64,000 nucleotides of DNA, from the sequence record PP418985.1; one strand, written 5' to 3'. This stretch comes from Escherichia phage UPWr_E1. The translations under genes and the position numbers were made by a program. The notes beneath the pieces are model-generated. The model worked only from the letters and a program-made list of their open reading frames with translations, did not search any database and was not told where the DNA came from. This document shows positions 1 to 64,000 of the stretch, one piece after another; positions within the stretch are counted from its first letter, which is position 1; each line of letters starts with the position of its first letter.

Positions 1-2301
1 CGTAGCGTCATCTTCTCCTGCGTCCGTAAGCTGAGTAGTTGCAACTTTCGCGACACCTTTTGTATCTTCGGTTGCATCAAGACCGCTGATCATGATACCC
101 TGCCACAAGTCACCAGTAAGGTTAAGCCCCTGAGTCGGATCTACTTTCAAACGCTGTGCATTCTCAAAGAAGGTTTTAATCTTCAATGGGGTAGAAATGC
201 GAGCATCGTCACGACCTGCGTCAAACTCCGGTTGAGTTGCAATTTCTGCTAAACCGTGTAAAGTTTCAGTTGCACGGCGAGTATGTAGCTTTTTAGGCGT
301 GATGATATGGTTATCACTTTGACCTAAGTTTGTTTCTTCCTGAGTTGCAATTTCAGCGATACCAGTACGGGATTCGGTAGCAGTACGCTTGGTTAACGTG
401 CGAGTAGTGATCAGCAATGCATCTTGCGGGGTTGATTCAGTAGCCCCTTGCACTTCCGCGTCAGTTGCCAGATACCCAACACCACGAGAAGTTTCAGTAG
501 CTTTAACTTCGTTGATGTTTTGCGGAGTAACGATTTTAGCGTGGTCGTTGATGTTATAGATCCCCGTACCAGCTTCACCCCTTCGAGCGGCAGCATTACC
601 GCCTACCTGAACAATTTCAGCGATACCAGCAAGATCCTCGGACGCGCGACGCTCTTCTAACTTCTTAGGAGTGATTGCGCGAGTATCGTCTAAACCTTCG
701 TTGGTTTCATGTTGAGTTGCAATTTCCATCACACCACGACGGTCTTCGGTAGCAACACAGTCATTTAACTTTTTAGGTGTAACGATAACATCATCCAGGA
801 AGCTGGAACCAGTATCTTGATGCGTTTCCGCTTGAGTTGCAATGCGAGCAATACCGCGTCGAGTTTCGTTGGCTGTTTTATTAGCCAGAACCTTTGGAGT
901 CACCGCAACTTCGTCGCTAGGATTATCTTCATGGTTTTTGTTTGTTTCATCCTGGGTAGCCAGTGCAATTACACCAACACGATCTTTACGAGTCGGATCT
1001 ACTCGTTCTACAATCGGGTGAGCATGTGCCACCAACCAGTGTTTCTTACCATCATCACCTTCTGAATAAGAGAACTCCAGATAAGGTACATAATCATTTG
1101 CAGCGTTGAAAGACAATTCAGACACTTCCGTCCATGTATCGGTCCCATTGAATGGGTACTCGCTACGCTTAGGAAACTGAACCATGTTTTTCTGCATAAG
1201 AATTTTTGTATCTTCTGCGGCGGTAATGATTCGGCAGGTCTGGTTTCCGTGCATATACTGCATAGAAACTTGGATACGATCGCCAGGCTCGACGTTAGAC
1301 GGTAAGGTCAGAGTAACATCATGATCACCAAATACAGCAACATAGCTATTAGGAGATAAGCGAGTATCATTAATGATTGGATTCAAGCGAACTGACTGAT
1401 CACCATCCCACACACGCCATAAGTTTTCCGGCTTGTCAAAGATGAATACTCCGTGACCGCTACGCTTACCAACAATTTCTTTTAACCCGAAAGTACCGAT
1501 TGATTGTTCTTGCGCACCTTCATGCACTTTTACCGTAACATGGTTGGTTGCAGTCAATCCGTCAAGGTCGGTAGTCTGAATCATATCACCGTTATTAGCA
1601 AACTTAGGAAGCATCAAAACGATGTTACCTAAAGAACTACGACGGAATACCTGATCACCGTTTTGCATCTGAATCGGATCAATAGACGGCTGTGCATATA
1701 CCCCGCGCGGCTCTGTTCCCGTCTGGTAAACGTGCCAGCGATTGCGAACAAAAATGAAGTAGTTCATTGCATAAGGGGTAGTACAGTACCATTTGCGGTT
1801 GTTTACCACACCGTTATGATAGAACTCATGACCAGCCGCAAGGAACGATAACTCATTAACACCGCACTTGCCACCGATATCTTTCACTGTTATAGTGTCG
1901 CCCTCTGCCGGATTAGTAGGCATTGAGAATGTTAAGTTTGCAAACTGACAGTCCGCTGCGATATAATCACCGGACTTTAAAGGAGTATCGCCGGAAGTTG
2001 CTGCAACATAATCCCAACGTGGGTCCGTGCGCAGTGCTTGCCATTTAGTCGGGTCAAAATCACCTGCTGGCTTTGTGATATCTTCTTTTGCATAATACGG
2101 ACGGTTTTGATAGATTGTAGTTCCGTATTGATCATAACCGCGAGTTGTGTCATACTGAGTAATACCATTATGGTAATTGAAAAATTCAACGTTGACCGCA
2201 TCGGTGTTGACATTCTTATCAGCCAATGCTACATTGACGACCTTTTCATTACCAGCGTCAAAGCCAAATGTGGCCTTGAAATGTTGAGAAAAATCTGCCA
2301 T
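1..2301 (-). CDS. 34: Long tail fiber proximal subunit gp34, N-terminal part; 3' end lies beyond window start
   Basis: Minus-strand start at 2301 with RBS AAGGAG; N-terminus MADFSQHFKA..DAGNEKVVNVALADKNVNTD resembles T4 gp34; frame spot-checked open to position 1; not in ORF track because no stop in window. Confidence 0.75.
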   Translation of the reverse strand, partial: MADFSQHFKATFGFDAGNEKVVNVALADKNVNTDAVNVEFFNYHNGITQYDTTRGYDQYGTTIYQNRPYYAKEDITKPAGDFDPTKWQALRTDPRWDYVAATSGDTPLKSGDYIAADCQFANLTFSMPTNPAEGDTITVKDIGGKCGVNELSFLAAGHEFYHNGVVNNRKWYCTTPYAMNYFIFVRNRWHVYQTGTEPRGVYAQPSIDPIQMQNGDQVFRRSSLGNIVLMLPKFANNGDMIQTTDLDGLTATNHVTVKVHEGAQEQSIGTFGLKEIVGKRSGHGVFIFDKPENLWRVWDGDQSVRLNPIINDTRLSPNSYVAVFGDHDVTLTLPSNVEPGDRIQVSMQYMHGNQTCRIITAAEDTKILMQKNMVQFPKRSEYPFNGTDTWTEVSELSFNAANDYVPYLEFSYSEGDDGKKHWLVAHAHPIVERVDPTRKDRVGVIALATQDETNKNHEDNPSDEVAVTPKVLANKTANETRRGIARIATQAETHQDTGSSFLDDVIVTPKKLNDCVATEDRRGVMEIATQHETNEGLDDTRAITPKKLEERRASEDLAGIAEIVQVGGNAAARRGEAGTGIYNINDHAKIVTPQNINEVKATETSRGVGYLATDAEVQGATESTPQDALLITTRTLTKRTATESRTGIAEIATQEETNLGQSDNHIITPKKLHTRRATETLHGLAEIATQPEFDAGRDDARISTPLKIKTFFENAQRLKVDPTQGLNLTGDLWQGIMISGLDATEDTKGVAKVATTQLTDAGEDDAT

Positions 2302-2329
2302 TATTGGGTCTCCTTTTATAGTATGTTCA

Positions 2330-2337
2330 TATTTATA
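2330..2337 (-). promoter_or_regulatory. T4-type late promoter TATAAATA upstream of gene 34
   Basis: Plus-strand tatttata about 30 nt upstream of the minus-strand start codon. Confidence 0.55.
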
Positions 2338-2375
2338 AAATGAGGCTTGATAGAAACAAAAGAGGATGATATATT

Positions 2376-2561
2376 ATGGTTAAAGTTGATTTGTCAGACG
2401 GTGCAAAATGGATAGTTGACAGAATCCCAGATAAGGATTACAATTATTTCCGTGCCGAATTAAACAATGCAATTCTGCGAGTTATGGAGAAATACGGGTA
2501 TGATCGTGAAGTATCTAACTCGTTTGGCGAATATGTTGTTGTGAGAGTGGAGAGAACTTAA
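2376..2561 (+). CDS. Hypothetical protein, 61 aa
   Basis: ORF with RBS agagga upstream of ATG; no recognisable motif. Confidence 0.45.
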   Translation: MVKVDLSDGAKWIVDRIPDKDYNYFRAELNNAILRVMEKYGYDREVSNSFGEYVVVRVERT

Positions 2562-2563
2562 TT

Positions 2564-3511
2564 ATGACGTATAACCCGTTTACAAAAACTACCGCTACAC
2601 TTAATGATTTCTTCGATGATCCAGAAGATAAACTGCCGGAAGGTGTGCATTTGATTGATATGTCGCAGCTTATGATTGCTACTATCTCGCATACCTTTAA
2701 ACCGGAAGACCCTATTAATGAAGGCATGATTCGTCATCTTATCCTTGACACCATGCGTTATAATATGACAAAATTCAAAGAGCAATACCCAATTACGGTA
2801 CTTGCCTTTGATTCAAGTAAAGGTTACTGGCGACGTGATATCGCACCTTACTATAAACGCAACCGTAAGGAAAAACGAGACGCAGATCCGCGTGATTGGG
2901 AGATGATCTTTGCTGCGATCAATAAGATCACCGAAGAGTTTAAAGAGAACATGCCTTATCACGTTATTAAGGTTGACAAAGTTGAAGCAGATGATATAAT
3001 CGCTGTATTAACTAAAAAGTTTTCTGTAGAAGGTCGCCAGGTGCTGATCAACTCCGGCGATGGTGACTACACACAGTTGCACAAATACAAAAACGTGAAA
3101 CAGTGGGCGCCAGTACAGAAAGCATGGAAGAAATGCAAATATGGTAGCCCTTACAAAGACCTTATGGTAAAATGTGTTAAGGGTGACGCAAAAGACGGTG
3201 TAGCTTCTGTCAAATGTCGTAGTGATTTCATTATCTCACGACTGGAAGGGGAACGAGCTAAACCAATTGCGACCAAATGGTTAGAGCAAATTTTCGATGC
3301 CGAAGATCCAAAGTCTTTGATGACAGAGGAAGAAGCACGACGCTTTGACGAAAACCGCGAACTTATTGATTTCGATTACATCCCAGATGATATTCAGAAT
3401 CAAATTCTGGAGTCATGGGAAAAATCTAAACCAGCACCACGCGGTAAAATTTATAACTATTTTGTAACAAATGCGTTAGTTAAAATGTTGCAGAAAATTG
3501 GTGAGTTCTAA
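2564..3511 (+). CDS. rnh: RNase H / 5'-3' flap exonuclease
   Basis: 315 aa; T4 Rnh-like size and motifs; position next to gene 34 as in T4. Confidence 0.8.
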   Translation: MTYNPFTKTTATLNDFFDDPEDKLPEGVHLIDMSQLMIATISHTFKPEDPINEGMIRHLILDTMRYNMTKFKEQYPITVLAFDSSKGYWRRDIAPYYKRNRKEKRDADPRDWEMIFAAINKITEEFKENMPYHVIKVDKVEADDIIAVLTKKFSVEGRQVLINSGDGDYTQLHKYKNVKQWAPVQKAWKKCKYGSPYKDLMVKCVKGDAKDGVASVKCRSDFIISRLEGERAKPIATKWLEQIFDAEDPKSLMTEEEARRFDENRELIDFDYIPDDIQNQILESWEKSKPAPRGKIYNYFVTNALVKMLQKIGEF

Positions 3512-3521
3512 GGGTTGACAT

Positions 3522-4121
3522 ATGAAAGAACTTGAATTAAAATACTATGCCCATTCGCAGGATGGTGTAGAAACAATCTGTGATTTGTGGGTGGCAATGT
3601 ATGACGGTTATAATATCGTAGATCGAGATAACATATTAAAACACGAATTTTATTATGATACCGAAGATCATGCGCTACGTCAAAAAGGAATTTATGCACG
3701 ACTTGACTGTAGAAAATCAGAGATCATGGTCAAAATGGGTGATAATGAATCTGGACTATTCAACCGAGAGGAAATTACATTTTCAAATTGGGATGAGTTC
3801 GTCCATTTTATTGATAGTCTAGGGGTAAACTCCGACTATATCACTACAATAATGCAAGTAATGACATATCGCAAGTCATTGACTCTAGATATGGATTGTG
3901 GTATAGTGGAAATGTGCAAAGACACTTTCTATTATGGCAAAGTAGGCGAAGGAATTGGCGACACTGCTCATTATGAACTTGAGTTCGAGTTAAAATCAGG
4001 TGATGAAAAAGCACTTGACATTATCCGAGAAATGATGCTAGAATATATCGGCGATGATTTACGTCCTAGCGAAATCTCAAAAGCTGAACGCGGTTTTCAA
4101 TTAATGACGAAAGAGGGTTAA
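3522..4121 (+). CDS. CYTH-like protein (triphosphate tunnel metalloenzyme / class IV adenylate cyclase-like)
   Basis: 199 aa; N-terminal ExExK (MKELELKYY) and C-terminal acidic strand YELEFELK typical of CYTH fold; assignment by motif only. Confidence 0.45.
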   Translation: MKELELKYYAHSQDGVETICDLWVAMYDGYNIVDRDNILKHEFYYDTEDHALRQKGIYARLDCRKSEIMVKMGDNESGLFNREEITFSNWDEFVHFIDSLGVNSDYITTIMQVMTYRKSLTLDMDCGIVEMCKDTFYYGKVGEGIGDTAHYELEFELKSGDEKALDIIREMMLEYIGDDLRPSEISKAERGFQLMTKEG

Positions 4122-4125
4122 TATT

Positions 4126-4401
4126 ATGACTGAACAGAAAAAAGAAAAAGTAGTATTCGATGAAAATGTACACGGAAATACCCTGGCACAACTGATTAAA
4201 GAAGCCAGCGATCAGAAAACCATTCAAGAAGCATATGGCGATAAGATCAAAGAGATCAAACAGCGTGCTAAAGAAGAATTAGGCGTAGATGGTAAAATGT
4301 GGGGCATTCTGTTTAAACTGTATCACCAGCAACAGCGCGAAACCTTCGAAGCAGAACGCGACGAAGCGGTAGAACTCTATGATCGGGTGTTCAATGCTTA
4401 A
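4126..4401 (+). CDS. dsbA: Small protein at the T4 dsbA position (dsDNA-binding late transcription factor-like)
   Basis: 91 aa, size and position between rnh and gene 33/59 as in T4; sequence identity not verified. Confidence 0.4.
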   Translation: MTEQKKEKVVFDENVHGNTLAQLIKEASDQKTIQEAYGDKIKEIKQRAKEELGVDGKMWGILFKLYHQQQRETFEAERDEAVELYDRVFNA

Positions 4402-4648
4402 TGAACATGCGGTAAAAGCCGCGAACAAAACAGCAAACGGTCTTGCAATCGAAAAAATGGTTGTTGAAGAGGGATTGACTTATCTTGAAGCAACAACGCA
4501 GTTTGTAGAGGAAAACTCTATAGAATATGGTCACTATCAGAAATATATTCCGGTGTCCATTATTGACAAGATCACACAAGAATGTATAGTAAATAGAACG
4601 CTCAGGAAGGGAGTGATCGACGAACCGACCAACACTCTCGATATTTAA
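4379..4648 (+). CDS. 33: Small protein at the T4 gene 33 position (late transcription accessory-like)
   Basis: 89 aa (or 84 aa from the ATG at 4394); synteny only. Confidence 0.35.
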   Translation: MIGCSMLNEHAVKAANKTANGLAIEKMVVEEGLTYLEATTQFVEENSIEYGHYQKYIPVSIIDKITQECIVNRTLRKGVIDEPTNTLDI

Positions 4649-4657
4649 GGGGTATGT

Positions 4658-5338
4658 ATGATCAGAAACCGTCTTCCTCCAGATCCAGATATGCGAATTA
4701 ATGCTAAATCTGTGTATATGTTATATTGCATGATGAAAGCTCATATGAACGGGCGTTATGATTGCGTAAAATATAATTGGAGGATGCGGTTATCTGATGC
4801 CGCATTCAATAAACGCAGAGATAAGTATTATTTCGCGAAATTAGCGGAAAAGTACAATCTAAGAGAATTATACTTCCTATTCCTAAGCAATCTGGTAGCT
4901 AATACCGATGCATGGGTAGGTGAAATCACTGATGTTGACGCATACGGATTTTACATGGAGTATATCGGTAAGATCACTGATGCGGCAACAAGATTTGACG
5001 ACGATATCAAAAGTCTGGTATACTTCTCAGAGAAACGCGGGGTTACTCTTAAAGAGCTAATTACATATAATCCCGCAACCGAAACTAGCGGTATCTTTAA
5101 ACTGCTGCAAAATCGGATTATATCGTTTGAGTCGTTTATGTTGTTAGATAGCTTTCTAAATATAATCGACGAACACGACAAGGTAGCCAAAGACTTGATT
5201 TGGCAAACTTATAGTGTTAAAATGAAGGCGTACAAGAAACTACTTGTTATTGACGCCGCAAAAGCAAGAGCATTATTTGTTAAAGTAGTTAAAGAGTGTA
5301 AAGAAATATCTCAATTAAAAGCCGAAACAAATAGTTGA
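4658..5338 (+). CDS. 59: gp59 helicase loader
   Basis: 226 aa; strong resemblance to T4 gp59 (KSVY.LY.M.K.HMNG.YD..KYNW.MR.SDAA..KRRDKY.F.KL.EKY); RBS aagggg. Confidence 0.85.
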   Translation: MIRNRLPPDPDMRINAKSVYMLYCMMKAHMNGRYDCVKYNWRMRLSDAAFNKRRDKYYFAKLAEKYNLRELYFLFLSNLVANTDAWVGEITDVDAYGFYMEYIGKITDAATRFDDDIKSLVYFSEKRGVTLKELITYNPATETSGIFKLLQNRIISFESFMLLDSFLNIIDEHDKVAKDLIWQTYSVKMKAYKKLLVIDAAKARALFVKVVKECKEISQLKAETNS

Positions 5339-5362
5339 CAAGTAAATTTAAATCTGTATAAT
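5335..5362 (+). promoter_or_regulatory. Sigma70-type early promoter upstream of gene 32
   Basis: TTGACA, 16-nt spacer, TATAAT; followed by AT-rich leader. Confidence 0.5.
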
Positions 5363-5398
5363 AGTCTAGTAAATTAATCAAAAGAAGGAATAGTGAAT

Positions 5399-6367
5399 AT
5401 GTTTAAACGCCAAGATTCTTCCAAACTGCAAGCTCAACTGGCCGCACTGAAAGGTGGCAACGGTTTCTCCAAAGAAGATCCGAAAGAGTGGAAGATTAAG
5501 ACTGATGCAGCAGGTAACGGTGAAGCCCTGATTCGCTTCCTGCCGTCTAAAACAGAAGACGGTCTGCCGATTGTGAAACTGGTAAACCATTCCTTCAAAG
5601 TTAATGGTAAATGGTATTGGGAAAACTGCTCAAGCACCCACGGTGATTTTGATTCTTGCCCTGTGTGCAAATATATTAACGAAAAAGATCTGTACAATAC
5701 CGATAAAACCGAATGGCAACTGATTAAGCGTAAGGCATCTTACTACGCAAATATTCTGGTACTGAAAGATCCTCAAGCACCGGAAAATGAAGGTAAAGTA
5801 TTCAAATTCCGCTTCGGTCAGAAAATTTATGATAAGATCGTTGCGATGGTGAACGTGAATACCGATATGGGCGAAGTTCCGGTCGATGTAACTTGTGTGT
5901 TCTCCGGTGCTAACTTCCTCCTGAAAGCTAAGAAGGTTGATAAACACCAGAACTATGATGATTCTCGTTTCATGCAGCAATCACAGCTTCCGAAAATTGA
6001 AGACGAAGCATATCAGAAATATCTGATGGAAAACATGGTTGATCTGGGCGAGATTGTAGCGCCTAGCCAGTTTAAACCGTTCGATGAACTGGAAACCAAA
6101 TTTAAGAAAACTATGGGCGTTTCTATGGTAGCTGGTGCTGCGGCTTCCAGTGCTGCGGCAGCGATTAACAGCCAGCTTGACGATTTTGACGCTGCTTTAA
6201 ATGCATTCGATTCTGGTATTACCGCAGCTAGCACTGTAGTTGGTATTAACGCAGCTAACACGGCGTCAGATTCTTCCGCTGATGATCTGATGGCATCTCT
6301 GGACCTGGGTGGCGGTACTTCCTCCGCTTCTGATCTGGATGACCTGGACTCTCTGTTAGCGATGTAA
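5399..6367 (+). CDS. 32: gp32 single-stranded DNA-binding protein
   Basis: Start MFKRQDSS at the ATG 6 nt inside track ORF 5393; LIRFLPSK, zinc-binding [11 protein letters not shown], acidic S/D-rich C-terminus; T4 gp32-like. Confidence 0.9.
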
Positions 6368-6378
6368 TGAATTTTACA

Positions 6379-6402
6379 GCCTCCCTTCGGGGAGGCTTTT
6401 TT
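6379..6402 (+). terminator. Rho-independent terminator (UUCG tetraloop hairpin plus T-run)
   Basis: gcctccc-ttcg-gggaggc followed by tttttt. Confidence 0.7.
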
Positions 6403-6429
6403 ATTGCCTAAAAATTTATGAAAAAGGTG

Positions 6430-6457
6430 TTGACATGTTGGCGAGGTAATGTATAAT
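6430..6457 (+). promoter_or_regulatory. Early promoter
   Basis: TTGACA-16-TATAAT then conserved leader catcgaaac and RBS. Confidence 0.55.
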
Positions 6458-6486
6458 GAACTCATCGAAACAACGGAGGATTAACA

Positions 6487-6816
6487 ATGTTTTTGAATGC
6501 TACCCTTTCCCAGAAAAGTGATAAAATCGAACTTCTGTATGTCATTGCTGATGTAGACGTACAACGAAGAAATATAGATTTAAAAATTCACAAATATTAT
6601 ACTATGAGCGAATATCACGAAATCGAGATCCCACATAGTGTGTATCCCGCATTATTGTTAGGAAAAGGAAATCTAAGTGAATATTCTTTGAAAGTCATCA
6701 AAGATTCTAAATCAATGCTTGCTCATATGGAAAAAGATTTTCTTGATGAAGTTTCCGCGCTAGTTATCAAACTGAAAGAAGAAACAGCACCGCTTTTCAT
6801 GGAACAAAAAGGTTGA
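6487..6816 (+). CDS. Hypothetical protein, 109 aa
   Basis: ORF with RBS ggagga; between gene 32 and frd. Confidence 0.55.
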   Translation: MFLNATLSQKSDKIELLYVIADVDVQRRNIDLKIHKYYTMSEYHEIEIPHSVYPALLLGKGNLSEYSLKVIKDSKSMLAHMEKDFLDEVSALVIKLKEETAPLFMEQKG

Positions 6817-6840
6817 CACCGAATACAGATGATGTATAAT
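6813..6840 (+). promoter_or_regulatory. Early promoter
   Basis: TTGACA-16-TATAAT overlapping the stop of the upstream ORF. Confidence 0.5.
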
Positions 6841-6871
6841 ACAAACATCGAAACAAAGAGAGGATTATATT

Positions 6872-7201
6872 ATGTGGACTGTAGAACAAATCGTAGATGG
6901 AACAGTAAGTATTATCTCGTGTGGCACTATTGAAGAATGCCTTAAAGCCGCTAACCGTGAATGTATTACGGTTTATGAAGCCCGTCGCGGTGATGGTACT
7001 GTGTTAACCAGCGACTATCGATATGAACCAAAAATGATTACCTTTCGTTTCTGGGAAAATGGTGTTAATGTTGGGGTATCTCACTTAAAACGTTTTCGTG
7101 ATTATTCTGACCGTTATTTCATCACACCGGATAACGGTCAAGAATTTAAGACAGCAATCACCGAAGAAAATGTAAACGAAAACTTCTTTAAACTGATTTG
7201 A
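6872..7201 (+). CDS. Hypothetical protein, 109 aa
   Basis: ORF with RBS agagagga. Confidence 0.55.
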   Translation: MWTVEQIVDGTVSIISCGTIEECLKAANRECITVYEARRGDGTVLTSDYRYEPKMITFRFWENGVNVGVSHLKRFRDYSDRYFITPDNGQEFKTAITEENVNENFFKLI

Positions 7202-7215
7202 CAGGAGATTATATT

Positions 7216-7797
7216 ATGATTCAATGTGTATTTGCGATTGGTAACACTAAAATGTCGGATGAAAATTGGGCGTTTGGTTTTAAAGGCGGTTTACCGTGGG
7301 GTCGTCCAATCAAAAAAGATATGGAAAACTTTAAAATCCGCACCATTGGTGAGGTTGATTTTGCTGCGGTAGTAATGGGACGTAATACCTTTGAAAGTCT
7401 GCCTAAAGCACTTTGGGGACGTTTGAATGTGGTTGTTAGTACCGATACCAGCAAGCCAGAACCGAAAACAAAAAACGGCGACCAACCCGATGTGTATACC
7501 GCAATTACTAATGATGATGAATTAAAGGATCTGTTAAAAGTCCTGGAGAAAACGCAAGGTTTGGTAAGTGTTATCGGTGGACCTTCCCTGATTGAAAAAG
7601 CGGTTGACTTTGCGGACCGTATTGTGTTAACGTATGTTCAACGTTCAGGAATCAACGATCCATTTGAATATGATGTTGGTATCTCTAAGGAAATGATTCA
7701 TGAATTATATTTTGACTTTGCAACAAAAGAAGAACATAATTACTTCCTTGATAATTACCTGATCAGCGAACAAATTTTAGAACGTAAGAAGGCGTAA
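7216..7797 (+). CDS. frd: Dihydrofolate reductase
   Basis: 193 aa from the ATG after RBS ggaga; DHFR motifs GLPWGRPIKKDMENFK and VMGRNTFESLP. Confidence 0.85.
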   Translation: MIQCVFAIGNTKMSDENWAFGFKGGLPWGRPIKKDMENFKIRTIGEVDFAAVVMGRNTFESLPKALWGRLNVVVSTDTSKPEPKTKNGDQPDVYTAITNDDELKDLLKVLEKTQGLVSVIGGPSLIEKAVDFADRIVLTYVQRSGINDPFEYDVGISKEMIHELYFDFATKEEHNYFLDNYLISEQILERKKA

Positions 7798-7798
7798 C

Positions 7799-7891
7799 AT
7801 GAAAATTCTGACAGATTATGAGTGCAAACATTGTGGTGAATCTTTGATGTTTGCTGGTAGTCGGTGTTTACATTGTGGACGGGAACAATAA
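7799..7891 (+). CDS. Tiny zinc-ribbon peptide, 30 aa (CxxC-x12-CxxC)
   Basis: MKILTDYECKHCGESLMFAGSRCLHCGREQ; start 1 nt after frd stop, stop overlaps next start (TAATG); below ORF-track size cutoff. Confidence 0.3.
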   Translation: MKILTDYECKHCGESLMFAGSRCLHCGREQ

Positions 7892-8160
7892 TGAAAATAA
7901 CCATTATTCAATTATGGTCAGCTACCAGTGAAAACTACGCAGTAGCCGTAGATTATTACGGTTTACAATATCTCTATGATGAAGCTAAAGCGTCATGGCT
8001 TCCAGTACAGGAAAATAGCGACATTTCAAGACCTGTCACTGTATTCGACCCGGGCGTTGTCTTTATCGATATTGACGAGACAGTAGCAAAACTGCGTAAG
8101 AAAGCAATCAACAAGAAAAAGGTGAAGTGGGATGAAAGAATATTTGAAACTGTTGCGTGA
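7891..8160 (+). CDS. Hypothetical protein, 89 aa
   Basis: In-frame ATG at TAATG junction; overlaps td start by 29 nt. Confidence 0.45.
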   Translation: MKITIIQLWSATSENYAVAVDYYGLQYLYDEAKASWLPVQENSDISRPVTVFDPGVVFIDIDETVAKLRKKAINKKKVKWDERIFETVA

Positions 8161-9364
8161 TGTTCTTGATAATGGCTGGCCTCGTGAAGACCGAACGGGT
8201 GTAGGTACGCTCTCTAAATTCGGCGCAGAGATGCGAATCGATTTAAGCAAGGGTTTCCCCTTACTGACCACTAAAAAGATGGCTACAGCCTCTGTAATTG
8301 GCGAGTTGCTATGGTTTATGGAAGGGTCACTTGACCGCCGTCGCTTACAGGAAATTACACGCGGTAAGTTTGACGAAGAAGCCTTTGATATTTGGCGCGG
8401 TAACTGTCTTGATATGAAAGAAAAGAATCCTTTGCGATTCAATGGTTATAATGTCGGCAATATGTATGGTATGGCATGGCGACGCAAACCGATTCATCCA
8501 CACGGGGAAGTCAAAATTAAGCGCGTTAAAAGCAAATACACGCATACATTTAAGCACCCGTGGGTAGAAGACTTTACGCCAACCAATGACACAGAAGACC
8601 GTTTATGTGCTATCTGGCGTGGTATGCGTTATGAAGAGTTTGATTCTGAATATAATCTATTCTTAGTAGCAGACCACTGGAAGACTCAATCTAATTTTGT
8701 TAATGATGCATATTGCTTGTGGGGATTCCAGGAATGGGTAGATGATGGTTATTTCGGTTATCTGCTTGATAGTGATTATCTGGGTGGGGATATGTTCGCA
8801 CCGGATACCACGATCTTTGTTAGTATGGACGTAGACACATCAAGCCATAAAGACGATGAAGAATATGTCTATCGCCCGAAGATTTGGGAAGACCAGTTAC
8901 AAAACGTGATTGAACAAATTAAAAACAATCCAACGGATCGCCGGATCATTATTGACTCATGGAACGTACAAGGAACACATAATGCTGTATTGGGTGTATG
9001 TCATCCGTTCGTACAATTCTACGTCAATGAAGGTAAACTGTCTTGTATGTGGTTTCAGCGAAGCGTAGACAGCTTTTTGGGCTTGCCCTTTAACGTCGCC
9101 AGCTATGCGCTGTTAACTCACATCATAGCGAAAATGTGTGATCTTGAGGTAGGAGAACTGATTTTCTCTGGTGGAGATACTCACATTTACAAAAACCATT
9201 TTGATCAAGTTACGGAACAGTTAAGCCGTGTTCCTTTTGATAAACCAACAATTGAGTTGCCGGAATTTAAATCTTTAGATGAGGTATTGACAAAGACTCC
9301 GAAAGACTTTAAAATTCACAACTATCAAAGCCATCCAGCAATCACCGCTCAAATGGCAGTATAA
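8132..9364 (+). CDS. td: Thymidylate synthase with large internal insertion
   Basis: 410 aa; motifs DRTGVGT, LWFMEG, catalytic Cys in LGVCHPFVQFYV, DRRIIIDSWNV, QRSVDSFLGLPFNVASYALL; about 120 extra residues between the YG.AWRR and DQLQ motifs; no intron. Confidence 0.85.
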   Translation: MKEYLKLLRDVLDNGWPREDRTGVGTLSKFGAEMRIDLSKGFPLLTTKKMATASVIGELLWFMEGSLDRRRLQEITRGKFDEEAFDIWRGNCLDMKEKNPLRFNGYNVGNMYGMAWRRKPIHPHGEVKIKRVKSKYTHTFKHPWVEDFTPTNDTEDRLCAIWRGMRYEEFDSEYNLFLVADHWKTQSNFVNDAYCLWGFQEWVDDGYFGYLLDSDYLGGDMFAPDTTIFVSMDVDTSSHKDDEEYVYRPKIWEDQLQNVIEQIKNNPTDRRIIIDSWNVQGTHNAVLGVCHPFVQFYVNEGKLSCMWFQRSVDSFLGLPFNVASYALLTHIIAKMCDLEVGELIFSGGDTHIYKNHFDQVTEQLSRVPFDKPTIELPEFKSLDEVLTKTPKDFKIHNYQSHPAITAQMAV

Positions 9365-9433
9365 ACAAAGGGGGTCGAAAGCCCCCAATATGGAGGATAA
9401 ACTTGTTCCTGCTAAAATATGAAGTGAGGTAAT

Positions 9434-11677
9434 ATGATTAAAAATGTTGTTAAGTCTTCCGGTCTGACTGTTCCGTTTGAAAAAGAAAAAGTAATGAAAA
9501 TTCTGGAAGCGGCAGCCGAAGGTCATAACGTTGATCCATATGAATTGTTTGATATGGTTGAACCACTTCTGACAGAAGGTATGTCTACCAATGATATCCA
9601 GAAAGTATTGATTAAGGTCGCCGCAGATAACATTACTGTAGAAACACCTGATTATCAATATGTAGCAAGTAACCTTGCAATGTTCGCGCTTCGTAAATCA
9701 GTATACGGTCAATTCCAACCTATTGATTTTTATAGCCATATTGAGCGTAATATTGCAACCGGAAAATATGATCGCGAAATTCTGCAAAAGTATTCCCGTG
9801 AAGAAGTGGAATATCTGGAGAAATTCATTGATCATAAACTTGATTTTAAAATGACCTATGCTGGTGCGATGCAGTTAAAAGAGAAATATCTTGTTCAGGA
9901 TCGCAGCACTAAGAAAATCATTGAAACACCGCAATTTGCGTATATGTTGATCGGTATGTGCTTACATCAAGAAGAGACAGAAAATCGACTTGAACATGTG
10001 ATTGATTTTTATAATGCTGTTGCGAATAAGCAAATCTCTCTGCCTACTCCGATTATGGCGGGTGTGCGTACTCCAACACGACAATTTAGTTCGTGTGTGG
10101 TGATCGAATCTGATGATTCATTGCAGGGTATTAATGAAACCGCAAATGCAATCATCAAGTATATTAGCAAGCGTGCTGGTATCGGTATCAACGCTGGCAT
10201 GATTCGCGCGGAAGGATCTAAGATCGGGCATGGTGAAGTTCGTCATACTGGCGTTATCCCATTCTGGAAACATTTTCAGACTGCCGTTAAGTCATGCTCA
10301 CAAGGCGGTATTCGTGGCGGGGCGGCGACTCTCTATTACCCAATGTGGCATTTAGAATTTGAAAGTCTTATTGTGTTGAAGAATAACAAAGGGGTAGAAG
10401 ACAACCGCATTCGCCATCTTGATTACGGCGTACAGATTAATAACCTGATGGTAGAGCGATTCCTTAAACGGGATTACATTACTCTGTTTAGTCCAGATGT
10501 TGCGGGTGGCTTGTTGTGGGATCTGTACTTCCGAGATGAGGAAGGTTTCCGCCAGCTTTACGAAAAACTGGAAAAAGATCCGAGTGTTCGTAAAACTCGT
10601 GTTAAAGCCGAAGACCTGTTTTTAGCGGTGGCAATTGAACGTTTTAACACTGGTCGAATCTATCCAGCGTTCACAGACAACATGAACAATCACGGGGCGT
10701 TTATTCGCAATGTAGCACCGATTAAACAATCTAACCTGTGTTGCGAAATTGCACTGCCTACTAAACCAATGGGGCGTGATGATTCAGAGATCAGCCTATG
10801 TACTTTGGCAGCATATGTTTTAGGTAATTTCGATATCGAAAACATGGAAGAAGTAGAACGCATTGCTATGGTTATGGTGCGTGCACTTGACAACTTGTTA
10901 GATTACCAGGATTATCCCGTAGAACAAGCTCTGACAGCAAAAAAACGTCGCTCTCTGGGTGTTGGTGTGACTAACTTTGCATCATATCTGGCGGATAATT
11001 TCTTCACATATGAAGACGCCAACGAGTTTACGCATAAAACGTTTGAACGCTTGCAATATGCTCTGATTAAGGCTAGTGTGCAACTGGCTAAAGAGAAGGG
11101 TGCTTGCGAACTGATGCACGAAACACGTTATGGTCGCGGTGAACTGCCTATCGACTGGTACAAAAAGACAGTAGATGAACTGGTTGACCCGGTGTATGAG
11201 ATGGATTGGGAAGAACTGCGCGAAGACCTGAAAAAATATGGCATTCGTAACAGTACGCTTTCGGCGCTGATGCCTTGTGAGTCGTCTTCTCAGGTGTCTA
11301 ACAGCACAAACGGTATTGAACCGCCTCGCGGGATTGTATCGGTTAAAGGATCGAAAGAAGGGCAATTTAATCAGGTTATTCCGAACGTAGAGAATAATGC
11401 TGATGTTATTGACTTGCTTTGGACACTGATCAAGAAAGGTAACAAGCCTTATCTGACACTGGCAGCGATTATGCAGAAGTTTGTCGACCAGGCGATTAGT
11501 TCCAATACATCCTATGATCCAAGCACTTATAAGACTGGTAAAGTCGATATTGCTGATGTATTAGATGATATGTTATTTGCTCAATATTACGGCCTCAAGA
11601 CACTGTATTACGCTAACGTGCGTGATGGTGCTGATGGTACGGAAGACGCTAGCGAATGTTCATCTTGCAAACTGTAA
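9434..11677 (+). CDS. nrdA: Ribonucleotide reductase large subunit
   Basis: 747 aa; class Ia NrdA-like with ATP-cone N-terminus and C-terminal CxxC tail; synteny td-nrdA-nrdB. Confidence 0.9.
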   Translation: MIKNVVKSSGLTVPFEKEKVMKILEAAAEGHNVDPYELFDMVEPLLTEGMSTNDIQKVLIKVAADNITVETPDYQYVASNLAMFALRKSVYGQFQPIDFYSHIERNIATGKYDREILQKYSREEVEYLEKFIDHKLDFKMTYAGAMQLKEKYLVQDRSTKKIIETPQFAYMLIGMCLHQEETENRLEHVIDFYNAVANKQISLPTPIMAGVRTPTRQFSSCVVIESDDSLQGINETANAIIKYISKRAGIGINAGMIRAEGSKIGHGEVRHTGVIPFWKHFQTAVKSCSQGGIRGGAATLYYPMWHLEFESLIVLKNNKGVEDNRIRHLDYGVQINNLMVERFLKRDYITLFSPDVAGGLLWDLYFRDEEGFRQLYEKLEKDPSVRKTRVKAEDLFLAVAIERFNTGRIYPAFTDNMNNHGAFIRNVAPIKQSNLCCEIALPTKPMGRDDSEISLCTLAAYVLGNFDIENMEEVERIAMVMVRALDNLLDYQDYPVEQALTAKKRRSLGVGVTNFASYLADNFFTYEDANEFTHKTFERLQYALIKASVQLAKEKGACELMHETRYGRGELPIDWYKKTVDELVDPVYEMDWEELREDLKKYGIRNSTLSALMPCESSSQVSNSTNGIEPPRGIVSVKGSKEGQFNQVIPNVENNADVIDLLWTLIKKGNKPYLTLAAIMQKFVDQAISSNTSYDPSTYKTGKVDIADVLDDMLFAQYYGLKTLYYANVRDGADGTEDASECSSCKL

Positions 11678-11686
11678 AAATAAGTG

Positions 11687-11715
11687 TTGACGCGGGGAGA
11701 AATCCCCGCTATAAT
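11687..11715 (+). promoter_or_regulatory. Early promoter with spacer hairpin (PeSL-like)
   Basis: TTGACG, spacer hairpin gcgggga-gaaa-tccccgc, TATAAT. Confidence 0.5.
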
Positions 11716-11746
11716 ACAACCATCAAAAACAAGTGAGGATTTTATT

Positions 11747-11914
11747 ATGACCAAATTAAAATGTGTTGCTGTAGATTTTGAACTAGCCGATAGCTTTGTT
11801 GTCGGTGATGTATATGATGCTCGACATGATGGGACTTGCTACTACGTTGAGGATGAATACGGCGTAGAATGGGCTATTCTTCCTGATGATAAATGCTTTG
11901 AGGTTGTCGAATAA
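11747..11914 (+). CDS. Hypothetical protein, 55 aa
   Basis: Start at internal ATG after promoter and RBS gagga. Confidence 0.45.
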   Translation: MTKLKCVAVDFELADSFVVGDVYDARHDGTCYYVEDEYGVEWAILPDDKCFEVVE

Positions 11915-12087
11915 TGGCTACTGTATGGTTATTGATTGCAATCAGCAATTCAATGTATAATTACGGAAATATGTCAAGCATTGAATTTGCAACAAAGCAG
12001 GATTGCGTTAAAGCTCGCGAGATTATCCGCGAAGACAATAAACGCTTTATGAATCTGTACTGTGTTGAAAAGCAGAAGGTGAACTAA
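11914..12087 (+). CDS. Small hydrophobic-N-terminus protein, 57 aa (paralog 1)
   Basis: TAATG overlap start; MATVWLLIAISNS...; paralog of next ORF. Confidence 0.4.
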   Translation: MATVWLLIAISNSMYNYGNMSSIEFATKQDCVKAREIIREDNKRFMNLYCVEKQKVN

Positions 12088-12254
12088 TGGCTACAATATG
12101 GTTATTGCTTTCCGTTAGCGTAGGCTCATATAATAAAGGAACTGTTACCAGCGTGGAGTTTTCATCACATCAAAGTTGTTTTGAAGCCGTGCAGGAATTG
12201 CAACAGGATAACGAAATAAACAGAAATACTAAGTTCTTTTGTGTTAAAAAGTGA
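12087..12254 (+). CDS. Small hydrophobic-N-terminus protein, 55 aa (paralog 2)
   Basis: TAATG overlap start; MATIWLLLSVSVG...; paralog of previous ORF. Confidence 0.4.
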   Translation: MATIWLLLSVSVGSYNKGTVTSVEFSSHQSCFEAVQELQQDNEINRNTKFFCVKK

Positions 12255-12269
12255 TAGTGAGGTGAATTA

Positions 12270-13430
12270 ATGAGCGTATTTAACCGCGAACATGTTGATA
12301 TTATGAACGAACCGATGTTTCTGGGTAGTGGGTTGGGTATCGCTCGCTATGATATTCAGCGTCATCAAGTATTTGAAGAACTGATCGAAAAGCAATTGTC
12401 ATTTTTCTGGCGTCCAGAAGAGATTTCACTTGCAACTGACCGCATACAATATCTTAATATGGGTGACGTTGAAAAGCGTTTCTTTACCGAAAACTTGAAG
12501 TATCAGACATTACTTGATTCTATTCAAGGTCGCGCACCGTCCGCAGCATTTGGTCCAATTGTATCTGATCCGACTCTTGATACATGGTTGCAAACATGGA
12601 CATTCAGCGAAACGATTCATAGCCGCAGTTATACTCACATTATGCGTAACTGTTTCATTGATCCGGCTAGTGAGTTCGACCAGATCATCGATAACCCTGC
12701 TATCATGAAGCGAGCAGAATCTATCGGGCAATATTATGATGATGTTCTCTATTGGATTCGTAAGTACGAGAACACAAAAGAAGATCTCCGCTATTGGGAA
12801 GAACGAGACGACCCGACAGCATTAGATGATGCAAGAAGATTTTTTGAAGATACAAAACGAGATCTGATGGCTTCGATTTATCTGTGTGCACACTGCGTCA
12901 ATGCACTGGAAGCAATCCGTTTTTATGTGTCCTTTGCATGTACTTTCAGCTTTGCCGAACGTGGTTTACTGGAAGGCAACGCGAAGATCATGAAATTTAT
13001 TGCGCGTGATGAACAACTTCACTTAAAAGGCACACAATACATTATTCGTCAATGGCAAACAGGGGCTGATGGTGATGAGTGGAAACAGATTGCGGAAGAA
13101 CTTGAAGACGAAGCAACGAAAATCTTTCTGGATGTTGTCGAGCAAGAAAAAGAATGGGTAGATCACTTATTCGCAATGGGGGCAATTCCTAATCTGTCAC
13201 CGGAAATTCTGAAAACCTATGTAGAATACCTGGCAGATTCCCGTATGCGTGCTGCCGGACTGAAAAACCCGTTTAGTGTTCGTCGTCATCCTTTACCGTG
13301 GATGCGTAAATGGTTAAACTCTGACGAAGTTCAAAACGCGGCGCAAGAAGTAGAGATCATGTATCTGGTATCTCAGGTTAATACCGATTTAACAGACGAC
13401 GACTACAACCGATTCGGGAAATATCTATGA
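12270..13430 (+). CDS. nrdB: Ribonucleotide reductase small subunit
   Basis: 386 aa; di-iron/tyrosyl radical R2 motifs (EEISLA, SETIHSRSYTHI, FACTFSFAERG); continuous, no intron. Confidence 0.9.
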   Translation: MSVFNREHVDIMNEPMFLGSGLGIARYDIQRHQVFEELIEKQLSFFWRPEEISLATDRIQYLNMGDVEKRFFTENLKYQTLLDSIQGRAPSAAFGPIVSDPTLDTWLQTWTFSETIHSRSYTHIMRNCFIDPASEFDQIIDNPAIMKRAESIGQYYDDVLYWIRKYENTKEDLRYWEERDDPTALDDARRFFEDTKRDLMASIYLCAHCVNALEAIRFYVSFACTFSFAERGLLEGNAKIMKFIARDEQLHLKGTQYIIRQWQTGADGDEWKQIAEELEDEATKIFLDVVEQEKEWVDHLFAMGAIPNLSPEILKTYVEYLADSRMRAAGLKNPFSVRRHPLPWMRKWLNSDEVQNAAQEVEIMYLVSQVNTDLTDDDYNRFGKYL

Positions 13431-13903
13431 TATATTTTGTCGATTTAGATTTTACGATCACAGATCCAACGCATCGACTAGCAAAGATGCCAACCGAAAA
13501 TCTTGATAAAGTCGAGTCATGGATCGAATATAACAAGGCATGTGGGGGAGATTCCCCCATTTACGATGTAATCCGTGTTATCAATGCTCTTTCCGACAAC
13601 GGGCATTTGATTTACATCCTCACCGGACGAAGTTCACATGCTTACATGGAAACTGTGGAATGGTTGATCGCTAATGATGTGTGTTTCGATAAAATCTTTA
13701 TGAGAGGTCGCAATGATTCCCGTAAAGACTATCACATCAAATTAGAGGTAATTAAATCCTTTGATAAAGATGAAGTTGTCGGAGTCTTTGAGGATAACCC
13801 AGAAGTGATTAAAGTTCTCAGAGAAAACGGTTATCGTGTCTTTGACGTAGGAAATCACAAAGACAAGACACGAGCGGATATTGCAAATCACGGTCATGAT
13901 TAA
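13427..13903 (+). CDS. HAD-superfamily phosphatase-like protein
   Basis: 158 aa; motif I DLDFTIT (DxDxT), ILTGRS, KDYHIK; ATGA overlap with nrdB stop. Confidence 0.5.
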   Translation: MIYFVDLDFTITDPTHRLAKMPTENLDKVESWIEYNKACGGDSPIYDVIRVINALSDNGHLIYILTGRSSHAYMETVEWLIANDVCFDKIFMRGRNDSRKDYHIKLEVIKSFDKDEVVGVFEDNPEVIKVLRENGYRVFDVGNHKDKTRADIANHGHD

Positions 13904-13915
13904 TGTTTGTTCAAA

Positions 13916-13939
13916 GTCGCCCATAGTGGCGACTTTTTT
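13916..13939 (+). terminator. Rho-independent terminator
   Basis: gtcgcc-hairpin-ggcgac followed by tttttt. Confidence 0.6.
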
Positions 13940-13950
13940 GTTATTGGGTG

Positions 13951-13979
13951 TTGACAATCGGATCTTGCCATAGCATAAT
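13951..13979 (+). promoter_or_regulatory. Early promoter
   Basis: TTGACA-17-CATAAT then conserved leader catcgaaacgg. Confidence 0.5.
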
Positions 13980-14003
13980 ACGCACATCGAAACGGAGGGA
14001 CAT

Positions 14004-14222
14004 ATGGAAACAGAAGAACAAGTTATTGCATATTTTCATCGTAAAAAGATGAAACTTAGAATTGAAAAGCAGTACATCAATCACTACATTGACCGAGTTC
14101 ACTTAACAAATACACCTTACCTATTCCGGTTGATAAACCCTCGAAAACGGTGGGATAAGTTGGACAGAAACACAAAAATAATTGATAAACTCACCCAATG
14201 GTGGAATGAATACAACAAGTAA
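14004..14222 (+). CDS. Hypothetical protein, 72 aa
   Basis: ORF with RBS ggaggga. Confidence 0.5.
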   Translation: METEEQVIAYFHRKKMKLRIEKQYINHYIDRVHLTNTPYLFRLINPRKRWDKLDRNTKIIDKLTQWWNEYNK

Positions 14223-14231
14223 AAAAAGTAG

Positions 14232-14261
14232 TTGACACTGAATAACGGGGGGTAGTAATAT
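14232..14261 (+). promoter_or_regulatory. Early promoter with -10 inside hairpin (PeSL-like)
   Basis: TTGACA; hairpin ggggg-tagtaatata-ccccc containing TAATAT. Confidence 0.5.
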
Positions 14262-14294
14262 ACCCCCATCGAAACGAAACAAAGGAGAATCAAA

Positions 14295-14513
14295 ATGAAA
14301 TTTACTTGCACCGACTCTATCAACAAACACTTTGTAGTAGGCGAAGTATACGAATCTACTACCATTCGCCAGCGTGACCTGATGGGTCGCCTTTACAATC
14401 AGCCAGTATTCATTATTGGCGAAGAATTGTTCTACATTGAAAACCGTCCGTGGGTTGCTTTCAATAAACGAGGACGCAAGGTAGCAAAATTCGAACTTGT
14501 CATTAAAAAGTAG
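14295..14513 (+). CDS. Hypothetical protein, 72 aa
   Basis: ORF with RBS aaggagaatcaaa. Confidence 0.5.
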   Translation: MKFTCTDSINKHFVVGEVYESTTIRQRDLMGRLYNQPVFIIGEELFYIENRPWVAFNKRGRKVAKFELVIKK

Positions 14514-14542
14514 TTGACAGCATGAAACGGGGGTAGTAATAT
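14514..14542 (+). promoter_or_regulatory. Early promoter with -10 inside hairpin (PeSL-like)
   Basis: TTGACA-17-TAATAT, near-identical to the cassette at 14232. Confidence 0.5.
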
Positions 14543-14583
14543 ACCCCCATCGAAACGAAACTAACTTACTAAGGAGTATCAAG

Positions 14584-14982
14584 ATGATTAAATTTCAAAC
14601 TCGCAAAGACGTTCTGGATTTCGTTAAAGTTTTCGGTTACGCTGCATTGCAACATGCAATGGACAAAATGACCATCTCCCCAGATCAGACTATGCTGATC
14701 CGTATGGTTAAAGCAACCGCCTACAAAAACGACATTACCCTCTCAGAAATCAACGACGGTAATACTGTCCGCGAGGTAATTGTTTCTTTCGAATCACCGA
14801 AAATTGGCGGTTTTCATACCACGATGTTAGGTGAAATCACTGTCACTGTATACGGGCAAGGTGGAGGAGTGTTTACCGTCAAAGAAGCAATGGAAAACGG
14901 AACACTGAACAAAGAAAAACTGGAATTTGTCCTGAAAATCATCAAGGAGCGTAACGAAGCTCGCGATATTCTGGAAAGTTAA
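14584..14982 (+). CDS. Hypothetical protein, 132 aa
   Basis: ORF with RBS aaggagtatcaag. Confidence 0.55.
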   Translation: MIKFQTRKDVLDFVKVFGYAALQHAMDKMTISPDQTMLIRMVKATAYKNDITLSEINDGNTVREVIVSFESPKIGGFHTTMLGEITVTVYGQGGGVFTVKEAMENGTLNKEKLEFVLKIIKERNEARDILES

Positions 14983-14989
14983 TAAGGTG

Positions 14990-15015
14990 GGCGGGAGAAA
15001 TCCCGCCTTTGTTGT
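14990..15015 (+). terminator. Rho-independent terminator
   Basis: ggcggga-gaaa-tcccgcc followed by tttgttgt. Confidence 0.6.
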
Positions 15016-15032
15016 GACGTGAGGAAAGGATA

Positions 15033-15494
15033 ATGATTAATGAGCTAATAGAAAACTATGGATTCGTTAAATATTCATGTTTAGAGTGTAAAGATGGTGA
15101 TGTGATTCTACCGCCTCAGAAGAACCGTTTAAATGTTCTTTACGCTATTGTGGTTGCTGATGAACTGGTATATATTGGTCAGACTGTTAATCTCAGAAAG
15201 CGGATCAATTATTACCGGACTAGCATTAACAGACAGACACCAACGGCGGATACTCGCAAGAGTAAGAATATTCATAAGGCGCTAGAGGAAGGGAAGACAG
15301 TAACATTCTATTACCGCCAGTGCTTTGAGTTGTACATAGAGAATCCAACGGGTAAAGATATTATAAGCACTGCCGATATCGAAGAACCTGTTTTGATCAC
15401 CAAATTTAAACCAGAATGGAACACAAATTATGTCAACAAAAGAAAACAACAAAAAAGTTTTAGCATTGTTCAAAAATCTGATGGCACTATGTGA
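15033..15494 (+). CDS. denA: Endonuclease II (GIY-YIG family)
   Basis: 153 aa; NVLYAIVVADELVYIGQTVNLRKRINYYRT resembles T4 EndoII GIY-YIG core; 3' end overlaps rnlA start. Confidence 0.65.
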   Translation: MINELIENYGFVKYSCLECKDGDVILPPQKNRLNVLYAIVVADELVYIGQTVNLRKRINYYRTSINRQTPTADTRKSKNIHKALEEGKTVTFYYRQCFELYIENPTGKDIISTADIEEPVLITKFKPEWNTNYVNKRKQQKSFSIVQKSDGTM

Positions 15495-16599
15495 CGGATC
15501 TGATACGTTCTATTACAAAGATGAAATTACGGCGATGCAAACCCGTATGCGCATTTTTAGCTATCTGTACTTGAGCAAACCGGAAATGTGGAATAAACCA
15601 GATGCGTTAGAGTGTCGCGGGATCATGTTTGAAATTGACGATAAAGGTCGTCCGGTCCGAATTGCATCTCGTCCTATGGAGAAGTTTTTTAATTTGGGTG
15701 AGAATGATCGCGCTCGCTTTAAGCCGGAAGATGTGGAAATGGTCATGGACAAAATGGACGGTAGTCTAGTAAGCACATACATTGATAACGGCTATGTTCA
15801 GTTGAAGTCTAAAGCGGCCTTGTACTCAAGCCAGGCAGAGAGAGCAAACGGTCTTCTGTATTCAGAGAAGTATGCGGATCTACGCGCTAAGATCGCCGAT
15901 ATTGGATCTGATTATACTTTCAACTTTGAATATACAGCACCCAGCAACCGAATTGTTGTAGAATATTCTGAACCGTCGCTAACACTTCTGAATGTACGAC
16001 ATAACGTCACAGGAGAGTATGTACCGCATCAAATGCTATTTGCTGATGCAATCCTACGTCCTCATCTGGTAAATGCGTTACAGGTTGATTCAGCGCGGTT
16101 TAGCAATATTCTTGATGAAGTTCGGGTGGCGGAAGGTATCGAAGGAATTGTTGCACGCACTAAAGACGGTCAAATGTTCAAGGTGAAGAGTGAATGGTAT
16201 ATTGGTGTGCATAACATTAAAAACACATCGATGTTTCCTAATAACCTGATCTACTATGTCGTAGAAAGTGAAACCGATGATTTGCGTGCTGCATATGAAG
16301 GCGAACCGGAAGCACTGGAACGAATTGAGCTATTCGAGGAAGCATTCAGGTCTATTCTTCGCAATGCTTTCACGACGGCAACAGAATTTTATAACGCACA
16401 CGCGGGAGAAGACAGAAAGACATATGCATCCAATGCGACTATCGAATCACGTAAACATGGTGATGCACAAGCATATATTTTCATGTGTCTGATGATTGCA
16501 TTTGATGGTCTTGATTATGACCGTATTCTGGCTTCAATGAAAACTTACTATCTACGGAATTATAAGAAACTGATTCCGGCTGATAAGATTGATTGGTAA
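15430..16599 (+). CDS. rnlA: RNA ligase 1
   Basis: 389 aa; PDALECRGIMFE, RIASRPMEKFFNLGEN, nucleotidyltransferase motif KMDGSL; T4 gp63-like. Confidence 0.85.
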   Translation: MSTKENNKKVLALFKNLMALCDGSDTFYYKDEITAMQTRMRIFSYLYLSKPEMWNKPDALECRGIMFEIDDKGRPVRIASRPMEKFFNLGENDRARFKPEDVEMVMDKMDGSLVSTYIDNGYVQLKSKAALYSSQAERANGLLYSEKYADLRAKIADIGSDYTFNFEYTAPSNRIVVEYSEPSLTLLNVRHNVTGEYVPHQMLFADAILRPHLVNALQVDSARFSNILDEVRVAEGIEGIVARTKDGQMFKVKSEWYIGVHNIKNTSMFPNNLIYYVVESETDDLRAAYEGEPEALERIELFEEAFRSILRNAFTTATEFYNAHAGEDRKTYASNATIESRKHGDAQAYIFMCLMIAFDGLDYDRILASMKTYYLRNYKKLIPADKIDW

Positions 16600-16605
16600 T
16601 AATAA

Positions 16606-16630
16606 GCGGGGCTAGTTCCCCGCCTTTTGT
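16606..16630 (+). terminator. Rho-independent terminator
   Basis: gcgggg-ctagtt-ccccgc followed by cttttgt. Confidence 0.6.
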
Positions 16631-16644
16631 CGTTGGGGGGTAAT

Positions 16645-16968
16645 ATGTCAAAGCTGATATACATTGTTATCATATCTGTGTTGCTGGGGGTAGGTGGCAA
16701 TATGTGGTGGGAAAATAAAAAGGAGGTAGAACGACTGAATCAGGAATTTACAGAGTATAAGAAAAAGACAGATGAGAAGATGAAGATTGTAGACTCGCTA
16801 CAAAAGGAGATGTACGGAATAAGAACTAAGTTTGCCGAAGAACAAAACAAAGCAATGAAAGACGCTACACGAGGCTATGTAGTAGCACAAAAACCCAAGT
16901 TGGTAGAGAAACAGCTTAATGATTCATTTAAGGAGTTTACCGAAGAATTAAAGGAGGCTACTAAATGA
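16645..16968 (+). CDS. Putative i-spanin (N-terminal TM helix plus coiled coil)
   Basis: Start at internal ATG of track ORF 16627; hydrophobic N-terminus LIYIVIISVLLGV then charged helical region; next to pseT as T4 pseT.3. Confidence 0.4.
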   Translation: MSKLIYIVIISVLLGVGGNMWWENKKEVERLNQEFTEYKKKTDEKMKIVDSLQKEMYGIRTKFAEEQNKAMKDATRGYVVAQKPKLVEKQLNDSFKEFTEELKEATK

Positions 16969-17417
16969 GCATAGAAATATTGCCTACACAAGAGCAGATA
17001 AGCAATTTTAATCTGGTTGATTATCTGGGGATAGGCGCAAGCATTATTATCCTGATGGTGTTTTCAATTTTCGTGATACACTGGATGTTTAAGAAAGCGC
17101 ATAAGAATTTTCAGACCGCCATAATCCATGTCTTCGCTGTACCTATTGTATTTGCTCTTTCTTCGTGTACAATGGACCATTATTCACAGGAACCGAAATT
17201 ACATCCTCCACTACCAGCACCAATAGAAAAAGTTGACATTGACCTGAAAGTGGATACAATAGACGGTAAACCTAGAGTTTCTATGTCGTGGGAGGACTCC
17301 CAAAAATTTAGAGTCTGGTTGGCTGATATTAAGAGATATACACTTGAAAGTAAGTTGATCATGTGTTATTATCGCAAAGAACTTAATGAGGAACGGTGCA
17401 AACCGAAGGAGAAATAA
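16965..17417 (+). CDS. Putative o-spanin lipoprotein with N-terminal hydrophobic extension
   Basis: Strong RBS aaggagg; internal lipoprotein signal MFKKAHK..AVPIVFALSSC (lipobox LSSC), proline-rich PKLHPPLPAP; an alternative start at the ATG near 17085 would give a 110-aa lipoprotein. Confidence 0.4.
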   Translation: MSIEILPTQEQISNFNLVDYLGIGASIIILMVFSIFVIHWMFKKAHKNFQTAIIHVFAVPIVFALSSCTMDHYSQEPKLHPPLPAPIEKVDIDLKVDTIDGKPRVSMSWEDSQKFRVWLADIKRYTLESKLIMCYYRKELNEERCKPKEK

Positions 17418-18295
17418 TGCCGAAATGTGAAGTGATTTTAACCGTTGGTTGTTCTGGGTCCGGTAAAACTACATGGGCTATGGAAACATGTAAACGGTTT
17501 AGTAATTATCGTAATGTGAATCGTGATGATCTTCGTCTTATGTTGTTTGGTGTTGACTCACTTTTGAAATACAAATATACTAAGGAAAAGGAAAAGTTGG
17601 TAGAGTCTATTCAGAGAATGATTGCTCGTGAGACTCTATCACGCGGATTAAGTATCATTATCTCTGATACTAACCTGAAAGAAAAACATCGTGTATTCTA
17701 CAAAGAACTTGCAAAAGAATTTAACGCAGTGTATACTGAACAAGTGTTCAATGAATCATTTGAGACACTAAAGAAACGTAATTTCTATCGCGGTGAGAAA
17801 GCAATTCCACTTTCCCATCTGCGCAACCAATTTTATCTGATGCAGGAATATATGGGTCAAGAAGTATACAAACCGAATACCATGCTACCGAAAGCGGTGA
17901 TCTTTGATATTGATGGAACATTAGCGGATAAGGGCGGTCGTCATCCGTTTGACTGGACAAAGGTCAAAGAAGATAAACCGCGTCCGCAAGTGATCGAAAT
18001 GCTTAAACTGTATCGTGATAATGGTTATCGTATAATTACATGTTCAGGGCGTGAGGATGTTTGCGAAGAAGATACTCTGCAATGGCTGCGTGAACAAGGT
18101 ATTGAACCTAGCGATCACTTCCAGCGTGAAACTAATGATCGACGTCCAGACCATGAAGTGAAGAAAGAGATCTTCTTCTCGGAAATTGCACCGCGTTATC
18201 ATGTTGTTTTGGCGGTAGATGACCGTGATCAAGTGGTTGACATGTACCGCTCAATTGGTGTAGAATGTTTTCAGGTTAACTACGGAGACTTTTAA
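17417..18295 (+). CDS. pseT: Polynucleotide 5'-kinase / 3'-phosphatase
   Basis: 292 aa from the ATG after RBS aaggaga; P-loop GCSGSGKTTWA, phosphatase DIDGTLA; T4 PseT-like. Confidence 0.85.
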   Translation: MPKCEVILTVGCSGSGKTTWAMETCKRFSNYRNVNRDDLRLMLFGVDSLLKYKYTKEKEKLVESIQRMIARETLSRGLSIIISDTNLKEKHRVFYKELAKEFNAVYTEQVFNESFETLKKRNFYRGEKAIPLSHLRNQFYLMQEYMGQEVYKPNTMLPKAVIFDIDGTLADKGGRHPFDWTKVKEDKPRPQVIEMLKLYRDNGYRIITCSGREDVCEEDTLQWLREQGIEPSDHFQRETNDRRPDHEVKKEIFFSEIAPRYHVVLAVDDRDQVVDMYRSIGVECFQVNYGDF

Positions 18296-18498
18296 TGTTT
18301 ACCGATAAACTCAAGCAATTAGGCGAAGCACTTGCTAAACGTGGTTTTAATGTTGAAATTGAACCAGCACCAGTTAACCCGTTTAGTGATGAGCGTCGCA
18401 GTGTATATGTCATTATGAGCAATAATCATGGTGTGAATACATTCAATGTAAAACAGTATAGCGACGGATCAGTAGAATACTTTCGCGTATACGGTTAA
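18295..18498 (+). CDS. Hypothetical protein, 67 aa
   Basis: ORF overlapping pseT stop. Confidence 0.45.
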   Translation: MFTDKLKQLGEALAKRGFNVEIEPAPVNPFSDERRSVYVIMSNNHGVNTFNVKQYSDGSVEYFRVYG

Positions 18499-18519
18499 TT
18501 AATATGTGAGGATTATATT

Positions 18520-19026
18520 ATGTTGTCACAGACTTACATGCAGATCGCCTATCTGATCGCAAAGAACTCTAAATGTGTTTCGTGGAAGGTAGGCGCACTA
18601 ATTGAAAAAGACGGGCGAATCATTTCTACTGGATTTAATGGCACTCCAGCAGGGCAAGTAAATTGTAGCTGTCATGCACATAAAAGCGGTTGGCTGGATG
18701 ATGAAGGTAAAATGATCCCAGAAAAACGACCAGAACATAGTGCATGGTCACAGAAAAACGAGATCCACGCTGAATTAAATGCTATTTTGTTTGCTGCCCG
18801 TAATGGTGTATCGATTGAAGGCGCTAGTATGTGGTGTACTGCTTCACCTTGTCCAGATTGCGCTAAAGCAATTGCAAACAGTGGTATTAAACATCTATAC
18901 TATTGCGATACATACGACCGAAATGGTGGGCGTGATTGGGCTGATATTTTGGATAAAGCCGACATTACGGTTACGCGTATTCCAAAAGCATTATTGACTG
19001 ATTTGAAGGGTATTGATAATGACTGA
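18520..19026 (+). CDS. cd: dCMP deaminase
   Basis: 168 aa; zinc motifs HAELNAI and CTASPCPDCAKAI; RBS gtgagga. Confidence 0.8.
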   Translation: MLSQTYMQIAYLIAKNSKCVSWKVGALIEKDGRIISTGFNGTPAGQVNCSCHAHKSGWLDDEGKMIPEKRPEHSAWSQKNEIHAELNAILFAARNGVSIEGASMWCTASPCPDCAKAIANSGIKHLYYCDTYDRNGGRDWADILDKADITVTRIPKALLTDLKGIDND

Positions 19027-19333
19027 ACAAATTGATAATATCGCACTTCGTGAAGCACTAAAGAAAATGTTTGCTGTAGGTACTCACTCTTTACAGTTTA
19101 CTAAGAAAGATGGTACTGTCCGTGACATGATCGCTACGCGAGATCCGGCGCTAATGCCTTTCGAAACATACGAAAAATGGTTAGTGCCGAATGCTGAAAA
19201 ACCGCGTAAAGAATCAGAAACATCGTTGCCAGTATATGAAATTGCAGTTGAAGGTTTTCGTAGCTTTGGTCTTGATAACCTGATTCATGTAGACGGATTG
19301 ACTCCAGCGCAGATCGTCGAAATTTATAAATAA
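19019..19333 (+). CDS. Hypothetical protein, 104 aa
   Basis: ATG inside track ORF 19013; overlaps cd stop (ATGACTGA). Confidence 0.45.
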   Translation: MTEQIDNIALREALKKMFAVGTHSLQFTKKDGTVRDMIATRDPALMPFETYEKWLVPNAEKPRKESETSLPVYEIAVEGFRSFGLDNLIHVDGLTPAQIVEIYK

Positions 19334-19373
19334 TCCATTATTTTATTGTATTGATTTGAAGAGGTAAGAAATT

Positions 19374-19697
19374 ATGACCGTTAAGACTCCTAAAGCACTT
19401 GGTGACTATGTGATCATTGAAGCTAAAGCAGAAAGCGCAGGGACCGAAGTAAAAAGCTCTATGGGGATCATTATTGAGCAAAAGCGCACTATGGGCGAGA
19501 TTCCTTTAGTCGGTAAGATTATTGATATCGGTGATAACGTTGATAAAGAATTGCTGGGCAAGACTGTATTGCTTCCTCATGGGAAACTTAATAAAGTTCC
19601 TCATCCAGACGTTATTAACGGCGTTAAGAAGGAAGAAGAGATCGACCTGAAATGGACTGTAACGCACAAACAGAATATTGTGGTAGTTTACGGTTAA
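19374..19697 (+). CDS. 31: gp31 head-assembly co-chaperonin (GroES-like)
   Basis: 107 aa; GroES-like; T4 gene 31 position next to cd. Confidence 0.7.
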   Translation: MTVKTPKALGDYVIIEAKAESAGTEVKSSMGIIIEQKRTMGEIPLVGKIIDIGDNVDKELLGKTVLLPHGKLNKVPHPDVINGVKKEEEIDLKWTVTHKQNIVVVYG

Positions 19698-19708
19698 TGA
19701 TTTTAAAC

Positions 19709-19735
19709 GGCGGGAAATAATCCCGCCTATATTTT
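19709..19735 (+). terminator. Rho-independent terminator
   Basis: ggcggga-aataa-tcccgcc followed by tatatttt. Confidence 0.6.
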
Positions 19736-19779
19736 GGCTATATGATTTTGTAAGTTATTGATTATTAAGGAATTTTATT

Positions 19780-19944
19780 ATGAAAACTATGAATGTAAAC
19801 ATCCACGAAATCCATACCGAAGTATTCACCGAAGAAGACCAGTTTGGTGTATGGGTAAATCCTCATTCGATTACTATCGATATTCCTAATGACGATTATG
19901 ATCCGTTCTCTCTGATTAGCGAGATTAGTTTCAATGACTTCTGA
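19780..19944 (+). CDS. Hypothetical small protein, 54 aa
   Basis: ATG to TGA, overlaps next ORF start; below track cutoff. Confidence 0.3.
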   Translation: MKTMNVNIHEIHTEVFTEEDQFGVWVNPHSITIDIPNDDYDPFSLISEISFNDF

Positions 19945-20413
19945 AATTGATATCTATGCGGGTGGACCTTATCCATCGGGTGAATTGAGTAATTTCAATA
20001 AAAGACCATTCCGTCTATTTGGTTGCGATATTAACAGCACAGAAGGATTTTTACAGGGGCTAAGATTTAAGAACCCTCAGAGACAAAGAGAAATCTTTTT
20101 GATGCACGGTGGCAAAGCAAAAAGAACCGGAAGAACTGAAAAGATTGAGAATCACATGTTATATTTTCAGGGTCGCCAGATTCATCGAATGAGTGAGCAT
20201 TATTACAGACTGGTACATCTGGCATTTGTTACGATGGCACGGAATAACCCAGAATTTTGTAAAGCATTACTCGCTACAGGAAATAAGAAATTACGTCATA
20301 GTATAGGTGGAACTGATCCGTTAAAGACCATATTGACCGAATCGGAATTTTGTAGTATCCTCAATGATATTCGTGAACGTTTAACAAAACGAGGTGAAAA
20401 TGTCAATTCTTAA
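19934..20413 (+). CDS. NADAR (YbiA-like) domain protein, putative ADP-ribose processing enzyme
   Basis: 159 aa; IYAGGPYPSGELSNFNKRPF..STEGFLQGLRF matches NADAR core pattern; motif-level call only. Confidence 0.45.
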   Translation: MTSEIDIYAGGPYPSGELSNFNKRPFRLFGCDINSTEGFLQGLRFKNPQRQREIFLMHGGKAKRTGRTEKIENHMLYFQGRQIHRMSEHYYRLVHLAFVTMARNNPEFCKALLATGNKKLRHSIGGTDPLKTILTESEFCSILNDIRERLTKRGENVNS

Positions 20414-21896
20414 TATCATTAATCAGCTTGCAGCAACAGACAAAACATCTCTGAAAGAAAAGATTCTGAAAGAATCTGCAAGCAATGAAACACTGAAAGA
20501 ATGCTTTTATCTGGCATATTGCAAACAGGTTACGTTTGGCGTAAAGAAATACGATAAACCATCGCGTTATTCGTCTGTATTGTCTTTATCTGGTGCATTA
20601 CAGGTCTTTAAAAATAAACTTGCCACGCGTCAAGTAACTGGTAATGCAGCATTACAGCTAGTTACCGATACTCTGACTTGCTTGTCAGAAGATGATGCTA
20701 AAGTTGCAATGATGGTCCTGAATCGCGATCTAGAATGCGGTTGTTCCGCTACCACTGCAAACAAGGTATGGAAGAAACTGATCCCCCAGCAACCATGCCA
20801 CCTTGCATCGTCATATTCTGATAAGGCTATTGCTAATATCAAATATCCGGCATATGCACAACTTAAAAGTGATGGCGCTCGTGGTATGGCTGATATTGAC
20901 GGGGAAACATTAGCAATCTATACCCGTTCAGGTAATACCTATCAGGGACTTGATGATTTGTTTGCTGTTTTAGAGCGTCTACGAGGCCGTGGAATTGTTC
21001 TAGATGGCGAATTGGTATATATGCCTACCCTTTCGCAAACACCAGCGCAGAACTTCGTTGAAAGCGTTTATGATGGTACTCTGTCATGGATATTTGAAGA
21101 AGAGGAAATGCCATTAACGCCAGTAGCGGAAGCAGTAAAAGAATCCGTTGTTGCAGATCGTCAGACCGGAAATGGTATCCTCAACAAATCACTGAAAGGA
21201 ACTATTCCAAAAGAAGAAGCCCAATGTATTGTTTACACTGTCTGGGATGTTATCGACCGTGATGTGTATTACGGAAACGAGAAAGCAACGAAGCAATATA
21301 AAGATCGATTCGAAGAACTAAAACAGATTGTTGAAGAACTTAACGATCCTCGTGTGCAGATAATCGAAAATACTGTAGTTAACAATATCGATGAAGCTCG
21401 CGAAGTATATCATCGCTATGTAAACATGGGCTTAGAAGGTATTATCCTTAAAAATTTACATGGTGTATTTGAAGATCGTCGCAGTAAAGATCAGGTTAAA
21501 TTTAAAGAAGTGATTGACTTCGACGCGGAAATTGTTGATGTATATCCGCATAGTAAAGATCCTAATAAGGTAGGCGGTTTTACTGTCCGTAGCGCGTGCG
21601 GACGAATGATGACTAACACCGGATCGGGATTGACAGACACCACAACCGAAAAAGGTGATGATGGTATCGAACGTGTGATTCCGTTAGATCGTCGAAATGA
21701 ACTTGACCGAGAAATGTTATGGGCTGACCGTCATAACCTGATTGGAAAAGTCATCGAGATGACATGCAACGGGTATATCCGCAGCAAATCACGTAAAGAA
21801 GATGAACCGGAGTTCTCTTTATTTCTCCCGATCATCAAACGTATTCGCTACGACAAGACCACTGCAAATACAGTAAAAGAGGTATTCGATGTGTGA
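20400..21896 (+). CDS. 30: ATP-dependent DNA ligase
   Basis: 498 aa; adenylation motif KSDGAR, LDGELVY, EGIILKN; strong similarity to T4 gp30. Confidence 0.9.
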   Translation: MSILNIINQLAATDKTSLKEKILKESASNETLKECFYLAYCKQVTFGVKKYDKPSRYSSVLSLSGALQVFKNKLATRQVTGNAALQLVTDTLTCLSEDDAKVAMMVLNRDLECGCSATTANKVWKKLIPQQPCHLASSYSDKAIANIKYPAYAQLKSDGARGMADIDGETLAIYTRSGNTYQGLDDLFAVLERLRGRGIVLDGELVYMPTLSQTPAQNFVESVYDGTLSWIFEEEEMPLTPVAEAVKESVVADRQTGNGILNKSLKGTIPKEEAQCIVYTVWDVIDRDVYYGNEKATKQYKDRFEELKQIVEELNDPRVQIIENTVVNNIDEAREVYHRYVNMGLEGIILKNLHGVFEDRRSKDQVKFKEVIDFDAEIVDVYPHSKDPNKVGGFTVRSACGRMMTNTGSGLTDTTTEKGDDGIERVIPLDRRNELDREMLWADRHNLIGKVIEMTCNGYIRSKSRKEDEPEFSLFLPIIKRIRYDKTTANTVKEVFDV

Positions 21897-22365
21897 TAAT
21901 GAAGGGGCGAAAGCCCCTAAACCTAAAAAATTGTCAAAGAAAGAGCAACGCCAGATCCTGAAAATGAAATACGGTGGACGTTGTGCCTATTGTGGCGAGG
22001 AACTAGGGGATCGCTGGCACGCAGACCACATCAAACCAGTATTACGACGCTCAAAAGTAGTCTATGATGAAAATGGACGAATTGCCCGTAATGATGATGG
22101 ATCGTGGAAGTATAAGGTTGTAGGAATGCATAAACCGGAGCATGATATACTTGATAACATGAATCCGGCGTGTGTGCAATGCAATCTTTATAAAAGCTGT
22201 ATGGGCTTAGAATACTGGCGTAAGTGTATACGCGAGAACTTCCAGAAGTACATTCAGCGCAATATGGGATTGCGAGCGGCTAAACGCTTTGGCTTACTGT
22301 CAATCCACGATCAGCCAGTAGAATTTTATTTCGAAAAGTACGAGCGCGAGCATCAAGAAAAATAA
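21889..22365 (+). CDS. HNH endonuclease
   Basis: 158 aa; CAYCG..HADHIKP..N..CVQCN HNH/zinc-finger motif; overlaps ligase stop. Confidence 0.6.
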   Translation: MCDNEGAKAPKPKKLSKKEQRQILKMKYGGRCAYCGEELGDRWHADHIKPVLRRSKVVYDENGRIARNDDGSWKYKVVGMHKPEHDILDNMNPACVQCNLYKSCMGLEYWRKCIRENFQKYIQRNMGLRAAKRFGLLSIHDQPVEFYFEKYEREHQEK

Positions 22366-22378
22366 TTCAAAAAAGTTG

Positions 22379-22407
22379 TTGACAGGGGATCACCGATCCC
22401 CTATACT
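22379..22407 (+). promoter_or_regulatory. PeSL-type early promoter (hairpin spacer)
   Basis: TTGACA, 17-nt palindromic spacer ggggatcaccgatcccc, TATACT. Confidence 0.55.
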
Positions 22408-22441
22408 ACACACATACCGAAACGAACTAGGAGAATCAATT

Positions 22442-22621
22442 ATGAACTTCAACGAAATCATCGCTAAAATCCGCTACAACGAAGAAACCATTGAACTGAT
22501 GCAAAACAATATCACCAATGGCTATATGATTGCAGCGTCACAAGAAATCATTGATTTGACAGTAGCAGAAAATGCTCAGTTGAAACATCAACTTTCTACG
22601 GCTGGCGTGATTGTGATGTAA
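22442..22621 (+). CDS. Hypothetical protein, 59 aa
   Basis: ATG after conserved RBS aggagaatcaatt. Confidence 0.45.
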   Translation: MNFNEIIAKIRYNEETIELMQNNITNGYMIAASQEIIDLTVAENAQLKHQLSTAGVIVM

Positions 22622-22640
22622 TTTAACGAGAGGTAACTAA

Positions 22641-22907
22641 ATGAAGACAGTAAAAGATATCGTAGACAATCGCAAAGATGCAGTGGGTAAAATTTTTCAA
22701 TTACCAGAATCACCGATTGGACTTATTATCTACGTAACAGAAGATGATGTGTATGCTATTTGGAACGGCAACGATACATTCCACCCAGGAAACGGTCATC
22801 TGATCAATACTATGGAAGGTGAAGAACCACAACCAGTACACTTACTGGCACACAGTGTCACTATCGACGAACTGGAAGATGCAGCTAAACATATTCGGAG
22901 CATGTAA
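22641..22907 (+). CDS. Small protein, divergent member of HxHW paralog family
   Basis: 88 aa; IIYVTEDDVYAIW strand and His-rich segment. Confidence 0.45.
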   Translation: MKTVKDIVDNRKDAVGKIFQLPESPIGLIIYVTEDDVYAIWNGNDTFHPGNGHLINTMEGEEPQPVHLLAHSVTIDELEDAAKHIRSM

Positions 22908-22908
22908 C

Positions 22909-23229
22909 ATGGCAAAAGTTCAGGTAGGTGAAGTATTCAAAATGGCGGACCATACCGTAGAAGAGATGAAAGGTGCGGTACTGAAAGCAACCAATTCTAT
23001 GATGCGTAGTGTCCTTTACATCAACTTTATCGATGGTGATGTGTGGTGGGCTAGCGATAGTTGCAAATGGGATGAAGATTGTAACTTGGTTATCAAGTTC
23101 GGCAAAGGTCATAATCACTGGCTAGGAACAGAGGATGTTGTAGAAGTGCTGGCGGTTGATATTATGCCTAGCGAGATCGATAATCTTACTGGAACTGCAA
23201 ACGAAGTATTGACACGACATTTTGTGTAA
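22909..23229 (+). CDS. HxHW-family small protein
   Basis: 106 aa; YINFIDGD..GHNHW..VLAVDI. Confidence 0.5.
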   Translation: MAKVQVGEVFKMADHTVEEMKGAVLKATNSMMRSVLYINFIDGDVWWASDSCKWDEDCNLVIKFGKGHNHWLGTEDVVEVLAVDIMPSEIDNLTGTANEVLTRHFV

Positions 23230-23286
23230 TGTAATATAACAATCATTGGGAGGGGCAATACTCTCCCACAAATTGAGGATAATATT

Positions 23287-23589
23287 ATGGAACGTACCAA
23301 TTTGTTTGTAACCGAACCTTTCGTTGAAGGCAACAAGAACCTTGCTAATACGGTTATTCTTTACGAAGATTGGATCTTTTACATCGATGAGAATTTAGAT
23401 GTATATTGTCGTCCAACTCCAAATGACTCATTCTATATCGAAGAAAACGATACCCATAATCATTGGTATGACGGAAACGACGAAACCGATCTTGCTATTG
23501 TTCTCGAATCCGGCGTAGAATCGGAACATGCCGATGAAGTAGCAGACAAATTTATGAAATACGCATATAAAGATAAAGATGAAGAATAA
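23287..23589 (+). CDS. HxHW-family small protein
   Basis: 100 aa; FYIDENLDVY..THNHW..LAIVLE. Confidence 0.5.
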   Translation: MERTNLFVTEPFVEGNKNLANTVILYEDWIFYIDENLDVYCRPTPNDSFYIEENDTHNHWYDGNDETDLAIVLESGVESEHADEVADKFMKYAYKDKDEE

Positions 23590-23596
23590 AAAGTTG

Positions 23597-23625
23597 TTGA
23601 CAGGGGATCGGTGATCCCCTATAAT
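23597..23625 (+). promoter_or_regulatory. PeSL-type early promoter
   Basis: TTGACA, palindromic spacer ggggatcggtgatcccc, TATAAT. Confidence 0.55.
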
Positions 23626-23659
23626 GCACACATACCAACGAGATATAGGAGAATCAAAA

Positions 23660-23827
23660 ATGTTCCAGACTAAAGCAGAATGCGAAGCATACATTGTAGC
23701 AAACCACGGTGAAGACTACCTGAAATTCGATATCGTAGTAGCACAGAAGATCACCGGAATGGTTGCAAAATATCTGGGTGTTAAAGAAGGTTACTATCCA
23801 AGCAACGCACCGGAAATTAACAAATAA
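23660..23827 (+). CDS. Hypothetical protein, 55 aa
   Basis: ATG after RBS aggagaatcaaaa. Confidence 0.45.
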   Translation: MFQTKAECEAYIVANHGEDYLKFDIVVAQKITGMVAKYLGVKEGYYPSNAPEINK

Positions 23828-23830
23828 TAG

Positions 23831-23859
23831 TTGACAATGATTAAAGGGAGTAGTAAGAT
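23831..23859 (+). promoter_or_regulatory. PeSL-type early promoter
   Basis: TTGACA; hairpin gggag-tagtaagata-ctccc containing -10. Confidence 0.5.
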
Positions 23860-23892
23860 ACTCCCATCAAGACAACAAACGGAGAATCAAAA

Positions 23893-24072
23893 ATGAAAGC
23901 TATCGAAGTTCAGAAGTACATGGAAATCATCGTTGAAGGTAAAGCACATACAGTATTGACTACTCACGTAGGATATGATAAAAATGTGCATATGCTGGTA
24001 GACAATATCGGTTGGATGAAGTTTAATCCTAACGAGAATGTACAAGCTCAAGAAATGACCATCCCTTTCTAA
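23893..24072 (+). CDS. Hypothetical protein, 59 aa
   Basis: ATG after RBS ggagaatcaaaa; below track cutoff. Confidence 0.4.
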   Translation: MKAIEVQKYMEIIVEGKAHTVLTTHVGYDKNVHMLVDNIGWMKFNPNENVQAQEMTIPF

Positions 24073-24084
24073 GAGGAATATATT

Positions 24085-24363
24085 ATGATGCGAATTACTG
24101 CAACACTGGATAAGACACACAAAGAAAGATTTTTCGGTATGATCTTAAAAACGCCGATTTTCGATAATTACCTTTATGTTGACTATGAAGGTCACATTAG
24201 CTATAAATGTAAAAATGATATTCGTGATTCCTTTGGTGATAAATCACAAGCTGATATTCATGACCACTGGTGGACCTTCGACGAACCTTTACGGATTATC
24301 GCAGTTGATGTAAAAACAATAAAAGAAGCTGATAAGGTAGTTAACAATTATGAGCAAATTTAA
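24085..24363 (+). CDS. HxHW-family small protein
   Basis: 92 aa; LYVDYEGHISY..IHDHWW..IIAVDV. Confidence 0.5.
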   Translation: MMRITATLDKTHKERFFGMILKTPIFDNYLYVDYEGHISYKCKNDIRDSFGDKSQADIHDHWWTFDEPLRIIAVDVKTIKEADKVVNNYEQI

Positions 24364-24559
24364 AGATTATAAAGCATATCAACAGATCCTGCGAGTATAC
24401 GAACCAGAGTTCGCCGAAAAGATGATGGAAGATGCATCAAAATGCCCGTCCTTTTCTGGAAACAAAAACCATTATTCGACTGGTATTGTGTCATGGAAAG
24501 AAACCGCATATACTCAACAATGGATAGATGTGTTTTCAAAAACTCTTGAGTGGTGTTAA
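24350..24559 (+). CDS. Small protein, 69 aa (MSKFKDY paralog 1)
   Basis: MSKFKDYKAY...MMEDA...W.VF; tandem paralog of next ORF. Confidence 0.5.
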   Translation: MSKFKDYKAYQQILRVYEPEFAEKMMEDASKCPSFSGNKNHYSTGIVSWKETAYTQQWIDVFSKTLEWC

Positions 24560-24561
24560 TT

Positions 24562-24777
24562 ATGAGCAAATTTAAAGATTATCGAGCATATAAAGCGATC
24601 TGCGATATATTCGATGAAAAGACCGCTCATGCAATGATGGAAGATGCAGAACAATATGAATCATTCGTCAATTCCAAAGATTGCACAGTAAACGGGATTG
24701 TGTGCTGGAAAGATACAAAGTATGAAGAAAAATGGATTACCGTGTATTACGGAGAACTAGAATATGAAATTAACTAA
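24562..24777 (+). CDS. Small protein, 71 aa (MSKFKDY paralog 2)
   Basis: MSKFKDYRAY...MMEDA; tandem paralog of previous ORF. Confidence 0.5.
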   Translation: MSKFKDYRAYKAICDIFDEKTAHAMMEDAEQYESFVNSKDCTVNGIVCWKDTKYEEKWITVYYGELEYEIN

Positions 24778-25066
24778 AAAGATTTTCCCAGAATTGCGTA
24801 ACTGTCTGTTATTGGTTACTGAATATAAGCCGTATACGATCTACTTGTATGTTGATGAAAATCTGAAAATCCGTTACTATGATTATACGTCTCCAGTGAT
24901 GAAATCATTTGCTCACTCGATAGCAAATAACTGTATGAATCATAATCATTGGGTATCAGAAACGGATGACGATGCGTCAGAAGTTGTAGTGGTTGCATGG
25001 AATCTATCACCAGCGGAAGCAGATCAAGCACGCATTAAGCATTATGCGAAAAAACAATTGGTTTGA
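24764..25066 (+). CDS. HxHW-family small protein
   Basis: 100 aa; LYVDENLKIRYY..NHNHW..VVVVAW. Confidence 0.5.
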   Translation: MKLTKKIFPELRNCLLLVTEYKPYTIYLYVDENLKIRYYDYTSPVMKSFAHSIANNCMNHNHWVSETDDDASEVVVVAWNLSPAEADQARIKHYAKKQLV

Positions 25067-25089
25067 CCTTATAAGTGAGGACTAATATT

Positions 25090-25368
25090 ATGTTCAAAGT
25101 AGGTGATAAGTTTATTCTTAGTCGTGATATTCTCCCTAATCTGAAAGGTTGTATCATCAATCCTAGTAAAAATTCATGGTTTTATCTGTTTATCGACGAT
25201 TCTCTAAATGTACGCGCCGAATATAAAGAAGGTCTTCGTACTGGCCTCGGTTTCTTTCACGATCACGATCATAGCCATTGGCTAAACGGTGGATTCGAAG
25301 CAACGGTGCTAGCGGTTGATGTGACCTACACAAACATCATAGAAAAATACCAAAAAATTATTTTATAA
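25090..25368 (+). CDS. HxHW-family small protein
   Basis: 93 aa; LFIDDSLNV..HDHDHSHW..VLAVDV. Confidence 0.5.
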   Translation: MFKVGDKFILSRDILPNLKGCIINPSKNSWFYLFIDDSLNVRAEYKEGLRTGLGFFHDHDHSHWLNGGFEATVLAVDVTYTNIIEKYQKIIL

Positions 25369-25374
25369 AAAGTG

Positions 25375-25403
25375 TTGACATAAGATCGGGTGTATAGCAT
25401 AAT
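25375..25403 (+). promoter_or_regulatory. PeSL-type early promoter
   Basis: TTGACA; hairpin gggtgtat-agcataa-tacaccc containing CATAAT. Confidence 0.55.
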
Positions 25404-25449
25404 ACACCCATCGAAACGAGATACACTTTCTAACTAGGAGAATCAAATT

Positions 25450-25737
25450 ATGGCATACATCACTATCACGCTGAAAGTTAACAAATTTGCTCACGCTGCA
25501 CACGAAACCGATAATGCAATCCGTAACAACAAGTTTGCACGTCTGGTACGCGATGCAGTAGCTAAAGAGTTCAACTTCAAATTTGCAGATGGTAAAGTTA
25601 TCACTAAATGGACTCATGGCGGCGAAACTAAAGTAGAACTTGCTGATAACTTCGCAAATCAGGAATATGCACACCGTCGCATTAATGAAATTATCAGCGA
25701 CGAACTCTACTACGGTGTACAGGAAGGACTGTTTTAA
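25450..25737 (+). CDS. Hypothetical protein, 95 aa
   Basis: ORF after conserved leader and RBS. Confidence 0.5.
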   Translation: MAYITITLKVNKFAHAAHETDNAIRNNKFARLVRDAVAKEFNFKFADGKVITKWTHGGETKVELADNFANQEYAHRRINEIISDELYYGVQEGLF

Positions 25738-25743
25738 TATATG

Positions 25744-25764
25744 GGGGCGTTAACGCCCCTTTTC
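25744..25764 (+). terminator. Rho-independent terminator
   Basis: ggggcg-ttaa-cgcccc followed by tttt. Confidence 0.6.
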
Positions 25765-25787
25765 ATCCAACTATTGAGGATAATACT

Positions 25788-26093
25788 ATGAAAGATAATA
25801 TCTTTGAATTTACCCGCGAAAATCTCCCAATGTTCCGAAAGTCTCTGCTTAAACTAGATAACAGTAATTATGATGTATATTTTTACATCACAGAAGACCT
25901 AGAGATCCTTTACGCTGATTACCCTGGTCCGATCCGTACTTTCGAAAAAGCATCAAAGTATAAAAATGTGCACGGTCACACGCACTGGCTACGAGAAAAT
26001 TCAGTCAAGAAAGCGCGCGTTAAAGTGATTGCAATTGACGTAACGCCGGAACATGCTGACCGGATTGCACAGAATGATTATTTGTCTAAATGA
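25788..26093 (+). CDS. HxHW-family small protein
   Basis: 101 aa; YFYITEDLEILY..HGHTHW..VIAIDV. Confidence 0.5.
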   Translation: MKDNIFEFTRENLPMFRKSLLKLDNSNYDVYFYITEDLEILYADYPGPIRTFEKASKYKNVHGHTHWLRENSVKKARVKVIAIDVTPEHADRIAQNDYLSK

Positions 26094-26101
26094 TTTTATT
26101 A

Positions 26102-26124
26102 GCCGACCTTAGTGTCGGCTTTTT
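26102..26124 (+). terminator. Rho-independent terminator (copy 1 of repeated cassette)
   Basis: gccgac-cttagt-gtcggc followed by ttttt; identical hairpin at 26607. Confidence 0.65.
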
Positions 26125-26151
26125 ATTGCCAAAAATTTTTTAAAAAAGGCA

Positions 26152-26180
26152 TTGACACCAGATCCTGTATATAGCATAAT
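26152..26180 (+). promoter_or_regulatory. Early promoter
   Basis: TTGACA-17-CATAAT then acacccatcgaaacga leader. Confidence 0.5.
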
Positions 26181-26207
26181 ACACCCATCGAAACGAGATT
26201 GAGGGAA

Positions 26208-26393
26208 ATGAAGATGAAGATTTTATACAAGCATGGATGGTATAAAGTAAAAGCTATCGCCGATGGAGTCAAATATGAAGTGATTGTATTTGACGGATTC
26301 AACACTTATTGCGAAGATGTTAAATTGCCTTCAATGGGATGTGCTTATGATTATTGCAAACAAAGAATTGATAATAAAGCCAACTGCTTCTGA
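26208..26393 (+). CDS. Hypothetical protein, 61 aa
   Basis: ATG after RBS gaggga; 4 Cys residues. Confidence 0.45.
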   Translation: MKMKILYKHGWYKVKAIADGVKYEVIVFDGFNTYCEDVKLPSMGCAYDYCKQRIDNKANCF

Positions 26394-26606
26394 CCCGCTA
26401 AATGACGTAGAACCGCCAACTTGCAAAGCGGACTGTCCTTATAGACAAGAATTTAGGGGGGTATGATTTGCAAAGAAATGCTCTAAGAACCGAAACGGTT
26501 AGCATGGTCAGCAAATATCGATGCGGTTGGAATATTAAGCCTGGTAGGATTGGCGGTCATCCTCTAGATTATGAGGCTTGCATATATAGCAAGAATTTTA
26601 AAATGT

Positions 26607-26630
26607 GCCGACCTTAGTGTCGGCTTTTTT
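26607..26630 (+). terminator. Rho-independent terminator (copy 2 of repeated cassette)
   Basis: gccgac-cttagt-gtcggc followed by tttttt. Confidence 0.65.
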
Positions 26631-26654
26631 ATTTCCAAAAAATTAAAAAAGTTG

Positions 26655-26683
26655 TTGACACCTGATCACGCCTATAGCATAAT
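26655..26683 (+). promoter_or_regulatory. Early promoter
   Basis: TTGACA-17-CATAAT. Confidence 0.5.
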
Positions 26684-26723
26684 ACACACATCGAAACGAG
26701 ATACCACTTAGGAGAATCAAACA

Positions 26724-26993
26724 ATGGCACTGACTAAAACCACTACCAGCTTTGCAAAACGTCACGGTTTCGACCTTGAAATCAATAGCTTTGAAGATTA
26801 CACCCTTCTGTGTGTATATGAAATCGAAAATGATTGCGAGTGGATGTTCAGCTATCGCGTAAACGAAGACGGATCTTTCACTTGGAACGGAAATATCTAT
26901 CTTGCACAGGAAGTAAAAGAAGAACTTCCGGCGACTATCAAAGATGAGAAACATTTACGTCAAGTTTTAAAATTTATTTCTGAAAATATCTAA
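26724..26993 (+). CDS. Hypothetical protein, 89 aa
   Basis: ORF after RBS taggagaatcaaaca. Confidence 0.5.
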   Translation: MALTKTTTSFAKRHGFDLEINSFEDYTLLCVYEIENDCEWMFSYRVNEDGSFTWNGNIYLAQEVKEELPATIKDEKHLRQVLKFISENI

Positions 26994-27002
26994 AAAAAGT
27001 TG

Positions 27003-27031
27003 TTGACACCAAAGTAAGAACATAGCATAAT
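27003..27031 (+). promoter_or_regulatory. Early promoter
   Basis: TTGACA-17-CATAAT. Confidence 0.5.
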
Positions 27032-27064
27032 ACACCCATACCGAAACGAACGGGAGAATCAAAA

Positions 27065-27346
27065 ATGAAATTCATCAAAGCAACCGAAATCCTGAAAAAC
27101 AAAGAAGCATACATCGGAAACATCGTTGGTATGAACATTCGCGGCGCGGGTAGCCAGTGGACCAAACTGGTTGATGTTAAAGCTAAAGGCGATAAAATCG
27201 AGTTCACTGTAAAAATGCTTACTCATAACGCACATATGGGTATCAAGACAAAAACTATGGCAGCAGATAAAAGCATCAACTATCAAGACCTGGGCGATTG
27301 GCTGAACTGGTGCAAAATGTACAACATCGAAACTAATCACGAATAA
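27065..27346 (+). CDS. Hypothetical protein, 93 aa
   Basis: ORF after RBS gggagaatcaaaa. Confidence 0.5.
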   Translation: MKFIKATEILKNKEAYIGNIVGMNIRGAGSQWTKLVDVKAKGDKIEFTVKMLTHNAHMGIKTKTMAADKSINYQDLGDWLNWCKMYNIETNHE

Positions 27347-27360
27347 TTTTAAAAAAGTTG

Positions 27361-27390
27361 TTGACGGGGGATCGGGAGATCCCCTATAAT
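27361..27390 (+). promoter_or_regulatory. PeSL-type early promoter
   Basis: TTGACG, palindromic spacer ggggatcgggagatcccc, TATAAT. Confidence 0.55.
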
Positions 27391-27430
27391 ACACACATCA
27401 AGACGAGATACTACTTAGGAGAATCAAACA

Positions 27431-27682
27431 ATGGCTAACATCGAAACCGCAAAGAAAATCGCTAAAGACCTGAACGTTAAAGGCTTCCGTAAACTGAAAT
27501 TACAGCGTGTACGCTACACCATCGGCAAACAGTGCTCTTTCATGAGCGAAGAAGTTGCTAACAGCCTCATCGATAATCTGATTGCGGCTGGCTGGGAAGT
27601 TGCGGATCTGAAAACTTGCCGCGAACTGGCTAACAAAGGTCTTTTAGATTCTGTTACTATCAAACCAATGGGGGCAGCGTGA
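27431..27682 (+). CDS. Hypothetical protein, 83 aa
   Basis: Starts MANIE, sharing its first 16 nt with ORF 29565. Confidence 0.5.
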   Translation: MANIETAKKIAKDLNVKGFRKLKLQRVRYTIGKQCSFMSEEVANSLIDNLIAAGWEVADLKTCRELANKGLLDSVTIKPMGAA

Positions 27683-28395
27683 AACAAAAATTAATATTCT
27701 GCAACTTTGACGGATCGGGGATAATGGGGCTAGAATGGGCTAAAGCAGGTCATAAGGTGATCTGCTTTAATGCTGACGATGGCGACCACGGTACATACAA
27801 AAAATATAATACCCGATTTGAACATCCAAACATTACCTATGTAAACACATGGATTGATTTGAACTGGCTGGAAAGAGCAATGGACCTTGAATGGGGGAAA
27901 CCGGATATTATATTTGCATTCCCACCGTGCACCAATTTAGCTGTTAGTGGCGCTGCACACTTTGAACGAAAGAAACGAGAGCAAGGACCATTAATTCAAG
28001 TTCATGATGTAAGGGCAGCTAAAATAACCGCTTATTTGGGCGAATGGTTAGGAGTTCCCTACATGATAGAGAATCCTGTAAGCGTTATCTCTAGCATGTG
28101 GCGTAAGCCTGATTATATGTTCCATCCGTGGGAATATGGCGGTTATTTGCCGGAAGATGATAAACATCCTACGTTTCCTGAGTATATTGCCGCCCGTGAT
28201 ATGTACCCGAAAAAGACTTGCTTATGGACCGGACAAGGCTTTATAATGCCAGAAAAGAAACCGTTGCAGATTAATAAAGGGTACAGTAAACAGCATTCTA
28301 AGCTAGGCGGGAAAGGAACCAGAACAAAGACTATCAGGTCACTTACACCGCGAGGATTCGCAAAGGCAGTATTTGAAGCCAATAAGGATCTATGA
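27679..28395 (+). CDS. DNA (cytosine-5)-methyltransferase-like protein
   Basis: 238 aa; motif I-like FDGSGIMGLEWAKAGHKVICFNADD, motif IV-like FPPCTNLAVSG, motif VI-like ENP; short for a complete C5-MTase. Confidence 0.4.
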   Translation: MKQKLIFCNFDGSGIMGLEWAKAGHKVICFNADDGDHGTYKKYNTRFEHPNITYVNTWIDLNWLERAMDLEWGKPDIIFAFPPCTNLAVSGAAHFERKKREQGPLIQVHDVRAAKITAYLGEWLGVPYMIENPVSVISSMWRKPDYMFHPWEYGGYLPEDDKHPTFPEYIAARDMYPKKTCLWTGQGFIMPEKKPLQINKGYSKQHSKLGGKGTRTKTIRSLTPRGFAKAVFEANKDL

Positions 28396-28724
28396 TGAGA
28401 TTGTTTAAGTATTCGCTAACGTCAAATTACGATAAACAAGGTCATTGCATCCGTTGCCCTGATTGCCATAGCCATAACATCGAAAGCAGGATCACCGATC
28501 ATATTGATGGACTTTGGTCGCCAGCAAGCGAGATAGAATACTATTGCGCTGATTGCGGAATTGTAGTAGCATATTGGGCATACGGATCATATGATCCCTA
28601 CTTCCAGATGGGAGAGCGTTCAATCCCTGCGCTTATCTGGAGAATTAAGAACAATATCCGCCATTCATGGGATGAGTTCTTAAAAGATATTGATTTACGT
28701 GATGATCCATTCAGGAGACTATAA
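28392..28724 (+). CDS. Zinc-ribbon protein, 110 aa
   Basis: CIRCPDCHSH ... CADCG cysteine pairs. Confidence 0.45.
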   Translation: MMRLFKYSLTSNYDKQGHCIRCPDCHSHNIESRITDHIDGLWSPASEIEYYCADCGIVVAYWAYGSYDPYFQMGERSIPALIWRIKNNIRHSWDEFLKDIDLRDDPFRRL

Positions 28725-28725
28725 C

Positions 28726-29244
28726 ATGAACCGTTTAACACCTAAACGCCGTTACTATACCAATACTAAAAACTTTGTCATCTCTGTTTATGAGGCGTGG
28801 TTAGAAGATGGCTATATCAACATGAACCCAGATTATCAGCGTCCTTTAGTATGGGACACCGAAAACAAACGTATGTTTATCGAAAACCTGATTAATGATT
28901 TTCCGGTTGGTGCTATCGCAATGGCTAAGATTGATGATGGCTCTCGCTATGAGATCGAAATCGTGGACGGTAAACAGCGTTTAAACGCAATATTCTCCTT
29001 TATGAAGGATGAGTTTAGCATTGCTGGTAATGATGATTCTATGCTGTATTACAGTGATTTTACGCCAGCAGAAAAGCGACGTTTCCGAAATCTCGGACTA
29101 CCCGCGATCATGATGGAAGAGAGCACAAGAGAAGACCGATTAGAGTATTTCTACAAAACAAACTTTTTCGGTGTTCCTCAATCGGAAGAACATCGCCAGC
29201 ATGTGATTGCCCTATTGCAAGATGAGCAATTAAAAAATAACTAA
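28726..29244 (+). CDS. DUF262 / ParB-like nuclease-domain protein
   Basis: 172 aa from ATG after RBS caggaga; NPDYQRPLVW and VDGKQRLNAI match the DUF262 signature (compare DGQQR). Confidence 0.45.
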   Translation: MNRLTPKRRYYTNTKNFVISVYEAWLEDGYINMNPDYQRPLVWDTENKRMFIENLINDFPVGAIAMAKIDDGSRYEIEIVDGKQRLNAIFSFMKDEFSIAGNDDSMLYYSDFTPAEKRRFRNLGLPAIMMEESTREDRLEYFYKTNFFGVPQSEEHRQHVIALLQDEQLKNN

Positions 29245-29252
29245 AAAAGTTG

Positions 29253-29281
29253 TTGACAGGGGATCATCGATCCCCTATAAT
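29253..29281 (+). promoter_or_regulatory. PeSL-type early promoter
   Basis: TTGACA, palindromic spacer ggggatcatcgatcccc, TATAAT. Confidence 0.55.
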
Positions 29282-29313
29282 ACACACATACCGAAACGAA
29301 AGGAGAATCAAAC

Positions 29314-29493
29314 ATGAAACACTTAACCATCGAATCGGCAATCATCGCAATCGCTAAAGTTCAAGCGGCTTATAATTGCACTGACATTGAAGCCATTTCA
29401 AAAATGCAAGCAGAAGCCGCAAAAGCAGGTGACGAGAAATCTTTAGATGTTCTCTGCGAAATCAAAGCAGAATTAATTTCAAAAATGTTCTAA
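29314..29493 (+). CDS. Hypothetical protein, 59 aa
   Basis: ATG after RBS aaggagaatcaaac; below track cutoff. Confidence 0.4.
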   Translation: MKHLTIESAIIAIAKVQAAYNCTDIEAISKMQAEAAKAGDEKSLDVLCEIKAELISKMF

Positions 29494-29499
29494 AAGTTG

Positions 29500-29528
29500 T
29501 TGACATAACAGAGGGTGTATATCATAAT
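29500..29528 (+). promoter_or_regulatory. PeSL-type early promoter
   Basis: TTGACA; hairpin gggtgtat-atcataa-tacaccc containing CATAAT. Confidence 0.55.
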
Positions 29529-29564
29529 ACACCCATACCGAAACGAACTACTAAGGAGTATCAA

Positions 29565-29777
29565 ATGGCTAACATCGAAATCATCGTTACCGACGTAACT
29601 TATGACCGCATCAATGAAATCGGTACTGCTTTGCTAGAAGATGGAACAACTCGCACCATCAACTACGCAGAATACGTTGAAATGCGCGGTTGGATTAAAC
29701 GAGTAGGAAAATATATCCTGATTGAAAAAGACTATTCAGGATACACCTTAGAGCAATTGCTTGATGGTGCATTATAA
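29565..29777 (+). CDS. Hypothetical protein, 70 aa
   Basis: Starts MANIE; RBS aaggagtatcaa. Confidence 0.5.
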   Translation: MANIEIIVTDVTYDRINEIGTALLEDGTTRTINYAEYVEMRGWIKRVGKYILIEKDYSGYTLEQLLDGAL

Positions 29778-29782
29778 TTTAA

Positions 29783-29802
29783 GGGGCGTAAAGCCCCTTT
29801 TT
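29783..29802 (+). terminator. Rho-independent terminator
   Basis: ggggc-gtaaa-gcccc followed by ttttt. Confidence 0.65.
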
Positions 29803-29843
29803 CATAAATATAGGTTTATAGGTTATCAACTAGAGGATATAAA

Positions 29844-31895
29844 ATGTTTAACTTAGAAATCGACGATCTAATGATTGAATCTTTCGAGAAATGGCTGTTG
29901 ACGGAAGAGGAAGAAAACTTTGGTAGTATTGCTCCGGTACAGTGCTTAAAGCCTAAGCAGAACCCTAAACAGCTTTTTGCAGTACAGACACGCGATAAAG
30001 ATGTGATTGTCCGTCTTTGTAACTTCACCAACAAAACACCTAAAATCATTCGTCTTGGTGACAAGACCGCACATGTTGTACTGTGCGAAATGAACAAAAG
30101 CGGTCGTATTGTACAGCTTAAAAATGGTCTAGGCGATAACCCGATTGCAGTTATGGCAAGTGCTTTTGATGTGGTTATGGAAACAGCCCGTAAAGCGCAA
30201 TTAGACGCTGTTATGTTCCGTTTTAACGTATCCCGCATGAAAGGTAAGACCGAACTGGTTAAGCGCGTTATAGAGCGTTTGGTGCGTCGTACACCTAAGT
30301 TTGAAGTATTCCAGCAGGAAGTAATGACCAGCAAAAAGATCGCTTTAGTTGTTGTCAAGCGTCGCGGGATGGCGATTGATAAGATTAAAGGGATTAAACT
30401 TGATGATTCCCTGTTCACTAAAGTAGAAAGTGATTTAGGTGATCGCTGGGTATCTAAAGCTACTGGCGAATCTCTGACTAAAGATGAAGCGTATGCGGCT
30501 AGCCTTGCATCAGAAGAAGAACGAAACGCAGAAGCGGAACAACGTGTAGCGGCTAAGTCTCGTTTGACTAAAGAAGAAATGCTGAAAACTCAAGCGACCT
30601 ATAACAGCGACTATGTGAATCATCCAGAAAAAATTAATCTTAAACCGGAAGAAGATATCACCGAAGCCGAACCTAAGAAACAGTTTAATACTCTGATTGA
30701 TCGTCAAGCCTTAGAACGTTCAACCGCTCGTTCTCTGAATGACTGGACAAGTGATATTATCACTCGCTACGGTTTCATGCGTACTATTTTTGAAAGCGAA
30801 GCCGATGCAAAATACGCAGTAAGCGAACTGGTAAAAGTTCAGGACCAATATGATCCGTTGTCTGCGGAAGTTATTGCAGCATCAATCAAACGCTTAAAAG
30901 AAATCATGAGCGAGGAAGTATTCGAAAACAAGATCACCGCCCTGGCAATGGATCGAGTAGACCAGTCTATGCCAGCAGATGTAAAAGCTGAAATGCTTCG
31001 TAGTCACATCACACAGATTAAAACCGATGCCCTACGTAATGTTGCTTCCGGTATGTTTGAAGCAATTGCTAGCAACATGGGTGAAATGATGGCAAATATT
31101 GATCTTGATCTGCCGGGCGCGGAAGGTTTTGTGTTGAGCGAATATGCCGATGCAGCATACATCAATATGAACAACTTCCTAACCGACCGTAAGCTGGAAG
31201 AGTTTGACGGCATCGCAGATCCAGAAGAATTGGTCAAGATGTGCGATGCACTGGATAATGCCTTCTCTAACTATGGCGTTAAACTTGATCCGGGTACTAT
31301 TCTGTATCGTGGTATGGACTTCCGGTCTCAAATGTGGGAAACTGCACGTAAGCAAAAAGCGTTTTACTTTAAAAACTATGTGAGCACTTCCCTTGCACCT
31401 AACATTTTTGGTGGCTGGAATGCAAACGTGGCTAGTGCCGTTGCTGGTGTAGATTCTATGGCTGGATCTCGCGGTGAAGGTGGCGCTAATGTTGCTTTCT
31501 CCATTGCTGGCGCGGAAAACATCCCTGTATTGCCAGTAGGTAACAAGGCATTTGCTTACAAAGAATGCGAGATTTTACTTCCTCGCGGTGTTGTGTTATC
31601 CTTTGATACGGTAACTCGTGCTACGGCATCGACGGATTCACAAGAAACTTATTACATTGAGGCACATATTATGAACAAAAATGAACTGGCAGCATTACAA
31701 GAATCTGGCGAGATGATCGCGGACGGTGATGCATTCATCCGTGAAGGTGTTGTTAAACCTGCTTCTGACCTGTCTTTCTCCAGCTTTATTACCGAAGCTA
31801 AAACCGAACGTAAGAAAGCAGATAAGGCAACTCTACGTCAGCTTATCGCTGATCTGGTATCTGTAGACGCAATGCCAGATAAATTTAAAATGTAA
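29844..31895 (+). CDS. alt: Alt-like ADP-ribosyltransferase (packaged, modifies host RNA polymerase in T4)
   Basis: 683 aa (T4 Alt is 682 aa); C-terminal R-S-E type ART motifs LYRG, YVSTSL, ECEILLP. Confidence 0.7.
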   Translation: MFNLEIDDLMIESFEKWLLTEEEENFGSIAPVQCLKPKQNPKQLFAVQTRDKDVIVRLCNFTNKTPKIIRLGDKTAHVVLCEMNKSGRIVQLKNGLGDNPIAVMASAFDVVMETARKAQLDAVMFRFNVSRMKGKTELVKRVIERLVRRTPKFEVFQQEVMTSKKIALVVVKRRGMAIDKIKGIKLDDSLFTKVESDLGDRWVSKATGESLTKDEAYAASLASEEERNAEAEQRVAAKSRLTKEEMLKTQATYNSDYVNHPEKINLKPEEDITEAEPKKQFNTLIDRQALERSTARSLNDWTSDIITRYGFMRTIFESEADAKYAVSELVKVQDQYDPLSAEVIAASIKRLKEIMSEEVFENKITALAMDRVDQSMPADVKAEMLRSHITQIKTDALRNVASGMFEAIASNMGEMMANIDLDLPGAEGFVLSEYADAAYINMNNFLTDRKLEEFDGIADPEELVKMCDALDNAFSNYGVKLDPGTILYRGMDFRSQMWETARKQKAFYFKNYVSTSLAPNIFGGWNANVASAVAGVDSMAGSRGEGGANVAFSIAGAENIPVLPVGNKAFAYKECEILLPRGVVLSFDTVTRATASTDSQETYYIEAHIMNKNELAALQESGEMIADGDAFIREGVVKPASDLSFSSFITEAKTERKKADKATLRQLIADLVSVDAMPDKFKM

Positions 31896-31912
31896 TTTTT
31901 AAGAAATAATGG

Positions 31913-31941
31913 TTGACTCAAACGGGGACTAGTTTTATACT
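31913..31941 (+). promoter_or_regulatory. Early promoter embedded in terminator-like hairpin
   Basis: TTGACT-17-TATACT; hairpin cggggactag...ctagccccg followed by tttt may also terminate alt transcripts. Confidence 0.45.
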
Positions 31942-31973
31942 AGCCCCGTTTTCTGTTATATGGGAGGTTTAAA

Positions 31974-32798
31974 ATGTTCAAACAATTACAGGATTTTCGT
32001 CTTTCAGAAGAATCACGCGAATCAATGATGGAACGTATGGATAATTACATCGAAACATATGGCATTGAGGGGATTAATGGTTACATGATCACTGAGATGA
32101 TCAGCGATCAGATTAACTTTGATGATTATGTGAAGATTATCCGCTTCCTTGAGCGCGAGACACAAGATTATGGATTTGTCAAGAAAATCATTAATGTGAT
32201 GTATGAAGTACACTCCGAAGATTTTGGAGATAATGTATTCAAATATTACAAACATAACAACATAACCCCCGCAGAATATAATGCAATCTGTGATTATGTG
32301 TCTGAACAATACGAATGGGTAAATGGTGCTCTCTTAGGCGAGGAAGACATGACCGACGAGATATCAGAGATTGTCGATTTGATGGATTGTGTCATGGATA
32401 AAACCGAAAAGTTAAACGGTACTCTTTATCGTGGTCAACATCTTGACATTCAAACAATAGAGCGTATTATTGAAGATAAGGAATTTACCTTTAAAAACTT
32501 TGTGTCGACCAGCATGACACCGATCATTTTTGGAGGATGGCTTTCAAACAGCACTAGCCTTTATTGTGAGAATCGATATGAATCGATGACCGGAAAGATG
32601 CAACATTCTTGTAATGTATCATGGGTAATTGACGTAAAAGATCATAAAGGTTTTGTTGTTGGGTCGATTGCATGGAATCCTTGCGAATGTGAAGTAATTT
32701 TACCGCGCGGGACTTGCATAAAGGTAAACGACGTAGTAGAATCCTTCGGCGATGAGAATCGTAGACAATTTACAATTTTCGGTGAGGTGACTAAATGA
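31974..32798 (+). CDS. ADP-ribosyltransferase, Alt C-terminal domain paralog
   Basis: 274 aa; GTLYRG, FKNFVSTSMTPIIFGGW, CECEVILPRG aligns to Alt catalytic domain. Confidence 0.6.
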   Translation: MFKQLQDFRLSEESRESMMERMDNYIETYGIEGINGYMITEMISDQINFDDYVKIIRFLERETQDYGFVKKIINVMYEVHSEDFGDNVFKYYKHNNITPAEYNAICDYVSEQYEWVNGALLGEEDMTDEISEIVDLMDCVMDKTEKLNGTLYRGQHLDIQTIERIIEDKEFTFKNFVSTSMTPIIFGGWLSNSTSLYCENRYESMTGKMQHSCNVSWVIDVKDHKGFVVGSIAWNPCECEVILPRGTCIKVNDVVESFGDENRRQFTIFGEVTK

Positions 32799-33280
32799 AA
32801 ATGATTAAACTGATTGGTCTTGCGGCTGCATTCATGCTTACTGGTTGTGCTAACATGGAAGCTATGATGAATGCTAAATCAGATCCGGTTTTCTTGCTTC
32901 GTGAATGTAAAGCAGCATATGCAAGCGATGATCAGATCGAATCGTGCTTTATTTCTAAAATGGAACGTCGAGACGTGGATCGCGTTAAAGTTGGTTTAGC
33001 ACCACAGACGCAGATGTTCAAGGATGCAATCAAAGAAGCGCGGGAAAAGAAAGCACGAGAAGAAAAGAAGCGTCAAGAAGAATTGCGCAAGCAGAAAGAA
33101 GAGTCTATACAACTTGAGAAGATGAAAGCACGCGATCGTTGTATTATCATGTCTGACATGCAGATAGAGCAAGAAGCAAGAAAGGCAGCATTAAACGGTG
33201 ATTATGACCGTTATGAAGAACTTAACAGCGCAGAATTTCAAGCTAAGGCACTAAAATATTGCAATGATTTAGCAAAATAA
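32795..33280 (+). CDS. Putative lipoprotein
   Basis: 161 aa; signal peptide with lipobox LTGC; lysine/glutamate-rich helical C-terminal half. Confidence 0.5.
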   Translation: MKMIKLIGLAAAFMLTGCANMEAMMNAKSDPVFLLRECKAAYASDDQIESCFISKMERRDVDRVKVGLAPQTQMFKDAIKEAREKKAREEKKRQEELRKQKEESIQLEKMKARDRCIIMSDMQIEQEARKAALNGDYDRYEELNSAEFQAKALKYCNDLAK

Positions 33281-33282
33281 AA

Positions 33283-33301
33283 AGGCGGGGATAATCCCCG
33301 C
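33283..33301. terminator. Bidirectional terminator between convergent genes
   Basis: ggcgggga-taa-tccccgcc flanked by A-run upstream and T-run downstream. Confidence 0.6.
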
Positions 33302-33311
33302 CTTTCGCTTA

Positions 33312-34244
33312 TCAGAACCAGTTAGTGACAGTATTCACCACACGCCCACCAACGCCATTTAGACGCGATAAAGCATTACCAGCAGCAGATAACCCACTAT
33401 CAAGTAAATTGTTCCCGAAAGTGTTTGTTATTGCGTTTATGGCCTTATCCTCAATCCATTCCCGCGCGGCTTGCTCGCCTACTGCACCAGTTTGCATAGA
33501 ACGATATGCAAAAGTAACATCGAATGTTGTGATTTCGTTGTTATTTTCATAGGTTAATTCCGGTGCACTCACACCAACAGGAACACAACCACTAAACATC
33601 ATGATCGTGTGAGGAACACCCATCCTATTATGCAAATTGACCTGAATATCTGCTTCAACGTCAACAGGAAGCGCACGAAGCCCTGTAACGGGGTCTTCTA
33701 CTGAGTTAACCCAATCCTGCATTGCTCTATAGTTTGATGCGCTAGAGTCCATTCTAAAGCTCAATACAAGAGGATCAAAATCACGTCCGGTAATTCGAAT
33801 GTTTGGCGCATTGTGGTTACGGTCCATTTCATAACTCAATCTGTTTTCTGGAACCTTAACTGCATACACCAGAAGACCGCTTGTCTTATATGCCATATTG
33901 AACCAATCAAGAGCATATGTACCAACATCAAATTGCCCCAGAAGAGATTGAACTACGCGGGATGACATTGCACCCAAAAGATATTTTTTGACACCGGATG
34001 AATCAACCGCACGCCTAACGCCCTGTACAGCAAGATTAGTCAATGCGTCAGTATAATCACCACGAGTAATCCCGAAATAGTCATTTAATGCATTTGGTAT
34101 AATATCATATACCGCACCACCCATACTTTCTAGGATCGCTTGTGTCTTATTACTTGGTGTGGTGGCAAATGCCACGCTGAATAAGTTAGATCGCTGAAAG
34201 TCAAGGTTAGCGGCTTGTTCGTTAAAATCATTTAAATCAAACAT
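33312..34244 (-). CDS. 54: Baseplate tail-tube initiator gp54
   Basis: 310 aa; size and order 51-27-28-29-48-54 as in T4. Confidence 0.6.
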   Translation of the reverse strand: MFDLNDFNEQAANLDFQRSNLFSVAFATTPSNKTQAILESMGGAVYDIIPNALNDYFGITRGDYTDALTNLAVQGVRRAVDSSGVKKYLLGAMSSRVVQSLLGQFDVGTYALDWFNMAYKTSGLLVYAVKVPENRLSYEMDRNHNAPNIRITGRDFDPLVLSFRMDSSASNYRAMQDWVNSVEDPVTGLRALPVDVEADIQVNLHNRMGVPHTIMMFSGCVPVGVSAPELTYENNNEITTFDVTFAYRSMQTGAVGEQAAREWIEDKAINAITNTFGNNLLDSGLSAAGNALSRLNGVGGRVVNTVTNWF

Positions 34245-35302
34245 TATGCCGCACTCCCAAATATAGTACCACGGGAAAGTGTCAAGATCTCCCTAAATGA
34301 TACTTCCAGAACAAAGGTACTAGGCAAGTTAGGAGAAATAGCAAGGCCATTAAACTTACCATCAGGCGACTTGTCCAGACGTACACTTGAGATCTGAGCG
34401 GGACCAAATGCATCGCTACGCCCTTCAAATGATGTACGCTTACCGAAGTTAGAGATCATCCATATTGTCGGGTTAGATACAGTAATCACGTTGGATAGGA
34501 AATCAGTGATCCCCTCAAAAAGAGTATCATTTTTCTTTGCTTCGGCTGGCGTCGATTTGCTCAACAGCGTATTTTTATACCATGCATCAACTTCCGCTTT
34601 TAATTCTTTTGCGGTGCTGGAAATACCGCTAGAACCATAAGACAATTCTAAAAACGTTTCGTATATGATCAGAATATTGCGAAGGTCTTCAATACTACGT
34701 GGGGTTAGATGCCATACATAGTTTTTAGTTCGTGCGTCAGCACCAGCATACATGCTTCGAGCAGTATTATAAATCTGTTCACCGTGATCGGCAAGGTATC
34801 CACCAGTAATACTTTCTATACCACCAAAAACGGCAGTAGATGCCATATTTGATAGAGCGCCACCTAAAGTACCGCCACCACGAGAAATAACAGATTCGCC
34901 AACATCATTAAACTTATGGCTTGCGGCGTCAACGTCAGATTGACTACGAGGAAGAAGAATATTAGCAATTGCCTCGCGGTCAAATGCAGTATTTCTTCCG
35001 CCCAGATTTAAATCAAAACCAGCAATATTAACGCTACCACCAAAACCACTAGCAACATTTTTCTTTTTTCTGAAATCACGCAATGATCCAGTTGTGCGAG
35101 ATGTATAATCATATGCAGTGAATAACAGACCATTATTATATAAGTCGTTGATATAATAACCGCTAGCATCATTACCGCTAGCACGTTCAGCGGGGAATTG
35201 AGCGGTTAATGTTTTCCCTTTATTTTTTGAGGTAAAACCAGCGGAGGTTTTAACCCCCGCTTTAAAGCTATCAACGGCATCATTGATAACACTAATTTTC
35301 AT
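34244..35302 (-). CDS. 48: Baseplate tail-tube cap gp48
   Basis: 352 aa; synteny and size. Confidence 0.6.
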   Translation of the reverse strand: MKISVINDAVDSFKAGVKTSAGFTSKNKGKTLTAQFPAERASGNDASGYYINDLYNNGLLFTAYDYTSRTTGSLRDFRKKKNVASGFGGSVNIAGFDLNLGGRNTAFDREAIANILLPRSQSDVDAASHKFNDVGESVISRGGGTLGGALSNMASTAVFGGIESITGGYLADHGEQIYNTARSMYAGADARTKNYVWHLTPRSIEDLRNILIIYETFLELSYGSSGISSTAKELKAEVDAWYKNTLLSKSTPAEAKKNDTLFEGITDFLSNVITVSNPTIWMISNFGKRTSFEGRSDAFGPAQISSVRLDKSPDGKFNGLAISPNLPSTFVLEVSFREILTLSRGTIFGSAA

Positions 35303-37035
35303 TAAAAGATCCCCATATTAATTGTACCGGGTGCATCAATTCGAGTTGTAGGCGCGCCCTGTTTAATAGTTCTATTGTTTGTTACAATTTGTGTATTATT
35401 TACATTTGCCGTCTGGTTTGTCGTTTGTTGCTGGATTGCAGCTTGTTTCTGCATTTGTTCAGTACGGTCCGCTTGTCTTGCTGTTTCCGTTTCAGTTGCA
35501 GGAACAGGTTTAGTTTGAATCACACCCTTAGTTTTATCAGCATACATCTCATCAAATTTTTCAATAAGACGCTCTAACTGAGAACGATCACTTTCAACTA
35601 ATGTAGGATCTTGAACTTGCTCACGGTAAACATCAATATCCTTTTTCAACTCTCCCATTTTTTCTTTGTCATAATCACCGCTCAAGTTCTCCATAACTTC
35701 ATTAATATTATTGATCGCACCCTCGCTTTTAATTCTAAGTTTACGACTAGCAGATCGTTGTTCAGCAGAAACAGACTCATATTCCCCGCGCTTTAATTCT
35801 TCTTGTCGCTTCTCTGCGTCAACATCCTTTTGATCTCGCCAACCCAGACTAACAAGTCCTTCATTAACTTTATCTTTAATGGAGTCACCGATAGCCTCAC
35901 CAATATCACGGGCTTTTCCGGTCCAACCAGTACGCTCTCCGTATTTGTCCTCTTCATGCTCGGATTCAACTTTATCCATCAATTCAAGTTCTCTTTCGGT
36001 TGGCGTATATCCCTGTGAAACAGCAGACTTCAAAGCACCATATTCTAACTGATCAGCATAATCACCCATACCAGGGATCATGCGAAGAATTTTAGCAATA
36101 CCGGTAGTGATAATTCGATCAAGTTGGATAAAGGTTTTATAGAATGCATCACCAATACCCATAACAAGAGATTTAATTAATTCTCCATATTCACCCTTAG
36201 ACCAATAATCTCGAACTTGACGAATAGTTGTTAAAATATCGCTAATAGGACCAGCCCATTCTCCGGCCTTATCCATAAATTCATCGAATTTTGTTTCGAA
36301 TAAATCACTCCAATATCTGAAATGAATCATCAGGGTATCAATGGCAAAAACAACACCCATCAAAATAGCACCCCATTTTGCGGCTTCTGCCATAGCGGTC
36401 AAGGTGATCTTAAATAACATCCCTAAGACCTTATTAGAGATACCTATGGTTTCTTTAAATCCTCCACGAACAACTTTAAGAAGATTTTCCATAGAATCCG
36501 CATTGCGCTTATCTGCGGCGTTCTTTTTCTTCCGTTCCTCAACATCTGGTTTTTTCTTTGGAAGACCTTGATAGTTGTCATTATTAGGCTGTTCCGGTAC
36601 AGTAGGCAAAACTGGCTGAGGTGATGGCATTGTTTGCGGTTGTTCCGGTTTTTTCAGTGCTTCTTCAATCGCACCAATACCGCTAGCCATTTTACTGACA
36701 ACACCAAATCTACGTTCCATCATAACACCAAAACCACGTAATTTCTCATTCATCTGAGAAGAGAAATTATTGAGTTTTTGCAATTCTTCATAAGTTTTTT
36801 GGGTATTGCCAGCGGTAGATTGTGTATTTTCTGCCGTCAATTCATTGGCTGCGGTGTTATCCTCTACCGCACCAACAACTTCATTAGATTTTTGTTCTAC
36901 TGTCTCCGCCACCAATTCGGTAGCGGCTTGCAAATTATCAATAGAATCAAGTTTATCTAATTTGTTAAGTTTATCAATCGGATTTTCTTCCGCTTCCTTG
37001 CGCATCCCGCGAAATGATGTTAATGCGTCATTCAT
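35302..37035 (-). CDS. 29: Baseplate hub / tail length determinator gp29
   Basis: 577 aa; extended helical protein; synteny and size (T4 gp29 590 aa). Confidence 0.6.
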   Translation of the reverse strand: MNDALTSFRGMRKEAEENPIDKLNKLDKLDSIDNLQAATELVAETVEQKSNEVVGAVEDNTAANELTAENTQSTAGNTQKTYEELQKLNNFSSQMNEKLRGFGVMMERRFGVVSKMASGIGAIEEALKKPEQPQTMPSPQPVLPTVPEQPNNDNYQGLPKKKPDVEERKKKNAADKRNADSMENLLKVVRGGFKETIGISNKVLGMLFKITLTAMAEAAKWGAILMGVVFAIDTLMIHFRYWSDLFETKFDEFMDKAGEWAGPISDILTTIRQVRDYWSKGEYGELIKSLVMGIGDAFYKTFIQLDRIITTGIAKILRMIPGMGDYADQLEYGALKSAVSQGYTPTERELELMDKVESEHEEDKYGERTGWTGKARDIGEAIGDSIKDKVNEGLVSLGWRDQKDVDAEKRQEELKRGEYESVSAEQRSASRKLRIKSEGAINNINEVMENLSGDYDKEKMGELKKDIDVYREQVQDPTLVESDRSQLERLIEKFDEMYADKTKGVIQTKPVPATETETARQADRTEQMQKQAAIQQQTTNQTANVNNTQIVTNNRTIKQGAPTTRIDAPGTINMGIF

Positions 37036-37550
37036 GATAGGCGATCCAATATGTTAATTCCACCATAGATAGTGCCTTCCGGCGTATCCAGCGCAATAGT
37101 TTTTCTTAATCCGGTAGCCCAATCCATAATAAAAGCTGGAAAATCATGGAAGTCTACGCTAGGATCGTGATAATGATGACTCAAGAAATCAGCGTCATCG
37201 ATAATGGGGTCAGAAGTGTACATTGGATTTTTAAATTTAAAGACTTTACCATTTAAAGTAAATTCCGTCTCTGTACAAATATACACATCACACAACTTAA
37301 GACCATCCTTTTCTTCCAGACATTTACCATTAAACGCACAAAGGTTAAGCATAACCAATTCAGACTCGGCAGCGTTTAACCCAGGACAGATTGAATCAAG
37401 AAGAATCTTTAATGTTTCATCACAGCTACGAACATCTTTTAATAATCGATGTTGCTTAATCCCCATTTTTGGGATCTTGATATGTTTCCCGTTTATCTCT
37501 AATTTTTTTACAGGAACAACAAATTTTAACATAGGTTTAGTTTCTGTCAT
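37032..37550 (-). CDS. 28: Baseplate hub distal subunit gp28
   Basis: 172 aa; synteny and size. Confidence 0.55.
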   Translation of the reverse strand: MTETKPMLKFVVPVKKLEINGKHIKIPKMGIKQHRLLKDVRSCDETLKILLDSICPGLNAAESELVMLNLCAFNGKCLEEKDGLKLCDVYICTETEFTLNGKVFKFKNPMYTSDPIIDDADFLSHHYHDPSVDFHDFPAFIMDWATGLRKTIALDTPEGTIYGGINILDRLS

Positions 37551-38659
37551 TATATCTTACCTTCAAATTTGACTTCCTGCAATTCTTCGCTGTTACCGAT
37601 CATATACAGGTGAGTTAATGATTGCTCTCGGCTAATTTCATGCACAACTTCGTCAACAATAAAATCATTGCGTGCTTGTTGCTTCTCATCAAAGAATCGA
37701 ATAACCATACCGGGGCGCAACGAAAAATTACCGTGACACACGGCGGTAGCATACGAATCATATTGTTCTATTGTGGCAAGTTTAGAACCTTCCAAAAACG
37801 CATTCTTATAAGTTAAATCGCCGTAAGCGCCACCATGAGCAAAGTGTGCAATATTATCCCCATTACCAACAACAATTTTATTATACTGCTTAGTAACAAA
37901 ATCAATAGCTGTGTATGTCACATTGCTAAATGAATTTTTAACTTTAGCATTGCTCTTAGTCTGCCACTCGAAATTAAAAACCATCAGATTAGGCGACATA
38001 TCAATAAATTGCCCCATGAGTCTAGGCTCACAGATTATAGCTGGTATTGGCTCATTTTTTAATATTGTATCGTGTCCAGCGATCGTTATACCATCAAAAT
38101 CTTCCCAGCAATACACGAAAGACTCGGTTTCTACGCTTTGCCCGTATGCCCTCACAAAATCCATATAGTCATTTATGGTACTAACCCACGGACAACGAGG
38201 AATAACAACGTTATCACCCTTTATACTAGGTTTCCATAAAGGAACTTCCTTATAGATGGCATCAATCATGCTAGTTACGTTATTAACAGCGTTATTTGTT
38301 AATGAGCGAGAAAATTTAAGGTTTAGTGTTTCGTGATAGCTCTTTAACTGGAATGTTAAAATGTTGTCGGATTTTTGGTCAATTGTTACATTACTATGAG
38401 AGATCCCATAGATTCGGTTAAACACTTCATCTGTATTAGCAGTGGATAGCGAAATCTGAATGATCTCTCTCCCGTTTAATTTTGTATGCATCGCCTTATT
38501 ATCATAGAATTGCAACAATCCTTCGTTCACCCCACGAATCGAATCACGCAGAGTCATTGTAACAAAGGTAGCACCCAATTCTATAAAGCGATGATTTAGA
38601 AATGCCTCATAATCCTGATAAAGTTTTATTGAGACATTAGGAAACCCCGTTCTTTGCAT
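37550..38659 (-). CDS. 27: Baseplate hub subunit gp27
   Basis: 369 aa; N-terminus MQRTGFPNVSIKLYQDYEAF resembles T4 gp27. Confidence 0.7.
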   Translation of the reverse strand: MQRTGFPNVSIKLYQDYEAFLNHRFIELGATFVTMTLRDSIRGVNEGLLQFYDNKAMHTKLNGREIIQISLSTANTDEVFNRIYGISHSNVTIDQKSDNILTFQLKSYHETLNLKFSRSLTNNAVNNVTSMIDAIYKEVPLWKPSIKGDNVVIPRCPWVSTINDYMDFVRAYGQSVETESFVYCWEDFDGITIAGHDTILKNEPIPAIICEPRLMGQFIDMSPNLMVFNFEWQTKSNAKVKNSFSNVTYTAIDFVTKQYNKIVVGNGDNIAHFAHGGAYGDLTYKNAFLEGSKLATIEQYDSYATAVCHGNFSLRPGMVIRFFDEKQQARNDFIVDEVVHEISREQSLTHLYMIGNSEELQEVKFEGKI

Positions 38660-39407
38660 TGTTTGCCTCTTTTACGTCTTTCTCGACCAGTGTCAGTGCA
38701 ATGTTTCTCTCGACGGGTAACATATCCATAAGATCACTGATAGAATAATTTGATTTTGCCAATAGATGGTTTATTCGATAAAAGATGAATAACTCATCTG
38801 GATTCAACAACAATTTGAATAATGGAAGAAGACCTATGTATTTCAGGTCATGACTTTCACAACAAGATATCTTTTGTTCGATCTTGATCGTGTGCATCTG
38901 CTTAACAACTTCTTCAAATTCAGCAAATGAGATTGAATCGATAACCTGTTCTCTAACTTCTTCCGGTAATTCAGTCCATAGATAATCATTAATACCATCA
39001 GATACACGCTCTATCGCATCCAGAAACGTTTTTGCATAGTCGGTTGATGGTTTAACATACCGGAAAGTTATTTTAAGCCCTGCGGCCTCCAGAACGATTG
39101 GTTTTAGTGCTTCGACCTGTAAGTTGAGCAACATTTTTCTTTCTTTGTTGCAAGTCGGGCAAGTAAAGCAAAGCGGTATCTTAGTTTTACCAATTGAGCT
39201 AGTAAAAACGTTCAGGAAAATGTATTCACGAAATGCAGGGTCTACATCTGGATATATTTCTTCTAGTAGCTCATCCAGAATCGTTTGTTCTTCTTCTGGA
39301 TTCATCTTAATTTCAGTTGACACCAGAAGGAAATCTCTATAATCTTTTACCGTGAATGGTTTAAATCTCTGCACACCTTCCGGCAGTTTTATTCGGATAA
39401 TATTCAT
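38637..39407 (-). CDS. 51: Baseplate hub assembly catalyst gp51
   Basis: 256 aa; synteny; CFTCPTCNKERK motif shared with gp26. Confidence 0.6.
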   Translation of the reverse strand: MNIIRIKLPEGVQRFKPFTVKDYRDFLLVSTEIKMNPEEEQTILDELLEEIYPDVDPAFREYIFLNVFTSSIGKTKIPLCFTCPTCNKERKMLLNLQVEALKPIVLEAAGLKITFRYVKPSTDYAKTFLDAIERVSDGINDYLWTELPEEVREQVIDSISFAEFEEVVKQMHTIKIEQKISCCESHDLKYIGLLPLFKLLLNPDELFIFYRINHLLAKSNYSISDLMDMLPVERNIALTLVEKDVKEANNAKNGVS

Positions 39408-39427
39408 GGTATAATCCCCCTTTCGGG

Positions 39428-39435
39428 TATTTATA
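39428..39435 (-). promoter_or_regulatory. Late promoter TATAAATA for gene 51
   Basis: Plus-strand tatttata about 20 nt upstream of the gene 51 start. Confidence 0.5.
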
Positions 39436-39477
39436 AAATACTAAATAATTCTATGTGTTTATAAAGGGTGTTTTATT

Positions 39478-40107
39478 ATGCAATACTTTTTCAAGATCCA
39501 ATTAGGCGAAAAGTTAATACACGCCCGTGCTTTCACCTTCGGCGAATTTCAAAAACTGGTAGCAGCAAAAGAGACTGGCAAGCTGTCAGATGTTGTTATC
39601 GAGATCATATACGAATGTACGGGGATCAATGCATTAGAGCTAGAGAAATGCGAAGCAGAATATATTTTTCTTCTCTTATGGTGTCACAGCCTCAATAAGA
39701 TGAAAATTGATGCTACTTGGGTATGTGGAGTATGCAATAAAGAGAAAGTATATTCTCTTGATGTTTCACGCACACAGATACCAGAAGTAGAACCGTATAT
39801 TCTGGACTTAGGCCAAATAAAAATCAAATTTCGTCAACCTAAGTTTACAGAAGATGTTGATATTATGCAGATGGTAATTGCATGTATCGAATATATCGTG
39901 ATCGGCGATCAACAATTCAATATAGACGACCTGAACGTACAGGACTTTGACCGCGTGCTGGATATGCTTACCACGGATAAAGTGGAAGAAGTGATCGACG
40001 AGCTAACAAGAAATCAAATCACGCTGGCAGTACCGATCAAGTGCGAATGCGGGGAATCTGGTGTATATTCATTATCAGGTCTATCCAGTTTCCTTAAAAT
40101 TCTTTGA
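39478..40107 (+). CDS. 26: Baseplate hub subunit gp26
   Basis: 209 aa; synteny; VCGVCNKEK motif. Confidence 0.6.
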   Translation: MQYFFKIQLGEKLIHARAFTFGEFQKLVAAKETGKLSDVVIEIIYECTGINALELEKCEAEYIFLLLWCHSLNKMKIDATWVCGVCNKEKVYSLDVSRTQIPEVEPYILDLGQIKIKFRQPKFTEDVDIMQMVIACIEYIVIGDQQFNIDDLNVQDFDRVLDMLTTDKVEEVIDELTRNQITLAVPIKCECGESGVYSLSGLSSFLKIL

Positions 40108-40115
40108 GGTATAAC

Positions 40116-40502
40116 ATGGCAACTATTAATCAGATGTATACTGATTTGGATCTCAATATATCCAGATCGTGGAATAACGACGTTAAAAAGAACATAGGGA
40201 TTAAAGCGGTTAAGGATTCTATTCTACTGATCGTTACTACTCGCAAGGGATCTCGTCCATTTGATCCACTGTTTGGATGTGATCTCAATAAATCACTGTT
40301 TGAGAACATGAACCCACTGACAGTGGATACCTTATCAAAAAACATCAATGAGGCGATCCGAAACTATGAACCACGGGTCCGAAACCTGACAGTAGAAGTA
40401 ACCCCGCAGTACGACGATAATTCAATCATAGTATCAATCTACTTTTCGGTAATAGATAACCCAGATGATCTTGAACAACTACGCATAAGACTTGCAAAGT
40501 GA
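40116..40502 (+). CDS. 25: Baseplate wedge subunit gp25
   Basis: 128 aa from MATINQMY; TTRKGSRPFDP.FGCDL and SVIDNPDD closely match T4 gp25. Confidence 0.85.
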   Translation: MATINQMYTDLDLNISRSWNNDVKKNIGIKAVKDSILLIVTTRKGSRPFDPLFGCDLNKSLFENMNPLTVDTLSKNINEAIRNYEPRVRNLTVEVTPQYDDNSIIVSIYFSVIDNPDDLEQLRIRLAK

Positions 40503-40549
40503 TTTTGTGTGTGATATGATATAGGTCTTAGTGTGAATAAGGGGATATT

Positions 40550-40957
40550 ATGGACCTAAACGATTTGAAAGAACAATTAGAAGCTGACATGAAGATCGAT
40601 GCGACTAAATTGCAATGGGAGGCGCTGAATAATCCGGTAGTATACTCAAAGTGGTTAAGGATTTACAGCGAGGCGAAGCGAGAGACGATTGCTCTTGAGG
40701 CTAAAAAGAAAAAGGCTATGAAAAATCGTCTTGACTTTTACACTAACCGTAGTGATGACTGGTGTCGCGCTGAATATGAGAAATCAGAATTGAAAGTTGT
40801 TATGGCAGCAGACGACGAGATATTACCACTTGATACGAAAATTGCATATTACCAGATGGTAATGGATTTCGCTGGTCGCGCACTTGATATCGTTAAATCT
40901 CGTGGATTTGCGATCAAGAATGCTATAGAATTGCGTATGCTGGAATCTGGTCGCTAA
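40550..40957 (+). CDS. uvsY: Recombination mediator UvsY
   Basis: 135 aa; YSKWL and KSRGFAIK motifs as in T4 UvsY. Confidence 0.85.
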   Translation: MDLNDLKEQLEADMKIDATKLQWEALNNPVVYSKWLRIYSEAKRETIALEAKKKKAMKNRLDFYTNRSDDWCRAEYEKSELKVVMAADDEILPLDTKIAYYQMVMDFAGRALDIVKSRGFAIKNAIELRMLESGR

Positions 40958-40977
40958 ATACATGCAGGAGGAATTTT

Positions 40978-41154
40978 ATGAAAATCTGTATTTGTTGTAA
41001 ACAACCTGTCGAGGATGCGTTAGCCGTCCAGACAGAAAACGGCGTTGTTCACACTGGCTACTGCTTACAGCTAGTAACAGAACGTTCGATTAGTGAAAAT
41101 GCGAACGGCGAAGAACAAGAACAACTCGTAGAGCAAACAATGCTGTTAATGTAA
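40978..41154 (+). CDS. Hypothetical Cys-rich small protein, 58 aa
   Basis: RBS caggagga; MKICICCKQP...; below track cutoff. Confidence 0.4.
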   Translation: MKICICCKQPVEDALAVQTENGVVHTGYCLQLVTERSISENANGEEQEQLVEQTMLLM

Positions 41155-41187
41155 TTTGTTGATAACCGATTTTAATTGGTTTATTTT

Positions 41188-41212
41188 GCCCCATCATTGA
41201 TGGGGCTTTTTT
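41188..41212 (+). terminator. Rho-independent terminator
   Basis: gccccatca-ttga-tggggc followed by ttttt. Confidence 0.6.
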
Positions 41213-41217
41213 ATATC

Positions 41218-41454
41218 TTAAAAATCCTCTTCTGGCTCTTCTTCTGGCTCGTTGTCCGCTTCCAATTGCTTACGGCGTCCAGCGATGGCGTCACGGATCG
41301 AAATATCATCAGCAGGTTTCAATTCTGTTTCTTTCTTGCGCTTCTCATAATATGCCTCAAGTTCATTTAATCCCTCGATAGTATTACAAGAATAAATCTT
41401 ACTCATGAAACCATCAATAGCGGCCTCAACCAAAAAACGTTTAAAGCTAATCAT
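41218..41454 (-). CDS. uvsW.1: UvsW.1-like small protein
   Basis: 78 aa immediately downstream of uvsW on the same strand; acidic C-terminus. Confidence 0.5.
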   Translation of the reverse strand: MISFKRFLVEAAIDGFMSKIYSCNTIEGLNELEAYYEKRKKETELKPADDISIRDAIAGRRKQLEADNEPEEEPEEDF

Positions 41455-41468
41455 TTTTTAATCTCCGT

Positions 41469-41492
41469 AGAATAAAGGGGCATTAAAGCCCC
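41469..41492 (-). terminator. Hairpin with T-run downstream of uvsW (minus strand)
   Basis: ggggc-tttaat-gcccc followed by tttatt on the minus strand. Confidence 0.45.
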
Positions 41493-41498
41493 TATTTA

Positions 41499-43001
41499 TT
41501 AAATCTCGATTGTTTTCGTGGCATATTCGAATCGATCGGTGTTGTAAATTTTTATTCTTTCAAGCGCGTGTTTAAGAGCATAATTAAGGTGGCTAAACTG
41601 TTTCTTAGCATTCTTGCTCTTTGTCTTAACCGCCAAATGATCGATAAGATCCCAAACGGTAGCAATATCCTTAGAACCATGTTTACGCAATGCACGACCG
41701 ATACTCTGACGAACGATAGTTGATTCCTTCACTGGATGACCGAAAATAACATGATGCAAGTTCTTGATGGAAACACCAGTAGAGAACACACCATAAGACG
41801 CAACACAAATGATCCCTGTTTCCCCTTCCGCTAATTTCTTAAATTCATCACGTTCTTCTGTCTTAACTCCACCGTCAATATAATAAACCTTGTCGTGTAC
41901 CTTCTGCAACGCATCATACATAAGTTTTCCGTGCTTAGTATTGCGGAACATCAGGAATACGTTTTCGCCCTTCTTAGCGAGTTTTAGCGCCAAATTGCAA
42001 GCAAACTTATTTCGTCGTGGGTTAGACGTAATATACTTGATCTCTTCCGCATATTCTCTCCCCTTAACCGCGCTACATTCCTCATCGGTATAACGAAGGA
42101 AAAGACAGTTAATTTTCAGTTTTGTCACTTGGCCTTCTTCCATCAGGCGGTCAATACTCACGATCTTAGAAATATCACCGAAAAGCCCGACATACTGCAT
42201 CATGTTAGCTTTCCCGTCACGAGGGGAACCAGTCATGCCGATCTTAAATTGGCAATGATCCATATCAGTAACGATGTTTAGCAGGTTTTTAGCAGTGGCC
42301 TTGTGACATTCATCAACAATCACCATCCCGAATTGTTTAAACCATTCACGAGGTTGTTTACATGCTGATTGCCACGTACTAACAACGATCAGGCGATCTC
42401 CTACATTCTTAGTAGTACCACTCATGATAGTATGAATTGCCTCATAAGGAAACTGGCGATAATCAACAAAATCATCACGCATTTGCAGCACTAGCGACGT
42501 GGTAGGAACGATGATCAGCACTTTCCCTTCGTAGTTCTCTAAGTACCAGCGAGACAACATACAAGCAATCGCAGATTTACCAGCGGACGTAGGCAAAACT
42601 AACATACGGCGTTTATGATGAATACCTTCAAAGACAGCCTTTGATTGATACCAATGCGGGGTGATCCTGTTAGCACCGGAATATAATTCTAAGTCGTTAC
42701 ACCATTTTGTAATTTCTTCTTCTGTAACCTGTTCTTTCTCGAATAAGCGAGGGTCTACCCATACGCTATAGCCCATATTTTTAGCGAATATTCCCACGGT
42801 TTTAGTTAGGCCGATTGGCAACTTTCCATTGTAATCTAAAAGACGAATACGCCCATCCCATCCGCCGTATTTTACTCGTTTTTGAAACCGTGCACCTTCA
42901 ACTTCAAAGCTAAAATAATCCCTCATTTCTAATAAAATTGAATCGCTACATTCAATTTGAACATGGGAGTAGTTCAGAAAGTGAATTTTAATATCTTGCA
43001 T
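41499..43001 (-). CDS. uvsW: UvsW DNA helicase (SF2, DExH)
   Basis: About 500 aa from MQDIKIHF (track ORF begins at an upstream GTG); Walker A LPTSAGKS, DECH box, RKHGSK; T4 UvsW-like. Confidence 0.85.
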   Translation of the reverse strand: MQDIKIHFLNYSHVQIECSDSILLEMRDYFSFEVEGARFQKRVKYGGWDGRIRLLDYNGKLPIGLTKTVGIFAKNMGYSVWVDPRLFEKEQVTEEEITKWCNDLELYSGANRITPHWYQSKAVFEGIHHKRRMLVLPTSAGKSAIACMLSRWYLENYEGKVLIIVPTTSLVLQMRDDFVDYRQFPYEAIHTIMSGTTKNVGDRLIVVSTWQSACKQPREWFKQFGMVIVDECHKATAKNLLNIVTDMDHCQFKIGMTGSPRDGKANMMQYVGLFGDISKIVSIDRLMEEGQVTKLKINCLFLRYTDEECSAVKGREYAEEIKYITSNPRRNKFACNLALKLAKKGENVFLMFRNTKHGKLMYDALQKVHDKVYYIDGGVKTEERDEFKKLAEGETGIICVASYGVFSTGVSIKNLHHVIFGHPVKESTIVRQSIGRALRKHGSKDIATVWDLIDHLAVKTKSKNAKKQFSHLNYALKHALERIKIYNTDRFEYATKTIEI

Positions 43002-43036
43002 AGCGAATAGCCTCACTCAATAAATACAGTATACAA

Positions 43037-43044
43037 ATATTTAT
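43037..43044 (-). promoter_or_regulatory. Late promoter TATAAATA upstream of uvsW
   Basis: Plus-strand tatttata about 35 nt upstream of the uvsW start; coordinates +/-1. Confidence 0.45.
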
Positions 43045-43071
43045 ACAAACACCCCCAATCAGGAGAATAAC

Positions 43072-43797
43072 ATGTTTGATAAAGAATATTTCGAAGAACT
43101 CCGCGCTATTGCGGCGTCCGACGACAAAGAAGCACAGAAAACAGCTAAAACAGAATTAGCTGACTACGCAAAACAATTTGATATCAAGGTCAAAAAGACG
43201 TTATCACTAGAGAACATGATCGAGTTCGTAGAAACCGAATTAACTAAACTGGCTTCCGAAATGGAAGAAGAAACTCCGGCAGAAGGAACCAGTATTAACG
43301 ATCTTATTCTGGCAGCAGATACCGCAGATGATAAAGTGGTATTCGACGAAGTTGATCCGTCTCTGGTTGAAGCAATGAAAGAACCCGAGATCGTCATTGA
43401 AGAAACAAAAGAAGAATCTCCAGCAGTTGAACCAGTGGTCGAAGAAGTTAAGTCAGTTGTTGAAGAAGCGCCGGAAGTTAAAGTGGAATCTCCGGTAGCC
43501 AACATTTTCTCCGACGAAGCAGAGCATCGTTCCCCAGCACATGACACTGATTCATTTTGTGATCTTACTGGTTTCCGTCCGACCATTTGCTTGATCGGTG
43601 GCGGTCGTGGTTACTACTCCTGCCCGTGGTGGATTTTCGACTGGATTGTTAATACTCCAGATTGGAAGAAGTACCCAGAGCGTTTCCCGCACGCGTATGT
43701 ACACGACACCCTCAAGTCACTGATCTATTATATCAAACGCGATGGGTCTGTCAAGGTGCGAGAGACTAAACACAGCCAATTCCACACTCTTAAATAA
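43072..43797 (+). CDS. Hypothetical protein at the T4 inh position (acidic N-terminal half, Cys/Trp-rich C-terminal domain)
   Basis: 241 aa; located upstream of hoc-like gene as T4 inh; identity not verified. Confidence 0.5.
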   Translation: MFDKEYFEELRAIAASDDKEAQKTAKTELADYAKQFDIKVKKTLSLENMIEFVETELTKLASEMEEETPAEGTSINDLILAADTADDKVVFDEVDPSLVEAMKEPEIVIEETKEESPAVEPVVEEVKSVVEEAPEVKVESPVANIFSDEAEHRSPAHDTDSFCDLTGFRPTICLIGGGRGYYSCPWWIFDWIVNTPDWKKYPERFPHAYVHDTLKSLIYYIKRDGSVKVRETKHSQFHTLK

Positions 43798-43875
43798 TAA
43801 GAGTGTAAAAGTTGTGAAATATTTGTTATGTTTTTAATTGTAGTTCCGTTATGCAATTAAAAAAGAGGATATTAC

Positions 43876-46419
43876 ATGTCTAACAAAATCAATGTATTAC
43901 ATCAAACAGAAGGTCCGGTTTATGGTTCCGTTGGTCGTCCACTTCTGTTAAAGATTGTTGTCAGTACAGCAGATTTTAAAGATTTTATAGCAGAATGGAA
44001 GCTGAACGGTGTAAATGTGCCAGCAGAACAAATTTCCGACGCGGATCAGTCTCTGTATATTGAGGAAATGCGAGAAAATCAATTTGGTACATATACATGT
44101 CACATTAAACTGAAAGACGAACCACAGGTCGGTGTAGATATTAAGCCTATTCTTGTACAGCGTAGATTTTTTATTGCACCGCAAGATCAGTCTCCGACGT
44201 ATATTAAAAAACGAATCGGCGAAGAATTAACCCTATTCGCAACACCAGCAATTGAACTAGGTCAACACCCAGAGTTTCAATGGTATCGAAATCATATTCC
44301 GGTAGAACCAGAAAAAATCGAGGACAACCGAACCGTTCATATTGCCCGTGTTGGTCTTATTGATTTTGGCAATTATACGTGTCGTGTTACTGTCCGTGGT
44401 GAACCAGCATCACAATATTGGATTAATCCAATTATTGTAGAAAAGAATGATACCCCTCCTGTAGTGCATCTTAGCGAAGAATATCCTAGCTCTATTACAG
44501 TAGCAGAGGATTCAGCGGTACATCTCAATGTACTTGTTACATCAGATGATAAAGTATCGCCTATTGAGTATACGTGGATTCATAACGGTAGGATTGTTAT
44601 CGAAGAAAACGGAAACTCTTTGGCAATTCCGCATATTCGAAAAGATCAGGAAGGTATCTGGCGTCTTGAGGTAAAACAAGGTGACACTACGGTGTATTCT
44701 AAAGATTGTCATATTGAGGTTGATAGTCAACCATTCTTTAGGATCACACGTCAACCGCAAACTCTTAACGTGTCTGGCGGTGCTTTGGGTTTATTCAGCG
44801 TTGATTATAGAACAAACTATTCACCTGTAAAGATCCAGTGGTATCGTAAAAAGAATACAGAACAGGAGTTTACACCAATTGTAGGTGAGACTAATAAAGA
44901 TCTTCATATTACACCAGCTACTACTGAATTAAACCGAGCACGCTACAAAGCTCGTATCACGTATGGCACAGACCAATACAGAGATTCAGAAGAAGCTGAA
45001 TTGCTAGTAGGTGAAGCATTAACTATTAGAATCACCAAACAACCACAAGCTCTACAAAACGTCCGAGTTTCTTCCTCACAGACGATCACTTGTGAAGCTG
45101 AAACAAACTATGAACATTATCGCTTAGATTATCAGTGGTATAAAGATAACGAATTAATGCCAGGCAAAACATCTAATGTATTGCACTTCTCATCAATCAA
45201 AAAGACAGATGAGGGGCAATATAAGTGTATTGCATCAATGGGTATTTCTGGTCATCGAATTACCGCAGAATCATCACCAGCACAGGTGACAGTAGACAAT
45301 TCAAAGGCATCACTGACTATCACTAAACAGCCAACTGGTGCAACAATTCGCACTGGTGGGTCGTGGTCTATTTCGGTCGAAGCAACATCAAACGATGCAC
45401 TACCGATTCGCTATCGCTGGTTTAAAGACGGCGAAGATCTATTCCCACAAGGCGTTGAACAAAAAAACGTTTACGGTGAAGACCATGCTCAACCTGATTC
45501 GACTGGTGTATATACTTGTCGCGTTTCGGTTGGTTTTGGTGATCACCGAGCGTCTCAAATGTCACATCCAGCAAGGGTGCTAATTAGCGATAATGTGGAA
45601 ATTGTGCCGAATGACTTACAGGTCACCGCACATCCTCATGATAATGACGTTAAGTATAATCAGCGTGTTATCTTAACAGCAAGATCTCAAAATAGCATCG
45701 GGTTAAAACCACATATTCAATGGAAAAAGGATGGTGTTGCTATTCCGGGTGCAAATTCAGAGACTTTAGTCATTGAGCACGCGAAACCATTGGATGCAGG
45801 GGTTTACACCGCAGATATTACCGCAGCAGAAAAAACGGTAACAACCAATCCGGCTACAGTTACTGTAGCAGAGCACAGCAATATTAATATCTTAAAACAT
45901 CCAGTGGATGTGGTTGCAAAAGAAGGACAAACCACCGACATTGTATTGGAAGCTCATGCGGAACATTCTGACGGTGAAACCGAAGTTAGTTATCAGTGGC
46001 ATAAAATTAAAGATGGCGTAGACACTGAAATAAGAGATGCAACAAATAAAACTTTAGTTATCCCTCATGCACAGATCAGCAAGCAAGCTCATCAAGCGAC
46101 CTATTACGCCGAGATAAAAGAAGAGAATGGACACGTTAAACATAGCGAAAAAGTTCGAGTGGTGTTTACTACCGCGAAATTAAAACGCTATGTTCACCCG
46201 ATCCCGTGGCGACGTACATCCTTCCAGTATCAAGGCTATTGGGTTATGGATGAGATTGATCGCTGTAATCGTGAAGGGCTTAACTGGCTTGAGGACTTTA
46301 CGCACACCAAATATCCAGAAGAGATCGAAACTATTGCTGCATCATTGCATCATTATTCAAATACTCATGTATTAGAATCTCGTAATGGTTATCTGGTTGA
46401 TGGTACTCAACTATTTTAA
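43876..46419 (+). CDS. hoc: Hoc-like capsid decoration protein with multiple Ig-like domains (long form)
   Basis: 847 aa; repeated I-set Ig-like units (W[YF]K[DN]G...Y.C); C-terminal capsid-binding-like YVHPIPWRRTSF domain shared with next gene. Confidence 0.65.
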   Translation: MSNKINVLHQTEGPVYGSVGRPLLLKIVVSTADFKDFIAEWKLNGVNVPAEQISDADQSLYIEEMRENQFGTYTCHIKLKDEPQVGVDIKPILVQRRFFIAPQDQSPTYIKKRIGEELTLFATPAIELGQHPEFQWYRNHIPVEPEKIEDNRTVHIARVGLIDFGNYTCRVTVRGEPASQYWINPIIVEKNDTPPVVHLSEEYPSSITVAEDSAVHLNVLVTSDDKVSPIEYTWIHNGRIVIEENGNSLAIPHIRKDQEGIWRLEVKQGDTTVYSKDCHIEVDSQPFFRITRQPQTLNVSGGALGLFSVDYRTNYSPVKIQWYRKKNTEQEFTPIVGETNKDLHITPATTELNRARYKARITYGTDQYRDSEEAELLVGEALTIRITKQPQALQNVRVSSSQTITCEAETNYEHYRLDYQWYKDNELMPGKTSNVLHFSSIKKTDEGQYKCIASMGISGHRITAESSPAQVTVDNSKASLTITKQPTGATIRTGGSWSISVEATSNDALPIRYRWFKDGEDLFPQGVEQKNVYGEDHAQPDSTGVYTCRVSVGFGDHRASQMSHPARVLISDNVEIVPNDLQVTAHPHDNDVKYNQRVILTARSQNSIGLKPHIQWKKDGVAIPGANSETLVIEHAKPLDAGVYTADITAAEKTVTTNPATVTVAEHSNINILKHPVDVVAKEGQTTDIVLEAHAEHSDGETEVSYQWHKIKDGVDTEIRDATNKTLVIPHAQISKQAHQATYYAEIKEENGHVKHSEKVRVVFTTAKLKRYVHPIPWRRTSFQYQGYWVMDEIDRCNREGLNWLEDFTHTKYPEEIETIAASLHHYSNTHVLESRNGYLVDGTQLF

Positions 46420-46426
46420 TATTATT

Positions 46427-46446
46427 GGTCGCCCTTCGGGGCGACC
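46427..46446 (+). other. UUCG-tetraloop RNA hairpin between the two hoc-like genes
   Basis: ggtcgccc-ttcg-gggcgacc; no clear T-run. Confidence 0.35.
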
Positions 46447-46463
46447 TTAACGGAGTTATTTTT

Positions 46464-47696
46464 ATGGCATTTACAGTAGCACTAAAATCAAATAAAAAAT
46501 GTTTCCTTGCTGGCGATACATTTAAATTAACGGCTACATTAGCTGGGGTGGAAGATGGTCCGGTCCCATCAAATGTTACCTATGCATGGACTAAAAATGA
46601 TCAGCCAATTGAAAATGAATCAAATGTATTAACGGTCTCTAACGCAACAGCCGAGAGCGCCGGAAAATATAAAGTATCCGTTACTGACACAGACACACAA
46701 GAAGTGGTAGAATCTGCGGTTGTGTCAATGGCAGAAGCAGAATTAGTAGTTAAAATTAATCATCCATCTAGCTACGTCGCATTCGATGAGGCGGTAGAAT
46801 TAACAACTACGGTTTCATATTCAACCGGATTTGCACCGTCTAGCAATTACCAGTTGCATTATAAATGGGAACAAGATCAAACAAATTTAAACCATAGCGA
46901 AAGCACATTATCGATCAGCAACTTCGTCGATGACAACAATGGCGTTTATAAGGTTACTGTATGGGGCGAGTCAGAAACATCAGCGGACAGCGCCAGTGTT
47001 AAACTTGCAGCAATCTCTATATCTGTAGTTGAAGATGTACCACTGGCAAAAACCGTCGCAATGGGTAAACCGATCACACTACCTTATCGCACGATGGGTG
47101 TTTCTATCGGTGACACGTCAGGTCTTCCGGCATTATCAACTAAACAGTCATGGTATTTGCAGCGAGAAGGACAACCGCGCCCGACACTGATCGGGAGTGA
47201 GGTTGGGGAGGCATTGGAAGGGTTTTCTATCATGCCTAACGGCTATTTGCACAAAGAAGCTGCAACAATGGACGACACCGCTAACTTTTGGTGTATCGTA
47301 GAGTTGCTTCAAGAAATTGACGGGCAGCCAGTACCAATCGAAGAAAAAGGTAGCTCTCATTGCGCACTGGAAGTTGTAGAATCACTTCATAAGATGTTCC
47401 GGTATGTGCACCCGATCCCGTGGCGCAAAACTTCGTTTATCTATATTGGATGGTGGGTATTCGACGAGATCGTTAAATTCAATGAGGCAGGGTTAGAATG
47501 GAGAAACCGTGAAGTTTACGAGGATAGCAAATATGCAAGCGACATCGAGACGATCGCGGCAGCGGAAGAAAAATATAGTGATTGCACTTGCATGGAATCT
47601 CGCAATGGTTTCATGTATCAGTCCAAAGAGTTCCATAAACTGGACCGAGAGACATTAGAGCGTGTCCTGCGCATTCGTGAAACGCCTCCTGCTTAA
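46464..47696 (+). CDS. Second Hoc-like protein (short form)
   Basis: 410 aa from MAFTVAL; Ig-like repeats plus the same C-terminal YVHPIPWRKTSF domain. Confidence 0.6.
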   Translation: MAFTVALKSNKKCFLAGDTFKLTATLAGVEDGPVPSNVTYAWTKNDQPIENESNVLTVSNATAESAGKYKVSVTDTDTQEVVESAVVSMAEAELVVKINHPSSYVAFDEAVELTTTVSYSTGFAPSSNYQLHYKWEQDQTNLNHSESTLSISNFVDDNNGVYKVTVWGESETSADSASVKLAAISISVVEDVPLAKTVAMGKPITLPYRTMGVSIGDTSGLPALSTKQSWYLQREGQPRPTLIGSEVGEALEGFSIMPNGYLHKEAATMDDTANFWCIVELLQEIDGQPVPIEEKGSSHCALEVVESLHKMFRYVHPIPWRKTSFIYIGWWVFDEIVKFNEAGLEWRNREVYEDSKYASDIETIAAAEEKYSDCTCMESRNGFMYQSKEFHKLDRETLERVLRIRETPPA

Positions 47697-47707
47697 TGAA
47701 ATCTATC

Positions 47708-47732
47708 AGCCATCCTTCGGGGTGGCTTTTTT
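47708..47732 (+). terminator. Rho-independent terminator
   Basis: agccatcc-ttcg-gggtggc followed by tttttt. Confidence 0.6.
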
Positions 47733-47743
47733 GTTTTTAGTGC

Positions 47744-47771
47744 TTGACAGTGTGATTTAGTGGCTTATAAT
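47744..47771 (+). promoter_or_regulatory. Early promoter
   Basis: TTGACA-16-TATAAT. Confidence 0.5.
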
Positions 47772-47811
47772 GACACACATCAACAGGGCGTTACCCTATG
47801 AGGAAAATATT

Positions 47812-47883
47812 ATGAATATGGGGTTGAAAATGGCTTTAATAACTGTTACTGTCCTATTCGTTGTTGTGTTTATGAATGTATGA
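47812..47883 (+). CDS. Tiny hydrophobic peptide, 23 aa
   Basis: RBS gaggaaaa; MNMGLKMALITVTVLFVVVFMNV. Confidence 0.25.
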   Translation: MNMGLKMALITVTVLFVVVFMNV

Positions 47884-47891
47884 GGTGAAGT

Positions 47892-48089
47892 ATGAATGAG
47901 ATTGTACGATTGATCAAAGAAACACCAATCGAGATGTATTTTCTGGCTTTGGTTGCAACAATGGTCTATCAGCTAGTCGCATGTCATGTATGGAAATCAG
48001 AAAATGCGTTTATCCGGTTTTTTGGTACTGTCATGATCCAGTTTCCGGTACTGATCACTATCCTGTTAATCGTCAATGAGGCGAAGTAA
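47892..48089 (+). CDS. Small membrane protein, 65 aa
   Basis: RBS gaggtgaag; two hydrophobic segments. Confidence 0.5.
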   Translation: MNEIVRLIKETPIEMYFLALVATMVYQLVACHVWKSENAFIRFFGTVMIQFPVLITILLIVNEAK

Positions 48090-48364
48090 TGGACAAGAAA
48101 ACAGCGTTAATGGTTTACATGCTACGCGAAGACCACGGTCTTAATTTTGTTGATATTGCTAAAAAGATTGGCGGGTTCAGCGGACAAGATGCGGCTAAGG
48201 CATGGTTGATGGTAAAAGATGCACGAGAGGCTTACGCCAACCGTGAAAAGGTTGTTTATCGTAAACACCACATCAACAAAAAATTTAAAAATAAAGTTCA
48301 AAAACGTGTTGACAAGCCAAATAACACTGTTATAATGGACGCATTCAAACGGGCAATGTCCTGA
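48089..48364 (+). CDS. Small basic protein, possible helix-turn-helix DNA-binding protein
   Basis: 91 aa; LNFVDIAKKIGGFSGQDAAKAW segment; lysine-rich C-terminus. Confidence 0.4.
   Translation: MDKKTALMVYMLREDHGLNFVDIAKKIGGFSGQDAAKAWLMVKDAREAYANREKVVYRKHHINKKFKNKVQKRVDKPNNTVIMDAFKRAMS
48309..48336 (+). promoter_or_regulatory. Early promoter inside 3' end of upstream ORF
   Basis: TTGACA-16-TATAAT. Confidence 0.45.
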
Positions 48365-48410
48365 TTTGTAATTAATATTCTGAATAACTAATCAATAGAG
48401 GTGACTAATT

Positions 48411-48848
48411 ATGAAATTCCGCAAAAACCACGTAGCAATGAAAAAAGCAATGTTTGAAGCATTCAAAGCAGTTGATCAGGGCGGTGTTACTCTGATTGAG
48501 CAAATTAATGTTGATGTTTGGCAGTCTCCGGCGATCACTTGCTCACGTCTGGCGACGGCTGGTCTTCTGAATGTTCACAGCTCTACAGCATACGACGAAG
48601 CATTGCAAGTTATTAAGGCTTTCGCTGGCGACGTTACCAGCAAGTGGGTCTATGAGAATAAAGGTGAAATTGCGGTTGCTCACGTAGGCAACAATATCCA
48701 GATGGAAATCAAGATTAAGGAAGGGTCTAAACGCAATCAGATGCTTGTTCGCTTCCAGCCATACAAAACTAACGTAGTGCCGGATGATCTGGTCATCTCT
48801 AAGAGTAATGTTACCATTCGCCGAAATCAGATCGTTATCAACAAATAA
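48411..48848 (+). CDS. Hypothetical protein, 145 aa
   Basis: ORF with RBS agaggtga. Confidence 0.55.
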   Translation: MKFRKNHVAMKKAMFEAFKAVDQGGVTLIEQINVDVWQSPAITCSRLATAGLLNVHSSTAYDEALQVIKAFAGDVTSKWVYENKGEIAVAHVGNNIQMEIKIKEGSKRNQMLVRFQPYKTNVVPDDLVISKSNVTIRRNQIVINK

Positions 48849-48857
48849 TTAACATTA

Positions 48858-48881
48858 GCCGTCCTTCGGGGCGGCTTTTTT
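48858..48881 (+). terminator. Rho-independent terminator
   Basis: gccgtcc-ttcg-gggcggc followed by tttttt. Confidence 0.6.
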
Positions 48882-48934
48882 GTATATATCATTAACATAA
48901 TTTTAGTTTACATATGCACATTATTAATACAGTT

Positions 48935-48960
48935 TGATTAAATTATGATCAAAACGAAGA
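48935..48960. repeat. 26-bp direct repeat, copy 1, in AT-rich intergenic region
   Basis: tgattaaattatgatcaaaacgaaga; same 26-mer at 49084. Confidence 0.7.
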
Positions 48961-49083
48961 AAGATCTTTAGAACATAGAAAATGTATCTTTGATTAATTA
49001 TTAATCACCACATATTGTAACGCAAATGTTATACTCCGTAGGAGTTCGCGAAGCGATATCCTTTTGTGTAGTTTTTACATATA

Positions 49084-49109
49084 TGATTAAATTATGATCA
49101 AAACGAAGA
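49084..49109. repeat. 26-bp direct repeat, copy 2
   Basis: Identical 26-mer; flanks also similar (tttacatat). Confidence 0.7.
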
Positions 49110-49262
49110 CTTATCTTATAGAATAATAAAAATTTGTTTCGAACATTTATTAATCAATTACTAGAAGTGTTTTATTGCTCGCTGTGCTCGCTTCCGCTAC
49201 GCGGATACTTGTATTTGTTATTAACTTGTAGTATGATATTGCTTTCTATGGAGGAAAATATT

Positions 49263-49850
49263 ATGTTTGACCAGTTACAAGATCTATTTGGAGTAAAACC
49301 ACTTCGTAGATGTGCTTTAATCGGCTCTAGAAAAGCGCCTAGCGACATTTTGATAATGGCTAGTACCATTGGGAGGGTATTGTCAGAAAATCGCGTTGTA
49401 GCGCATTCTGGAGGGGCTTACGGTATGGACAATGCTTTCATGAAGTATTACGATCCAGATTATAGAAAAATTTTCATTCCAAATTGGAAGTTTTATGACC
49501 ACAAGCATAACGGTCATGATGTGATTGCATGGCAAACCTTAGAACAAAAGAATCTGGCGATGGATGAATTAGAACACGTTTATGATAATCCTCGTTCTAT
49601 ACCGTTATACATGCAAAATTTATTTTCTAGAAATGTTGCTCAAGTCTTAGGTGAGACACTTGATGATCCTGTAGATTGTGTGTTATTCTGGGCGAAAGAA
49701 GTTAATGGAATCGTTTCGGGAGGAACTCGAATTGCTGTTTATGTTGCCCGTAGACATGGGATACCATGTTTTAACTTATATCATCAAGAAAATAGATCCG
49801 CCGTCGAAAAAATCTTGGGCGGATCTGATTTGTCTTGGTTAGATATTTAG
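49263..49850 (+). CDS. DprA/Smf-like Rossmann-fold protein
   Basis: 195 aa from ATG after RBS ggagga; ALIGSRKAP..VAHSGGAYGMD and NLFSRNV..SGGTRIAV match DprA core motifs. Confidence 0.45.
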   Translation: MFDQLQDLFGVKPLRRCALIGSRKAPSDILIMASTIGRVLSENRVVAHSGGAYGMDNAFMKYYDPDYRKIFIPNWKFYDHKHNGHDVIAWQTLEQKNLAMDELEHVYDNPRSIPLYMQNLFSRNVAQVLGETLDDPVDCVLFWAKEVNGIVSGGTRIAVYVARRHGIPCFNLYHQENRSAVEKILGGSDLSWLDI

Positions 49851-51092
49851 TTAAGCGTTGTCAATCTCAAGTGGTGGCAGTTCGATTCCTAAAATGTAGG
49901 ACATTTCAGAGCGTCCAGCCATTTTACCCCAATCGTCACCCTTGATGATCTGGTGTTCTTCCTGATCAACTTTTGATGTATATGGGTTGACAGAGAGTGA
50001 ATAACGATTCATAATAGCTACATGATGCTGGAAGCTATTAGGATCAATTACGCTCTTATACGCGCCAGCGCCATCGGCTTCTGTGTATGGGGAGTAGAAC
50101 AGCGAACCTACGCTCTCCATATCACCGATCATGTGCTTACAGCCAACTAGCATATAATCGAACGGCGTTACCGTGTCTGCGTACACTTCCAGACCGCAAC
50201 GTAGACGTCCTTCGCTTAGAGCGTTGTCGGTTTCTTCCATCCATCCGGTAGACTGCAACAGACCAACTACGCGAGAAGATGCTAAAACGTATGTGCCAGC
50301 AAAGGAGGAAGTACGCAACATTTGATTGCTCATTTCGCAAGCATAGCGGTAAAGTTCACGAGCTTGTTTTGGTGCATCCTGAACGCCAACGAGAGAAAGT
50401 ACACCATCAGTGGTGATTCCTTTAATTTTATAGCGAGTTGATACAGTGATCAACTTCTGCATAATATCTTTGTTGATCTCTTCGGAAGCGACAGTAGCCA
50501 GAAGGTCGATCACAGAATTTTCAGAATTGATTTGGCTTGCCTCAAGATCCTGCATTAATTCAGTGGTGAACGAGGTTTTCAGTTTACGAGAACCTACATT
50601 AACTTGCCACTTGTCAAACTGCATAGAGGTAGACGCAATTTCGGTGTTTTTATCTTCAAAGTATTCTACCGATGCACAATCGCTATAGAAACGAATTTTG
50701 TTTGTCATTACGCCTTTAAAGATCGCAGCTTCTGGAGTTGCGGAATCTTCGCTAACTCGACCAGCAACAACAGCTTGATAAACTACGTCGCCAGATTTAA
50801 ACAGATCACCGATCTTGTATTCTTTTTCCTGTGAAAATTCTTCGATCTCTGTACGATCACCAGCCGCGCCACCGTAGGTTGCAGCAGTTCGGAAAGTCAT
50901 CTGACCATCACGATTAAGATAACGTAGGCCGTACAATGCAGATACTGGTTGATCCGTTGGCTGGATTGCTACCAGATCAGAGAAAATCAGGTTGTTTACC
51001 GCGCGAGTTAATGATAATAGTTGCGGTCGCGCTGTCTGGTTAGCTACTGAGGAAGTAGATTCCCGCAACAGTTCAGTAAAAATATGAGTCAT
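49851..51092 (-). CDS. 24: Head vertex protein gp24
   Basis: 413 aa from MTHIFTELL; gp23-like capsid fold; position downstream of gene 23. Confidence 0.75.
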   Translation of the reverse strand: MTHIFTELLRESTSSVANQTARPQLLSLTRAVNNLIFSDLVAIQPTDQPVSALYGLRYLNRDGQMTFRTAATYGGAAGDRTEIEEFSQEKEYKIGDLFKSGDVVYQAVVAGRVSEDSATPEAAIFKGVMTNKIRFYSDCASVEYFEDKNTEIASTSMQFDKWQVNVGSRKLKTSFTTELMQDLEASQINSENSVIDLLATVASEEINKDIMQKLITVSTRYKIKGITTDGVLSLVGVQDAPKQARELYRYACEMSNQMLRTSSFAGTYVLASSRVVGLLQSTGWMEETDNALSEGRLRCGLEVYADTVTPFDYMLVGCKHMIGDMESVGSLFYSPYTEADGAGAYKSVIDPNSFQHHVAIMNRYSLSVNPYTSKVDQEEHQIIKGDDWGKMAGRSEMSYILGIELPPLEIDNA

Positions 51093-51129
51093 GTTTATGA
51101 ATCCTGTATTTGCCTTAATGGATATATCA

Positions 51130-51137
51130 TATTTATA
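51130..51137 (-). promoter_or_regulatory. Late promoter TATAAATA for gene 24
   Basis: Plus-strand tatttata about 40 nt upstream of the gene 24 start. Confidence 0.55.
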
Positions 51138-51140
51138 CAA

Positions 51141-51168
51141 AAAGAAAAGGGAATCCCGAAGGATTCCC
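51141..51168 (-). terminator. Rho-independent terminator (minus strand)
   Basis: gggaatcc-ttcg-ggattccc followed by tttt on the minus strand. Confidence 0.6.
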
Positions 51169-51176
51169 AAATAAAA

Positions 51177-51329
51177 TTACTTCTTCCTAGAAACATTATC
51201 AACGCTACGGTTAACTTTGTTTACAAGATTAATTGCATGATCAGAACGAATAATTGCATAAGCTAATGCTAACATCAATTCGTCGTATTCCTTACGAGTC
51301 ATAACATAGCTGTTTTCTTTCTTACTCAT
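51177..51329 (-). CDS. Hypothetical small protein, 50 aa
   Basis: Strong RBS AAGGAGG; MSKKENSYVMTRKEYDEL...; below track cutoff. Confidence 0.4.
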   Translation of the reverse strand: MSKKENSYVMTRKEYDELMLALAYAIIRSDHAINLVNKVNRSVDNVSRKK

Positions 51330-51339
51330 GCATTCCTCC

Positions 51340-52272
51340 TTATGGAGAATTTGGGGTTAATTCAGGGAACAGCGTGCCAAAACCAAAATTACCGCTAGCG
51401 TCACGCTGGAATGTCATAACAAGGTCGACATAAACCGGATCTGTAAATCTATCAAATCTATCCGACCCAATATCAACCATGAACGCTAATTTAATCTCAT
51501 TAGAATTTGAGATCGCAGCGTCAGCACATGCACCAAAAATTACCTGAGTATCTTTTGCCGTATATGCATTGACCTGTATGTTGGTTGGTTTCATTACATC
51601 GTTAGACAAACCAGATAGTTCTACTCGTCCATTAAATGACGCCAGACTTTGACCACCGCCTAGATAATGAATATGACCACCTTGTGAAGATTGTGTCCAG
51701 TCCATTAGCATAACCTTAAATCTAGCCTCAAAACGCCCTTCCACGTAATATCGACCAGTTTCAAAGTTTTGTCTAATTGGTGTCCATGTGATGTGTGGTT
51801 TTCCGCTTACAGGATCGACAAGAGTCACACCTACGGCTGGCTTAATACTGACACTATCAAATGAACGTGATAGCCAATTCCATGTTTGATTGTCTAGGTT
51901 TGGCAATTGTGGAATATTCAATCCATCTAATCGGCTGTGTGCTCGTGCTGCTTCCGATTCTGCGGTAGTCGCTTTAGTCAGTGCATCAGTTGCTTTGCTC
52001 ATGGATTGCCCTGCCGTTCGATCGGCAACATCAGCAGTTGATTTTGCAATCTCTGCCGTTCGATGTGCTGAACTTGCTGTTTCTGTTATTACGTCATCGC
52101 ACGCAATAACAAAATCAATTACAGGATCGATCAATTGAGTGTTGATTGAGTTGGAAATTCGTTCAACATCACTTTCCATTAGAGCATTAGATTCATTTCC
52201 TGTGAAATGAGTAATTTCACCTTGAACAAAATCATTTTGCAACTTGCTGATCTTTGCTTTAATATCGGTCAT
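51340..52272 (-). CDS. Fiber-like protein (helical N-terminus, beta-rich C-terminal domain)
   Basis: 310 aa; Ala/Thr-rich helical N-terminal third then globular domain; RBS GGGTGA. Confidence 0.55.
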   Translation of the reverse strand: MTDIKAKISKLQNDFVQGEITHFTGNESNALMESDVERISNSINTQLIDPVIDFVIACDDVITETASSAHRTAEIAKSTADVADRTAGQSMSKATDALTKATTAESEAARAHSRLDGLNIPQLPNLDNQTWNWLSRSFDSVSIKPAVGVTLVDPVSGKPHITWTPIRQNFETGRYYVEGRFEARFKVMLMDWTQSSQGGHIHYLGGGQSLASFNGRVELSGLSNDVMKPTNIQVNAYTAKDTQVIFGACADAAISNSNEIKLAFMVDIGSDRFDRFTDPVYVDLVMTFQRDASGNFGFGTLFPELTPNSP

Positions 52273-52287
52273 GAATCACCCCGCTAA

Positions 52288-54006
52288 TTATTGTGCTTGC
52301 TCTGGAAGTGCTTGTATATTTTCTATAGTAGCACCCCATTTAACGGCATTTAAACGAGCTTTGTGCATATCGTCTTCTCCGACTATTGCCGCAAAACCCT
52401 TTTTAGCGTGGAAATTCGCCCATGTGTTATATGCTAGTGCACCTACGCGTTTTGCTGTGTCGTGTTCAACTTCATCAACCATCAGCATTGTGCGGAAAGG
52501 TGCAAATGCTACATCTGGGTTATCGTCTTGTGTCCATGAACCACCATTAAACGACACCTGCCACCTGAACATCTCACCAGACGGAATTTGATTAATTCTC
52601 AACTTTAGAGATCTTGTTTTCTGGTTTTTCTGAGTTACGTCTAGTGGAACCTGATATCTAGCCGCTTGTCGTTCTCTACCATCATTCATCCTATGCCATG
52701 CGGTAACAACAAGCATAACCGGAATTGTGTTTGATGTTTTAATAAAACTAACATCAACTAAAAGTTCCATATCATAGCTACCAGATTTAGGCGCAACCCA
52801 CCAATGGTCGGCATCAGCTTGTCGATCTGGCTCTTTAATCTGTGGTGTGCATCCATAGTTATCATGAATGACATACTTCCACGGAATGTAAAAAGCACCA
52901 CCGCCAGTTCCTGGATTTGTAACTTCGAGTAGATTTTGTGCAGTGGTAAACACGCTTGACACGCGAGGGAAAGCATAAATGGTAGCACCACCAGTGTGAT
53001 CGCTGATCTGTAACCATTCGGTCCATCGATCAGTTCTCTTTGTATAGGAACGGTGATACATTACGCCATCAATGCTTGTTGCGATCTGCAATACATGATC
53101 TTTACATGCATGAACATCTACAGAACCATGTGTTTGTGTTCCATTTGGACGGTTTGCCGACCCCTCAAAGTAACAGAAACGGCCTTGTTTAGTCAAGGTG
53201 TTTAGGTCTAGCGTTTCTGGCGAAATTTCCGGTAGACGTTTACCCAGACTGGTTAACATCGCCTCCTGATCACCATTTAAACCACCGCCACCACTTCCTT
53301 CCCCGCTTTGAGAGTTCCACTCACGCCATGCACCATTGTGTCGGATGCGAGAGTAAACACCACCATCAATAGAACGGACCACTTGAAGAATGCTACCATC
53401 GACGACATATACATCTGCGGACCCCTTATTCGCCATCATTGGAGGTTTGCCATAGGTTGCATCACCTACCGGATAGCGTCCGGGTGATGTGGTTACATCC
53501 AGATTGTTAATTGGATTCGTCGTAGTCCATTTTACCTCAATTGCAGATAGACGCTGCGCAACGTTCGCTAATACTTCTGGTACTGGAAATACAAGAGATT
53601 CCTGTGTTCCGTCTGAGTACGTGACTTCTAGAGTCCAGTTGCGATCGTCCTCGGACAAATTCGCTTCGATTCTAGCAATGCCACGACCATTTTCGCCCTT
53701 CTCACCAGGAATACCCTGTTCACCCTGAATAACCCAGGTCATATCGACCCATTTTGATTTATCGTAGGGAGATTGTGCTGTTTTACCAGTCCATAATTGG
53801 AGTTTTTCGCCACAAACAATAATTGTTTTTAGTCTTTCCAATTCTGGAAAATGTTCGGTAAAATATTCATCCCTAGCTTCTTCATTTTCGAAACGGTGAG
53901 TATTTTTAATTCCGCTAGGTACGTTAGTTCCGATCTGAATACCACCACCAGAACAACCACCACTCACGGAACCAGCATTAATGATAGCTTGTGGATTTAG
54001 CTTCAT
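52288..54006 (-). CDS. Fiber/receptor-binding-like protein with short collagen-like G-X-Y stretch
   Basis: 573 aa from ATG (track ORF begins at an upstream TTG); GEQGIPGEKGENGRG triplets, glycine-rich linkers SGGCSGGG and GEGSGGGG. Confidence 0.55.
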   Translation of the reverse strand: MKLNPQAIINAGSVSGGCSGGGIQIGTNVPSGIKNTHRFENEEARDEYFTEHFPELERLKTIIVCGEKLQLWTGKTAQSPYDKSKWVDMTWVIQGEQGIPGEKGENGRGIARIEANLSEDDRNWTLEVTYSDGTQESLVFPVPEVLANVAQRLSAIEVKWTTTNPINNLDVTTSPGRYPVGDATYGKPPMMANKGSADVYVVDGSILQVVRSIDGGVYSRIRHNGAWREWNSQSGEGSGGGGLNGDQEAMLTSLGKRLPEISPETLDLNTLTKQGRFCYFEGSANRPNGTQTHGSVDVHACKDHVLQIATSIDGVMYHRSYTKRTDRWTEWLQISDHTGGATIYAFPRVSSVFTTAQNLLEVTNPGTGGGAFYIPWKYVIHDNYGCTPQIKEPDRQADADHWWVAPKSGSYDMELLVDVSFIKTSNTIPVMLVVTAWHRMNDGRERQAARYQVPLDVTQKNQKTRSLKLRINQIPSGEMFRWQVSFNGGSWTQDDNPDVAFAPFRTMLMVDEVEHDTAKRVGALAYNTWANFHAKKGFAAIVGEDDMHKARLNAVKWGATIENIQALPEQAQ

Positions 54007-54013
54007 ATAATAA

Positions 54014-54322
54014 TTACCCCCGTTTAGCAAGATACACGGTTACAGTAGAATCATTGGAAACAGATTTTACTTTTGCCCTAATAAATGACCATAATGTTTC
54101 AAACGCTCCACCATCAGTTGCATATTCATTACCATCAGCTTTCAATTCTGAAATAGTGAACCAACCTTTGCCATCTAAGGAACCTTCTAACGAGGCTTCC
54201 GCAATGACTTTTTGCCCTTCCCGTGCACCCTCTACGGTCATCTGTACTGTCATGTGCGTACTATGAACGCAGTTTACCGACGCGGAAACGGCTGGAGTTT
54301 TGGTCTTTATAAGTGTGTGCAT
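54014..54322 (-). CDS. Hypothetical protein, 102 aa
   Basis: RBS AAGGGGAG; preceded by a late promoter. Confidence 0.55.
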   Translation of the reverse strand: MHTLIKTKTPAVSASVNCVHSTHMTVQMTVEGAREGQKVIAEASLEGSLDGKGWFTISELKADGNEYATDGGAFETLWSFIRAKVKSVSNDSTVTVYLAKRG

Positions 54323-54360
54323 CTAATTTTCGCTCCCCTTAGAATATAGGCTTGCAACCT

Positions 54361-54368
54361 TATTTATA
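54361..54368 (-). promoter_or_regulatory. Late promoter TATAAATA for the three-gene insertion
   Basis: Plus-strand tatttata about 40 nt upstream of the start at 54322. Confidence 0.55.
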
Positions 54369-54382
54369 ACGGGATATAATAC

Positions 54383-54413
54383 GCAAAAAGGGAAGACCCT
54401 TTCGAGTCTTCCC
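54383..54413 (-). terminator. Rho-independent terminator downstream of gene 23
   Basis: gggaagac-tcgaaagg-gtcttccc followed by ttttt on the minus strand. Confidence 0.6.
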
Positions 54414-54483
54414 TTTGGAATTAACACTTTACACTGTCATAAGGTTTATGATAAGTCGGGCATTGCACCCGACCGGAGTTTAA

Positions 54484-56082
54484 TTAGCAACCTTTAACCC
54501 ATACACGGCGGAAGTATGCGTTTTTACCTACGCTGTCTTTGCTCAACATACCGGAGGTGATGCGAGCGGACGGTGCCTGGGTTTTGCTGTCTGCAAACGG
54601 GTTAATACCGATGCCGTAGCGAGTCTTGAAGCCCAGAACCGGGTGGAAAGACTGCGGATCGGTTGCACGCAGCGGAGTCAGAGCAACATACGGCGCATAG
54701 TAGATACCAGCATCCATTTCGTTGTCGCCTTTGTAGCCTACGGTGAAGTAGTCCTGACGAGCATACTGGTCGATGAATACTTTGTACTTACCAGCCAGAA
54801 CACCAGCGAAAACAGCTTTAGTGGTGTCGGTATTCAGACCTTTTGCAGCACCCTGCATAGCAACACTGATACCCTGATCAGCAGAAGCCAGAATGTTTAC
54901 AACGTTACGGGAAGCGATAACAAAGTTACCAGCACCGCGACCAGTCTGACGAGCGATTTCAGCAGCTTCTTTGTCGATCTGGTAGATCAGAGATTTGAAG
55001 GATTCACCAGCCCAACGAGCACCGCGAGTATCGATCGGGTCTTGCAGGTCAAATACACCAGCTTTAGAACCAACGGTCTGAGTCATACCAGTCTTACCAA
55101 CCTGTGCGGTAAAGTTGATAACGTCAACGATTTCACGGTTGATTTCCAGCAGAACTTCGTTAGCCAGGATAGCATTCAGTTCAGCGTCAGCATCCATACC
55201 GTGTACAGCACGCAGATCCTGCGCAACTTCGATAGAATAACGAGCTTTCAGTTGGCGAGATTTCGCTTCAACAACCTGTTTGTCAATACGCATCGACATT
55301 TCAGCCCACGGGTTATTGCTGGAACCGTTAAAGCCTTCCTGAATTTCGGCAATGGAAGTAGCCATACCGAAAGCGATTTCAGCCAGTTTACCTTCTTCCA
55401 TCAGCTTCATGACCACTTCATCTTCGGATTCATCACCTGATTTCTGCGGAGTTACTGCGCTAGAAGTTACGTTTTGCAGATATGCAATACCAGTGTCTGC
55501 AAACGTGTGATGTACAATGTCTCCCGGTTGGATCTGGGTAGATAATGCCAGTTTAGCGAATGCAGTACCAGTAGGAGAACCAGTCGTTGCATTTTTTGCT
55601 GCCAGAGAGCTATGGAACACATCTGGCGCATACATCGGGTGGAATGCTTCACGAACATTTTTAGGATTACCACCAGCCAGCGGGTCTGGACCGTATACAG
55701 AACGGATTGCAAAGATCTGGCTAGTCGGGGTGCTCATAGGCTGAACGCCACAAATATCAAATGCAATCAGGTTAGGAATAGCACGGCGAACCATACCGAT
55801 AACAGCCGGACCTACGTTAGTGATTGCACCGCTAGTCTGACCTGCCGCAATCTGGGATGCGTCGTAACCGTGGTCGCCAGCAACTTCGGCTTCGGCGATA
55901 AAACCACCGAATGCTTCAACAACTTTTTCATCCTTATAGATCGGATCTACAGCAAAATCCGCTTCCTGAGATTCCAGAATTTTAGCAACCAGTTTCTGCT
56001 TAGACGCAGTTGCGATTTCCGGCAGTTTTTCGTTCTCCAGCAGCGGGGACCATTTTTCCATCAGTTCTTTGGTAGTTTTCAT
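54484..56082 (-). CDS. 23: Major capsid protein gp23
   Basis: 532 aa; long stretches match T4 gp23 (MVRRAIPNLIAFDICGVQPM, NPWAEM, AKSRQLKA.YSIE.AQDLRAVHGMDADAEL, YFTVGYKG.NEMDAGIYYAPYVALTPLR). Confidence 0.95.
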   Translation of the reverse strand: MKTTKELMEKWSPLLENEKLPEIATASKQKLVAKILESQEADFAVDPIYKDEKVVEAFGGFIAEAEVAGDHGYDASQIAAGQTSGAITNVGPAVIGMVRRAIPNLIAFDICGVQPMSTPTSQIFAIRSVYGPDPLAGGNPKNVREAFHPMYAPDVFHSSLAAKNATTGSPTGTAFAKLALSTQIQPGDIVHHTFADTGIAYLQNVTSSAVTPQKSGDESEDEVVMKLMEEGKLAEIAFGMATSIAEIQEGFNGSSNNPWAEMSMRIDKQVVEAKSRQLKARYSIEVAQDLRAVHGMDADAELNAILANEVLLEINREIVDVINFTAQVGKTGMTQTVGSKAGVFDLQDPIDTRGARWAGESFKSLIYQIDKEAAEIARQTGRGAGNFVIASRNVVNILASADQGISVAMQGAAKGLNTDTTKAVFAGVLAGKYKVFIDQYARQDYFTVGYKGDNEMDAGIYYAPYVALTPLRATDPQSFHPVLGFKTRYGIGINPFADSKTQAPSARITSGMLSKDSVGKNAYFRRVWVKGC

Positions 56083-56115
56083 GTTCTTTAAACCTTGTTT
56101 GTTGTTAACCTAAAG

Positions 56116-56123
56116 TATTTATA
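56116..56123 (-). promoter_or_regulatory. Late promoter TATAAATA for gene 23
   Basis: Plus-strand tatttata about 35 nt upstream of the gene 23 start. Confidence 0.6.
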
Positions 56124-56141
56124 AAGTAGATTTGAATTACA

Positions 56142-56936
56142 TTAGATGAAATTCAGGTAGCGGGATACGCCGGAATCTACAGTTGCCTTTTTCTCTGATT
56201 CTTCGACAGCTTCTGCAATAACATTCAGCTTGTCGGCATCAGTATTTAGTGATTCTTCAATCTTCGCTGGTTTGTCTTCTTTCTTAGCAACCATTTCGAC
56301 AATTGCAGTTAATTTCTTATCGAAAGTTTCGCTATATTCCAGACCTTCAATCAGCGCGGTTACTTTTTCTTTCTGAGTATCGGAAAGATCACGAGTGCTT
56401 TCATTGATCGCTTGTTCGCGCTTCATACCACGAATTTCGCTTTCAAGTTGCAGTTTGGCATCAAAGAGTTCAGAGGTTTTTTCTTTTTCTTCTTTGAGTG
56501 CTTCGTCAAGTTCAGCAACAACGTCTACAGATTCTTCCGGTACTACAACATTGTGAGTAACGAAAACATCTTTCAGAGAACCAATCAGGGATTCGCACAG
56601 ATCCGCTTTAATATTACGGGTAACGGCTTCTTTATTTTCTGCCAGCCATTTAGCGCCTAAGTGATTCAGGAATTTATCCGCATCTTCGTACAGTTTGGTT
56701 TCAATCTCGGTGCGTGCTTCTTCGACCTTTGATTCTACCAGTTCATCGGCTTTAGCGGCGATTTTTTCAATGTGGCTTTCTGCCAGAGCAACAGCATTAG
56801 CTTTCACCGCTTGAGCGTAGATAGTACCAAAATTTTCTTTTACTTCCGGCGACAGTTCGACGGATTCAAACAGGTCATCGAGAGCAACGTCTACGGTGAT
56901 CTGTTTTGCTTCTTCGAGCAGCATTTCTTTAAGCAT
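56142..56936 (-). CDS. 22: Prohead core scaffold protein gp22
   Basis: 264 aa; acidic helical protein; synteny 21-22-23. Confidence 0.7.
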   Translation of the reverse strand: MLKEMLLEEAKQITVDVALDDLFESVELSPEVKENFGTIYAQAVKANAVALAESHIEKIAAKADELVESKVEEARTEIETKLYEDADKFLNHLGAKWLAENKEAVTRNIKADLCESLIGSLKDVFVTHNVVVPEESVDVVAELDEALKEEKEKTSELFDAKLQLESEIRGMKREQAINESTRDLSDTQKEKVTALIEGLEYSETFDKKLTAIVEMVAKKEDKPAKIEESLNTDADKLNVIAEAVEESEKKATVDSGVSRYLNFI

Positions 56937-56967
56937 GGTTATAACCTTCTTGTTGATAACGACGTTA

Positions 56968-57663
56968 TTATTTATAGCGTTTAGATAACGCTTCTGCGAG
57001 CGCCATAAACGCGCTATTATTCGATTCTACGATGTTTTGTTGTGAGGCTGTAGGGTTAGTCACTTTTTCGGTTTTATCGCTTTCTGGTGCGTCTGACGCG
57101 CTAGAATCGCTATCCGTTGACTCAACCACCGGAGTTACCCACGCATCTGGTGCGCTCGGACCCCATACAACATCAACACCAACCGTCAACACAAAACCTT
57201 CCTGTACAATATTGTATCCGCGACCTGAGTCTTTTAAACGACCCAACCCACGGGATGAAACGCCAGGAATCCAGCCAGCGCGAATCAGTGCAGCAAGTTT
57301 ATCACCTGCGCCTTTATCCCCTTCAATAACACGGGCTTTACCCATCACGTTATTACCTTCCCACCACAATTTTTCAATTATGATGCAAGCGTTAGATGGA
57401 TCTGGCATTGCTCTTGCTGGGTGATTAAGTTCGCCTAGAGCTTGATGTGTCTCAACTTGTTCATGTATGTATTTAGTAACCGCATTTTCTAGAACGCTGC
57501 GAGGATACCAGCGTTTATTACGGTTTACTGTTTCGGCTTGCAGGAAAATCCCTTGAATATAGAGATTTCCTGTAGCCTTATCATCAAATGATTCAAGCAA
57601 TGACGAACTACCGCGAGCACAAGGAACGCCCCATTGTTCGATCAGTAATTCGTTCTTTTCCAT
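56968..57663 (-). CDS. 21: Prohead protease gp21
   Basis: 231 aa; LGELNHP and WWEGNN.MGKAR motifs as in T4 gp21. Confidence 0.85.
   Translation of the reverse strand: MEKNELLIEQWGVPCARGSSSLLESFDDKATGNLYIQGIFLQAETVNRNKRWYPRSVLENAVTKYIHEQVETHQALGELNHPARAMPDPSNACIIIEKLWWEGNNVMGKARVIEGDKGAGDKLAALIRAGWIPGVSSRGLGRLKDSGRGYNIVQEGFVLTVGVDVVWGPSAPDAWVTPVVESTDSDSSASDAPESDKTEKVTNPTASQQNIVESNNSAFMALAEALSKRYK
56969..56976 (-). promoter_or_regulatory. Late promoter TATAAATA for gene 22 (inside 3' end of gene 21)
   Basis: Plus-strand tatttata about 35 nt upstream of the gene 22 start. Confidence 0.45.
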
Positions 57664-57674
57664 GTTGTTTCCTG

Positions 57675-58082
57675 TTATAATCCTAACGCCTTACGTTTAC
57701 GCATTGCTTTTTTGCGCTTACGTTCCGCATGACGTTCGATAGATGGATTTGCACGTTTGGTTTTTGCAGCACGACGGGCAATTTGACGGCGTTTAGCTTT
57801 GCTTAGGCCAGTAGTCATGTAAGCATTACGCTCACGGGTTTTGCGATCTTTCTTACGTGCAACTTCCCCGCGTGCGTTTACATGTTTAACCATTGCTTCG
57901 TTTACAGTAATTCCGTCGATAATAGACAGCATTGCTACCGCCAATTCCGGCTCATCCTCGGAGATACCTTCAACGATTTTCAATAGTTCTTCTGACTCAA
58001 ACATAGCCAACATGTCCAATTTTTCCTGTGCTTCCGGCAGAAAAGTTTCCAAGTCAGCTTTAGGAGTAAAATCTTTAATCAT
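57675..58082 (-). CDS. 68: Prohead core protein gp68
   Basis: 135 aa; basic C-terminus; synteny. Confidence 0.6.
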   Translation of the reverse strand: MIKDFTPKADLETFLPEAQEKLDMLAMFESEELLKIVEGISEDEPELAVAMLSIIDGITVNEAMVKHVNARGEVARKKDRKTRERNAYMTTGLSKAKRRQIARRAAKTKRANPSIERHAERKRKKAMRKRKALGL

Positions 58083-58094
58083 GTTGGCTTCCTA

Positions 58095-58319
58095 TTATTC
58101 GTCGTCTTCTTTGTCTTTTTTATCGTCTTTGCGATCTTCGTCTTCGTCGTCCTCATCATCGCGGTCTTTTTCTTCTTCACCTTCGATCATGACACTGGAT
58201 GCGATTTCGACACGCTGGGATTCGATGATCTGGGCTTTTTTAGCCTCCATGATCTTATCAAATTCTTTTTCGATCAGCGTTAGATCGCGAGTTTTAATTG
58301 CTTCGATAAATTGTTTCAT
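58095..58319 (-). CDS. 67: Prohead core protein gp67
   Basis: 74 aa with highly acidic C-terminus; synteny. Confidence 0.6.
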   Translation of the reverse strand: MKQFIEAIKTRDLTLIEKEFDKIMEAKKAQIIESQRVEIASSVMIEGEEEKDRDDEDDEDEDRKDDKKDKEDDE

Positions 58320-59885
58320 TTAAAAATCCTCTATTTCATCGGGAGTTTGTTTAAAGCGCGGATCGTTCGCTTCTTCTTCGATCTGTTTCTTCTCGGTGTC
58401 CATCTGGTCATCGGTATATTTCAGAATGTCACGCATCACTGTCTGGTTAGAGAAATACTTACCAATGTAAGGGGCGATACGTTCGATTAGACCGATTCGA
58501 CGTTCTAAAATTTCCGCGTCTTTAACTTCTGTATAATAAGAGTCCCGATGGAAAACCACCTTGATATTATTTATTTCACGATCCCAATCGTCTTCCGTAA
58601 TTACATTTTTGAGAATCAGATTATATTTAAGCGGATCGCGCAATACTTCCGAAAACTGTGATTGCAGAGTTCTAATGAATTTCGAAAATTCCAACTCATC
58701 GCGAGTAATTTCTGAACCGTCACCGCCAATAACCATATTAGCATCGGAGAGATTGCTACGTGACAATGGCACACGCAACGCTTCATACAATTTACGGTTA
58801 AAGTAGCGAATATCATCGATATCACTCATACCAGATGCACCAGGTAAAGTAGTAACATCGGTGATTGCTTTACCATCTCGACGCTGTAACCAGTAGTCCT
58901 CTGTCATTGATAGGTTTGCTTGCTGGTTTTTAAGTTTACCAGTCGATGCATCATAAACAACGCGGTTTTTAAAAGACTGTGCCACTGAGTTCATGTGCTG
59001 TGCAGCCTTGCGGTTGTTCATGTTTCCGGTATCAATAAAGAATACTCGACGTTCCGGTGCACGCGTGATACGATAAACGACCATTGCGTCTTCAAGCAAT
59101 TTAAGCTGGTTTGCTGGCTTAACCGCCCGATGCAAATAACCAATGATATATTTATCATCGCAATCCATCAAGCCGCTGTGAGCGTATGTAATAGCACTAC
59201 GCGGGATTTTAACGCGACTATTGGGAGAGAATACTTGACCACCCGCGCAATAAGAACTATTGCCTACGGTGTAAATGAAATATTCTTTCGTTGCTTTATA
59301 AATTTTACCTTCCGGTGTGTCTTCTGTAATGATCTCGCGAACATATTCAAGATTTCGTGGATCAAGCTGGCGTAATTCTACGATACCATCTTTTGGATTT
59401 TTACCGATGATTTTATGGAAGAAAATACGCGAATCGACATACCAGCGACGGAACATATCCTGACCGCGCTTATCAAACTGGATAGTGTTTAAAAGATCTT
59501 TAAATTCTTCATGAATGCGCTCTTTCACAGATTCACTAAAACCAGTCGCCTCAAGATTTAATGAAACAACGTCATGACCTTCTTCAAATACAATCGCATC
59601 GTTAACGATATTCTGTACAGCGTTTTCGACTTCATGGTTATTCATCAAACCGCGATATGTGTTAACCAATTGCTTAGTTGTACTGATTTTCTGGTCGGTG
59701 CTGTAAAATTGCTGGGTAAGAGAGTTCCACGCGCTAGCCGGAGAGTTATCATTAATTTCTACTTCCGTAGCACCATCATTGTTTTTAGGTGCGGCGATAG
59801 ACTCTGCTTTATCTTTAATTTGTTCTTCGTATTTGTCGTTGTCAAAATCAGCCCAACGCGCAAGCATTTTTAATCTACTAAACAT
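58320..59885 (-). CDS. 20: Portal vertex protein gp20
   Basis: 521 aa; size and position between 19 and 67. Confidence 0.8.
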   Translation of the reverse strand: MFSRLKMLARWADFDNDKYEEQIKDKAESIAAPKNNDGATEVEINDNSPASAWNSLTQQFYSTDQKISTTKQLVNTYRGLMNNHEVENAVQNIVNDAIVFEEGHDVVSLNLEATGFSESVKERIHEEFKDLLNTIQFDKRGQDMFRRWYVDSRIFFHKIIGKNPKDGIVELRQLDPRNLEYVREIITEDTPEGKIYKATKEYFIYTVGNSSYCAGGQVFSPNSRVKIPRSAITYAHSGLMDCDDKYIIGYLHRAVKPANQLKLLEDAMVVYRITRAPERRVFFIDTGNMNNRKAAQHMNSVAQSFKNRVVYDASTGKLKNQQANLSMTEDYWLQRRDGKAITDVTTLPGASGMSDIDDIRYFNRKLYEALRVPLSRSNLSDANMVIGGDGSEITRDELEFSKFIRTLQSQFSEVLRDPLKYNLILKNVITEDDWDREINNIKVVFHRDSYYTEVKDAEILERRIGLIERIAPYIGKYFSNQTVMRDILKYTDDQMDTEKKQIEEEANDPRFKQTPDEIEDF

Positions 59886-59943
59886 TATTCACCTCGAATT
59901 GGGAGAAATTAAGCGGGGAACTTCTCCCCGCATGATAATATAT

Positions 59944-60438
59944 TTATTCTACCCAATCGATAGCAAAAGTAACTTCAAACGTTTCAACTTCGTTGTTTTG
60001 TTCCCAATCGAGGGTTACTTCACCAACGTTGGTCGGGAAAATACCGTACAATGTTTTTTCGCTAGTTGATTCGGTGTTACGGTTAAGTTGACGAACAATA
60101 GCTTGTTTCTTATATTGTGCAGGAGTTGCACCAGTGATCGCCGATCCAGTACCATGTGTTTGATCGCTCCACGCAACGATAGCATCACGGATCTTGTGTG
60201 CGTCATCGTTGAATACAGTGATGGTCCAGTCGTCATATACACGGTCGCCAGCGATGTTAATTTTACGGTTTTGATAACCTACAGAGATTTTTTCTACGGT
60301 TGCAGCCGGGACAGTTGCCGCTTTACACATCAGCTTAAAGTTTTGCCCCAGATAAGGGATCTCAACTTCAAACAGGTTAGGACGAGCAAAATCGCCAGAC
60401 TCGAAACCGCGTGTAATATCATTCAAATCGAGTGCCAT
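59944..60438 (-). CDS. 19: Tail tube protein gp19
   Basis: 164 aa; size and synteny. Confidence 0.8.
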   Translation of the reverse strand: MALDLNDITRGFESGDFARPNLFEVEIPYLGQNFKLMCKAATVPAATVEKISVGYQNRKINIAGDRVYDDWTITVFNDDAHKIRDAIVAWSDQTHGTGSAITGATPAQYKKQAIVRQLNRNTESTSEKTLYGIFPTNVGEVTLDWEQNNEVETFEVTFAIDWVE

Positions 60439-60680
60439 AATTGATATTCCTTAATAGAGCGGGGATTTTATCCCCGCTTGATTTAACTTTTAATCTATGC
60501 TAATTTACTGATTATGCCTGGTTAGCTGGACCGATAATTTCGTCAAAATCAGCACCAGTTGCAACAGCAGTGAAATTGAGCATGATATAGTTGATCGATT
60601 TTGCTGGTTTGATGAACATACTAGCAACAAATTCGTTACGATCAATTACATCCGGCGTGTTGTTCGTGGTGTCGCATTGT
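60408..60680. repeat. Tandem duplication unit 1 (273 bp): gene 19 5' end, intergenic hairpin, copy of gene 18 3' end
   Basis: Identical to 60681-60953 by eye. Confidence 0.8.
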
Positions 60681-60953
60681 CGCGTGTAATATCATTCAAA
60701 TCGAGTGCCATAATTGATATTCCTTAATAGAGCGGGGATTTTATCCCCGCTTGATTTAACTTTTAATCTATGCTAATTTACTGATTATGCCTGGTTAGCT
60801 GGACCGATAATTTCGTCAAAATCAGCACCAGTTGCAACAGCAGTGAAATTGAGCATGATATAGTTGATCGATTTTGCTGGTTTGATGAACATACTAGCAA
60901 CAAATTCGTTACGATCAATTACATCCGGCGTGTTGTTCGTGGTGTCGCATTGT
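60681..60953. repeat. Tandem duplication unit 2 (273 bp): copy of gene 19 5' end, hairpin, authentic gene 18 3' end
   Basis: Identical to 60408-60680 by eye. Confidence 0.8.
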
Positions 60954-62791
60954 ACTCGGAAGTCATAAATGCCACCCAGAGAGCGAATCGTGCTGAGATA
61001 TTGCGAAACCTCCATACGGAAGGAAGCGCGAGTAAAGTTATCGTTGTTTTCAAACAGTTTGTATTTGCTTGAATCGCCGATATTCTTTTTCAGCATGTTA
61101 AACAGACGACGAACGTTAATGCGGTCAAACGGGCTAGGAACAGTAGTAGCGGTTTTATCACCCATCAGGATAAACCCTTCACCACCAGCACCAATTACCG
61201 GGTTAATTGCAGCCTGATACAGACGATCACGGTGTGCCTTGCGAGGCTCAATAGCCAGTTTAACTACGTTCATGATCTGACCACGGTTATAACCTGCCGG
61301 ACTCATCCACGGTTGAGATACCGCATCAGTGCGAGCACACAAACCAGCAATATCAGCAGCCAACGGAACCCAGCGGTTTACATCGTTGTATTTGTCATAC
61401 TGATATTTGTAGTTACCATCAATAACCGCGTAAGTGGTATTAATGTTCATGTTGTTGTCTGAATAATTGCTCTTTCCTTCTCGCCATGCGATCAGGTTAT
61501 CAATTGCGGTAGTGACCGGAATATTAACAACAGTGCTACGCGGCGGAGAAACCATCACTAAGCAATCCTGACGCTCATCACCGATGGAAACAGCATGTTT
61601 CTGTACGGTGGAGAATGCATCACCTTCACCCGCACACGCACCAGCAATCAGCAGGTTTACATGAATAGACTCACGTTCAGCAAACAGATCCCAGCCTTTC
61701 ATCATTGCGCCAATAAACGGATCAGCACCAACACCAACACCCGCAGTTGCGGATTCGTTAGCAGAAACACCACCAACCAAAGAGATGATACCACTGAAAC
61801 CATCTACCCAGCCCTGAGCGGTTGCATAGATGTACTGACTAGCACCACGAGCAAAGAAGTCGTCCATATAGATAGAATTGCCGTAAACGTCTTTATCCCC
61901 TTTCAGAGTAGACAGTACATAGGATTCTACCACAACACCATCTCGACGAACAATAAACGCATATTGATTATCATTCTGCGGTGCATATGGAATCAGGTTG
62001 CGTGCTGCGGCACGAGTTCCACCGAACGGATACAGTGTCAATTCAGGTGCTGCCGCTCCGCTAAACGCGCTACGTGCCAGAATCTCAACTTCCAGAGAGT
62101 TACCAATCTCACCAGCATAGATTGCACTTACCGCTGGCATATCATACTTTTTGAGCTTAGTCAAAAATTCTTGATTGGTGATATTGGCGCGGGAAGTCTC
62201 CAGATCCGTTAAGAGAAGACCGGAATCGGTAACAATTTTAGAAATGGTGATCGCCGCATTTGAGTTACCAGTGCCGGAAGTGATTTCTACGGTAAACCCA
62301 TCCAGATTAGGATACACGCCAACGGATTTAGCCAGAGCAATGATTTTCCCGGTTGGGATGAAAATACCTTTAATTTTACCTTCTGTATCTACTTTGGTTA
62401 CTTTACCAGCGGTTTCAACTTCCTGACGATTGTATTTTACTTTAATTGAATCGCCTACTTTGTAGTTAGAACCTTCGTTGGTAATATTAAATTCTACGTT
62501 ACCCGCGAGAGTGGTGGAGTTTTTCGCTTTTTCTGTATTCAGTACACGAACAACACGCAGGTCGTTACCATACTGGAGGAAGTTAGCCCCGCTCATGAAA
62601 TAGTCTGCGGTGTTATTATCCGGCTGACCAAATTTATTAACTAATTCAACTTCATTAGTTACTTGAATAATCTGGAAAGCTGGACCCCATTGAAATTTAC
62701 CTACCAGCGCCGCGCGACCAGTCGCAGATTGTACAATGGTAGTGGAGAGAGTAGTTTCTTTCGTTTCGAAACCCGGTGATAATAGAGTCAT
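60785..62791 (-). CDS. 18: Tail sheath protein gp18
   Basis: 668 aa; size and synteny with 17 and 19. Confidence 0.85.
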   Translation of the reverse strand: MTLLSPGFETKETTLSTTIVQSATGRAALVGKFQWGPAFQIIQVTNEVELVNKFGQPDNNTADYFMSGANFLQYGNDLRVVRVLNTEKAKNSTTLAGNVEFNITNEGSNYKVGDSIKVKYNRQEVETAGKVTKVDTEGKIKGIFIPTGKIIALAKSVGVYPNLDGFTVEITSGTGNSNAAITISKIVTDSGLLLTDLETSRANITNQEFLTKLKKYDMPAVSAIYAGEIGNSLEVEILARSAFSGAAAPELTLYPFGGTRAAARNLIPYAPQNDNQYAFIVRRDGVVVESYVLSTLKGDKDVYGNSIYMDDFFARGASQYIYATAQGWVDGFSGIISLVGGVSANESATAGVGVGADPFIGAMMKGWDLFAERESIHVNLLIAGACAGEGDAFSTVQKHAVSIGDERQDCLVMVSPPRSTVVNIPVTTAIDNLIAWREGKSNYSDNNMNINTTYAVIDGNYKYQYDKYNDVNRWVPLAADIAGLCARTDAVSQPWMSPAGYNRGQIMNVVKLAIEPRKAHRDRLYQAAINPVIGAGGEGFILMGDKTATTVPSPFDRINVRRLFNMLKKNIGDSSKYKLFENNDNFTRASFRMEVSQYLSTIRSLGGIYDFRVQCDTTNNTPDVIDRNEFVASMFIKPAKSINYIMLNFTAVATGADFDEIIGPANQA

Positions 62792-62822
62792 TAGAATTTC
62801 CTCATCTTTTTATGCATTATCG

Positions 62823-64000
<1,178 letters not shown>

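What the first reader, a model, noticed from the sequence alone, without database searches (positions are those of the whole stretch)
49263..49850. DprA/Smf-like protein encoded between the hoc region and gene 24
The 195-aa ORF matches the DprA Rossmann-fold core (..IGSRKAP...VAHSGGAYGMD.. and ..FSRN...SGGTRIAV..). DprA loads RecA on single-stranded DNA in bacteria. A phage copy might cooperate with UvsX/UvsY recombination or modulate host RecA. It is convergent with the late head genes.
Basis: inference. Interest (0 to 1): 0.45.

Follow-up and report, generated by a model that had tools for sequence, protein, structure and literature searches.

The report
Phage DprA-like nucleotide-binding (SLOG) protein
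The ORF is a real, already-annotated phage gene for a stripped-down relative of the bacterial DNA-uptake protein DprA; it keeps DprA's DNA-base-binding pocket but lacks its RecA-loading parts, and its relatives are tied to enzymes that remove ADP-ribose, so a role in countering host defence is more likely than one in recombination.

Summary
ORF 49263-49850 (+), 195 aa, has a good ribosome-binding site and the quoted motifs. It lies between the hoc-like genes and gene 24, and its stop codon abuts that of gene 24.

The window is a Krischvirus (RB49/Phi1 group). The protein is 99.5% identical to Phi1 ORF164, which RefSeq already names "DprA-like DNA recombination-mediator protein" (PHROG 768, E 2e-60).

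Homology to the DprA Rossmann/SLOG core is real but distant:
- Pfam PF02481 scores 22.3 bits, below its cutoff of 29.6.
- hhalign against a DprA profile gives 94.9% probability.

Both published DprA ssDNA-binding signature motifs (G-S-R and L-x-x-R-N) are present and about 96-100% conserved in the family.

The protein is a bare single domain. It has no SAM or winged-helix domain, and the RecA/dimer interface is not conserved.

Across about 4,300 family representatives I found no recombinase among the recurrent neighbours. Instead there are repeated fusions to, or adjacency with, NADAR, Macro, DUF4326 and NadV/Prs, plus one RecJ fusion. The window phage also carries a gp30.3/AdfN NADAR gene.

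Best reading: an ssDNA- or nucleotide-binding module working in ADP-ribose-linked counter-defence. This is inferred, not shown. Novelty is low.

The parts
49263..49850 (+). CDS for the 195-aa DprA-like SLOG-domain protein (equivalent to Phi1 ORF164; PHROG 768)
   Evidence: ORF and sequence. PHROG 768 E 2e-60 over residues 15-187. 99.5% identical to Phi1 YP_001469510. AlphaFold2 model with mean pLDDT 83.7 and an alternating strand/helix Rossmann-like topology.
49250..49254 (+). Shine-Dalgarno sequence GGAGG, 8 nt before the ATG
   Evidence: Read directly from the sequence.
49323..49331 (+). Codons for G21-S22-R23, which is DprA signature motif 1 (G-S/T/A-R; HpDprA G50-R52)
   Evidence: Motif definition from PMC3950713. 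Conserved at 99/89/98% in the family. Aligned to the DprA GSR/GTR motif by HMMER and hhalign.
49407..49430 (+). Codons for S49-G-G-A-Y-G-M-D56, the glycine-rich SGGAxGxD loop (DprA SG(L/G)AxG(I/V)D)
   Evidence: G50 and D56 are invariant and S49, A52 and G54 are >=96% conserved. Aligned to the DprA SGxAxGID motif.
49620..49634 (+). Codons for L120-F-S-R123-N124, which is DprA signature motif 2 (F/L/Y-x-x-R-N/D; HpDprA F140-N144)
   Evidence: Motif definition from PMC3950713. R123 is 99-100% and N124 96% conserved. hhalign pairs the family RN with the DprA RNR.
49719..49727 (+). Codons for G153-G154-T155, the invariant loop equivalent to the DprA S-G-S loop (HpDprA G164). It resembles the LOG PGGxGTxxE motif but has Ala158 where LOG has the catalytic Glu.
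   Evidence: Invariant in 121 sequences. G154 aligns with HpDprA chain position 160, which is residue G164. A158 is 95% conserved.
48857..48876 (+). Strong intrinsic-terminator-like hairpin ending the upstream transcription unit. It is followed by a 414-nt AT-rich spacer without a convincing sigma-70 or late promoter.
   Evidence: Terminator. Relaxed promoter scan and TATAAATA search found nothing convincing. This is context, not part of the protein.
19934..20413 (+). gp30.3/AdfN-type NADAR gene of the same phage. It is a possible functional partner by inference only.
   Evidence: PF08010 E 6.5e-38. T4 gp30.3 is the DNA de-ADP-ribosylating anti-DarTG1 factor AdfN (PMC11825919). NADAR is the commonest fusion partner of this SLOG family.

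Best explanation
The ORF encodes a minimal, stand-alone member of a large family of the SLOG (Smf/DprA-LOG) Rossmann-like superfamily. The family is carried by phages and plasmids, and its nearest characterised relative is the DprA Rossmann-fold domain. The protein retains the small basic pocket with which DprA grips one base of single-stranded DNA: G-S-R23, L120-x-x-R123-N124 and G153-G154 (shown by alignment). It lacks what makes DprA a recombination mediator: the SAM and winged-helix domains, the N-terminal extension of the fold, and the C-terminal strand and helix that carry the dimer and RecA contacts. Inferred mechanism: the protein binds a nucleotide base in ssDNA, or an ADP-ribosylated base or nucleotide, and acts in the phage's protection against NAD+-dependent host defence. 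The most plausible role is to recognise or expose ADP-ribosylated ssDNA made by DarT-type toxins for removal by ADP-ribosyl-glycohydrolases. In other elements such enzymes (NADAR, Macro, DUF4326) are fused or adjacent to this domain. In this phage a NADAR is encoded separately as gp30.3/AdfN. Homology, motif retention, missing parts and the context statistics are shown here. Ligand identity, ssDNA binding and the counter-defence role are inferred.
For: Family and fold:
- PHROG 768 E 2e-60.
- 86 of 121 family representatives hit PF02481, and none hit LOG, YpsA or YAcAr.
- The family profile ranks PDB sequences as HpDprA 2e-5, RpDprA 7.5e-5 and SpDprA 0.01, ahead of LOG 0.12 and Moco carrier protein 0.55.
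- hhalign against a 5-sequence DprA profile gives 94.9% probability, E 4.6e-8, over 152 columns.

Pocket:
- Both published signature motifs (PMC3950713) are present and nearly invariant.

Link to ADP-ribose:
- Among the top 150 representatives, fusions include NADAR x5, DUF4326 x1 and RecJ x1.
- One plasmid protein is a SLOG-Macro fusion by Pfam (PF01661 E 8e-10). A second plasmid hit is annotated as macro-domain-containing but was not checked.
- Among 53 bacterial loci with a called SLOG ORF there are fusions to DUF4326 (x4), NADAR (x1) and an N4-gp14-like domain (x1).
- A Macro gene lies within 10 kb in 13 of 73 viral loci, and 8 of those 13 are within 2 kb (binomial P 0.001 against uniform placement).
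- NADAR and N4-gp14-like genes are adjacent in further loci.
- In Pakpunavirus the order is Prs, NadV, a hypothetical gene, a Macro-like gene, then the SLOG gene. In KP15, NadV lies 1.3 kb downstream.
- Iyer et al. 2022 independently reported viral SLOG fusions to Macro, NADAR and DUF4326 (PMC9503650).
- NADAR and DarG-type Macro enzymes act on ADP-ribosylated ssDNA, and T4 gp30.3 is an anti-DarTG1 factor.
- The window phage encodes gp30.3.

Other context:
- The family also occurs on conjugative plasmids, which enter cells as ssDNA. One copy lies near an SRAP gene.
Against: - No experiment exists on any member of this family.
- In this phage the gene is not adjacent to any ADP-ribose-related gene. 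gp30.3 lies 29 kb away, and T4 has gp30.3 without (as far as I know; not tested here) a homolog of this gene.
- Most family members (roughly three quarters of the viral loci examined) have no recognisable ADP-ribose gene within 10 kb.
- The neighbour statistics are not phylogenetically corrected. At the lineage level only 4 of 9 Macro-linked lineages have the Macro gene within 2 kb.
- The window protein is mildly acidic (pI 6.4), although the family median pI is 8.5.
- The same pocket could bind a soluble nucleotide rather than DNA.
- Expression timing is unknown, because no clear promoter was found.
Confidence: 0.4

Rival explanations
1. A genuine DprA-type recombination mediator. The protein binds phage or host ssDNA and loads RecA, or cooperates with UvsX/UvsY.
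For: DprA is the closest characterised family by every measure. The ssDNA-binding motifs are conserved. One family member is fused to RecJ, an ssDNA exonuclease. The DprA-like antitoxin ShosA binds ssDNA and RecA (PMC12961424).
Against: Scores are far below the curated DprA thresholds: 22.3 against 29.6 bits for Pfam and 14.4 against 191 for TIGR00732. There is no SAM or DML1 domain. The region aligned to SpDprA H260/Q264/E265 is V181/L185/G186 and is variable across the family. The L269 strand is absent (and the consensus). No recombinase appears among the 25 most recurrent close neighbours in 59 viral lineages (judged by eye plus Pfam on a subset). T4-type phages already have the dedicated mediator UvsY.
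Confidence: 0.15
2. A sensor, sponge or N-glycosidase for soluble NAD+-derived immune signals (cADPR isomers, ADPr derivatives). This is what Iyer, Burroughs and Aravind proposed for viral SLOG domains. The protein would blunt Thoeris-like signalling rather than act on DNA.
Against: The family is structurally separate from the viral YspA/DUF2493 SLOG proteins. TM-scores are about 0.42 to those, against 0.73-0.80 within its own cluster. No family member hits the YpsA or YAcAr Pfam models. The conserved motifs are exactly those defined for ssDNA binding in DprA. The catalytic Glu of LOG is replaced by Ala. The RecJ fusion and the conjugative-plasmid context point to ssDNA.
Confidence: 0.25
3. 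An antitoxin mimic that neutralises DprA-PRTase toxin-antitoxin defence systems (ShosTA/PsyrTA) by substituting for the labile DprA-like antitoxin.
Against: The matches cover only the N-terminal 45 residues. ShosA needs its SAM domain, dimerisation and RecA binding for antitoxin activity, and all of these are absent or unconserved here. This idea does not explain the ADP-ribose-linked fusions.
Confidence: 0.05
4. A LOG-like nucleotide N-glycosidase belonging to the phage nucleotide-metabolism module.
For: The fold is SLOG with a GGT loop. Neighbours in many phages are dCMP deaminase, ribonucleotide reductase, ThyA/ThyX, PhoH and DNA ligase.
Against: The LOG signature PGGxGTxxE is not met, because Ala158 (95% conserved) occupies the Glu position. 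No member hits PF03641. LOG structures rank below DprA.
Confidence: 0.05

Closest known systems
DprA/Smf Rossmann-fold domain (Pfam PF02481; structures 4LJK/4LJR of H. pylori, 3MAJ of R. palustris, 3UQZ of S. pneumoniae)
   Different: The protein is about 195 aa and a single domain. It lacks the roughly 35-residue N-terminal extension of the DprA fold, the SAM domain, the DML1/winged-helix domain and the terminal strand and helix that carry the dimer and RecA contacts. It has a family-specific insert (about residues 75-115) and extra conserved polar residues (Q127, N171, T155). It scores below the curated thresholds. Its genomic context is phage or plasmid with ADP-ribose-processing partners, not competence or recombination genes.
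PHROG 768 / RefSeq 'DprA-like DNA recombination-mediator protein' of phages (for example Phi1 ORF164, KP15 gp208, Pakpunavirus orf14, phi92 gp047)
   Same: It is the same family: full-length match at E 2e-60, 99.5% identity to Phi1 ORF164, and BFVD structural cluster TM-scores of 0.73-0.80.
   Different: Nothing substantive. The database name implies a function that has not been tested for any member.
ShosA/PsyrA DprA-like antitoxins (PDB 8ZVA, 9VZO)
   Same: The core is DprA-like and the Arg residues of the ssDNA pocket are conserved (ShosA R139/R234 correspond to R23/R123).
   Different: ShosA has a SAM domain, dimerises, binds RecA and is paired with a PRTase toxin. None of these applies here.
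Viral YspA/cpYpsA-related (DUF2493, PF10686) and YpsA SLOG proteins, and the ThsA SLOG sensor
   Same: They belong to the same superfamily, are widespread in large phages, and share fusion partners (Macro, NADAR, DUF4326; PMC9503650).

Membership tests
SLOG (Smf/DprA-LOG) superfamily | Three-layer Rossmann-like fold with a nucleotide-contacting loop after strand 1 and Gly-rich loops | tested here: met
DprA/Smf (PF02481, TIGR00732) | Signature motif 1, G-S/T/A-R, in the loop after the first core strand (Wang et al. 2014) | tested here: met
   G21-S22-R23 is present and 99/89/98% conserved in the family. It aligns to HpDprA G50-R52.
DprA/Smf (PF02481, TIGR00732) | Signature motif 2, F/L/Y-x-x-R-N/D, in the pocket helix | tested here: met
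   L120-F-S-R123-N124 is present, with L 81%, R 99-100% and N 96% conserved.
DprA/Smf (PF02481, TIGR00732) | Score above the curated family thresholds | tested here: not met
   PF02481 scores 22.3 bits against a cutoff of 29.6, and only residues 15-60 align. TIGR00732 scores 14.4 against 191.15.
DprA/Smf (PF02481, TIGR00732) | Accessory domains (N-terminal SAM and/or C-terminal DML1 winged helix) and the extended Rossmann fold | tested here: not met
   The protein has 195 residues. The core spans residues 15-187 and only a 14-residue N-terminal helix precedes strand 1. hhalign starts at DprA-profile column 37 and ends in the helix after the last strand. These domains are not universal in DprA proteins; HpDprA, for example, lacks SAM.
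DprA/Smf (PF02481, TIGR00732) | Dimerisation and RecA-interaction surface (SpDprA H260 and L269; E235, M238, D243, Q264, E265) | tested here: not met
   Residue numbers come from my own knowledge of Quevillon-Cheruel et al. 2012 and were checked against the 3UQZ sequence. H260, Q264 and E265 align to V181, L185 and G186 in a C-terminal segment with no family consensus, and the strand carrying L269 is absent. The alignment in this segment has low confidence.
DprA/Smf (PF02481, TIGR00732) | ssDNA binding and RecA loading activity | not testable with these tools
   This needs EMSA and strand-exchange assays.
LOG (PF03641, cytokinin riboside 5'-monophosphate phosphoribohydrolase) | PGGxGTxxE motif with a catalytic Glu | tested here: not met
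   The sequence here is S-G-G-T-R-I-A, and Ala158 (95% conserved) falls at the Glu position. None of 121 members hits PF03641.
YpsA / YspA-cpYpsA (PF06908, PF10686/DUF2493) | Match to the family profiles, or structural clustering with them | tested here: not met
PHROG 768 (phage DprA-like proteins) | Full-length profile match | tested here: met
   E 2e-60, 204.6 bits, residues 15-187 against profile positions 4-181 of 191.
ShosA/PsyrA antitoxins | Full-length match and an adjacent PRTase (ShosT) or PsyrT toxin gene | tested here: not met
   The PADLOC hits score 17.9-20.8 bits and cover residues 15-61 only. The neighbours are gene 24, a 145-aa ORF of unknown function and gene 24.3.

The most novel reading that the evidence does not exclude
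This stand-alone DprA-like SLOG protein is an uncharacterised counter-defence factor. It recognises ADP-ribosylated bases in phage ssDNA through the DprA base pocket. It then either hands them to the phage NADAR (gp30.3/AdfN) or itself helps to remove or tolerate the adduct. If so, it would define a new ssDNA-targeting component of anti-DarTG defence that phages and conjugative plasmids share.
Probability: 0.2. Interest if true: 0.65.

Novelty: already known. Interest (0 to 1): 0.3.

Why it matters
More than 1,300 sequenced phages carry a gene whose database name asserts a recombination function that nobody has tested. The comparative evidence here points instead to the NAD+/ADP-ribose arms race. 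If the protein proves to be an ssDNA-directed partner of de-ADP-ribosylating enzymes, two things could follow:
- It could help explain what determines NADAR specificity in vivo, which published work describes as unknown.
- It would add a component to anti-DarTG counter-defence.

As a sequence finding it is not new. The gene is annotated in RefSeq, and the association of viral SLOG domains with ADP-ribose processing has been published.

Tried and rejected
- The search for related loci with the 121-sequence alignment failed because no conserved stretch was found. I repeated it with a 21-sequence subset.
- The afdb50 fold library was unavailable.
- Rfam found no known RNA in the 414-nt upstream spacer.
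- Strict and relaxed sigma-70 scans and a TATAAATA search found no convincing promoter, so expression timing could not be assigned.
- dN/dS against Phi1 was uninformative, with only 5 nucleotide differences.
- The N4-gp14-like partner domain (FVFGSNLxGxHGAGAA) has no Pfam or PDB sequence match and is PHROG 2072, function unknown.
- I rejected the LOG-type hydrolase reading (catalytic Glu missing), YpsA/YspA membership (no profile or structural clustering) and ShosA mimicry (N-terminal motif match only, no SAM domain, no toxin partner).
- I did not treat the nearby uvsY and uvsW genes as functional linkage, because the arrangement is the conserved T4-type gene order.
- RNA ligase 2 adjacency in KP15-like phages probably also reflects position, since T4 rnlB occupies this slot (own knowledge). 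I did not use it as functional evidence.

Full report
**What is there.** An ATG at 49263 opens a 195-codon frame that ends at TAG 49848-49850. A GGAGG sequence lies 8 nt upstream.

The window matches Krischvirus phages (the RB49/Phi1/GEC-3S group) at about 96% nucleotide identity. The protein is 99.5% identical to Phi1 ORF164, which RefSeq names "DprA-like DNA recombination-mediator protein".

On the plus strand, the order upstream of the ORF is as follows:
- two Hoc-like Ig-domain genes;
- a 65-aa ORF of unknown function (47892-48089);
- a 24.3 homolog (DUF2774);
- a 145-aa ORF of unknown function;
- a strong terminator at 48857-48876;
- a 414-nt AT-rich spacer.

Gene 24 converges on the minus strand, and its stop codon directly abuts the ORF's stop codon.

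**Is it a real gene family?** Yes.
- tblastn finds it in 1,342 phage records from many host genera and in 21 plasmids, 12 of them conjugative.
- A profile search of 1.84 billion cluster representatives returns 4,315 proteins at E<=1e-3. Most are stand-alone proteins of about 180 aa.
- The nearly invariant residues are G21, S22, R23, P26, S49, G50, A52, G54, D56, P73, R123, N124, Q127, G130, G153, G154, T155, A158, A162 and N171.

**Which known family is closest?** Every comparison puts DprA first, but only distantly.

| Comparison | Result |
|---|---|
| Pfam PF02481, single sequence | 22.3 bits (cutoff 29.6), residues 15-60 only |
| TIGR00732, single sequence | 14.4 bits (cutoff 191) |
| Pfam scan of 121 representatives | 86 hit PF02481, 16 hit LDcluster4, none hit LOG, YpsA or YAcAr |
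| Family profile against PDB sequences | HpDprA 2e-5, RpDprA 7.5e-5, SpDprA 0.01, a LOG 0.12, Moco carrier 0.55 |
| hhalign against a DprA profile | 94.9% probability, E 4.6e-8, 152 columns, all motifs in register |
| Foldseek on the AlphaFold2 model (pLDDT 83.7) | HpDprA first at 8.7e-6 |

The DprA profile used for hhalign was built from E. coli Smf and four PDB sequences.

Among predicted viral structures, the protein sits in a tight cluster of phage "DprA-like" proteins with TM-scores of 0.73-0.80. That cluster is separate from the YspA/DUF2493 SLOG proteins, which give TM about 0.42.

So SLOG-superfamily membership is certain and DprA is the nearest clade.

**Membership in DprA proper.** Wang et al. 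(PMC3950713) defined two signature motifs for the ssDNA-binding DprA domain: G-S/T/A-R and F/L/Y-x-x-R-N/D. They contrasted these with the LOG motif PGGxGTxxE.

Both DprA motifs are present here (G21-S-R23 and L120-F-S-R123-N124) and are among the most conserved positions of the family. G154 aligns with HpDprA G164, which contacts the inserted base. The LOG catalytic Glu position is occupied by a conserved Ala.

Against membership:
- The curated thresholds are not reached.
- There is no SAM or DML1 domain, and the N-terminal extension of the DprA fold is missing.
- The positions aligned to pneumococcal H260, Q264 and E265 (V181, L185, G186) fall in a C-terminal segment that has no family consensus.
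- The strand carrying L269 does not exist here. The residue roles come from my own knowledge of Quevillon-Cheruel et al. 2012.

I therefore file the protein as a DprA-clade SLOG domain and not as a DprA.

**What the relatives say about function.**

*Fusions.*
- Among the top 150 representatives, five are fused to NADAR, one to DUF4326 and one to RecJ. Two giant proteins combine this domain with YAcAr, LDcluster4 and NADAR domains.
- A plasmid protein is a SLOG-Macro fusion.
- Among 53 bacterial loci with a called SLOG ORF, there are four DUF4326 fusions, one NADAR fusion and one N4-gp14-like fusion.

*Neighbours in viral loci.* Of 80 metagenomic viral loci fetched, 73 had a called SLOG ORF; these fall into 59 lineages at 70% identity.
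- A Macro gene lies within 10 kb in 13 loci, and within 2 kb in 8 of them.
- NADAR and N4-gp14-like genes lie close by in a few loci.
- NadV occurs in 9 loci and Prs in 6.

*Cultured phages.*
- Pakpunavirus has the order Prs, NadV, a hypothetical gene, a Macro-like gene, then the SLOG gene.
- KP15 has RNA ligase next to the SLOG gene and NadV 1.3 kb downstream.
- An N4-like rhizobiophage has an N4-gp14-like gene about 600 bp downstream.

The remaining recurrent neighbours are nucleotide-metabolism and replication genes. I recognised no recombinase among them.

*Published background.*
- Iyer et al. (PMC9503650) reported the same fusion pattern for viral SLOG domains and proposed that they process or sense ADP-ribose derivatives.
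- Since then, NADAR enzymes have been shown to remove ADP-ribose from guanine in ssDNA. T4 gp30.3 (AdfN) has been shown to neutralise DarTG1.
- The window phage has a gp30.3 gene at 19934-20413.

**Synthesis.** The DprA-like pocket for a base in ssDNA is conserved, and the partner enzymes act on ADP-ribosylated ssDNA or on ADP-ribose metabolites. Together these make an ssDNA- or nucleotide-binding role in ADP-ribose-linked counter-defence the best-supported mechanism (confidence 0.4).

The alternatives rank as follows:
- a soluble-signal sensor or hydrolase (0.25);
- a true recombination mediator (0.15);
- a ShosA-type antitoxin mimic (0.05);
- a LOG-like enzyme (0.05).

The main weaknesses are these:
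- There is no experimental evidence for any family member.
- This phage has no local ADP-ribose partner gene.
- The neighbour counts are not phylogenetically corrected.
- Expression timing is unknown.

**Verdict.** The finding is correct as an observation. It is correct on homology and probably wrong, or at least unsupported, on function. The gene and its name are already in public annotation, so novelty is low and interest is modest at 0.3.

Noticed in passing
window 43876-46419 (+) and 46425-47696 (+): There are two tandem Hoc-like genes. One encodes an 847-aa protein with many Ig-like domains (Pfam Ig_3, I-set). The other encodes a 423-aa protein. Both have a similar Hoc-type C-terminus (YVHPIPWR.TSF.Y.G.WV.DEI). 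Phi1 has a single hoc gene at this position.
   Followed up: partly
window 51340-52272 (-) and 52288-54030 (-): Two extra genes (310 aa and 580 aa) lie between gene 24 and gene 23. The larger has a collagen-like run, GEQGIPGEKGENGRG. This 2.6-kb insert is present in only 4 of 57 matching Krischvirus records (SSG23, SFHK24, Brandy, G2248). Pfam gives only a sub-threshold Alanine_zipper hit (21.9 bits, cutoff 23.1) for the 310-aa protein and nothing for the 580-aa protein.
   Followed up: partly
window 19934-20413 (+): A homolog of gp30.3/AdfN (NADAR; PF08010 E 6.5e-38) lies immediately upstream of DNA ligase gene 30 (20394-21896). In T4 this protein is a DNA de-ADP-ribosylating anti-DarTG1 factor.
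   Followed up: partly
window 48935-49007 and 49084-49156 (+): A 73-nt direct repeat occurs twice (73% identical, 149-nt spacing) in the 414-nt spacer upstream of the ORF. An imperfect 27-nt inverted repeat is also present (48990-49016 / 49131-49157). There is no Rfam match and no clear promoter. The spacer is about 97% identical in Phi1.
   Followed up: partly
window 49848-49853: The stop codons of the convergent DprA-like ORF (TAG) and gene 24 (TAA on the minus strand) abut with no spacer and no terminator between them. Transcripts from either side would therefore run antisense into the other gene.
   Followed up: no
L004 5171-5545; P0094 C-terminus; L105 4767-5813: A family of unknown function resembling N4 gp14 (PHROG 2072; motif FVFGSNLxGxHGAGAA; no Pfam or PDB sequence match) is a recurrent neighbour and fusion partner of the DprA-like SLOG family. 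It may be another uncharacterised ADP-ribose-related domain.
   Followed up: partly
window 47744-47771 and 48309-48336 (+): Two perfect 12/12 sigma-70 consensus promoters (TTGACA-16-TATAAT) precede the small ORFs upstream (47892-48364 and 48411-48848). These look like typical T4-type early promoters.
   Followed up: no

What the first reader, a model, noticed from the sequence alone, without database searches (positions are those of the whole stretch)
51177..54322. Late-transcribed fiber-like gene set inserted between major capsid gene 23 and vertex gene 24
In T4 only segD lies between genes 23 and 24. Here a late promoter at 54361 drives a 102-aa protein, a 573-aa protein with a collagen-like G-X-Y run (GEQGIPGEKGENGRG) and glycine-rich linkers, a 310-aa protein with a helical N-terminus and beta-rich C-terminal domain, and a 50-aa protein with a strong RBS. 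The set is framed by the gene 23 terminator and the gene 24 late promoter. The composition resembles tail-fiber or receptor-binding proteins, but the location in the head-gene block leaves open a head fiber or auxiliary adhesin role.
Basis: partly seen in the sequence, partly recalled or inferred. Interest (0 to 1): 0.65.

Follow-up and report, generated by a model that had tools for sequence, protein, structure and literature searches.

The report
Accessory fibre genes beside T4-like capsid gene
Between the major capsid gene and the vertex gene, this RB49-like (Krischvirus) phage keeps an old, dispensable late-gene set for two trimeric fibre proteins with lectin-like heads and a small partner protein; most cultured relatives have deleted it, and where the fibres sit on the particle is still unknown.

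Summary
Four minus-strand ORFs lie between gp23 and gp24, bounded by the gp23 terminator with a TATAAATA late promoter and by a second terminator with the gp24 late promoter. All four are under purifying selection.

The window is a Krischvirus (RB49/Phi1/JSE group). The set is not an insertion. Phi1, JSE, GEC-3S and Makalu share identical deletion breakpoints and keep scars of the 102-aa, 572-aa and 310-aa genes. Only 5 of 58 Krischvirus records keep the set. Divergent metagenomic T4-like contigs (38-45% identity) have it at the same site.

Predicted folds support fibres:
- **572-aa protein:** conserved N-terminal module, short G-X-Y run, two duplicated pyocin-type knob domains, TNF/C1q-like jelly-roll head.
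- **310-aa protein:** conserved N-terminal module, alanine-zipper coiled coil, head resembling the pyocin-fibre foot and phage receptor-binding heads.
- **102-aa protein:** a small family that sits upstream of fibre genes in unrelated phages and is sometimes fused to esterases or pectate-lyase-like proteins.
- **50-aa ORF:** kept by all relatives, so not part of the variable set.

Head versus tail attachment is unresolved. One new lead: an 847-aa "long Hoc" 5 kb away occurs in exactly the same five phages and is also a deletion scar elsewhere. I rate this a new variant of a known kind, of moderate interest.

The parts
54384..54413 (-). Intrinsic terminator after gp23: GGGAAGAC / GTCTTCCC stem followed by TTTTTG
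   Evidence: Read directly from the sequence. The scan reports an overlapping weaker pairing. G2248 has a terminator annotated at the same place.
54361..54368 (-). T4-type late promoter box TATAAATA for the fibre unit
   Evidence: It lies 39 nt upstream of the ATG of the 102-aa gene. Cassette-less phages retain it: window 54314-54600 matches them at 90-93%.
54014..54322 (-). 102-aa small beta-rich protein (phrog_16217 family), a partner of fibre genes
   Evidence: dN/dS is 0.08-0.11. A homologue lies directly after gp23 in Aeromonas phages 31/44RR2.8t and in IME13. The family sits upstream of fibre-like genes in unrelated contigs. It forms the N-terminal domain of a GDSL esterase in phage Orisa03 and of a pectate-lyase-like protein (P0092).
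52288..54006 (-). 572-aa fibre protein. Domains, in A1 numbering (subtract 1 for numbering from the Met at 54006): conserved N-terminal module (about 1-95), G-X-Y run (about 96-110), small beta domain, knob 1 (about 165-235), Gly-rich linker, knob 2 (about 265-335), TNF/C1q-like jelly-roll head (about 350-530)
   Evidence: Residues 38-136 are homologous to the N-terminus of a 1025-aa Vibrio phage protein. dN/dS is 0.10-0.15.
51340..52272 (-). 310-aa fibre protein: conserved N-terminal module (about 15-60), alanine-zipper coiled coil (about 60-117), beta-sandwich head (about 135-295)
   Evidence: The N-terminal module is shared with longer coiled-coil fibres in JK32 and in contig L010. dN/dS is 0.10-0.15.
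51177..51329 (-). 50-aa ORF (phrog_16600): same transcription unit, but conserved in all Krischvirus and so not part of the variable fibre set
51139..51168 (-). Intrinsic terminator closing the unit
   Evidence: G2248 and GEC-3S have a terminator annotated at the same place.
51130..51137 (-). Late promoter box TATAAATA of gp24 (gp24 ATG at 51092)

Best explanation
The locus is a dispensable late-gene module for accessory virion fibres, that is, auxiliary adhesins.

Shown:
- One late unit encodes two proteins whose predicted folds are those of trimeric phage fibres.
- The 572-aa protein has a short collagen-like run, two duplicated pyocin-type knob domains and a TNF/C1q-type head.
- The 310-aa protein has a trimeric alanine-zipper coiled coil and a head like the pyocin-fibre foot and phage receptor-binding heads.
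- In both, the N-terminal module is the most conserved part. The 310-type module is reused by longer coiled-coil fibres in related cassettes.
- The module is ancestral to the lineage. Most cultured Krischvirus phages lost it in one shared deletion.

Inferred:
- The conserved N-terminal modules dock the fibres, to each other and/or through the 102-aa protein, onto a site present on the common Krischvirus particle.
- The heads bind a fairly conserved surface glycan and give reversible pre-adsorption. This would help on smooth or encapsulated hosts, or on mucus, and would be unnecessary on rough laboratory strains.

Attachment site, given that the fibres are virion-borne: head about 0.4, neck or baseplate about 0.4, unclear about 0.2.
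For: Transcription and coding:
- Late promoter and terminator framing.
- Purifying selection on all ORFs.

Folds:
- 572-aa model versus PDB: phi812 baseplate chains E 4.5e-10 and 1.2e-8; R1 pyocin fibre 6cl5 E 1e-7; many TNF/C1q trimers at probability 1.0 with target TM 0.5-0.73.
- 572-aa model versus viral models: tail-fibre, BppU and C1q-domain proteins.
- The two knobs are 31% identical, E 2e-11.
- Alanine_zipper Pfam hit exactly at the gathering score.

Conservation pattern: the N-termini are the most conserved parts. The 310-type N-terminal module recurs in the JK32 614-aa fibre and in the L010 454-aa and 982-aa coiled-coil fibres.

Same site in other phages:
- Aeromonas phage 31 has a 96-aa homologue of the 102-aa protein followed by a 288-aa fibre with an Sf6 tail-needle knob (PF16532, E 4e-27). 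That fibre starts MILNPKAVLNN, against MKLNPQAIINA here.
- Metagenomic T4-like contigs at 38-45% identity hold the same or an expanded set between gp23 and gp24.

Dispensability and ancestry: shared breakpoints 51501, 52682 and 54314, with gene remnants, in Phi1, JSE, GEC-3S and Makalu. Only 5 of 58 records hold the full set.

Phenotype leads from cassette-bearing phages (no causal test):
- Brandy49 has an unexplained broad host range and O-antigen penetration (PMC9569957, PMC10743462).
- JK32 infectivity depends on the O-chain-length gene wzzB as well as Tsx (bioRxiv 10.64898/2026.07.23.740414).
Against: - No virion proteomics, electron microscopy or genetics exists for any of these proteins, so presence in the particle is inferred from fold and late expression only.
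- The 572-aa model is of modest quality (mean pLDDT 60), and its N-terminal 110 residues are not modelled.
- Trimer state was not predicted.
- The heads are rather conserved across the family, unlike typical fast-swapping receptor-binding tips.
- Nothing ties the fibres to a docking site. HMM searches with A1 and A2 (whole-protein profiles, so the N-terminal modules are included) found no similarity to Wac, gp9-gp12, gp34 or any other Phi1 or window protein.
- In Brandy the 572-aa gene carries a 1-nt deletion. If that is real, the link to Brandy49's phenotype is weaker.
- Published micrographs of SSG23 mention no extra fibres.
Confidence: 0.65

Rival explanations
1. Specifically head fibres. 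The fibres would be anchored on the capsid (gp24 vertices or gp23 hexamers, possibly through the 102-aa protein) and would act with Hoc-type decorations as a capsid adhesion suite.
For: - The position between gp23 and gp24 is conserved across genera and down to 38-45% identity.
- An 847-aa long Hoc capsid decoration 5 kb away is present in exactly the same 5 phage records and is a deletion scar in Phi1.
- In Vibrio phage 489E54-1 a cassette with the homologous N-terminal module lies between the head-tail adaptor and tail-completion genes.
- A paper read (PMC12796354) says that T4-like Vibrio phages phiSt2 and phiGrn1 carry a single head fibre.
Against: - Gene position is weak evidence. T4 has a homing endonuclease gene at this site, so it may simply be a permissive late-expressed slot.
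- The same Vibrio cassette lies after the Mu gp47/48-like baseplate genes in phage 1.017.O.
- The 102-aa family sits at the tail-fibre locus after internal-virion-protein genes in other contigs.
- The co-occurrence with long Hoc is phylogenetically non-independent, because each loss was a single event.
- No similarity to Hoc's capsid-binding domain. No sequence match to any solved structure, which would include decoration proteins and the phi29 head fibre, and no such protein among the top fold matches.
Confidence: 0.28
2. Extra tail fibres. The proteins would be side fibres or receptor-binding proteins attached to the baseplate or neck, supplementing the long and short tail fibres.
For: - The best structural matches are tail and baseplate proteins: phi812 baseplate chains, R-type pyocin fibre knobs and foot, AP22 gp53, and lactococcal and Listeria receptor-binding proteins.
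- The N-terminal module is homologous to that of a 1025-aa protein at the tail-fibre position of a Mu-like Vibrio myovirus.
- The 102-aa family precedes tail-fibre-like genes (GYGITD motif) next to internal-virion-protein genes.
Against: - In T4-like genomes all known tail, neck and fibre genes lie elsewhere.
- No shared module with Wac, gp9-gp12 or gp34.
- Baseplate and neck proteins of cassette-bearing and cassette-less phages were not compared, so no docking adaptation is known.
- Fibre folds such as knobs and TNF-like heads also occur on capsid vertices, for example the PRD1 P5 spike and the adenovirus fibre (general knowledge).
Confidence: 0.28
3. Not particle-bound. These would be late proteins that act in the cell or after lysis, for example free glycan-binding decoys, assembly factors or exclusion proteins.
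For: - No direct evidence for virion incorporation.
- The cassette moves between phage backbones as a unit, which a self-contained non-structural function would explain.
Against: - Domain architecture is typical of attached trimeric fibres, with the most conserved part at the N-terminus.
- No signal peptide or lipobox is visible in the sequences, and the one Cys near the N-terminus is not conserved.
- No hits to defence-system models or to enzymes.
Confidence: 0.08
4. A recent insertion of a mobile gene set (moron) into an RB49-like backbone.
For: - Only 5 of 58 Krischvirus records hold it.
- Synonymous divergence of the fibre genes is 2-5 times that of gp23, which suggests some exchange with more distant lineages.
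Against: - Cassette-less phages carry remnants of the 310-aa gene (last 160 nt at 96-97% identity), of the 572-aa gene (about 100-140 nt at about 71-74%) and the start codon and promoter of the 102-aa gene, at identical breakpoints.
- The same order is found at this site in contigs at 38-45% protein identity.
- No integrase, transposase or homing endonuclease, and no flanking repeats, were seen in the ORF list.
Confidence: 0.04

Closest known systems
R-type pyocin and phage tail fibres with tandem knob domains and a lectin-like foot (PA0620 / PALES_06171; PDB 6cl5, 6cl6, 6cxb)
   Different: There is no detectable sequence similarity. Here knobs and foot-like head are split between two proteins. 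The 572-aa protein ends in a TNF/C1q jelly roll instead of a foot. The genes lie in a head-gene block of a T4-like phage rather than next to baseplate genes with a chaperone.
Collagen-stalk plus TNF/C1q-head trimers: PRD1 vertex spike P5, Bacillus BclA, C1q family (comparison from general knowledge)
   Same: A short G-X-Y run is followed, after spacer domains, by a TNF/C1q-type jelly-roll head.
   Different: There are only 4-5 triplets, too few for the Pfam Collagen model to score. Two knob domains are intercalated. No sequence relation was found.
T4 fibritin (Wac) whiskers
   Same: The 310-aa protein and its longer relatives (JK32 614 aa; L010 454 and 982 aa) have an N-terminal docking module, a trimeric coiled coil of variable length and a C-terminal domain.
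   Different: No similarity to Krischvirus Wac. No foldon. The C-terminus is a lectin-like beta sandwich. Krischvirus has its own wac elsewhere.
Capsid decorations and head fibres (T4 Hoc/Soc, phi29 gp8.5, SPP1 gp12, 7-7-1 vertex fibres)
   Same: Late, dispensable and encoded beside capsid genes. Co-occurs with an extra long Hoc. phi29 and 7-7-1 show that trimeric fibres can sit on capsids (PMC12796354).
   Different: No sequence match to any solved structure, no such protein among the top fold matches, and no similarity to Hoc in HMM searches of the window and Phi1. Capsid location is untested.
Aeromonas phage 31 / 44RR2.8t ORF162w-ORF163w (uncharacterised)
   Same: Same site between gp23 and gp24. 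The small protein is homologous (35% identity). The following protein is a fibre with a TNF-like Sf6 knob and a similar N-terminal peptide.
   Different: There is a single short fibre (288 aa) and no coiled-coil fibre. Apart from the first roughly 12 residues, the fibre is not homologous to the 572-aa protein.

Membership tests
Pyocin/phage tail-fibre knob domain | Small beta-rich knob fold, usually in tandem, within a trimeric fibre | tested here: met
   Foldseek match to R1 pyocin fibre 6cl5 (E 1e-7) and to phi812 baseplate fibre chains. The two segments are 31% identical to each other, E 2e-11. Caveat: model pLDDT is about 65-80 in these segments.
Pyocin/phage tail-fibre knob domain | Attachment to a contractile-tail baseplate | not testable with these tools
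   No interaction or localisation data. No shared module with gp9-gp12.
TNF/C1q-like trimeric jelly-roll head | 10-strand jelly-roll fold matching TNF/C1q family members | tested here: met
   Dozens of TNF, TL1A, CD40L, APRIL and Caprin-2 C1q hits at probability 1.0 with target-normalised TM 0.5-0.73. C1q-domain phage proteins appear in BFVD. pLDDT is 80-93 in residues about 400-520.
TNF/C1q-like trimeric jelly-roll head | Homotrimer | not tested
   Only a monomer was modelled.
Collagen triple-helix repeat (PF01391) | Uninterrupted G-X-Y repeats long enough to score against the family model | tested here: inconclusive
   The Pfam Collagen model is not hit. However, 4-5 triplets have conserved glycines, one homologue has a one-triplet indel, and the homologous Vibrio module has 6 triplets.
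Lpp/OprI-type alanine-zipper trimeric coiled coil | Alanine-zipper heptads | tested here: met
   PF11839 scores 23.1 bits, equal to its gathering score, on residues 62-116. NCBIfam Ala_zip_lipo is below its cut-off. The model has a continuous helix 33-117.
Lpp/OprI-type alanine-zipper trimeric coiled coil | Lipoprotein signal peptide and lipobox | tested here: not met
   No signal peptide or lipobox at the N-terminus of the 310-aa protein (sequence). It is therefore a coiled-coil resemblance only, not an Lpp family member.
Phage receptor-binding head / pyocin-fibre foot | Beta-sandwich head fold at the C-terminus of a trimeric stalk | tested here: met
Phage receptor-binding head / pyocin-fibre foot | Binds a host surface receptor | not testable with these tools
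   No binding data. Conservation of the head across the family is fairly high.
T4 Hoc/Soc capsid decoration | Homology to Hoc (Ig domains plus C-terminal capsid-binding domain) or to Soc | tested here: not met
   No Ig or Hoc C-terminal motif in the three proteins. The window's true Hoc paralogues lie at 43876-46419 and 46464-47696.
T4 fibritin (Wac) | Homology to the Wac N-terminal neck-binding domain or foldon | tested here: not met
   hmmsearch with the A2 profile against all Phi1 ORFs, including wac, gave no hit.
Anti-phage defence or counter-defence proteins | Match to a PADLOC model | tested here: not met
   Only weak coiled-coil noise (JetC, E 5e-4).

The most novel reading that the evidence does not exclude
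A T4-like phage would carry a capsid-borne adhesion suite. Trimeric knobbed fibres encoded between gp23 and gp24 would be docked on the head through the 102-aa protein and would work together with a nine-Ig "long Hoc". This suite, rather than gp38 alone, would let Brandy49-type Krischvirus phages get through O-antigen shields or adhere to mucus. Its loss would mark the lineage of the familiar laboratory isolates RB49, Phi1 and JSE.
Probability: 0.2. Interest if true: 0.75.

Novelty: new variant of a known kind. Interest (0 to 1): 0.55.

Why it matters
Accessory fibres and branched receptor-binding systems are well known in phages. In T4-like phages, however, host recognition is normally discussed only in terms of the long fibres (gp37/gp38) and the short fibres (gp12).

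This work shows three things:
- The Krischvirus lineage ancestrally encodes two further fibre proteins and a second, giant Hoc.
- The best-studied members (RB49, Phi1, JSE) are deletion derivatives.
- The few isolates that keep the genes include Brandy49. The authors who studied it say its broad host range and its ability to pass O-antigen barriers have no consistent explanation (PMC10743462).

That turns an open question into a direct experiment: delete or transplant a 3-kb cassette. It also gives a function-level annotation to three protein families currently labelled hypothetical. It is relevant to choosing or engineering therapeutic T4-like phages.

Tried and rejected
- Sequence searches of the three proteins against PDB gave no hits. 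A profile of the 102-aa family against PDB gave only a sub-threshold CBM32-like motif (E 0.085), too weak to use.
- Pfam, NCBIfam and PADLOC gave nothing beyond the alanine zipper. A weak FlgD/FlgE hit for the 102-aa protein was discarded as noise.
- The precomputed label PF27308 on three homologues could not be resolved, because the local Pfam copy does not hit it.
- The exhaustive profile search with the 102-aa family found 56 representatives. The long multi-repeat hits are FN3, Big_3 or discoidin repeat proteins and probably reflect generic beta-sandwich similarity, so they were not used as evidence.
- Attempts to fetch the genomic context of distant 102-aa relatives from viral contigs failed. 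One metagenome scan gave a few short contigs.
- The small proteins upstream of the Vibrio 1025-aa fibre are not homologous to the 102-aa family.
- The Orisa03 306-aa and 627-aa proteins are not homologous to the window fibres.
- Aeromonas ORF163w is homologous to neither fibre beyond its N-terminal peptide.
- I searched for a docking clue through paralogy with Wac, gp9-gp12, gp34 or Hoc and found none.
- I asked whether Krischvirus lacks Soc, which would let the 102-aa protein be a Soc analogue. The Soc tblastn output cannot be filtered by genus, so this was left open.
- Literature searches found no paper on this locus, no virion proteome for the cassette-bearing phages, and no report of extra fibres in micrographs.
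- A lipoprotein reading of the 572-aa N-terminus (SGGC) was rejected, because the Cys is not conserved and there is no hydrophobic leader.


Full report
**1. What is in the sequence**

The stretch 51177-54322 holds four consecutive minus-strand ORFs:
- 102 aa, 54322-54017.
- A long ORF whose conserved start is the ATG at 54006. Its stop is at 52290-52288.
- 310 aa, 52272-51343.
- 50 aa, 51329-51180, behind an AAGGAGG ribosome-binding site.

Upstream, gp23 (56082-54484) ends and is followed by a GC hairpin with a T-run (about 54413-54384). A TATAAATA box sits at 54368-54361. Downstream of the 50-aa ORF come a strong hairpin terminator (51168-51139), a second TATAAATA (51137-51130) and the gp24 start at 51092.

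TATAAATA is not statistically enriched in the window (9 found, 5.2 expected). Calling these boxes late promoters therefore rests on their position and on what is established for T4-type late transcription.

All four ORFs are real genes. Against the orthologues in G2248 and JK32, dN/dS is 0.08-0.15, like gp23.

**2. Where the window comes from, and how the locus is distributed**

The region matches Krischvirus phages, the RB49/Phi1/JSE group of Straboviridae. Of 58 matching records, only five hold the whole set: SSG23, SFHK24, Brandy, G2248 and JK32. JK32 has an additional 614-aa coiled-coil protein.

The others have about 0.7-0.8 kb between gp23 and gp24. That stretch contains the 50-aa ORF and a 45-aa ORF. 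The 45-aa ORF is the C-terminal end of the 310-aa protein (phrog_20809; HMM E 1e-13).

Pairwise alignment shows that Phi1, JSE, GEC-3S and Makalu_001 all break at the same window positions:
- They keep 50900-51501, including the last 160 nt of the 310-aa gene, at 96-97% identity.
- Three of the four (not JSE) keep a decayed piece of the 572-aa gene, 52682 to about 52782-52823, at about 71-74% identity.
- They keep 54314-54600, that is the ATG of the 102-aa gene, its ribosome-binding site and the late promoter.

So the set is ancestral. One deletion, which later eroded further, removed it in the lineage that contains the classical isolates. The word "inserted" in the finding's title is wrong.

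In the flanking core genes the window is as close to cassette-less phages (93-98%) as to Brandy, and closer than to G2248 or JK32. The cassette-bearing phages are therefore not a separate clade there.

The fibre genes show 2-5 times the synonymous divergence of gp23. This points to some exchange with more distant lineages.

**3. Depth of conservation**

All three protein families are small: 22, 17 and 5 clusters at 90% identity among 5.8 billion sequences.

Metagenomic T4-like contigs hold the same order at the same place:
- A 169-kb contig has gp23, then 100 aa, 561 aa, 303 aa, 43 aa, then gp24, at 45% identity.
- Another contig has an expanded version: gp23, then 98, 560, 454, 982 and 382 aa, then gp24, at 38% identity. 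The three extra proteins are coiled-coil proteins.

Aeromonas phages 31 and 44RR2.8t have a 96-aa homologue of the 102-aa protein (35% identity) directly after gp23. Stenotrophomonas phage IME13 has an unannotated match to the 102-aa protein (34% identity) at the same site. In phage 31 the homologue is followed by a 288-aa protein and then gp24.

That 288-aa protein carries a phage-fibre repeat and an Sf6-type tail-needle knob (PF16532, E 4e-27). It starts MILNPKAVLNN, against MKLNPQAIINA here.

The slot between gp23 and gp24 thus repeatedly holds "small protein plus knobbed trimeric fibre".

**4. What the proteins look like**

*572-aa protein.* The alignment shows, in order:
- a conserved N-terminal region;
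- the G-X-Y run, with invariant glycines and a one-triplet indel in one homologue;
- two segments with the same motif pattern, separated by a glycine-rich linker;
- a large C-terminal domain.

The two repeated segments are 31% identical to each other (E 2e-11).

The AlphaFold model is of modest quality overall (mean pLDDT 60). It is good in the C-terminal domain (80-93) and poor in the first 110 residues.

Foldseek against PDB gives phi812 baseplate fibre chains (E 4.5e-10 and 1.2e-8) and the R1 pyocin fibre knob region (6cl5, E 1e-7). For the C-terminal domain it gives dozens of TNF/C1q-family trimers at probability 1.0, with target TM 0.5-0.73. Against predicted viral structures, the matches are tail-fibre, BppU, tail-collar-fibre and C1q-domain phage proteins.

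*310-aa protein.* The model (mean pLDDT 76) is one long helix (33-117) followed by a beta sandwich (135-295). The helix hits the alanine-zipper family exactly at its gathering score.

**5. Docking modules**

In both fibre families the N-terminus is the most conserved part.

The N-terminal module of the 310-aa family reads F.QGEI..ITG.....LME.DV.RIS..IN..LI.PVIDF. It recurs at the start of the JK32 614-aa fibre and of the 454-aa and 982-aa fibres of contig L010, ahead of coiled coils of very different length. Among isolates it occurs only in the five cassette-bearing phages. That fits a partner inside the cassette.

Residues 38-136 of the 572-aa protein, including the G-X-Y run, are homologous to the N-terminus of a 1025-aa protein found in more than 100 Vibrio phage records (hhalign 94%, E 1.5e-7). 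There, the same seven-gene cassette sits in two different places:
- after Mu gp47/48-like baseplate genes in phage 1.017.O;
- between the head-tail adaptor and tail-completion genes in phage 489E54-1.

The module therefore moves between backbones. Gene position alone cannot say where the fibre is attached.

**6. The 102-aa protein**

An exhaustive profile search found 56 representative relatives, mostly stand-alone proteins of about 100 aa. Its contexts are as follows:
- In Pseudomonas phage Orisa03 it is the N-terminal domain of a 594-aa GDSL esterase. That gene sits in a cluster with a collagen-repeat protein and a pectate-lyase-like protein.
- In P0092 it precedes a pectate-lyase-like domain.
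- In high-GC metagenome contigs it lies between an internal-virion-type structural protein (phrog_684) and small fibre proteins with the GYGITD tail-fibre motif.

Its only hint of a fold is a sub-threshold CBM32-like motif.

I read it as a companion of fibre genes: an adaptor, a tip subunit or an assembly factor.

**7. Head or tail?**

For the head:
- The site between the capsid and vertex genes is conserved across genera.
- An 847-aa second Hoc lies at 43876-46419. It has about nine Ig-like domains and a Hoc-type C-terminal capsid-binding domain. Full-length copies occur in exactly the same five phage records. In Phi1 it is reduced to its first 34 codons.

For the tail:
- The nearest structural relatives are tail fibres.
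- The Vibrio and metagenomic contexts are tail-fibre loci.

Neither set is decisive. The co-occurrence with long Hoc rests on single loss events. HMM searches with A1, A2 and A4 found no similarity to Wac, gp9-gp12, gp34, Hoc or any other Phi1 or window protein.

My estimates: virion-borne accessory fibres about 0.65-0.7. Within that, head and tail are about equally likely.

**8. Phenotype leads**

Brandy49 carries the cassette. It has the broadest host range of the RB49-like phages studied. It infects O-antigen-shielded strains without using the O antigen as receptor. The authors say they lack a consistent explanation (PMC9569957; PMC10743462). Those papers do not mention this locus.

JK32 also carries the cassette. 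It uses Tsx and loses infectivity when the O-chain-length gene wzzB is disrupted, whereas RB49 maps only to OmpA (bioRxiv 10.64898/2026.07.23.740414).

Both points are correlations only. In the Brandy record the 572-aa gene also has a 1-nt deletion in a T3A3 run. This may be a sequencing error or a real truncation.

**9. Verdict**

The locus is a new variant of a known kind, namely accessory phage fibres. It consists of three uncharacterised protein families, sits at an unusual and deeply conserved site, has been lost from the model members of the genus, and is linked by distribution to a giant Hoc. Interest is moderate, because it offers a concrete and easily tested candidate for an unexplained host-range phenotype.

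Noticed in passing
window 43876-46419 (+), next to hoc at 46464-47696: An 847-aa "long Hoc" paralogue with about nine Ig-like domains and a Hoc-type C-terminal capsid-binding domain. Full-length copies occur only in the five phage records that also carry the fibre cassette. Phi1 keeps only its first 34 codons (ORF168.1), a deletion scar.
   Followed up: partly
L001 (Brandy, MZ504876) 3790-5519, corresponding to window about 53275: The Brandy orthologue of the 572-aa gene has a single A missing in a TTTAAA run, which splits it into two annotated CDS. It could be a sequencing error or a real truncation after knob 1.
   Followed up: partly
L013 (Vibrio phage 1.017.O) 6625-12974 and L014 (Vibrio phage 489E54-1) 6668-12953: The same seven-gene cassette (about 90 aa, about 1020 aa, 46, 96, 182, 398 and 237 aa) sits after the baseplate genes in one phage and between the head-tail adaptor and tail-completion genes in the other. 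The large protein shares the N-terminal module and G-X-Y run of the window's 572-aa protein.
   Followed up: partly
L006 (Pseudomonas phage Orisa03) 7974-13019: A cluster of receptor-binding-type genes lies after the lysis genes: a 594-aa protein (102-aa-like N-terminal domain plus GDSL esterase), a 134-aa protein annotated SurE, a 306-aa collagen-repeat protein and a 627-aa pectate-lyase-like protein.
   Followed up: partly
window 6489-6806: Phi1 has about 1.36 kb here, covering ORF240 (460 aa, hypothetical), where the window has only about 0.3 kb. This is another presence/absence difference between the two phages.
   Followed up: no
window about 22350-27700: In this block of small early ORFs the alignment to Phi1 is broken into short pieces, with local rearrangement or duplication (window 23588-23828 also matches Phi1 118587-118826) and about 0.4 kb with no Phi1 counterpart (26199-26607).
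   Followed up: no
L010 (metagenome contig ERZ27260015 k141_207255) 3498-9061: An expanded cassette has three extra coiled-coil fibres (454, 982 and 382 aa). The 382-aa protein lacks the common N-terminal module but shares the motif EWADAAITDAGTA with the C-terminal part of the 982-aa protein, which suggests a partial duplication.
   Followed up: no
window 51177-51329 (-): The 50-aa ORF (phrog_16600) is conserved in all Krischvirus phages examined, including those without the fibres. It has a 43-aa counterpart in contig L011. Its function is unknown.
   Followed up: partly

What the first reader, a model, noticed from the sequence alone, without database searches (positions are those of the whole stretch)
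60408..60953. Perfect 273-bp tandem duplication across the gene 18 / gene 19 junction
Positions 60408-60680 and 60681-60953 appear identical base for base. The unit holds the first 10 codons of gp19 with its RBS, the intergenic hairpin gcgggga-tttta-tccccgc, and the last ~56 codons of gp18. Both genes stay intact (gp19 uses copy 1, gp18 uses copy 2), leaving a 5'-truncated gp18 tail fragment and a 23-codon gp19-start pseudo-ORF between them. Without the duplication the intergenic gap would be about 73 bp. It may be a real recent duplication or an assembly artefact.
Basis: seen in the sequence. Interest (0 to 1): 0.7.

Follow-up and report, generated by a model that had tools for sequence, protein, structure and literature searches.

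The report
Exact 273-bp repeat, probably assembly artefact
A 273-base stretch across the tail-sheath/tail-tube gene boundary of an RB49-like (T4-type) phage is present twice, head to tail and letter-perfect; no relative has it, no gene is changed, and it is most likely leftover overlap from genome assembly, so it is ordinary unless sequencing reads show otherwise.

Summary
Window 60408-60680 and 60681-60953 are identical over 273 bases, in exactly 2.0 copies, with no shared bases at the joint. It is the only exact repeat longer than 33 nt in the 64 kb.

The phage is a Krischvirus (RB49-like). Genes 19, 18 and 20 lie on the minus strand, and genes 18 and 19 each keep one intact copy.

With one copy removed, the sequence aligns without gaps to relatives, and the 18/19 spacer returns to their 73 nt. 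None of the comparison sequences has a second copy or the new joint:
- 57 close phage records
- 80 IMG/VR T4-like loci
- 12 ENA/Logan contigs

The joint is also absent from four large sequence collections. No independent assembly of this phage exists in those collections, so reads cannot be checked.

Best explanation (about 0.57): a finishing artefact, in which the overlapping ends of a contig from a circularly permuted genome were joined without trimming.

Main rival (about 0.38): a very recent real tandem duplication, neutral and unstable. A T4 Hp17-type amplification and a true terminal repeat are rejected.

One side observation: the 18/19 spacer hosts an inserted ORF of unknown function in some relatives.

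Interest is low. Read mapping or one PCR would settle it.

The parts
60408..60680 (.). Copy 1 of the 273-bp unit. On the minus strand it carries a promoterless 3' fragment of gene 18, the spacer with the hairpin, and the true start of gene 19.
60681..60953 (.). Copy 2 of the 273-bp unit. On the minus strand it carries the true 3' end of gene 18, the spacer with the hairpin, and a decoy gene 19 start.
60680..60681 (.). The new joint (plus strand ...GTCGCATTGT|CGCGTGTAAT...). It has no microhomology and is found in no other sequence searched.
59944..60438 (-). Gene 19, tail tube protein, 164 aa, intact. Its first 31 nt lie in copy 1.
   Evidence: annotation of relatives; Pfam Phage_T4_gp19 on the identical product
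60785..62791 (-). Gene 18, tail sheath protein, 668 aa, intact. Its last 169 nt including the stop lie in copy 2.
60646..60711 (-). Decoy ORF of 21 codons. It has the gene 19 ribosome-binding site, the ATG and 10 gene 19 codons, then reads out of frame into the gene 18 fragment.
60512..60680 (-). 5'-truncated gene 18 tail fragment (55 codons + 1 nt + stop). It has no start of its own except an internal ATG at 60619.
60459..60477 (-). Spacer hairpin, copy 1: a 7-bp G+C stem extendable to 9 bp, not followed by a U run on the minus strand.
   Evidence: 91-nt fold -20.9 kcal/mol, z -3.9
60732..60750 (-). Spacer hairpin, copy 2.
62823..62830 (-). TATAAATA, a match to the T4-type late promoter consensus just upstream of gene 18. 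There is none between genes 18 and 19, so gene 19 is probably co-transcribed with gene 18 (inference).

Best explanation
This is a non-biological duplication made when the genome sequence was finished. T4-type phages package circularly permuted DNA by the headful (established knowledge), so their reads assemble into a contig with arbitrary ends, and those ends often overlap each other. The likely steps are as follows. The contig began at what is now 60681 and ended at what is now 60680, with 273 bases present at both ends. The two ends were then joined without trimming the overlap, either when the sequence was rotated or circularised, or when two overlapping contigs were pasted together, or because this window runs across the end-to-start join. 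The result is a perfect two-copy head-to-tail repeat at an arbitrary place.

Shown: the repeat is exact, has two copies, is private to this sequence, and collapses to the normal gene order. Inferred: the history of the assembly.
For: 1. Both copies are 100% identical over 273 nt, in exactly 2.0 copies. Both carry the same private substitutions relative to the nearest relatives, for example the hairpin-loop T where G2494 and RB49 have G.
2. The end points ignore gene structure. They fall in codon 11 of gene 19 and about 55 codons from the end of gene 18. They share no microhomology, as expected for arbitrary contig ends.
3. Deleting one copy gives a gapless 1128/1128 alignment to G2494, RB49 and Makalu_001. 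It also restores the 73-nt spacer seen in relatives.
4. All 57 close Krischvirus records span 1125-1128 nt for the 1401-nt query, which means a single copy. No record holds the joint contiguously.
5. 80 IMG/VR T4-like loci show no tandem repeat here. Twelve ENA/Logan contigs are single copy and lack the joint.
6. The joint 41-mer is absent from IMG/VR, JGI metagenomes and GTDB genomes.
7. The duplication gives no gene an extra intact copy, so there is nothing obvious to select for.
8. The artefact class is documented. [quoted passage not shown] Start-end overlap duplication in assemblies of circular replicons has been benchmarked (PMC6966772).
9. A genuine old tandem gene pair in the same window (24350-24559 and 24562-24777) is only 46% identical at the protein level. 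Real, retained duplicates here have diverged.
Against: 1. No reads, assembly graph or source record could be reached, so the artefact is inferred and not shown.
2. 273 is not a standard de Bruijn k-mer overlap (SPAdes k goes up to 127, MEGAHIT to 141; my own knowledge). It fits only overlap-layout or long-read assemblers, or manual joining.
3. The window has genes 18 and 19 on the minus strand, opposite to the RB49 convention. That does not look like a record deliberately rotated to match the reference.
4. The unit spans a gene boundary, so both essential genes survive, which is what a viable real duplication would need. This is weak evidence, because 47% of random 273-nt segments in the window (30% in the late-gene block) also avoid lying wholly inside one ORF.
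5. The rest of the window is clean, with no N and an unbroken ORF map, so there is no independent sign of poor finishing.
6. The unit contains a spot where relatives carry an inserted ORF. That could point to a break-prone site.
Confidence: 0.57

Rival explanations
1. A real and very recent spontaneous tandem duplication in this phage isolate. It would have arisen by illegitimate (homology-independent) joining during replication or repair, been fixed by a single-plaque bottleneck, and be selectively near neutral. Gene 18 ends in the first copy met by transcription and gene 19 starts in the second. The transcript gains a second hairpin and a decoy 21-codon ORF. Homologous recombination between the two 273-bp copies should remove it at an appreciable rate.
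For: 1. The structure is exactly that of a tandem duplication that leaves every gene with an intact copy.
2. The window is otherwise well finished.
3. 273 nt is not a usual assembler overlap (my own knowledge).
4. The orientation suggests an un-rotated record.
5. Tandem duplications are classical in T4 genetics (my own knowledge: Weil, Terzaghi and Crasemann 1965; Parma, Ingraham and Snyder 1972).
6. Amplifications around genes 17-19 are known in T4 (PMC10893049).
Against: 1. There is no divergence at all between the copies, and no relative or independent contig carries it.
2. There is no microhomology at the joint. To my knowledge, most T4 deletion and duplication end points lie at short direct repeats.
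3. No gene dosage changes, so no selection is apparent.
4. T4-type recombination is very active on a few hundred bases of homology (my own knowledge), so the state is short-lived. The prior for catching it in a given isolate is therefore low.
Confidence: 0.3
2. A real duplication left as a repair scar of a double-strand break in the 18/19 spacer. The break would be made, for example, by a nuclease associated with the mobile ORF that occupies this spacer in some relatives. Both broken ends would be extended on a sister genome past the break and then ligated without homology, duplicating the stretch around the break.
For: 1. In phage phiS a 199-aa ORF replaces window 60484-60504, which lies inside the unit.
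2. Homologues sit in the same spacer in 7 of 80 IMG/VR T4-like loci, whose spacers are 630-880 nt against under 200 nt in the other 73.
3. A blunt joint without microhomology fits ligation rather than slippage.
Against: 1. The ORF has no recognised nuclease domain. Pfam gives only sub-threshold zinc-ribbon hits, PHROG 5104 has unknown function, and NCBIfam and PDB give nothing. The HNH-like motif I see by eye is unproven.
2. No cleavage site is known.
3. The window itself has no copy of the ORF.
4. Inserted elements are frequent in this neighbourhood anyway: gene 17 is interrupted in several relatives. The coincidence was also noticed after the fact.
5. The mechanism has not been described for T4-type phages, to my knowledge.
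Confidence: 0.07
3. A selected gene amplification of the T4 Hp17 type. In that system, recombination between the pac-site sequence at the 3' end of gene 16 and a homologous sequence in gene 19 repeats the segment in between, to raise terminase output.
For: It lies in the same neighbourhood, genes 16-19 (PMC10893049, citing Wu, Wu and Black 1991).
Against: 1. The unit contains no part of gene 17 and no complete gene.
2. There are two copies only.
3. There is no homology at the end points.
4. In RB49, no gene 16 / gene 19 homology exists near the end points. The best match is 17 of 24, and no 10-mer is shared.
Confidence: 0.01
4. A true direct terminal repeat. In this reading the virion DNA has fixed ends at 60681 and 60680 with a 273-bp repeat at each end, and the window shows the joined ends.
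For: The geometry would be the same as two exact copies meeting head to tail.
Against: 1. The ends would lie inside two essential late genes.
2. T4-type phages, including RB49, package by the headful with permuted ends (established knowledge).
3. Records of relatives start at many different places.
4. No relative has this repeat.
Confidence: 0.02

Closest known systems
Start-end overlap duplication in assemblies of circular or circularly permuted genomes (Phage Annotation Guide, PMC8785237; Wick and Holt assembler benchmark, PMC6966772)
   Same: There are two exact copies, arbitrary end points, no biological signature at the joint, absence from all relatives, and collapse to the normal sequence.
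   Different: Here the repeat is internal to the window rather than at the two ends of a record. That needs an extra step (rotation, concatenation or wrap-around) that I cannot document. The length of 273 nt is not a standard k-mer overlap.
Spontaneous tandem duplications of phage T4 (the classical rII duplications)
   Same: The copies lie head to tail in a T4-type genome. Every gene keeps an intact copy because the unit spans a gene boundary. The structure is expected to be unstable by homologous recombination.
   Different: The classical cases are kilobases long and were found under selection (my own knowledge). This one is 273 bp with no selectable effect, no microhomology and no experimental support.
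T4 Hp17 gene 17-18 amplifications (Wu, Wu and Black 1991, as summarised in PMC10893049)
   Same: It lies in the same genome neighbourhood and involves gene 19.
   Different: It contains no gene 17, has no repeated array and has no gene 16 / gene 19 homology at the end points.

Membership tests
Assembly start-end overlap artefact | Two copies, identical base for base, directly adjacent | tested here: met
   273/273 identical, 2.0 copies
Assembly start-end overlap artefact | The genome assembles as a circle (circularly permuted, headful packaging) | tested here: met
   The window is a Krischvirus (RB49-like, Straboviridae) by 93-98% DNA identity. Headful packaging of T4-type phages is established knowledge. 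Records of relatives begin at many different positions.
Assembly start-end overlap artefact | Removing one copy restores exact collinearity with relatives | tested here: met
   1128/1128 gapless to three relatives; 73-nt spacer
Assembly start-end overlap artefact | No sequencing read spans the joint, and read depth over the unit is onefold | not testable with these tools
   No reads are available and the source record is in no collection. No contig of the same phage was found; the best identity is 97.8%.
Assembly start-end overlap artefact | The joint coincides with the original contig ends | not testable with these tools
   The assembly history is unknown.
Real spontaneous tandem duplication (T4 type) | Head-to-tail copies with a new joint, and every gene with one intact copy | tested here: met
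Real spontaneous tandem duplication (T4 type) | The joint is physically present in virion DNA | not testable with these tools
   This needs reads or PCR.
Real spontaneous tandem duplication (T4 type) | Short direct repeat (microhomology) at the end points. This is usual but not obligatory. | tested here: not met
   the flanking bases differ on both sides. The nearby ACTCG pentamers (60399-60403 and 60954-60958) are not at the joint.
Real spontaneous tandem duplication (T4 type) | Seen in an independent isolate or assembly | tested here: not met
   0 of 57 records, 0 of 80 IMG/VR loci, 0 of 12 ENA/Logan contigs
T4 Hp17-type amplification | The unit includes gene 17 (and gene 18) | tested here: not met
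   the unit holds only the gene 18 tail, the spacer and the gene 19 head
T4 Hp17-type amplification | End points lie at a short homology between the 3' end of gene 16 and gene 19 | tested here: not met
   (RB49 genes 16-19): best match 17/24, no shared 10-mer; no homology at the end points
T4 Hp17-type amplification | A repeated array of more than two copies | tested here: not met
   2.0 copies
Direct terminal repeat of a fixed-end genome | Termini lie outside essential coding sequence and are shared by relatives | tested here: not met
   the end points lie inside genes 18 and 19, and no relative has the repeat

The most novel reading that the evidence does not exclude
The duplication is real and is a repair scar. 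In this reading, a double-strand break in the 18/19 spacer was repaired by over-extension of both ends and homology-free ligation, leaving a blunt 273-bp tandem duplication centred on the break. The spacer is a recurrent landing site of a mobile ORF of unknown function (PHROG 5104) in T4-type phages. If so, this would be a natural footprint of end joining in a T4-type phage, and would mark the cleavage region of an uncharacterised homing-type element.
Probability: 0.07. Interest if true: 0.45.

Novelty: not a real feature. Interest (0 to 1): 0.12.

Why it matters
As an artefact, it matters only for data hygiene. The record would be 273 bp too long. It would also carry a spurious 346-nt gap between genes 18 and 19, a false small ORF and a false gene 18 fragment, and it should be corrected before annotation or comparative work.

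If real, it would be a snapshot of a freshly arisen, unstable, blunt-jointed tandem duplication in a natural T4-type phage. That would be mildly interesting for how such phages make and lose duplications, but it is a known kind of event with no evident function.

Tried and rejected
1. Tracing the source. The joint 41-mer was searched in IMG/VR, JGI metagenomes and GTDB genomes, with 0 hits. The region was searched in the phage, E. coli genome and plasmid collections. There was no identical record, and no hit at all in the last two. The exact gp18 protein is not on record. The exact gp20 and gp19 proteins led to 12 contigs, none of them the same phage (at most 97.8% identity) and all single copy. 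So no independent assembly or read-derived contig could decide the matter.

2. Hp17-type mechanism. I looked for a gene 16 / gene 19 homology in RB49 and found none. Rejected.

3. Hairpin-mediated recombination. The GCGGGGA-N5-TCCCCGC hairpin also follows gene 19 (59913-59931). However, the duplication end points are 51 and 203 nt away from the spacer hairpin, so it is not involved.

4. Microhomology. The pentamer ACTCG lies just outside both ends (60399-60403 and 60954-60958). A crossover there would give a 282-nt unit with ACTCG at the joint, which is not what is seen.

5. A promoter in the unit. There is no TATAAATA between genes 18 and 19. The sigma-70-like hits are at chance level.

6. 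A broken gene 17. The 366-aa ORF listed looked truncated, but the frame simply runs off the window end. Nothing is wrong there.

7. Literature on T4 duplication instability and end-point homology. Searches returned nothing usable, so those statements rest on my own knowledge and are marked as such.

8. Function of the inserted ORF in phiS. There was no family match in Pfam, NCBIfam or PDB.

Full report
**1. The observation**

Reading the sequence, the repeat finder, Tandem Repeats Finder and a direct string comparison agree. Window 60408-60680 and 60681-60953 are identical over all 273 bases, giving exactly 2.0 copies with no mismatch or indel.

The repeat cannot be extended by a single base on either side. 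The base before copy 1 is C, while the unit ends in T. The base after copy 2 is A, while the unit starts with C. The joint therefore carries no microhomology.

This is the only tandem repeat found in the 64 kb. It is also the only exact direct repeat longer than 33 nt. Chance is not an issue for a 273-nt perfect match.

**2. What lies there**

The window belongs to an RB49-like T4-type phage (genus Krischvirus). The nearest records are 93-98% identical, and none is identical.

The late genes lie on the minus strand (with annotation of relatives and Pfam families):
- gene 20 (portal): 58320-59885
- gene 19 (tail tube, 164 aa): 59944-60438
- gene 18 (tail sheath, 668 aa): 60785-62791
- gene 17 (large terminase): from 62826, running off the window end

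Read on the minus strand, the unit contains these parts in order:
- the last 55 codons plus one base of gene 18, and its TAA stop
- the complete 73-nt spacer, with a stable hairpin (GCGGGGA-TAAAA-TCCCCGC; the 91-nt fold is -20.9 kcal/mol, z = -3.9)
- the ribosome-binding site of gene 19
- the first 10 codons plus one base of gene 19

Gene 18 therefore ends normally in copy 2, and gene 19 starts normally in copy 1. Two leftovers sit between them. One is a decoy ORF of 21 codons that begins at the duplicated gene 19 start (60646-60711). The other is a promoterless gene 18 tail fragment (60512-60680).

A T4-type late promoter match, TATAAATA, sits just upstream of gene 18 (62823-62830), and there is none between genes 18 and 19. 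Gene 19 is therefore probably co-transcribed with gene 18. That is an inference.

**3. Comparison with relatives**

With one copy removed, the region aligns to phages G2494, RB49 and Makalu_001 over 1128 of 1128 positions without a gap, at 96.7-97.4% identity. The spacer regains the 73 nt annotated in those phages.

Both copies share the window's private substitutions, such as the T in the hairpin loop. The copying therefore happened after this lineage diverged.

The wider comparison gave the same answer:
- All 57 close Krischvirus records cover the 1401-nt query within 1125-1128 nt, which means one copy.
- None holds the joint as a contiguous sequence.
- Eighty T4-like loci from IMG/VR have no exact repeat of 30 nt or more at this junction.
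- Twelve ENA/Logan contigs that encode exactly the same gp20 or gp19 are all single copy and lack the joint. None is the same phage, the best being 97.8% identical.
- The joint 41-mer is absent from IMG/VR, JGI metagenomes and GTDB genomes.
- The region has no match in the E. coli genome or plasmid collections.

The duplication is therefore private to this sequence. No independent assembly of this phage is available to arbitrate.

**4. Most likely explanation: a finishing artefact**

T4-type phages package circularly permuted DNA by the headful (established knowledge). Their reads therefore assemble into a contig with arbitrary ends, and those ends frequently overlap.

[quoted passage not shown] The same start-end overlap duplication has been benchmarked for assemblers of circular replicons (PMC6966772).

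Joining such ends without trimming gives exactly what is seen here. This could happen on rotating the sequence, on pasting two overlapping contigs together, or if the window runs across the end-to-start join. The result is two perfect copies, end points that ignore genes and share no homology, no effect on any gene, and absence from every relative.

A genuine old tandem gene pair in the same window (24350-24559 and 24562-24777) is only 46% identical in protein. That contrast shows what retained duplications look like in this genome.

I put this explanation at about 0.57.

**5. What speaks against the artefact, and the main rival**

Several points count against the artefact:
- The history is inferred, not shown.
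- 273 nt is not a usual k-mer overlap.
- The window's orientation is opposite to the RB49 convention, which does not suggest a deliberate rotation.
- The rest of the window is clean.

A real, very recent tandem duplication has the same structure. It could have been fixed by a plaque bottleneck and be nearly neutral.

That both essential genes survive is what a viable duplication needs. This is weak evidence, though, because 47% of random 273-nt segments in the window, and 30% in the late-gene block, also avoid lying wholly inside one ORF.

Against the real reading:
- There is zero divergence between the copies.
- There is no second sighting anywhere.
- There is no microhomology at the joint.
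- No gene changes in dosage.
- By general knowledge of T4 recombination, 273 bp of direct homology should be lost quickly.

I give the plain real-duplication reading about 0.30.

**6. A speculative variant**

One relative, phage phiS, carries a 199-aa ORF in the 18/19 spacer. It replaces window 60484-60504, which lies inside the unit.

Homologues sit in the same spacer in 7 of 80 IMG/VR T4-like loci. Their spacers are 630-880 nt, against under 200 nt in the other 73. The spacer is thus a recurrent landing site of a mobile ORF.

If that ORF's product cuts nearby, the duplication could be a break-repair scar. However, the ORF has no recognised nuclease domain: PHROG 5104 has unknown function, and there are only sub-threshold zinc-ribbon hits. 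Insertions are also common in this neighbourhood, since gene 17 is interrupted in several relatives. And the coincidence was noticed after the fact. I give this about 0.07.

**7. Rejected readings**

The T4 Hp17 amplification repeats genes 17-18 through a gene 16 / gene 19 homology (PMC10893049). It fails on every defining feature tested:
- there is no gene 17 in the unit
- there are only two copies
- there is no end-point homology
- there is no gene 16 / gene 19 homology in RB49

A true terminal repeat would put the genome ends inside two essential genes of a headful-packaging phage, and no relative has it.

**8. Verdict**

Whether the duplication is real or an artefact cannot be settled without reads. 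The balance favours an artefact, and even the real alternative is an ordinary, function-less event of a known kind.

Read mapping across the joint, or a single PCR (761 bp against 488 bp), would decide it. Interest is low.

Noticed in passing
L097 (phage phiS, PP449093) 1283-1882, corresponding to window 60484-60504; also L011, L012, L022, L023, L046, L074 and L075 at about 5030-5830: A 199-aa ORF of unknown function sits in the gene 18/19 spacer of phiS and of 7 of 80 IMG/VR T4-like loci. It belongs to PHROG 5104, gives weak zinc-ribbon hits, and shows an HNH-like D-H...N...N motif by eye only. The other 73 loci have spacers under 200 nt. It looks like a mobile, homing-type element with a preferred site between the sheath and tube genes.
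   Followed up: partly
window 13970-14564, 22366-23662, 25354-27435, 29240-29565 (+ strand): There is a family of repeated cassettes of about 70 nt in the early-gene region. Each has AAAAAGTTGTTGACA, a spacer that often forms a stem-loop (GGGGATC...GATCCCC), a TATAAT-like box, a conserved leader (ACACCCATCGAAACGA) and a ribosome-binding site. From memory, they match the promoter-early stem-loop (PeSL) cassettes described for RB49-type phages.
   Followed up: partly
window 24350-24559 and 24562-24777 (+ strand): Two adjacent small ORFs (69 and 71 aa) are paralogues, 46% identical (E 2e-21). This is an old, diverged tandem gene duplication.
   Followed up: partly
window 59913-59931 (- strand), compared with 60459-60477 and 60732-60750: The same hairpin stem, GCGGGGA-N5-TCCCCGC, follows gene 19 and gene 18 and occurs nowhere else in the window. 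After gene 19 it is followed by a T-rich tail and looks like a terminator. After gene 18 it is not. The loop varies among relatives while the stem is kept.
   Followed up: partly
L086 and L089 524-3340; L090 and L093 234-3345; L001 (G2494) misc_feature 4051 onwards: In several close relatives the large terminase gene 17 is interrupted. In two it is a 938-aa product with a faint LAGLIDADG hit (intein-like). In two others it is split in two around a TnsA-like/endonuclease I insert. In G2494 it is annotated only as 'similar to large terminase' over 3112 nt. In the window, gene 17 runs off the end, so its state is unknown.
   Followed up: no
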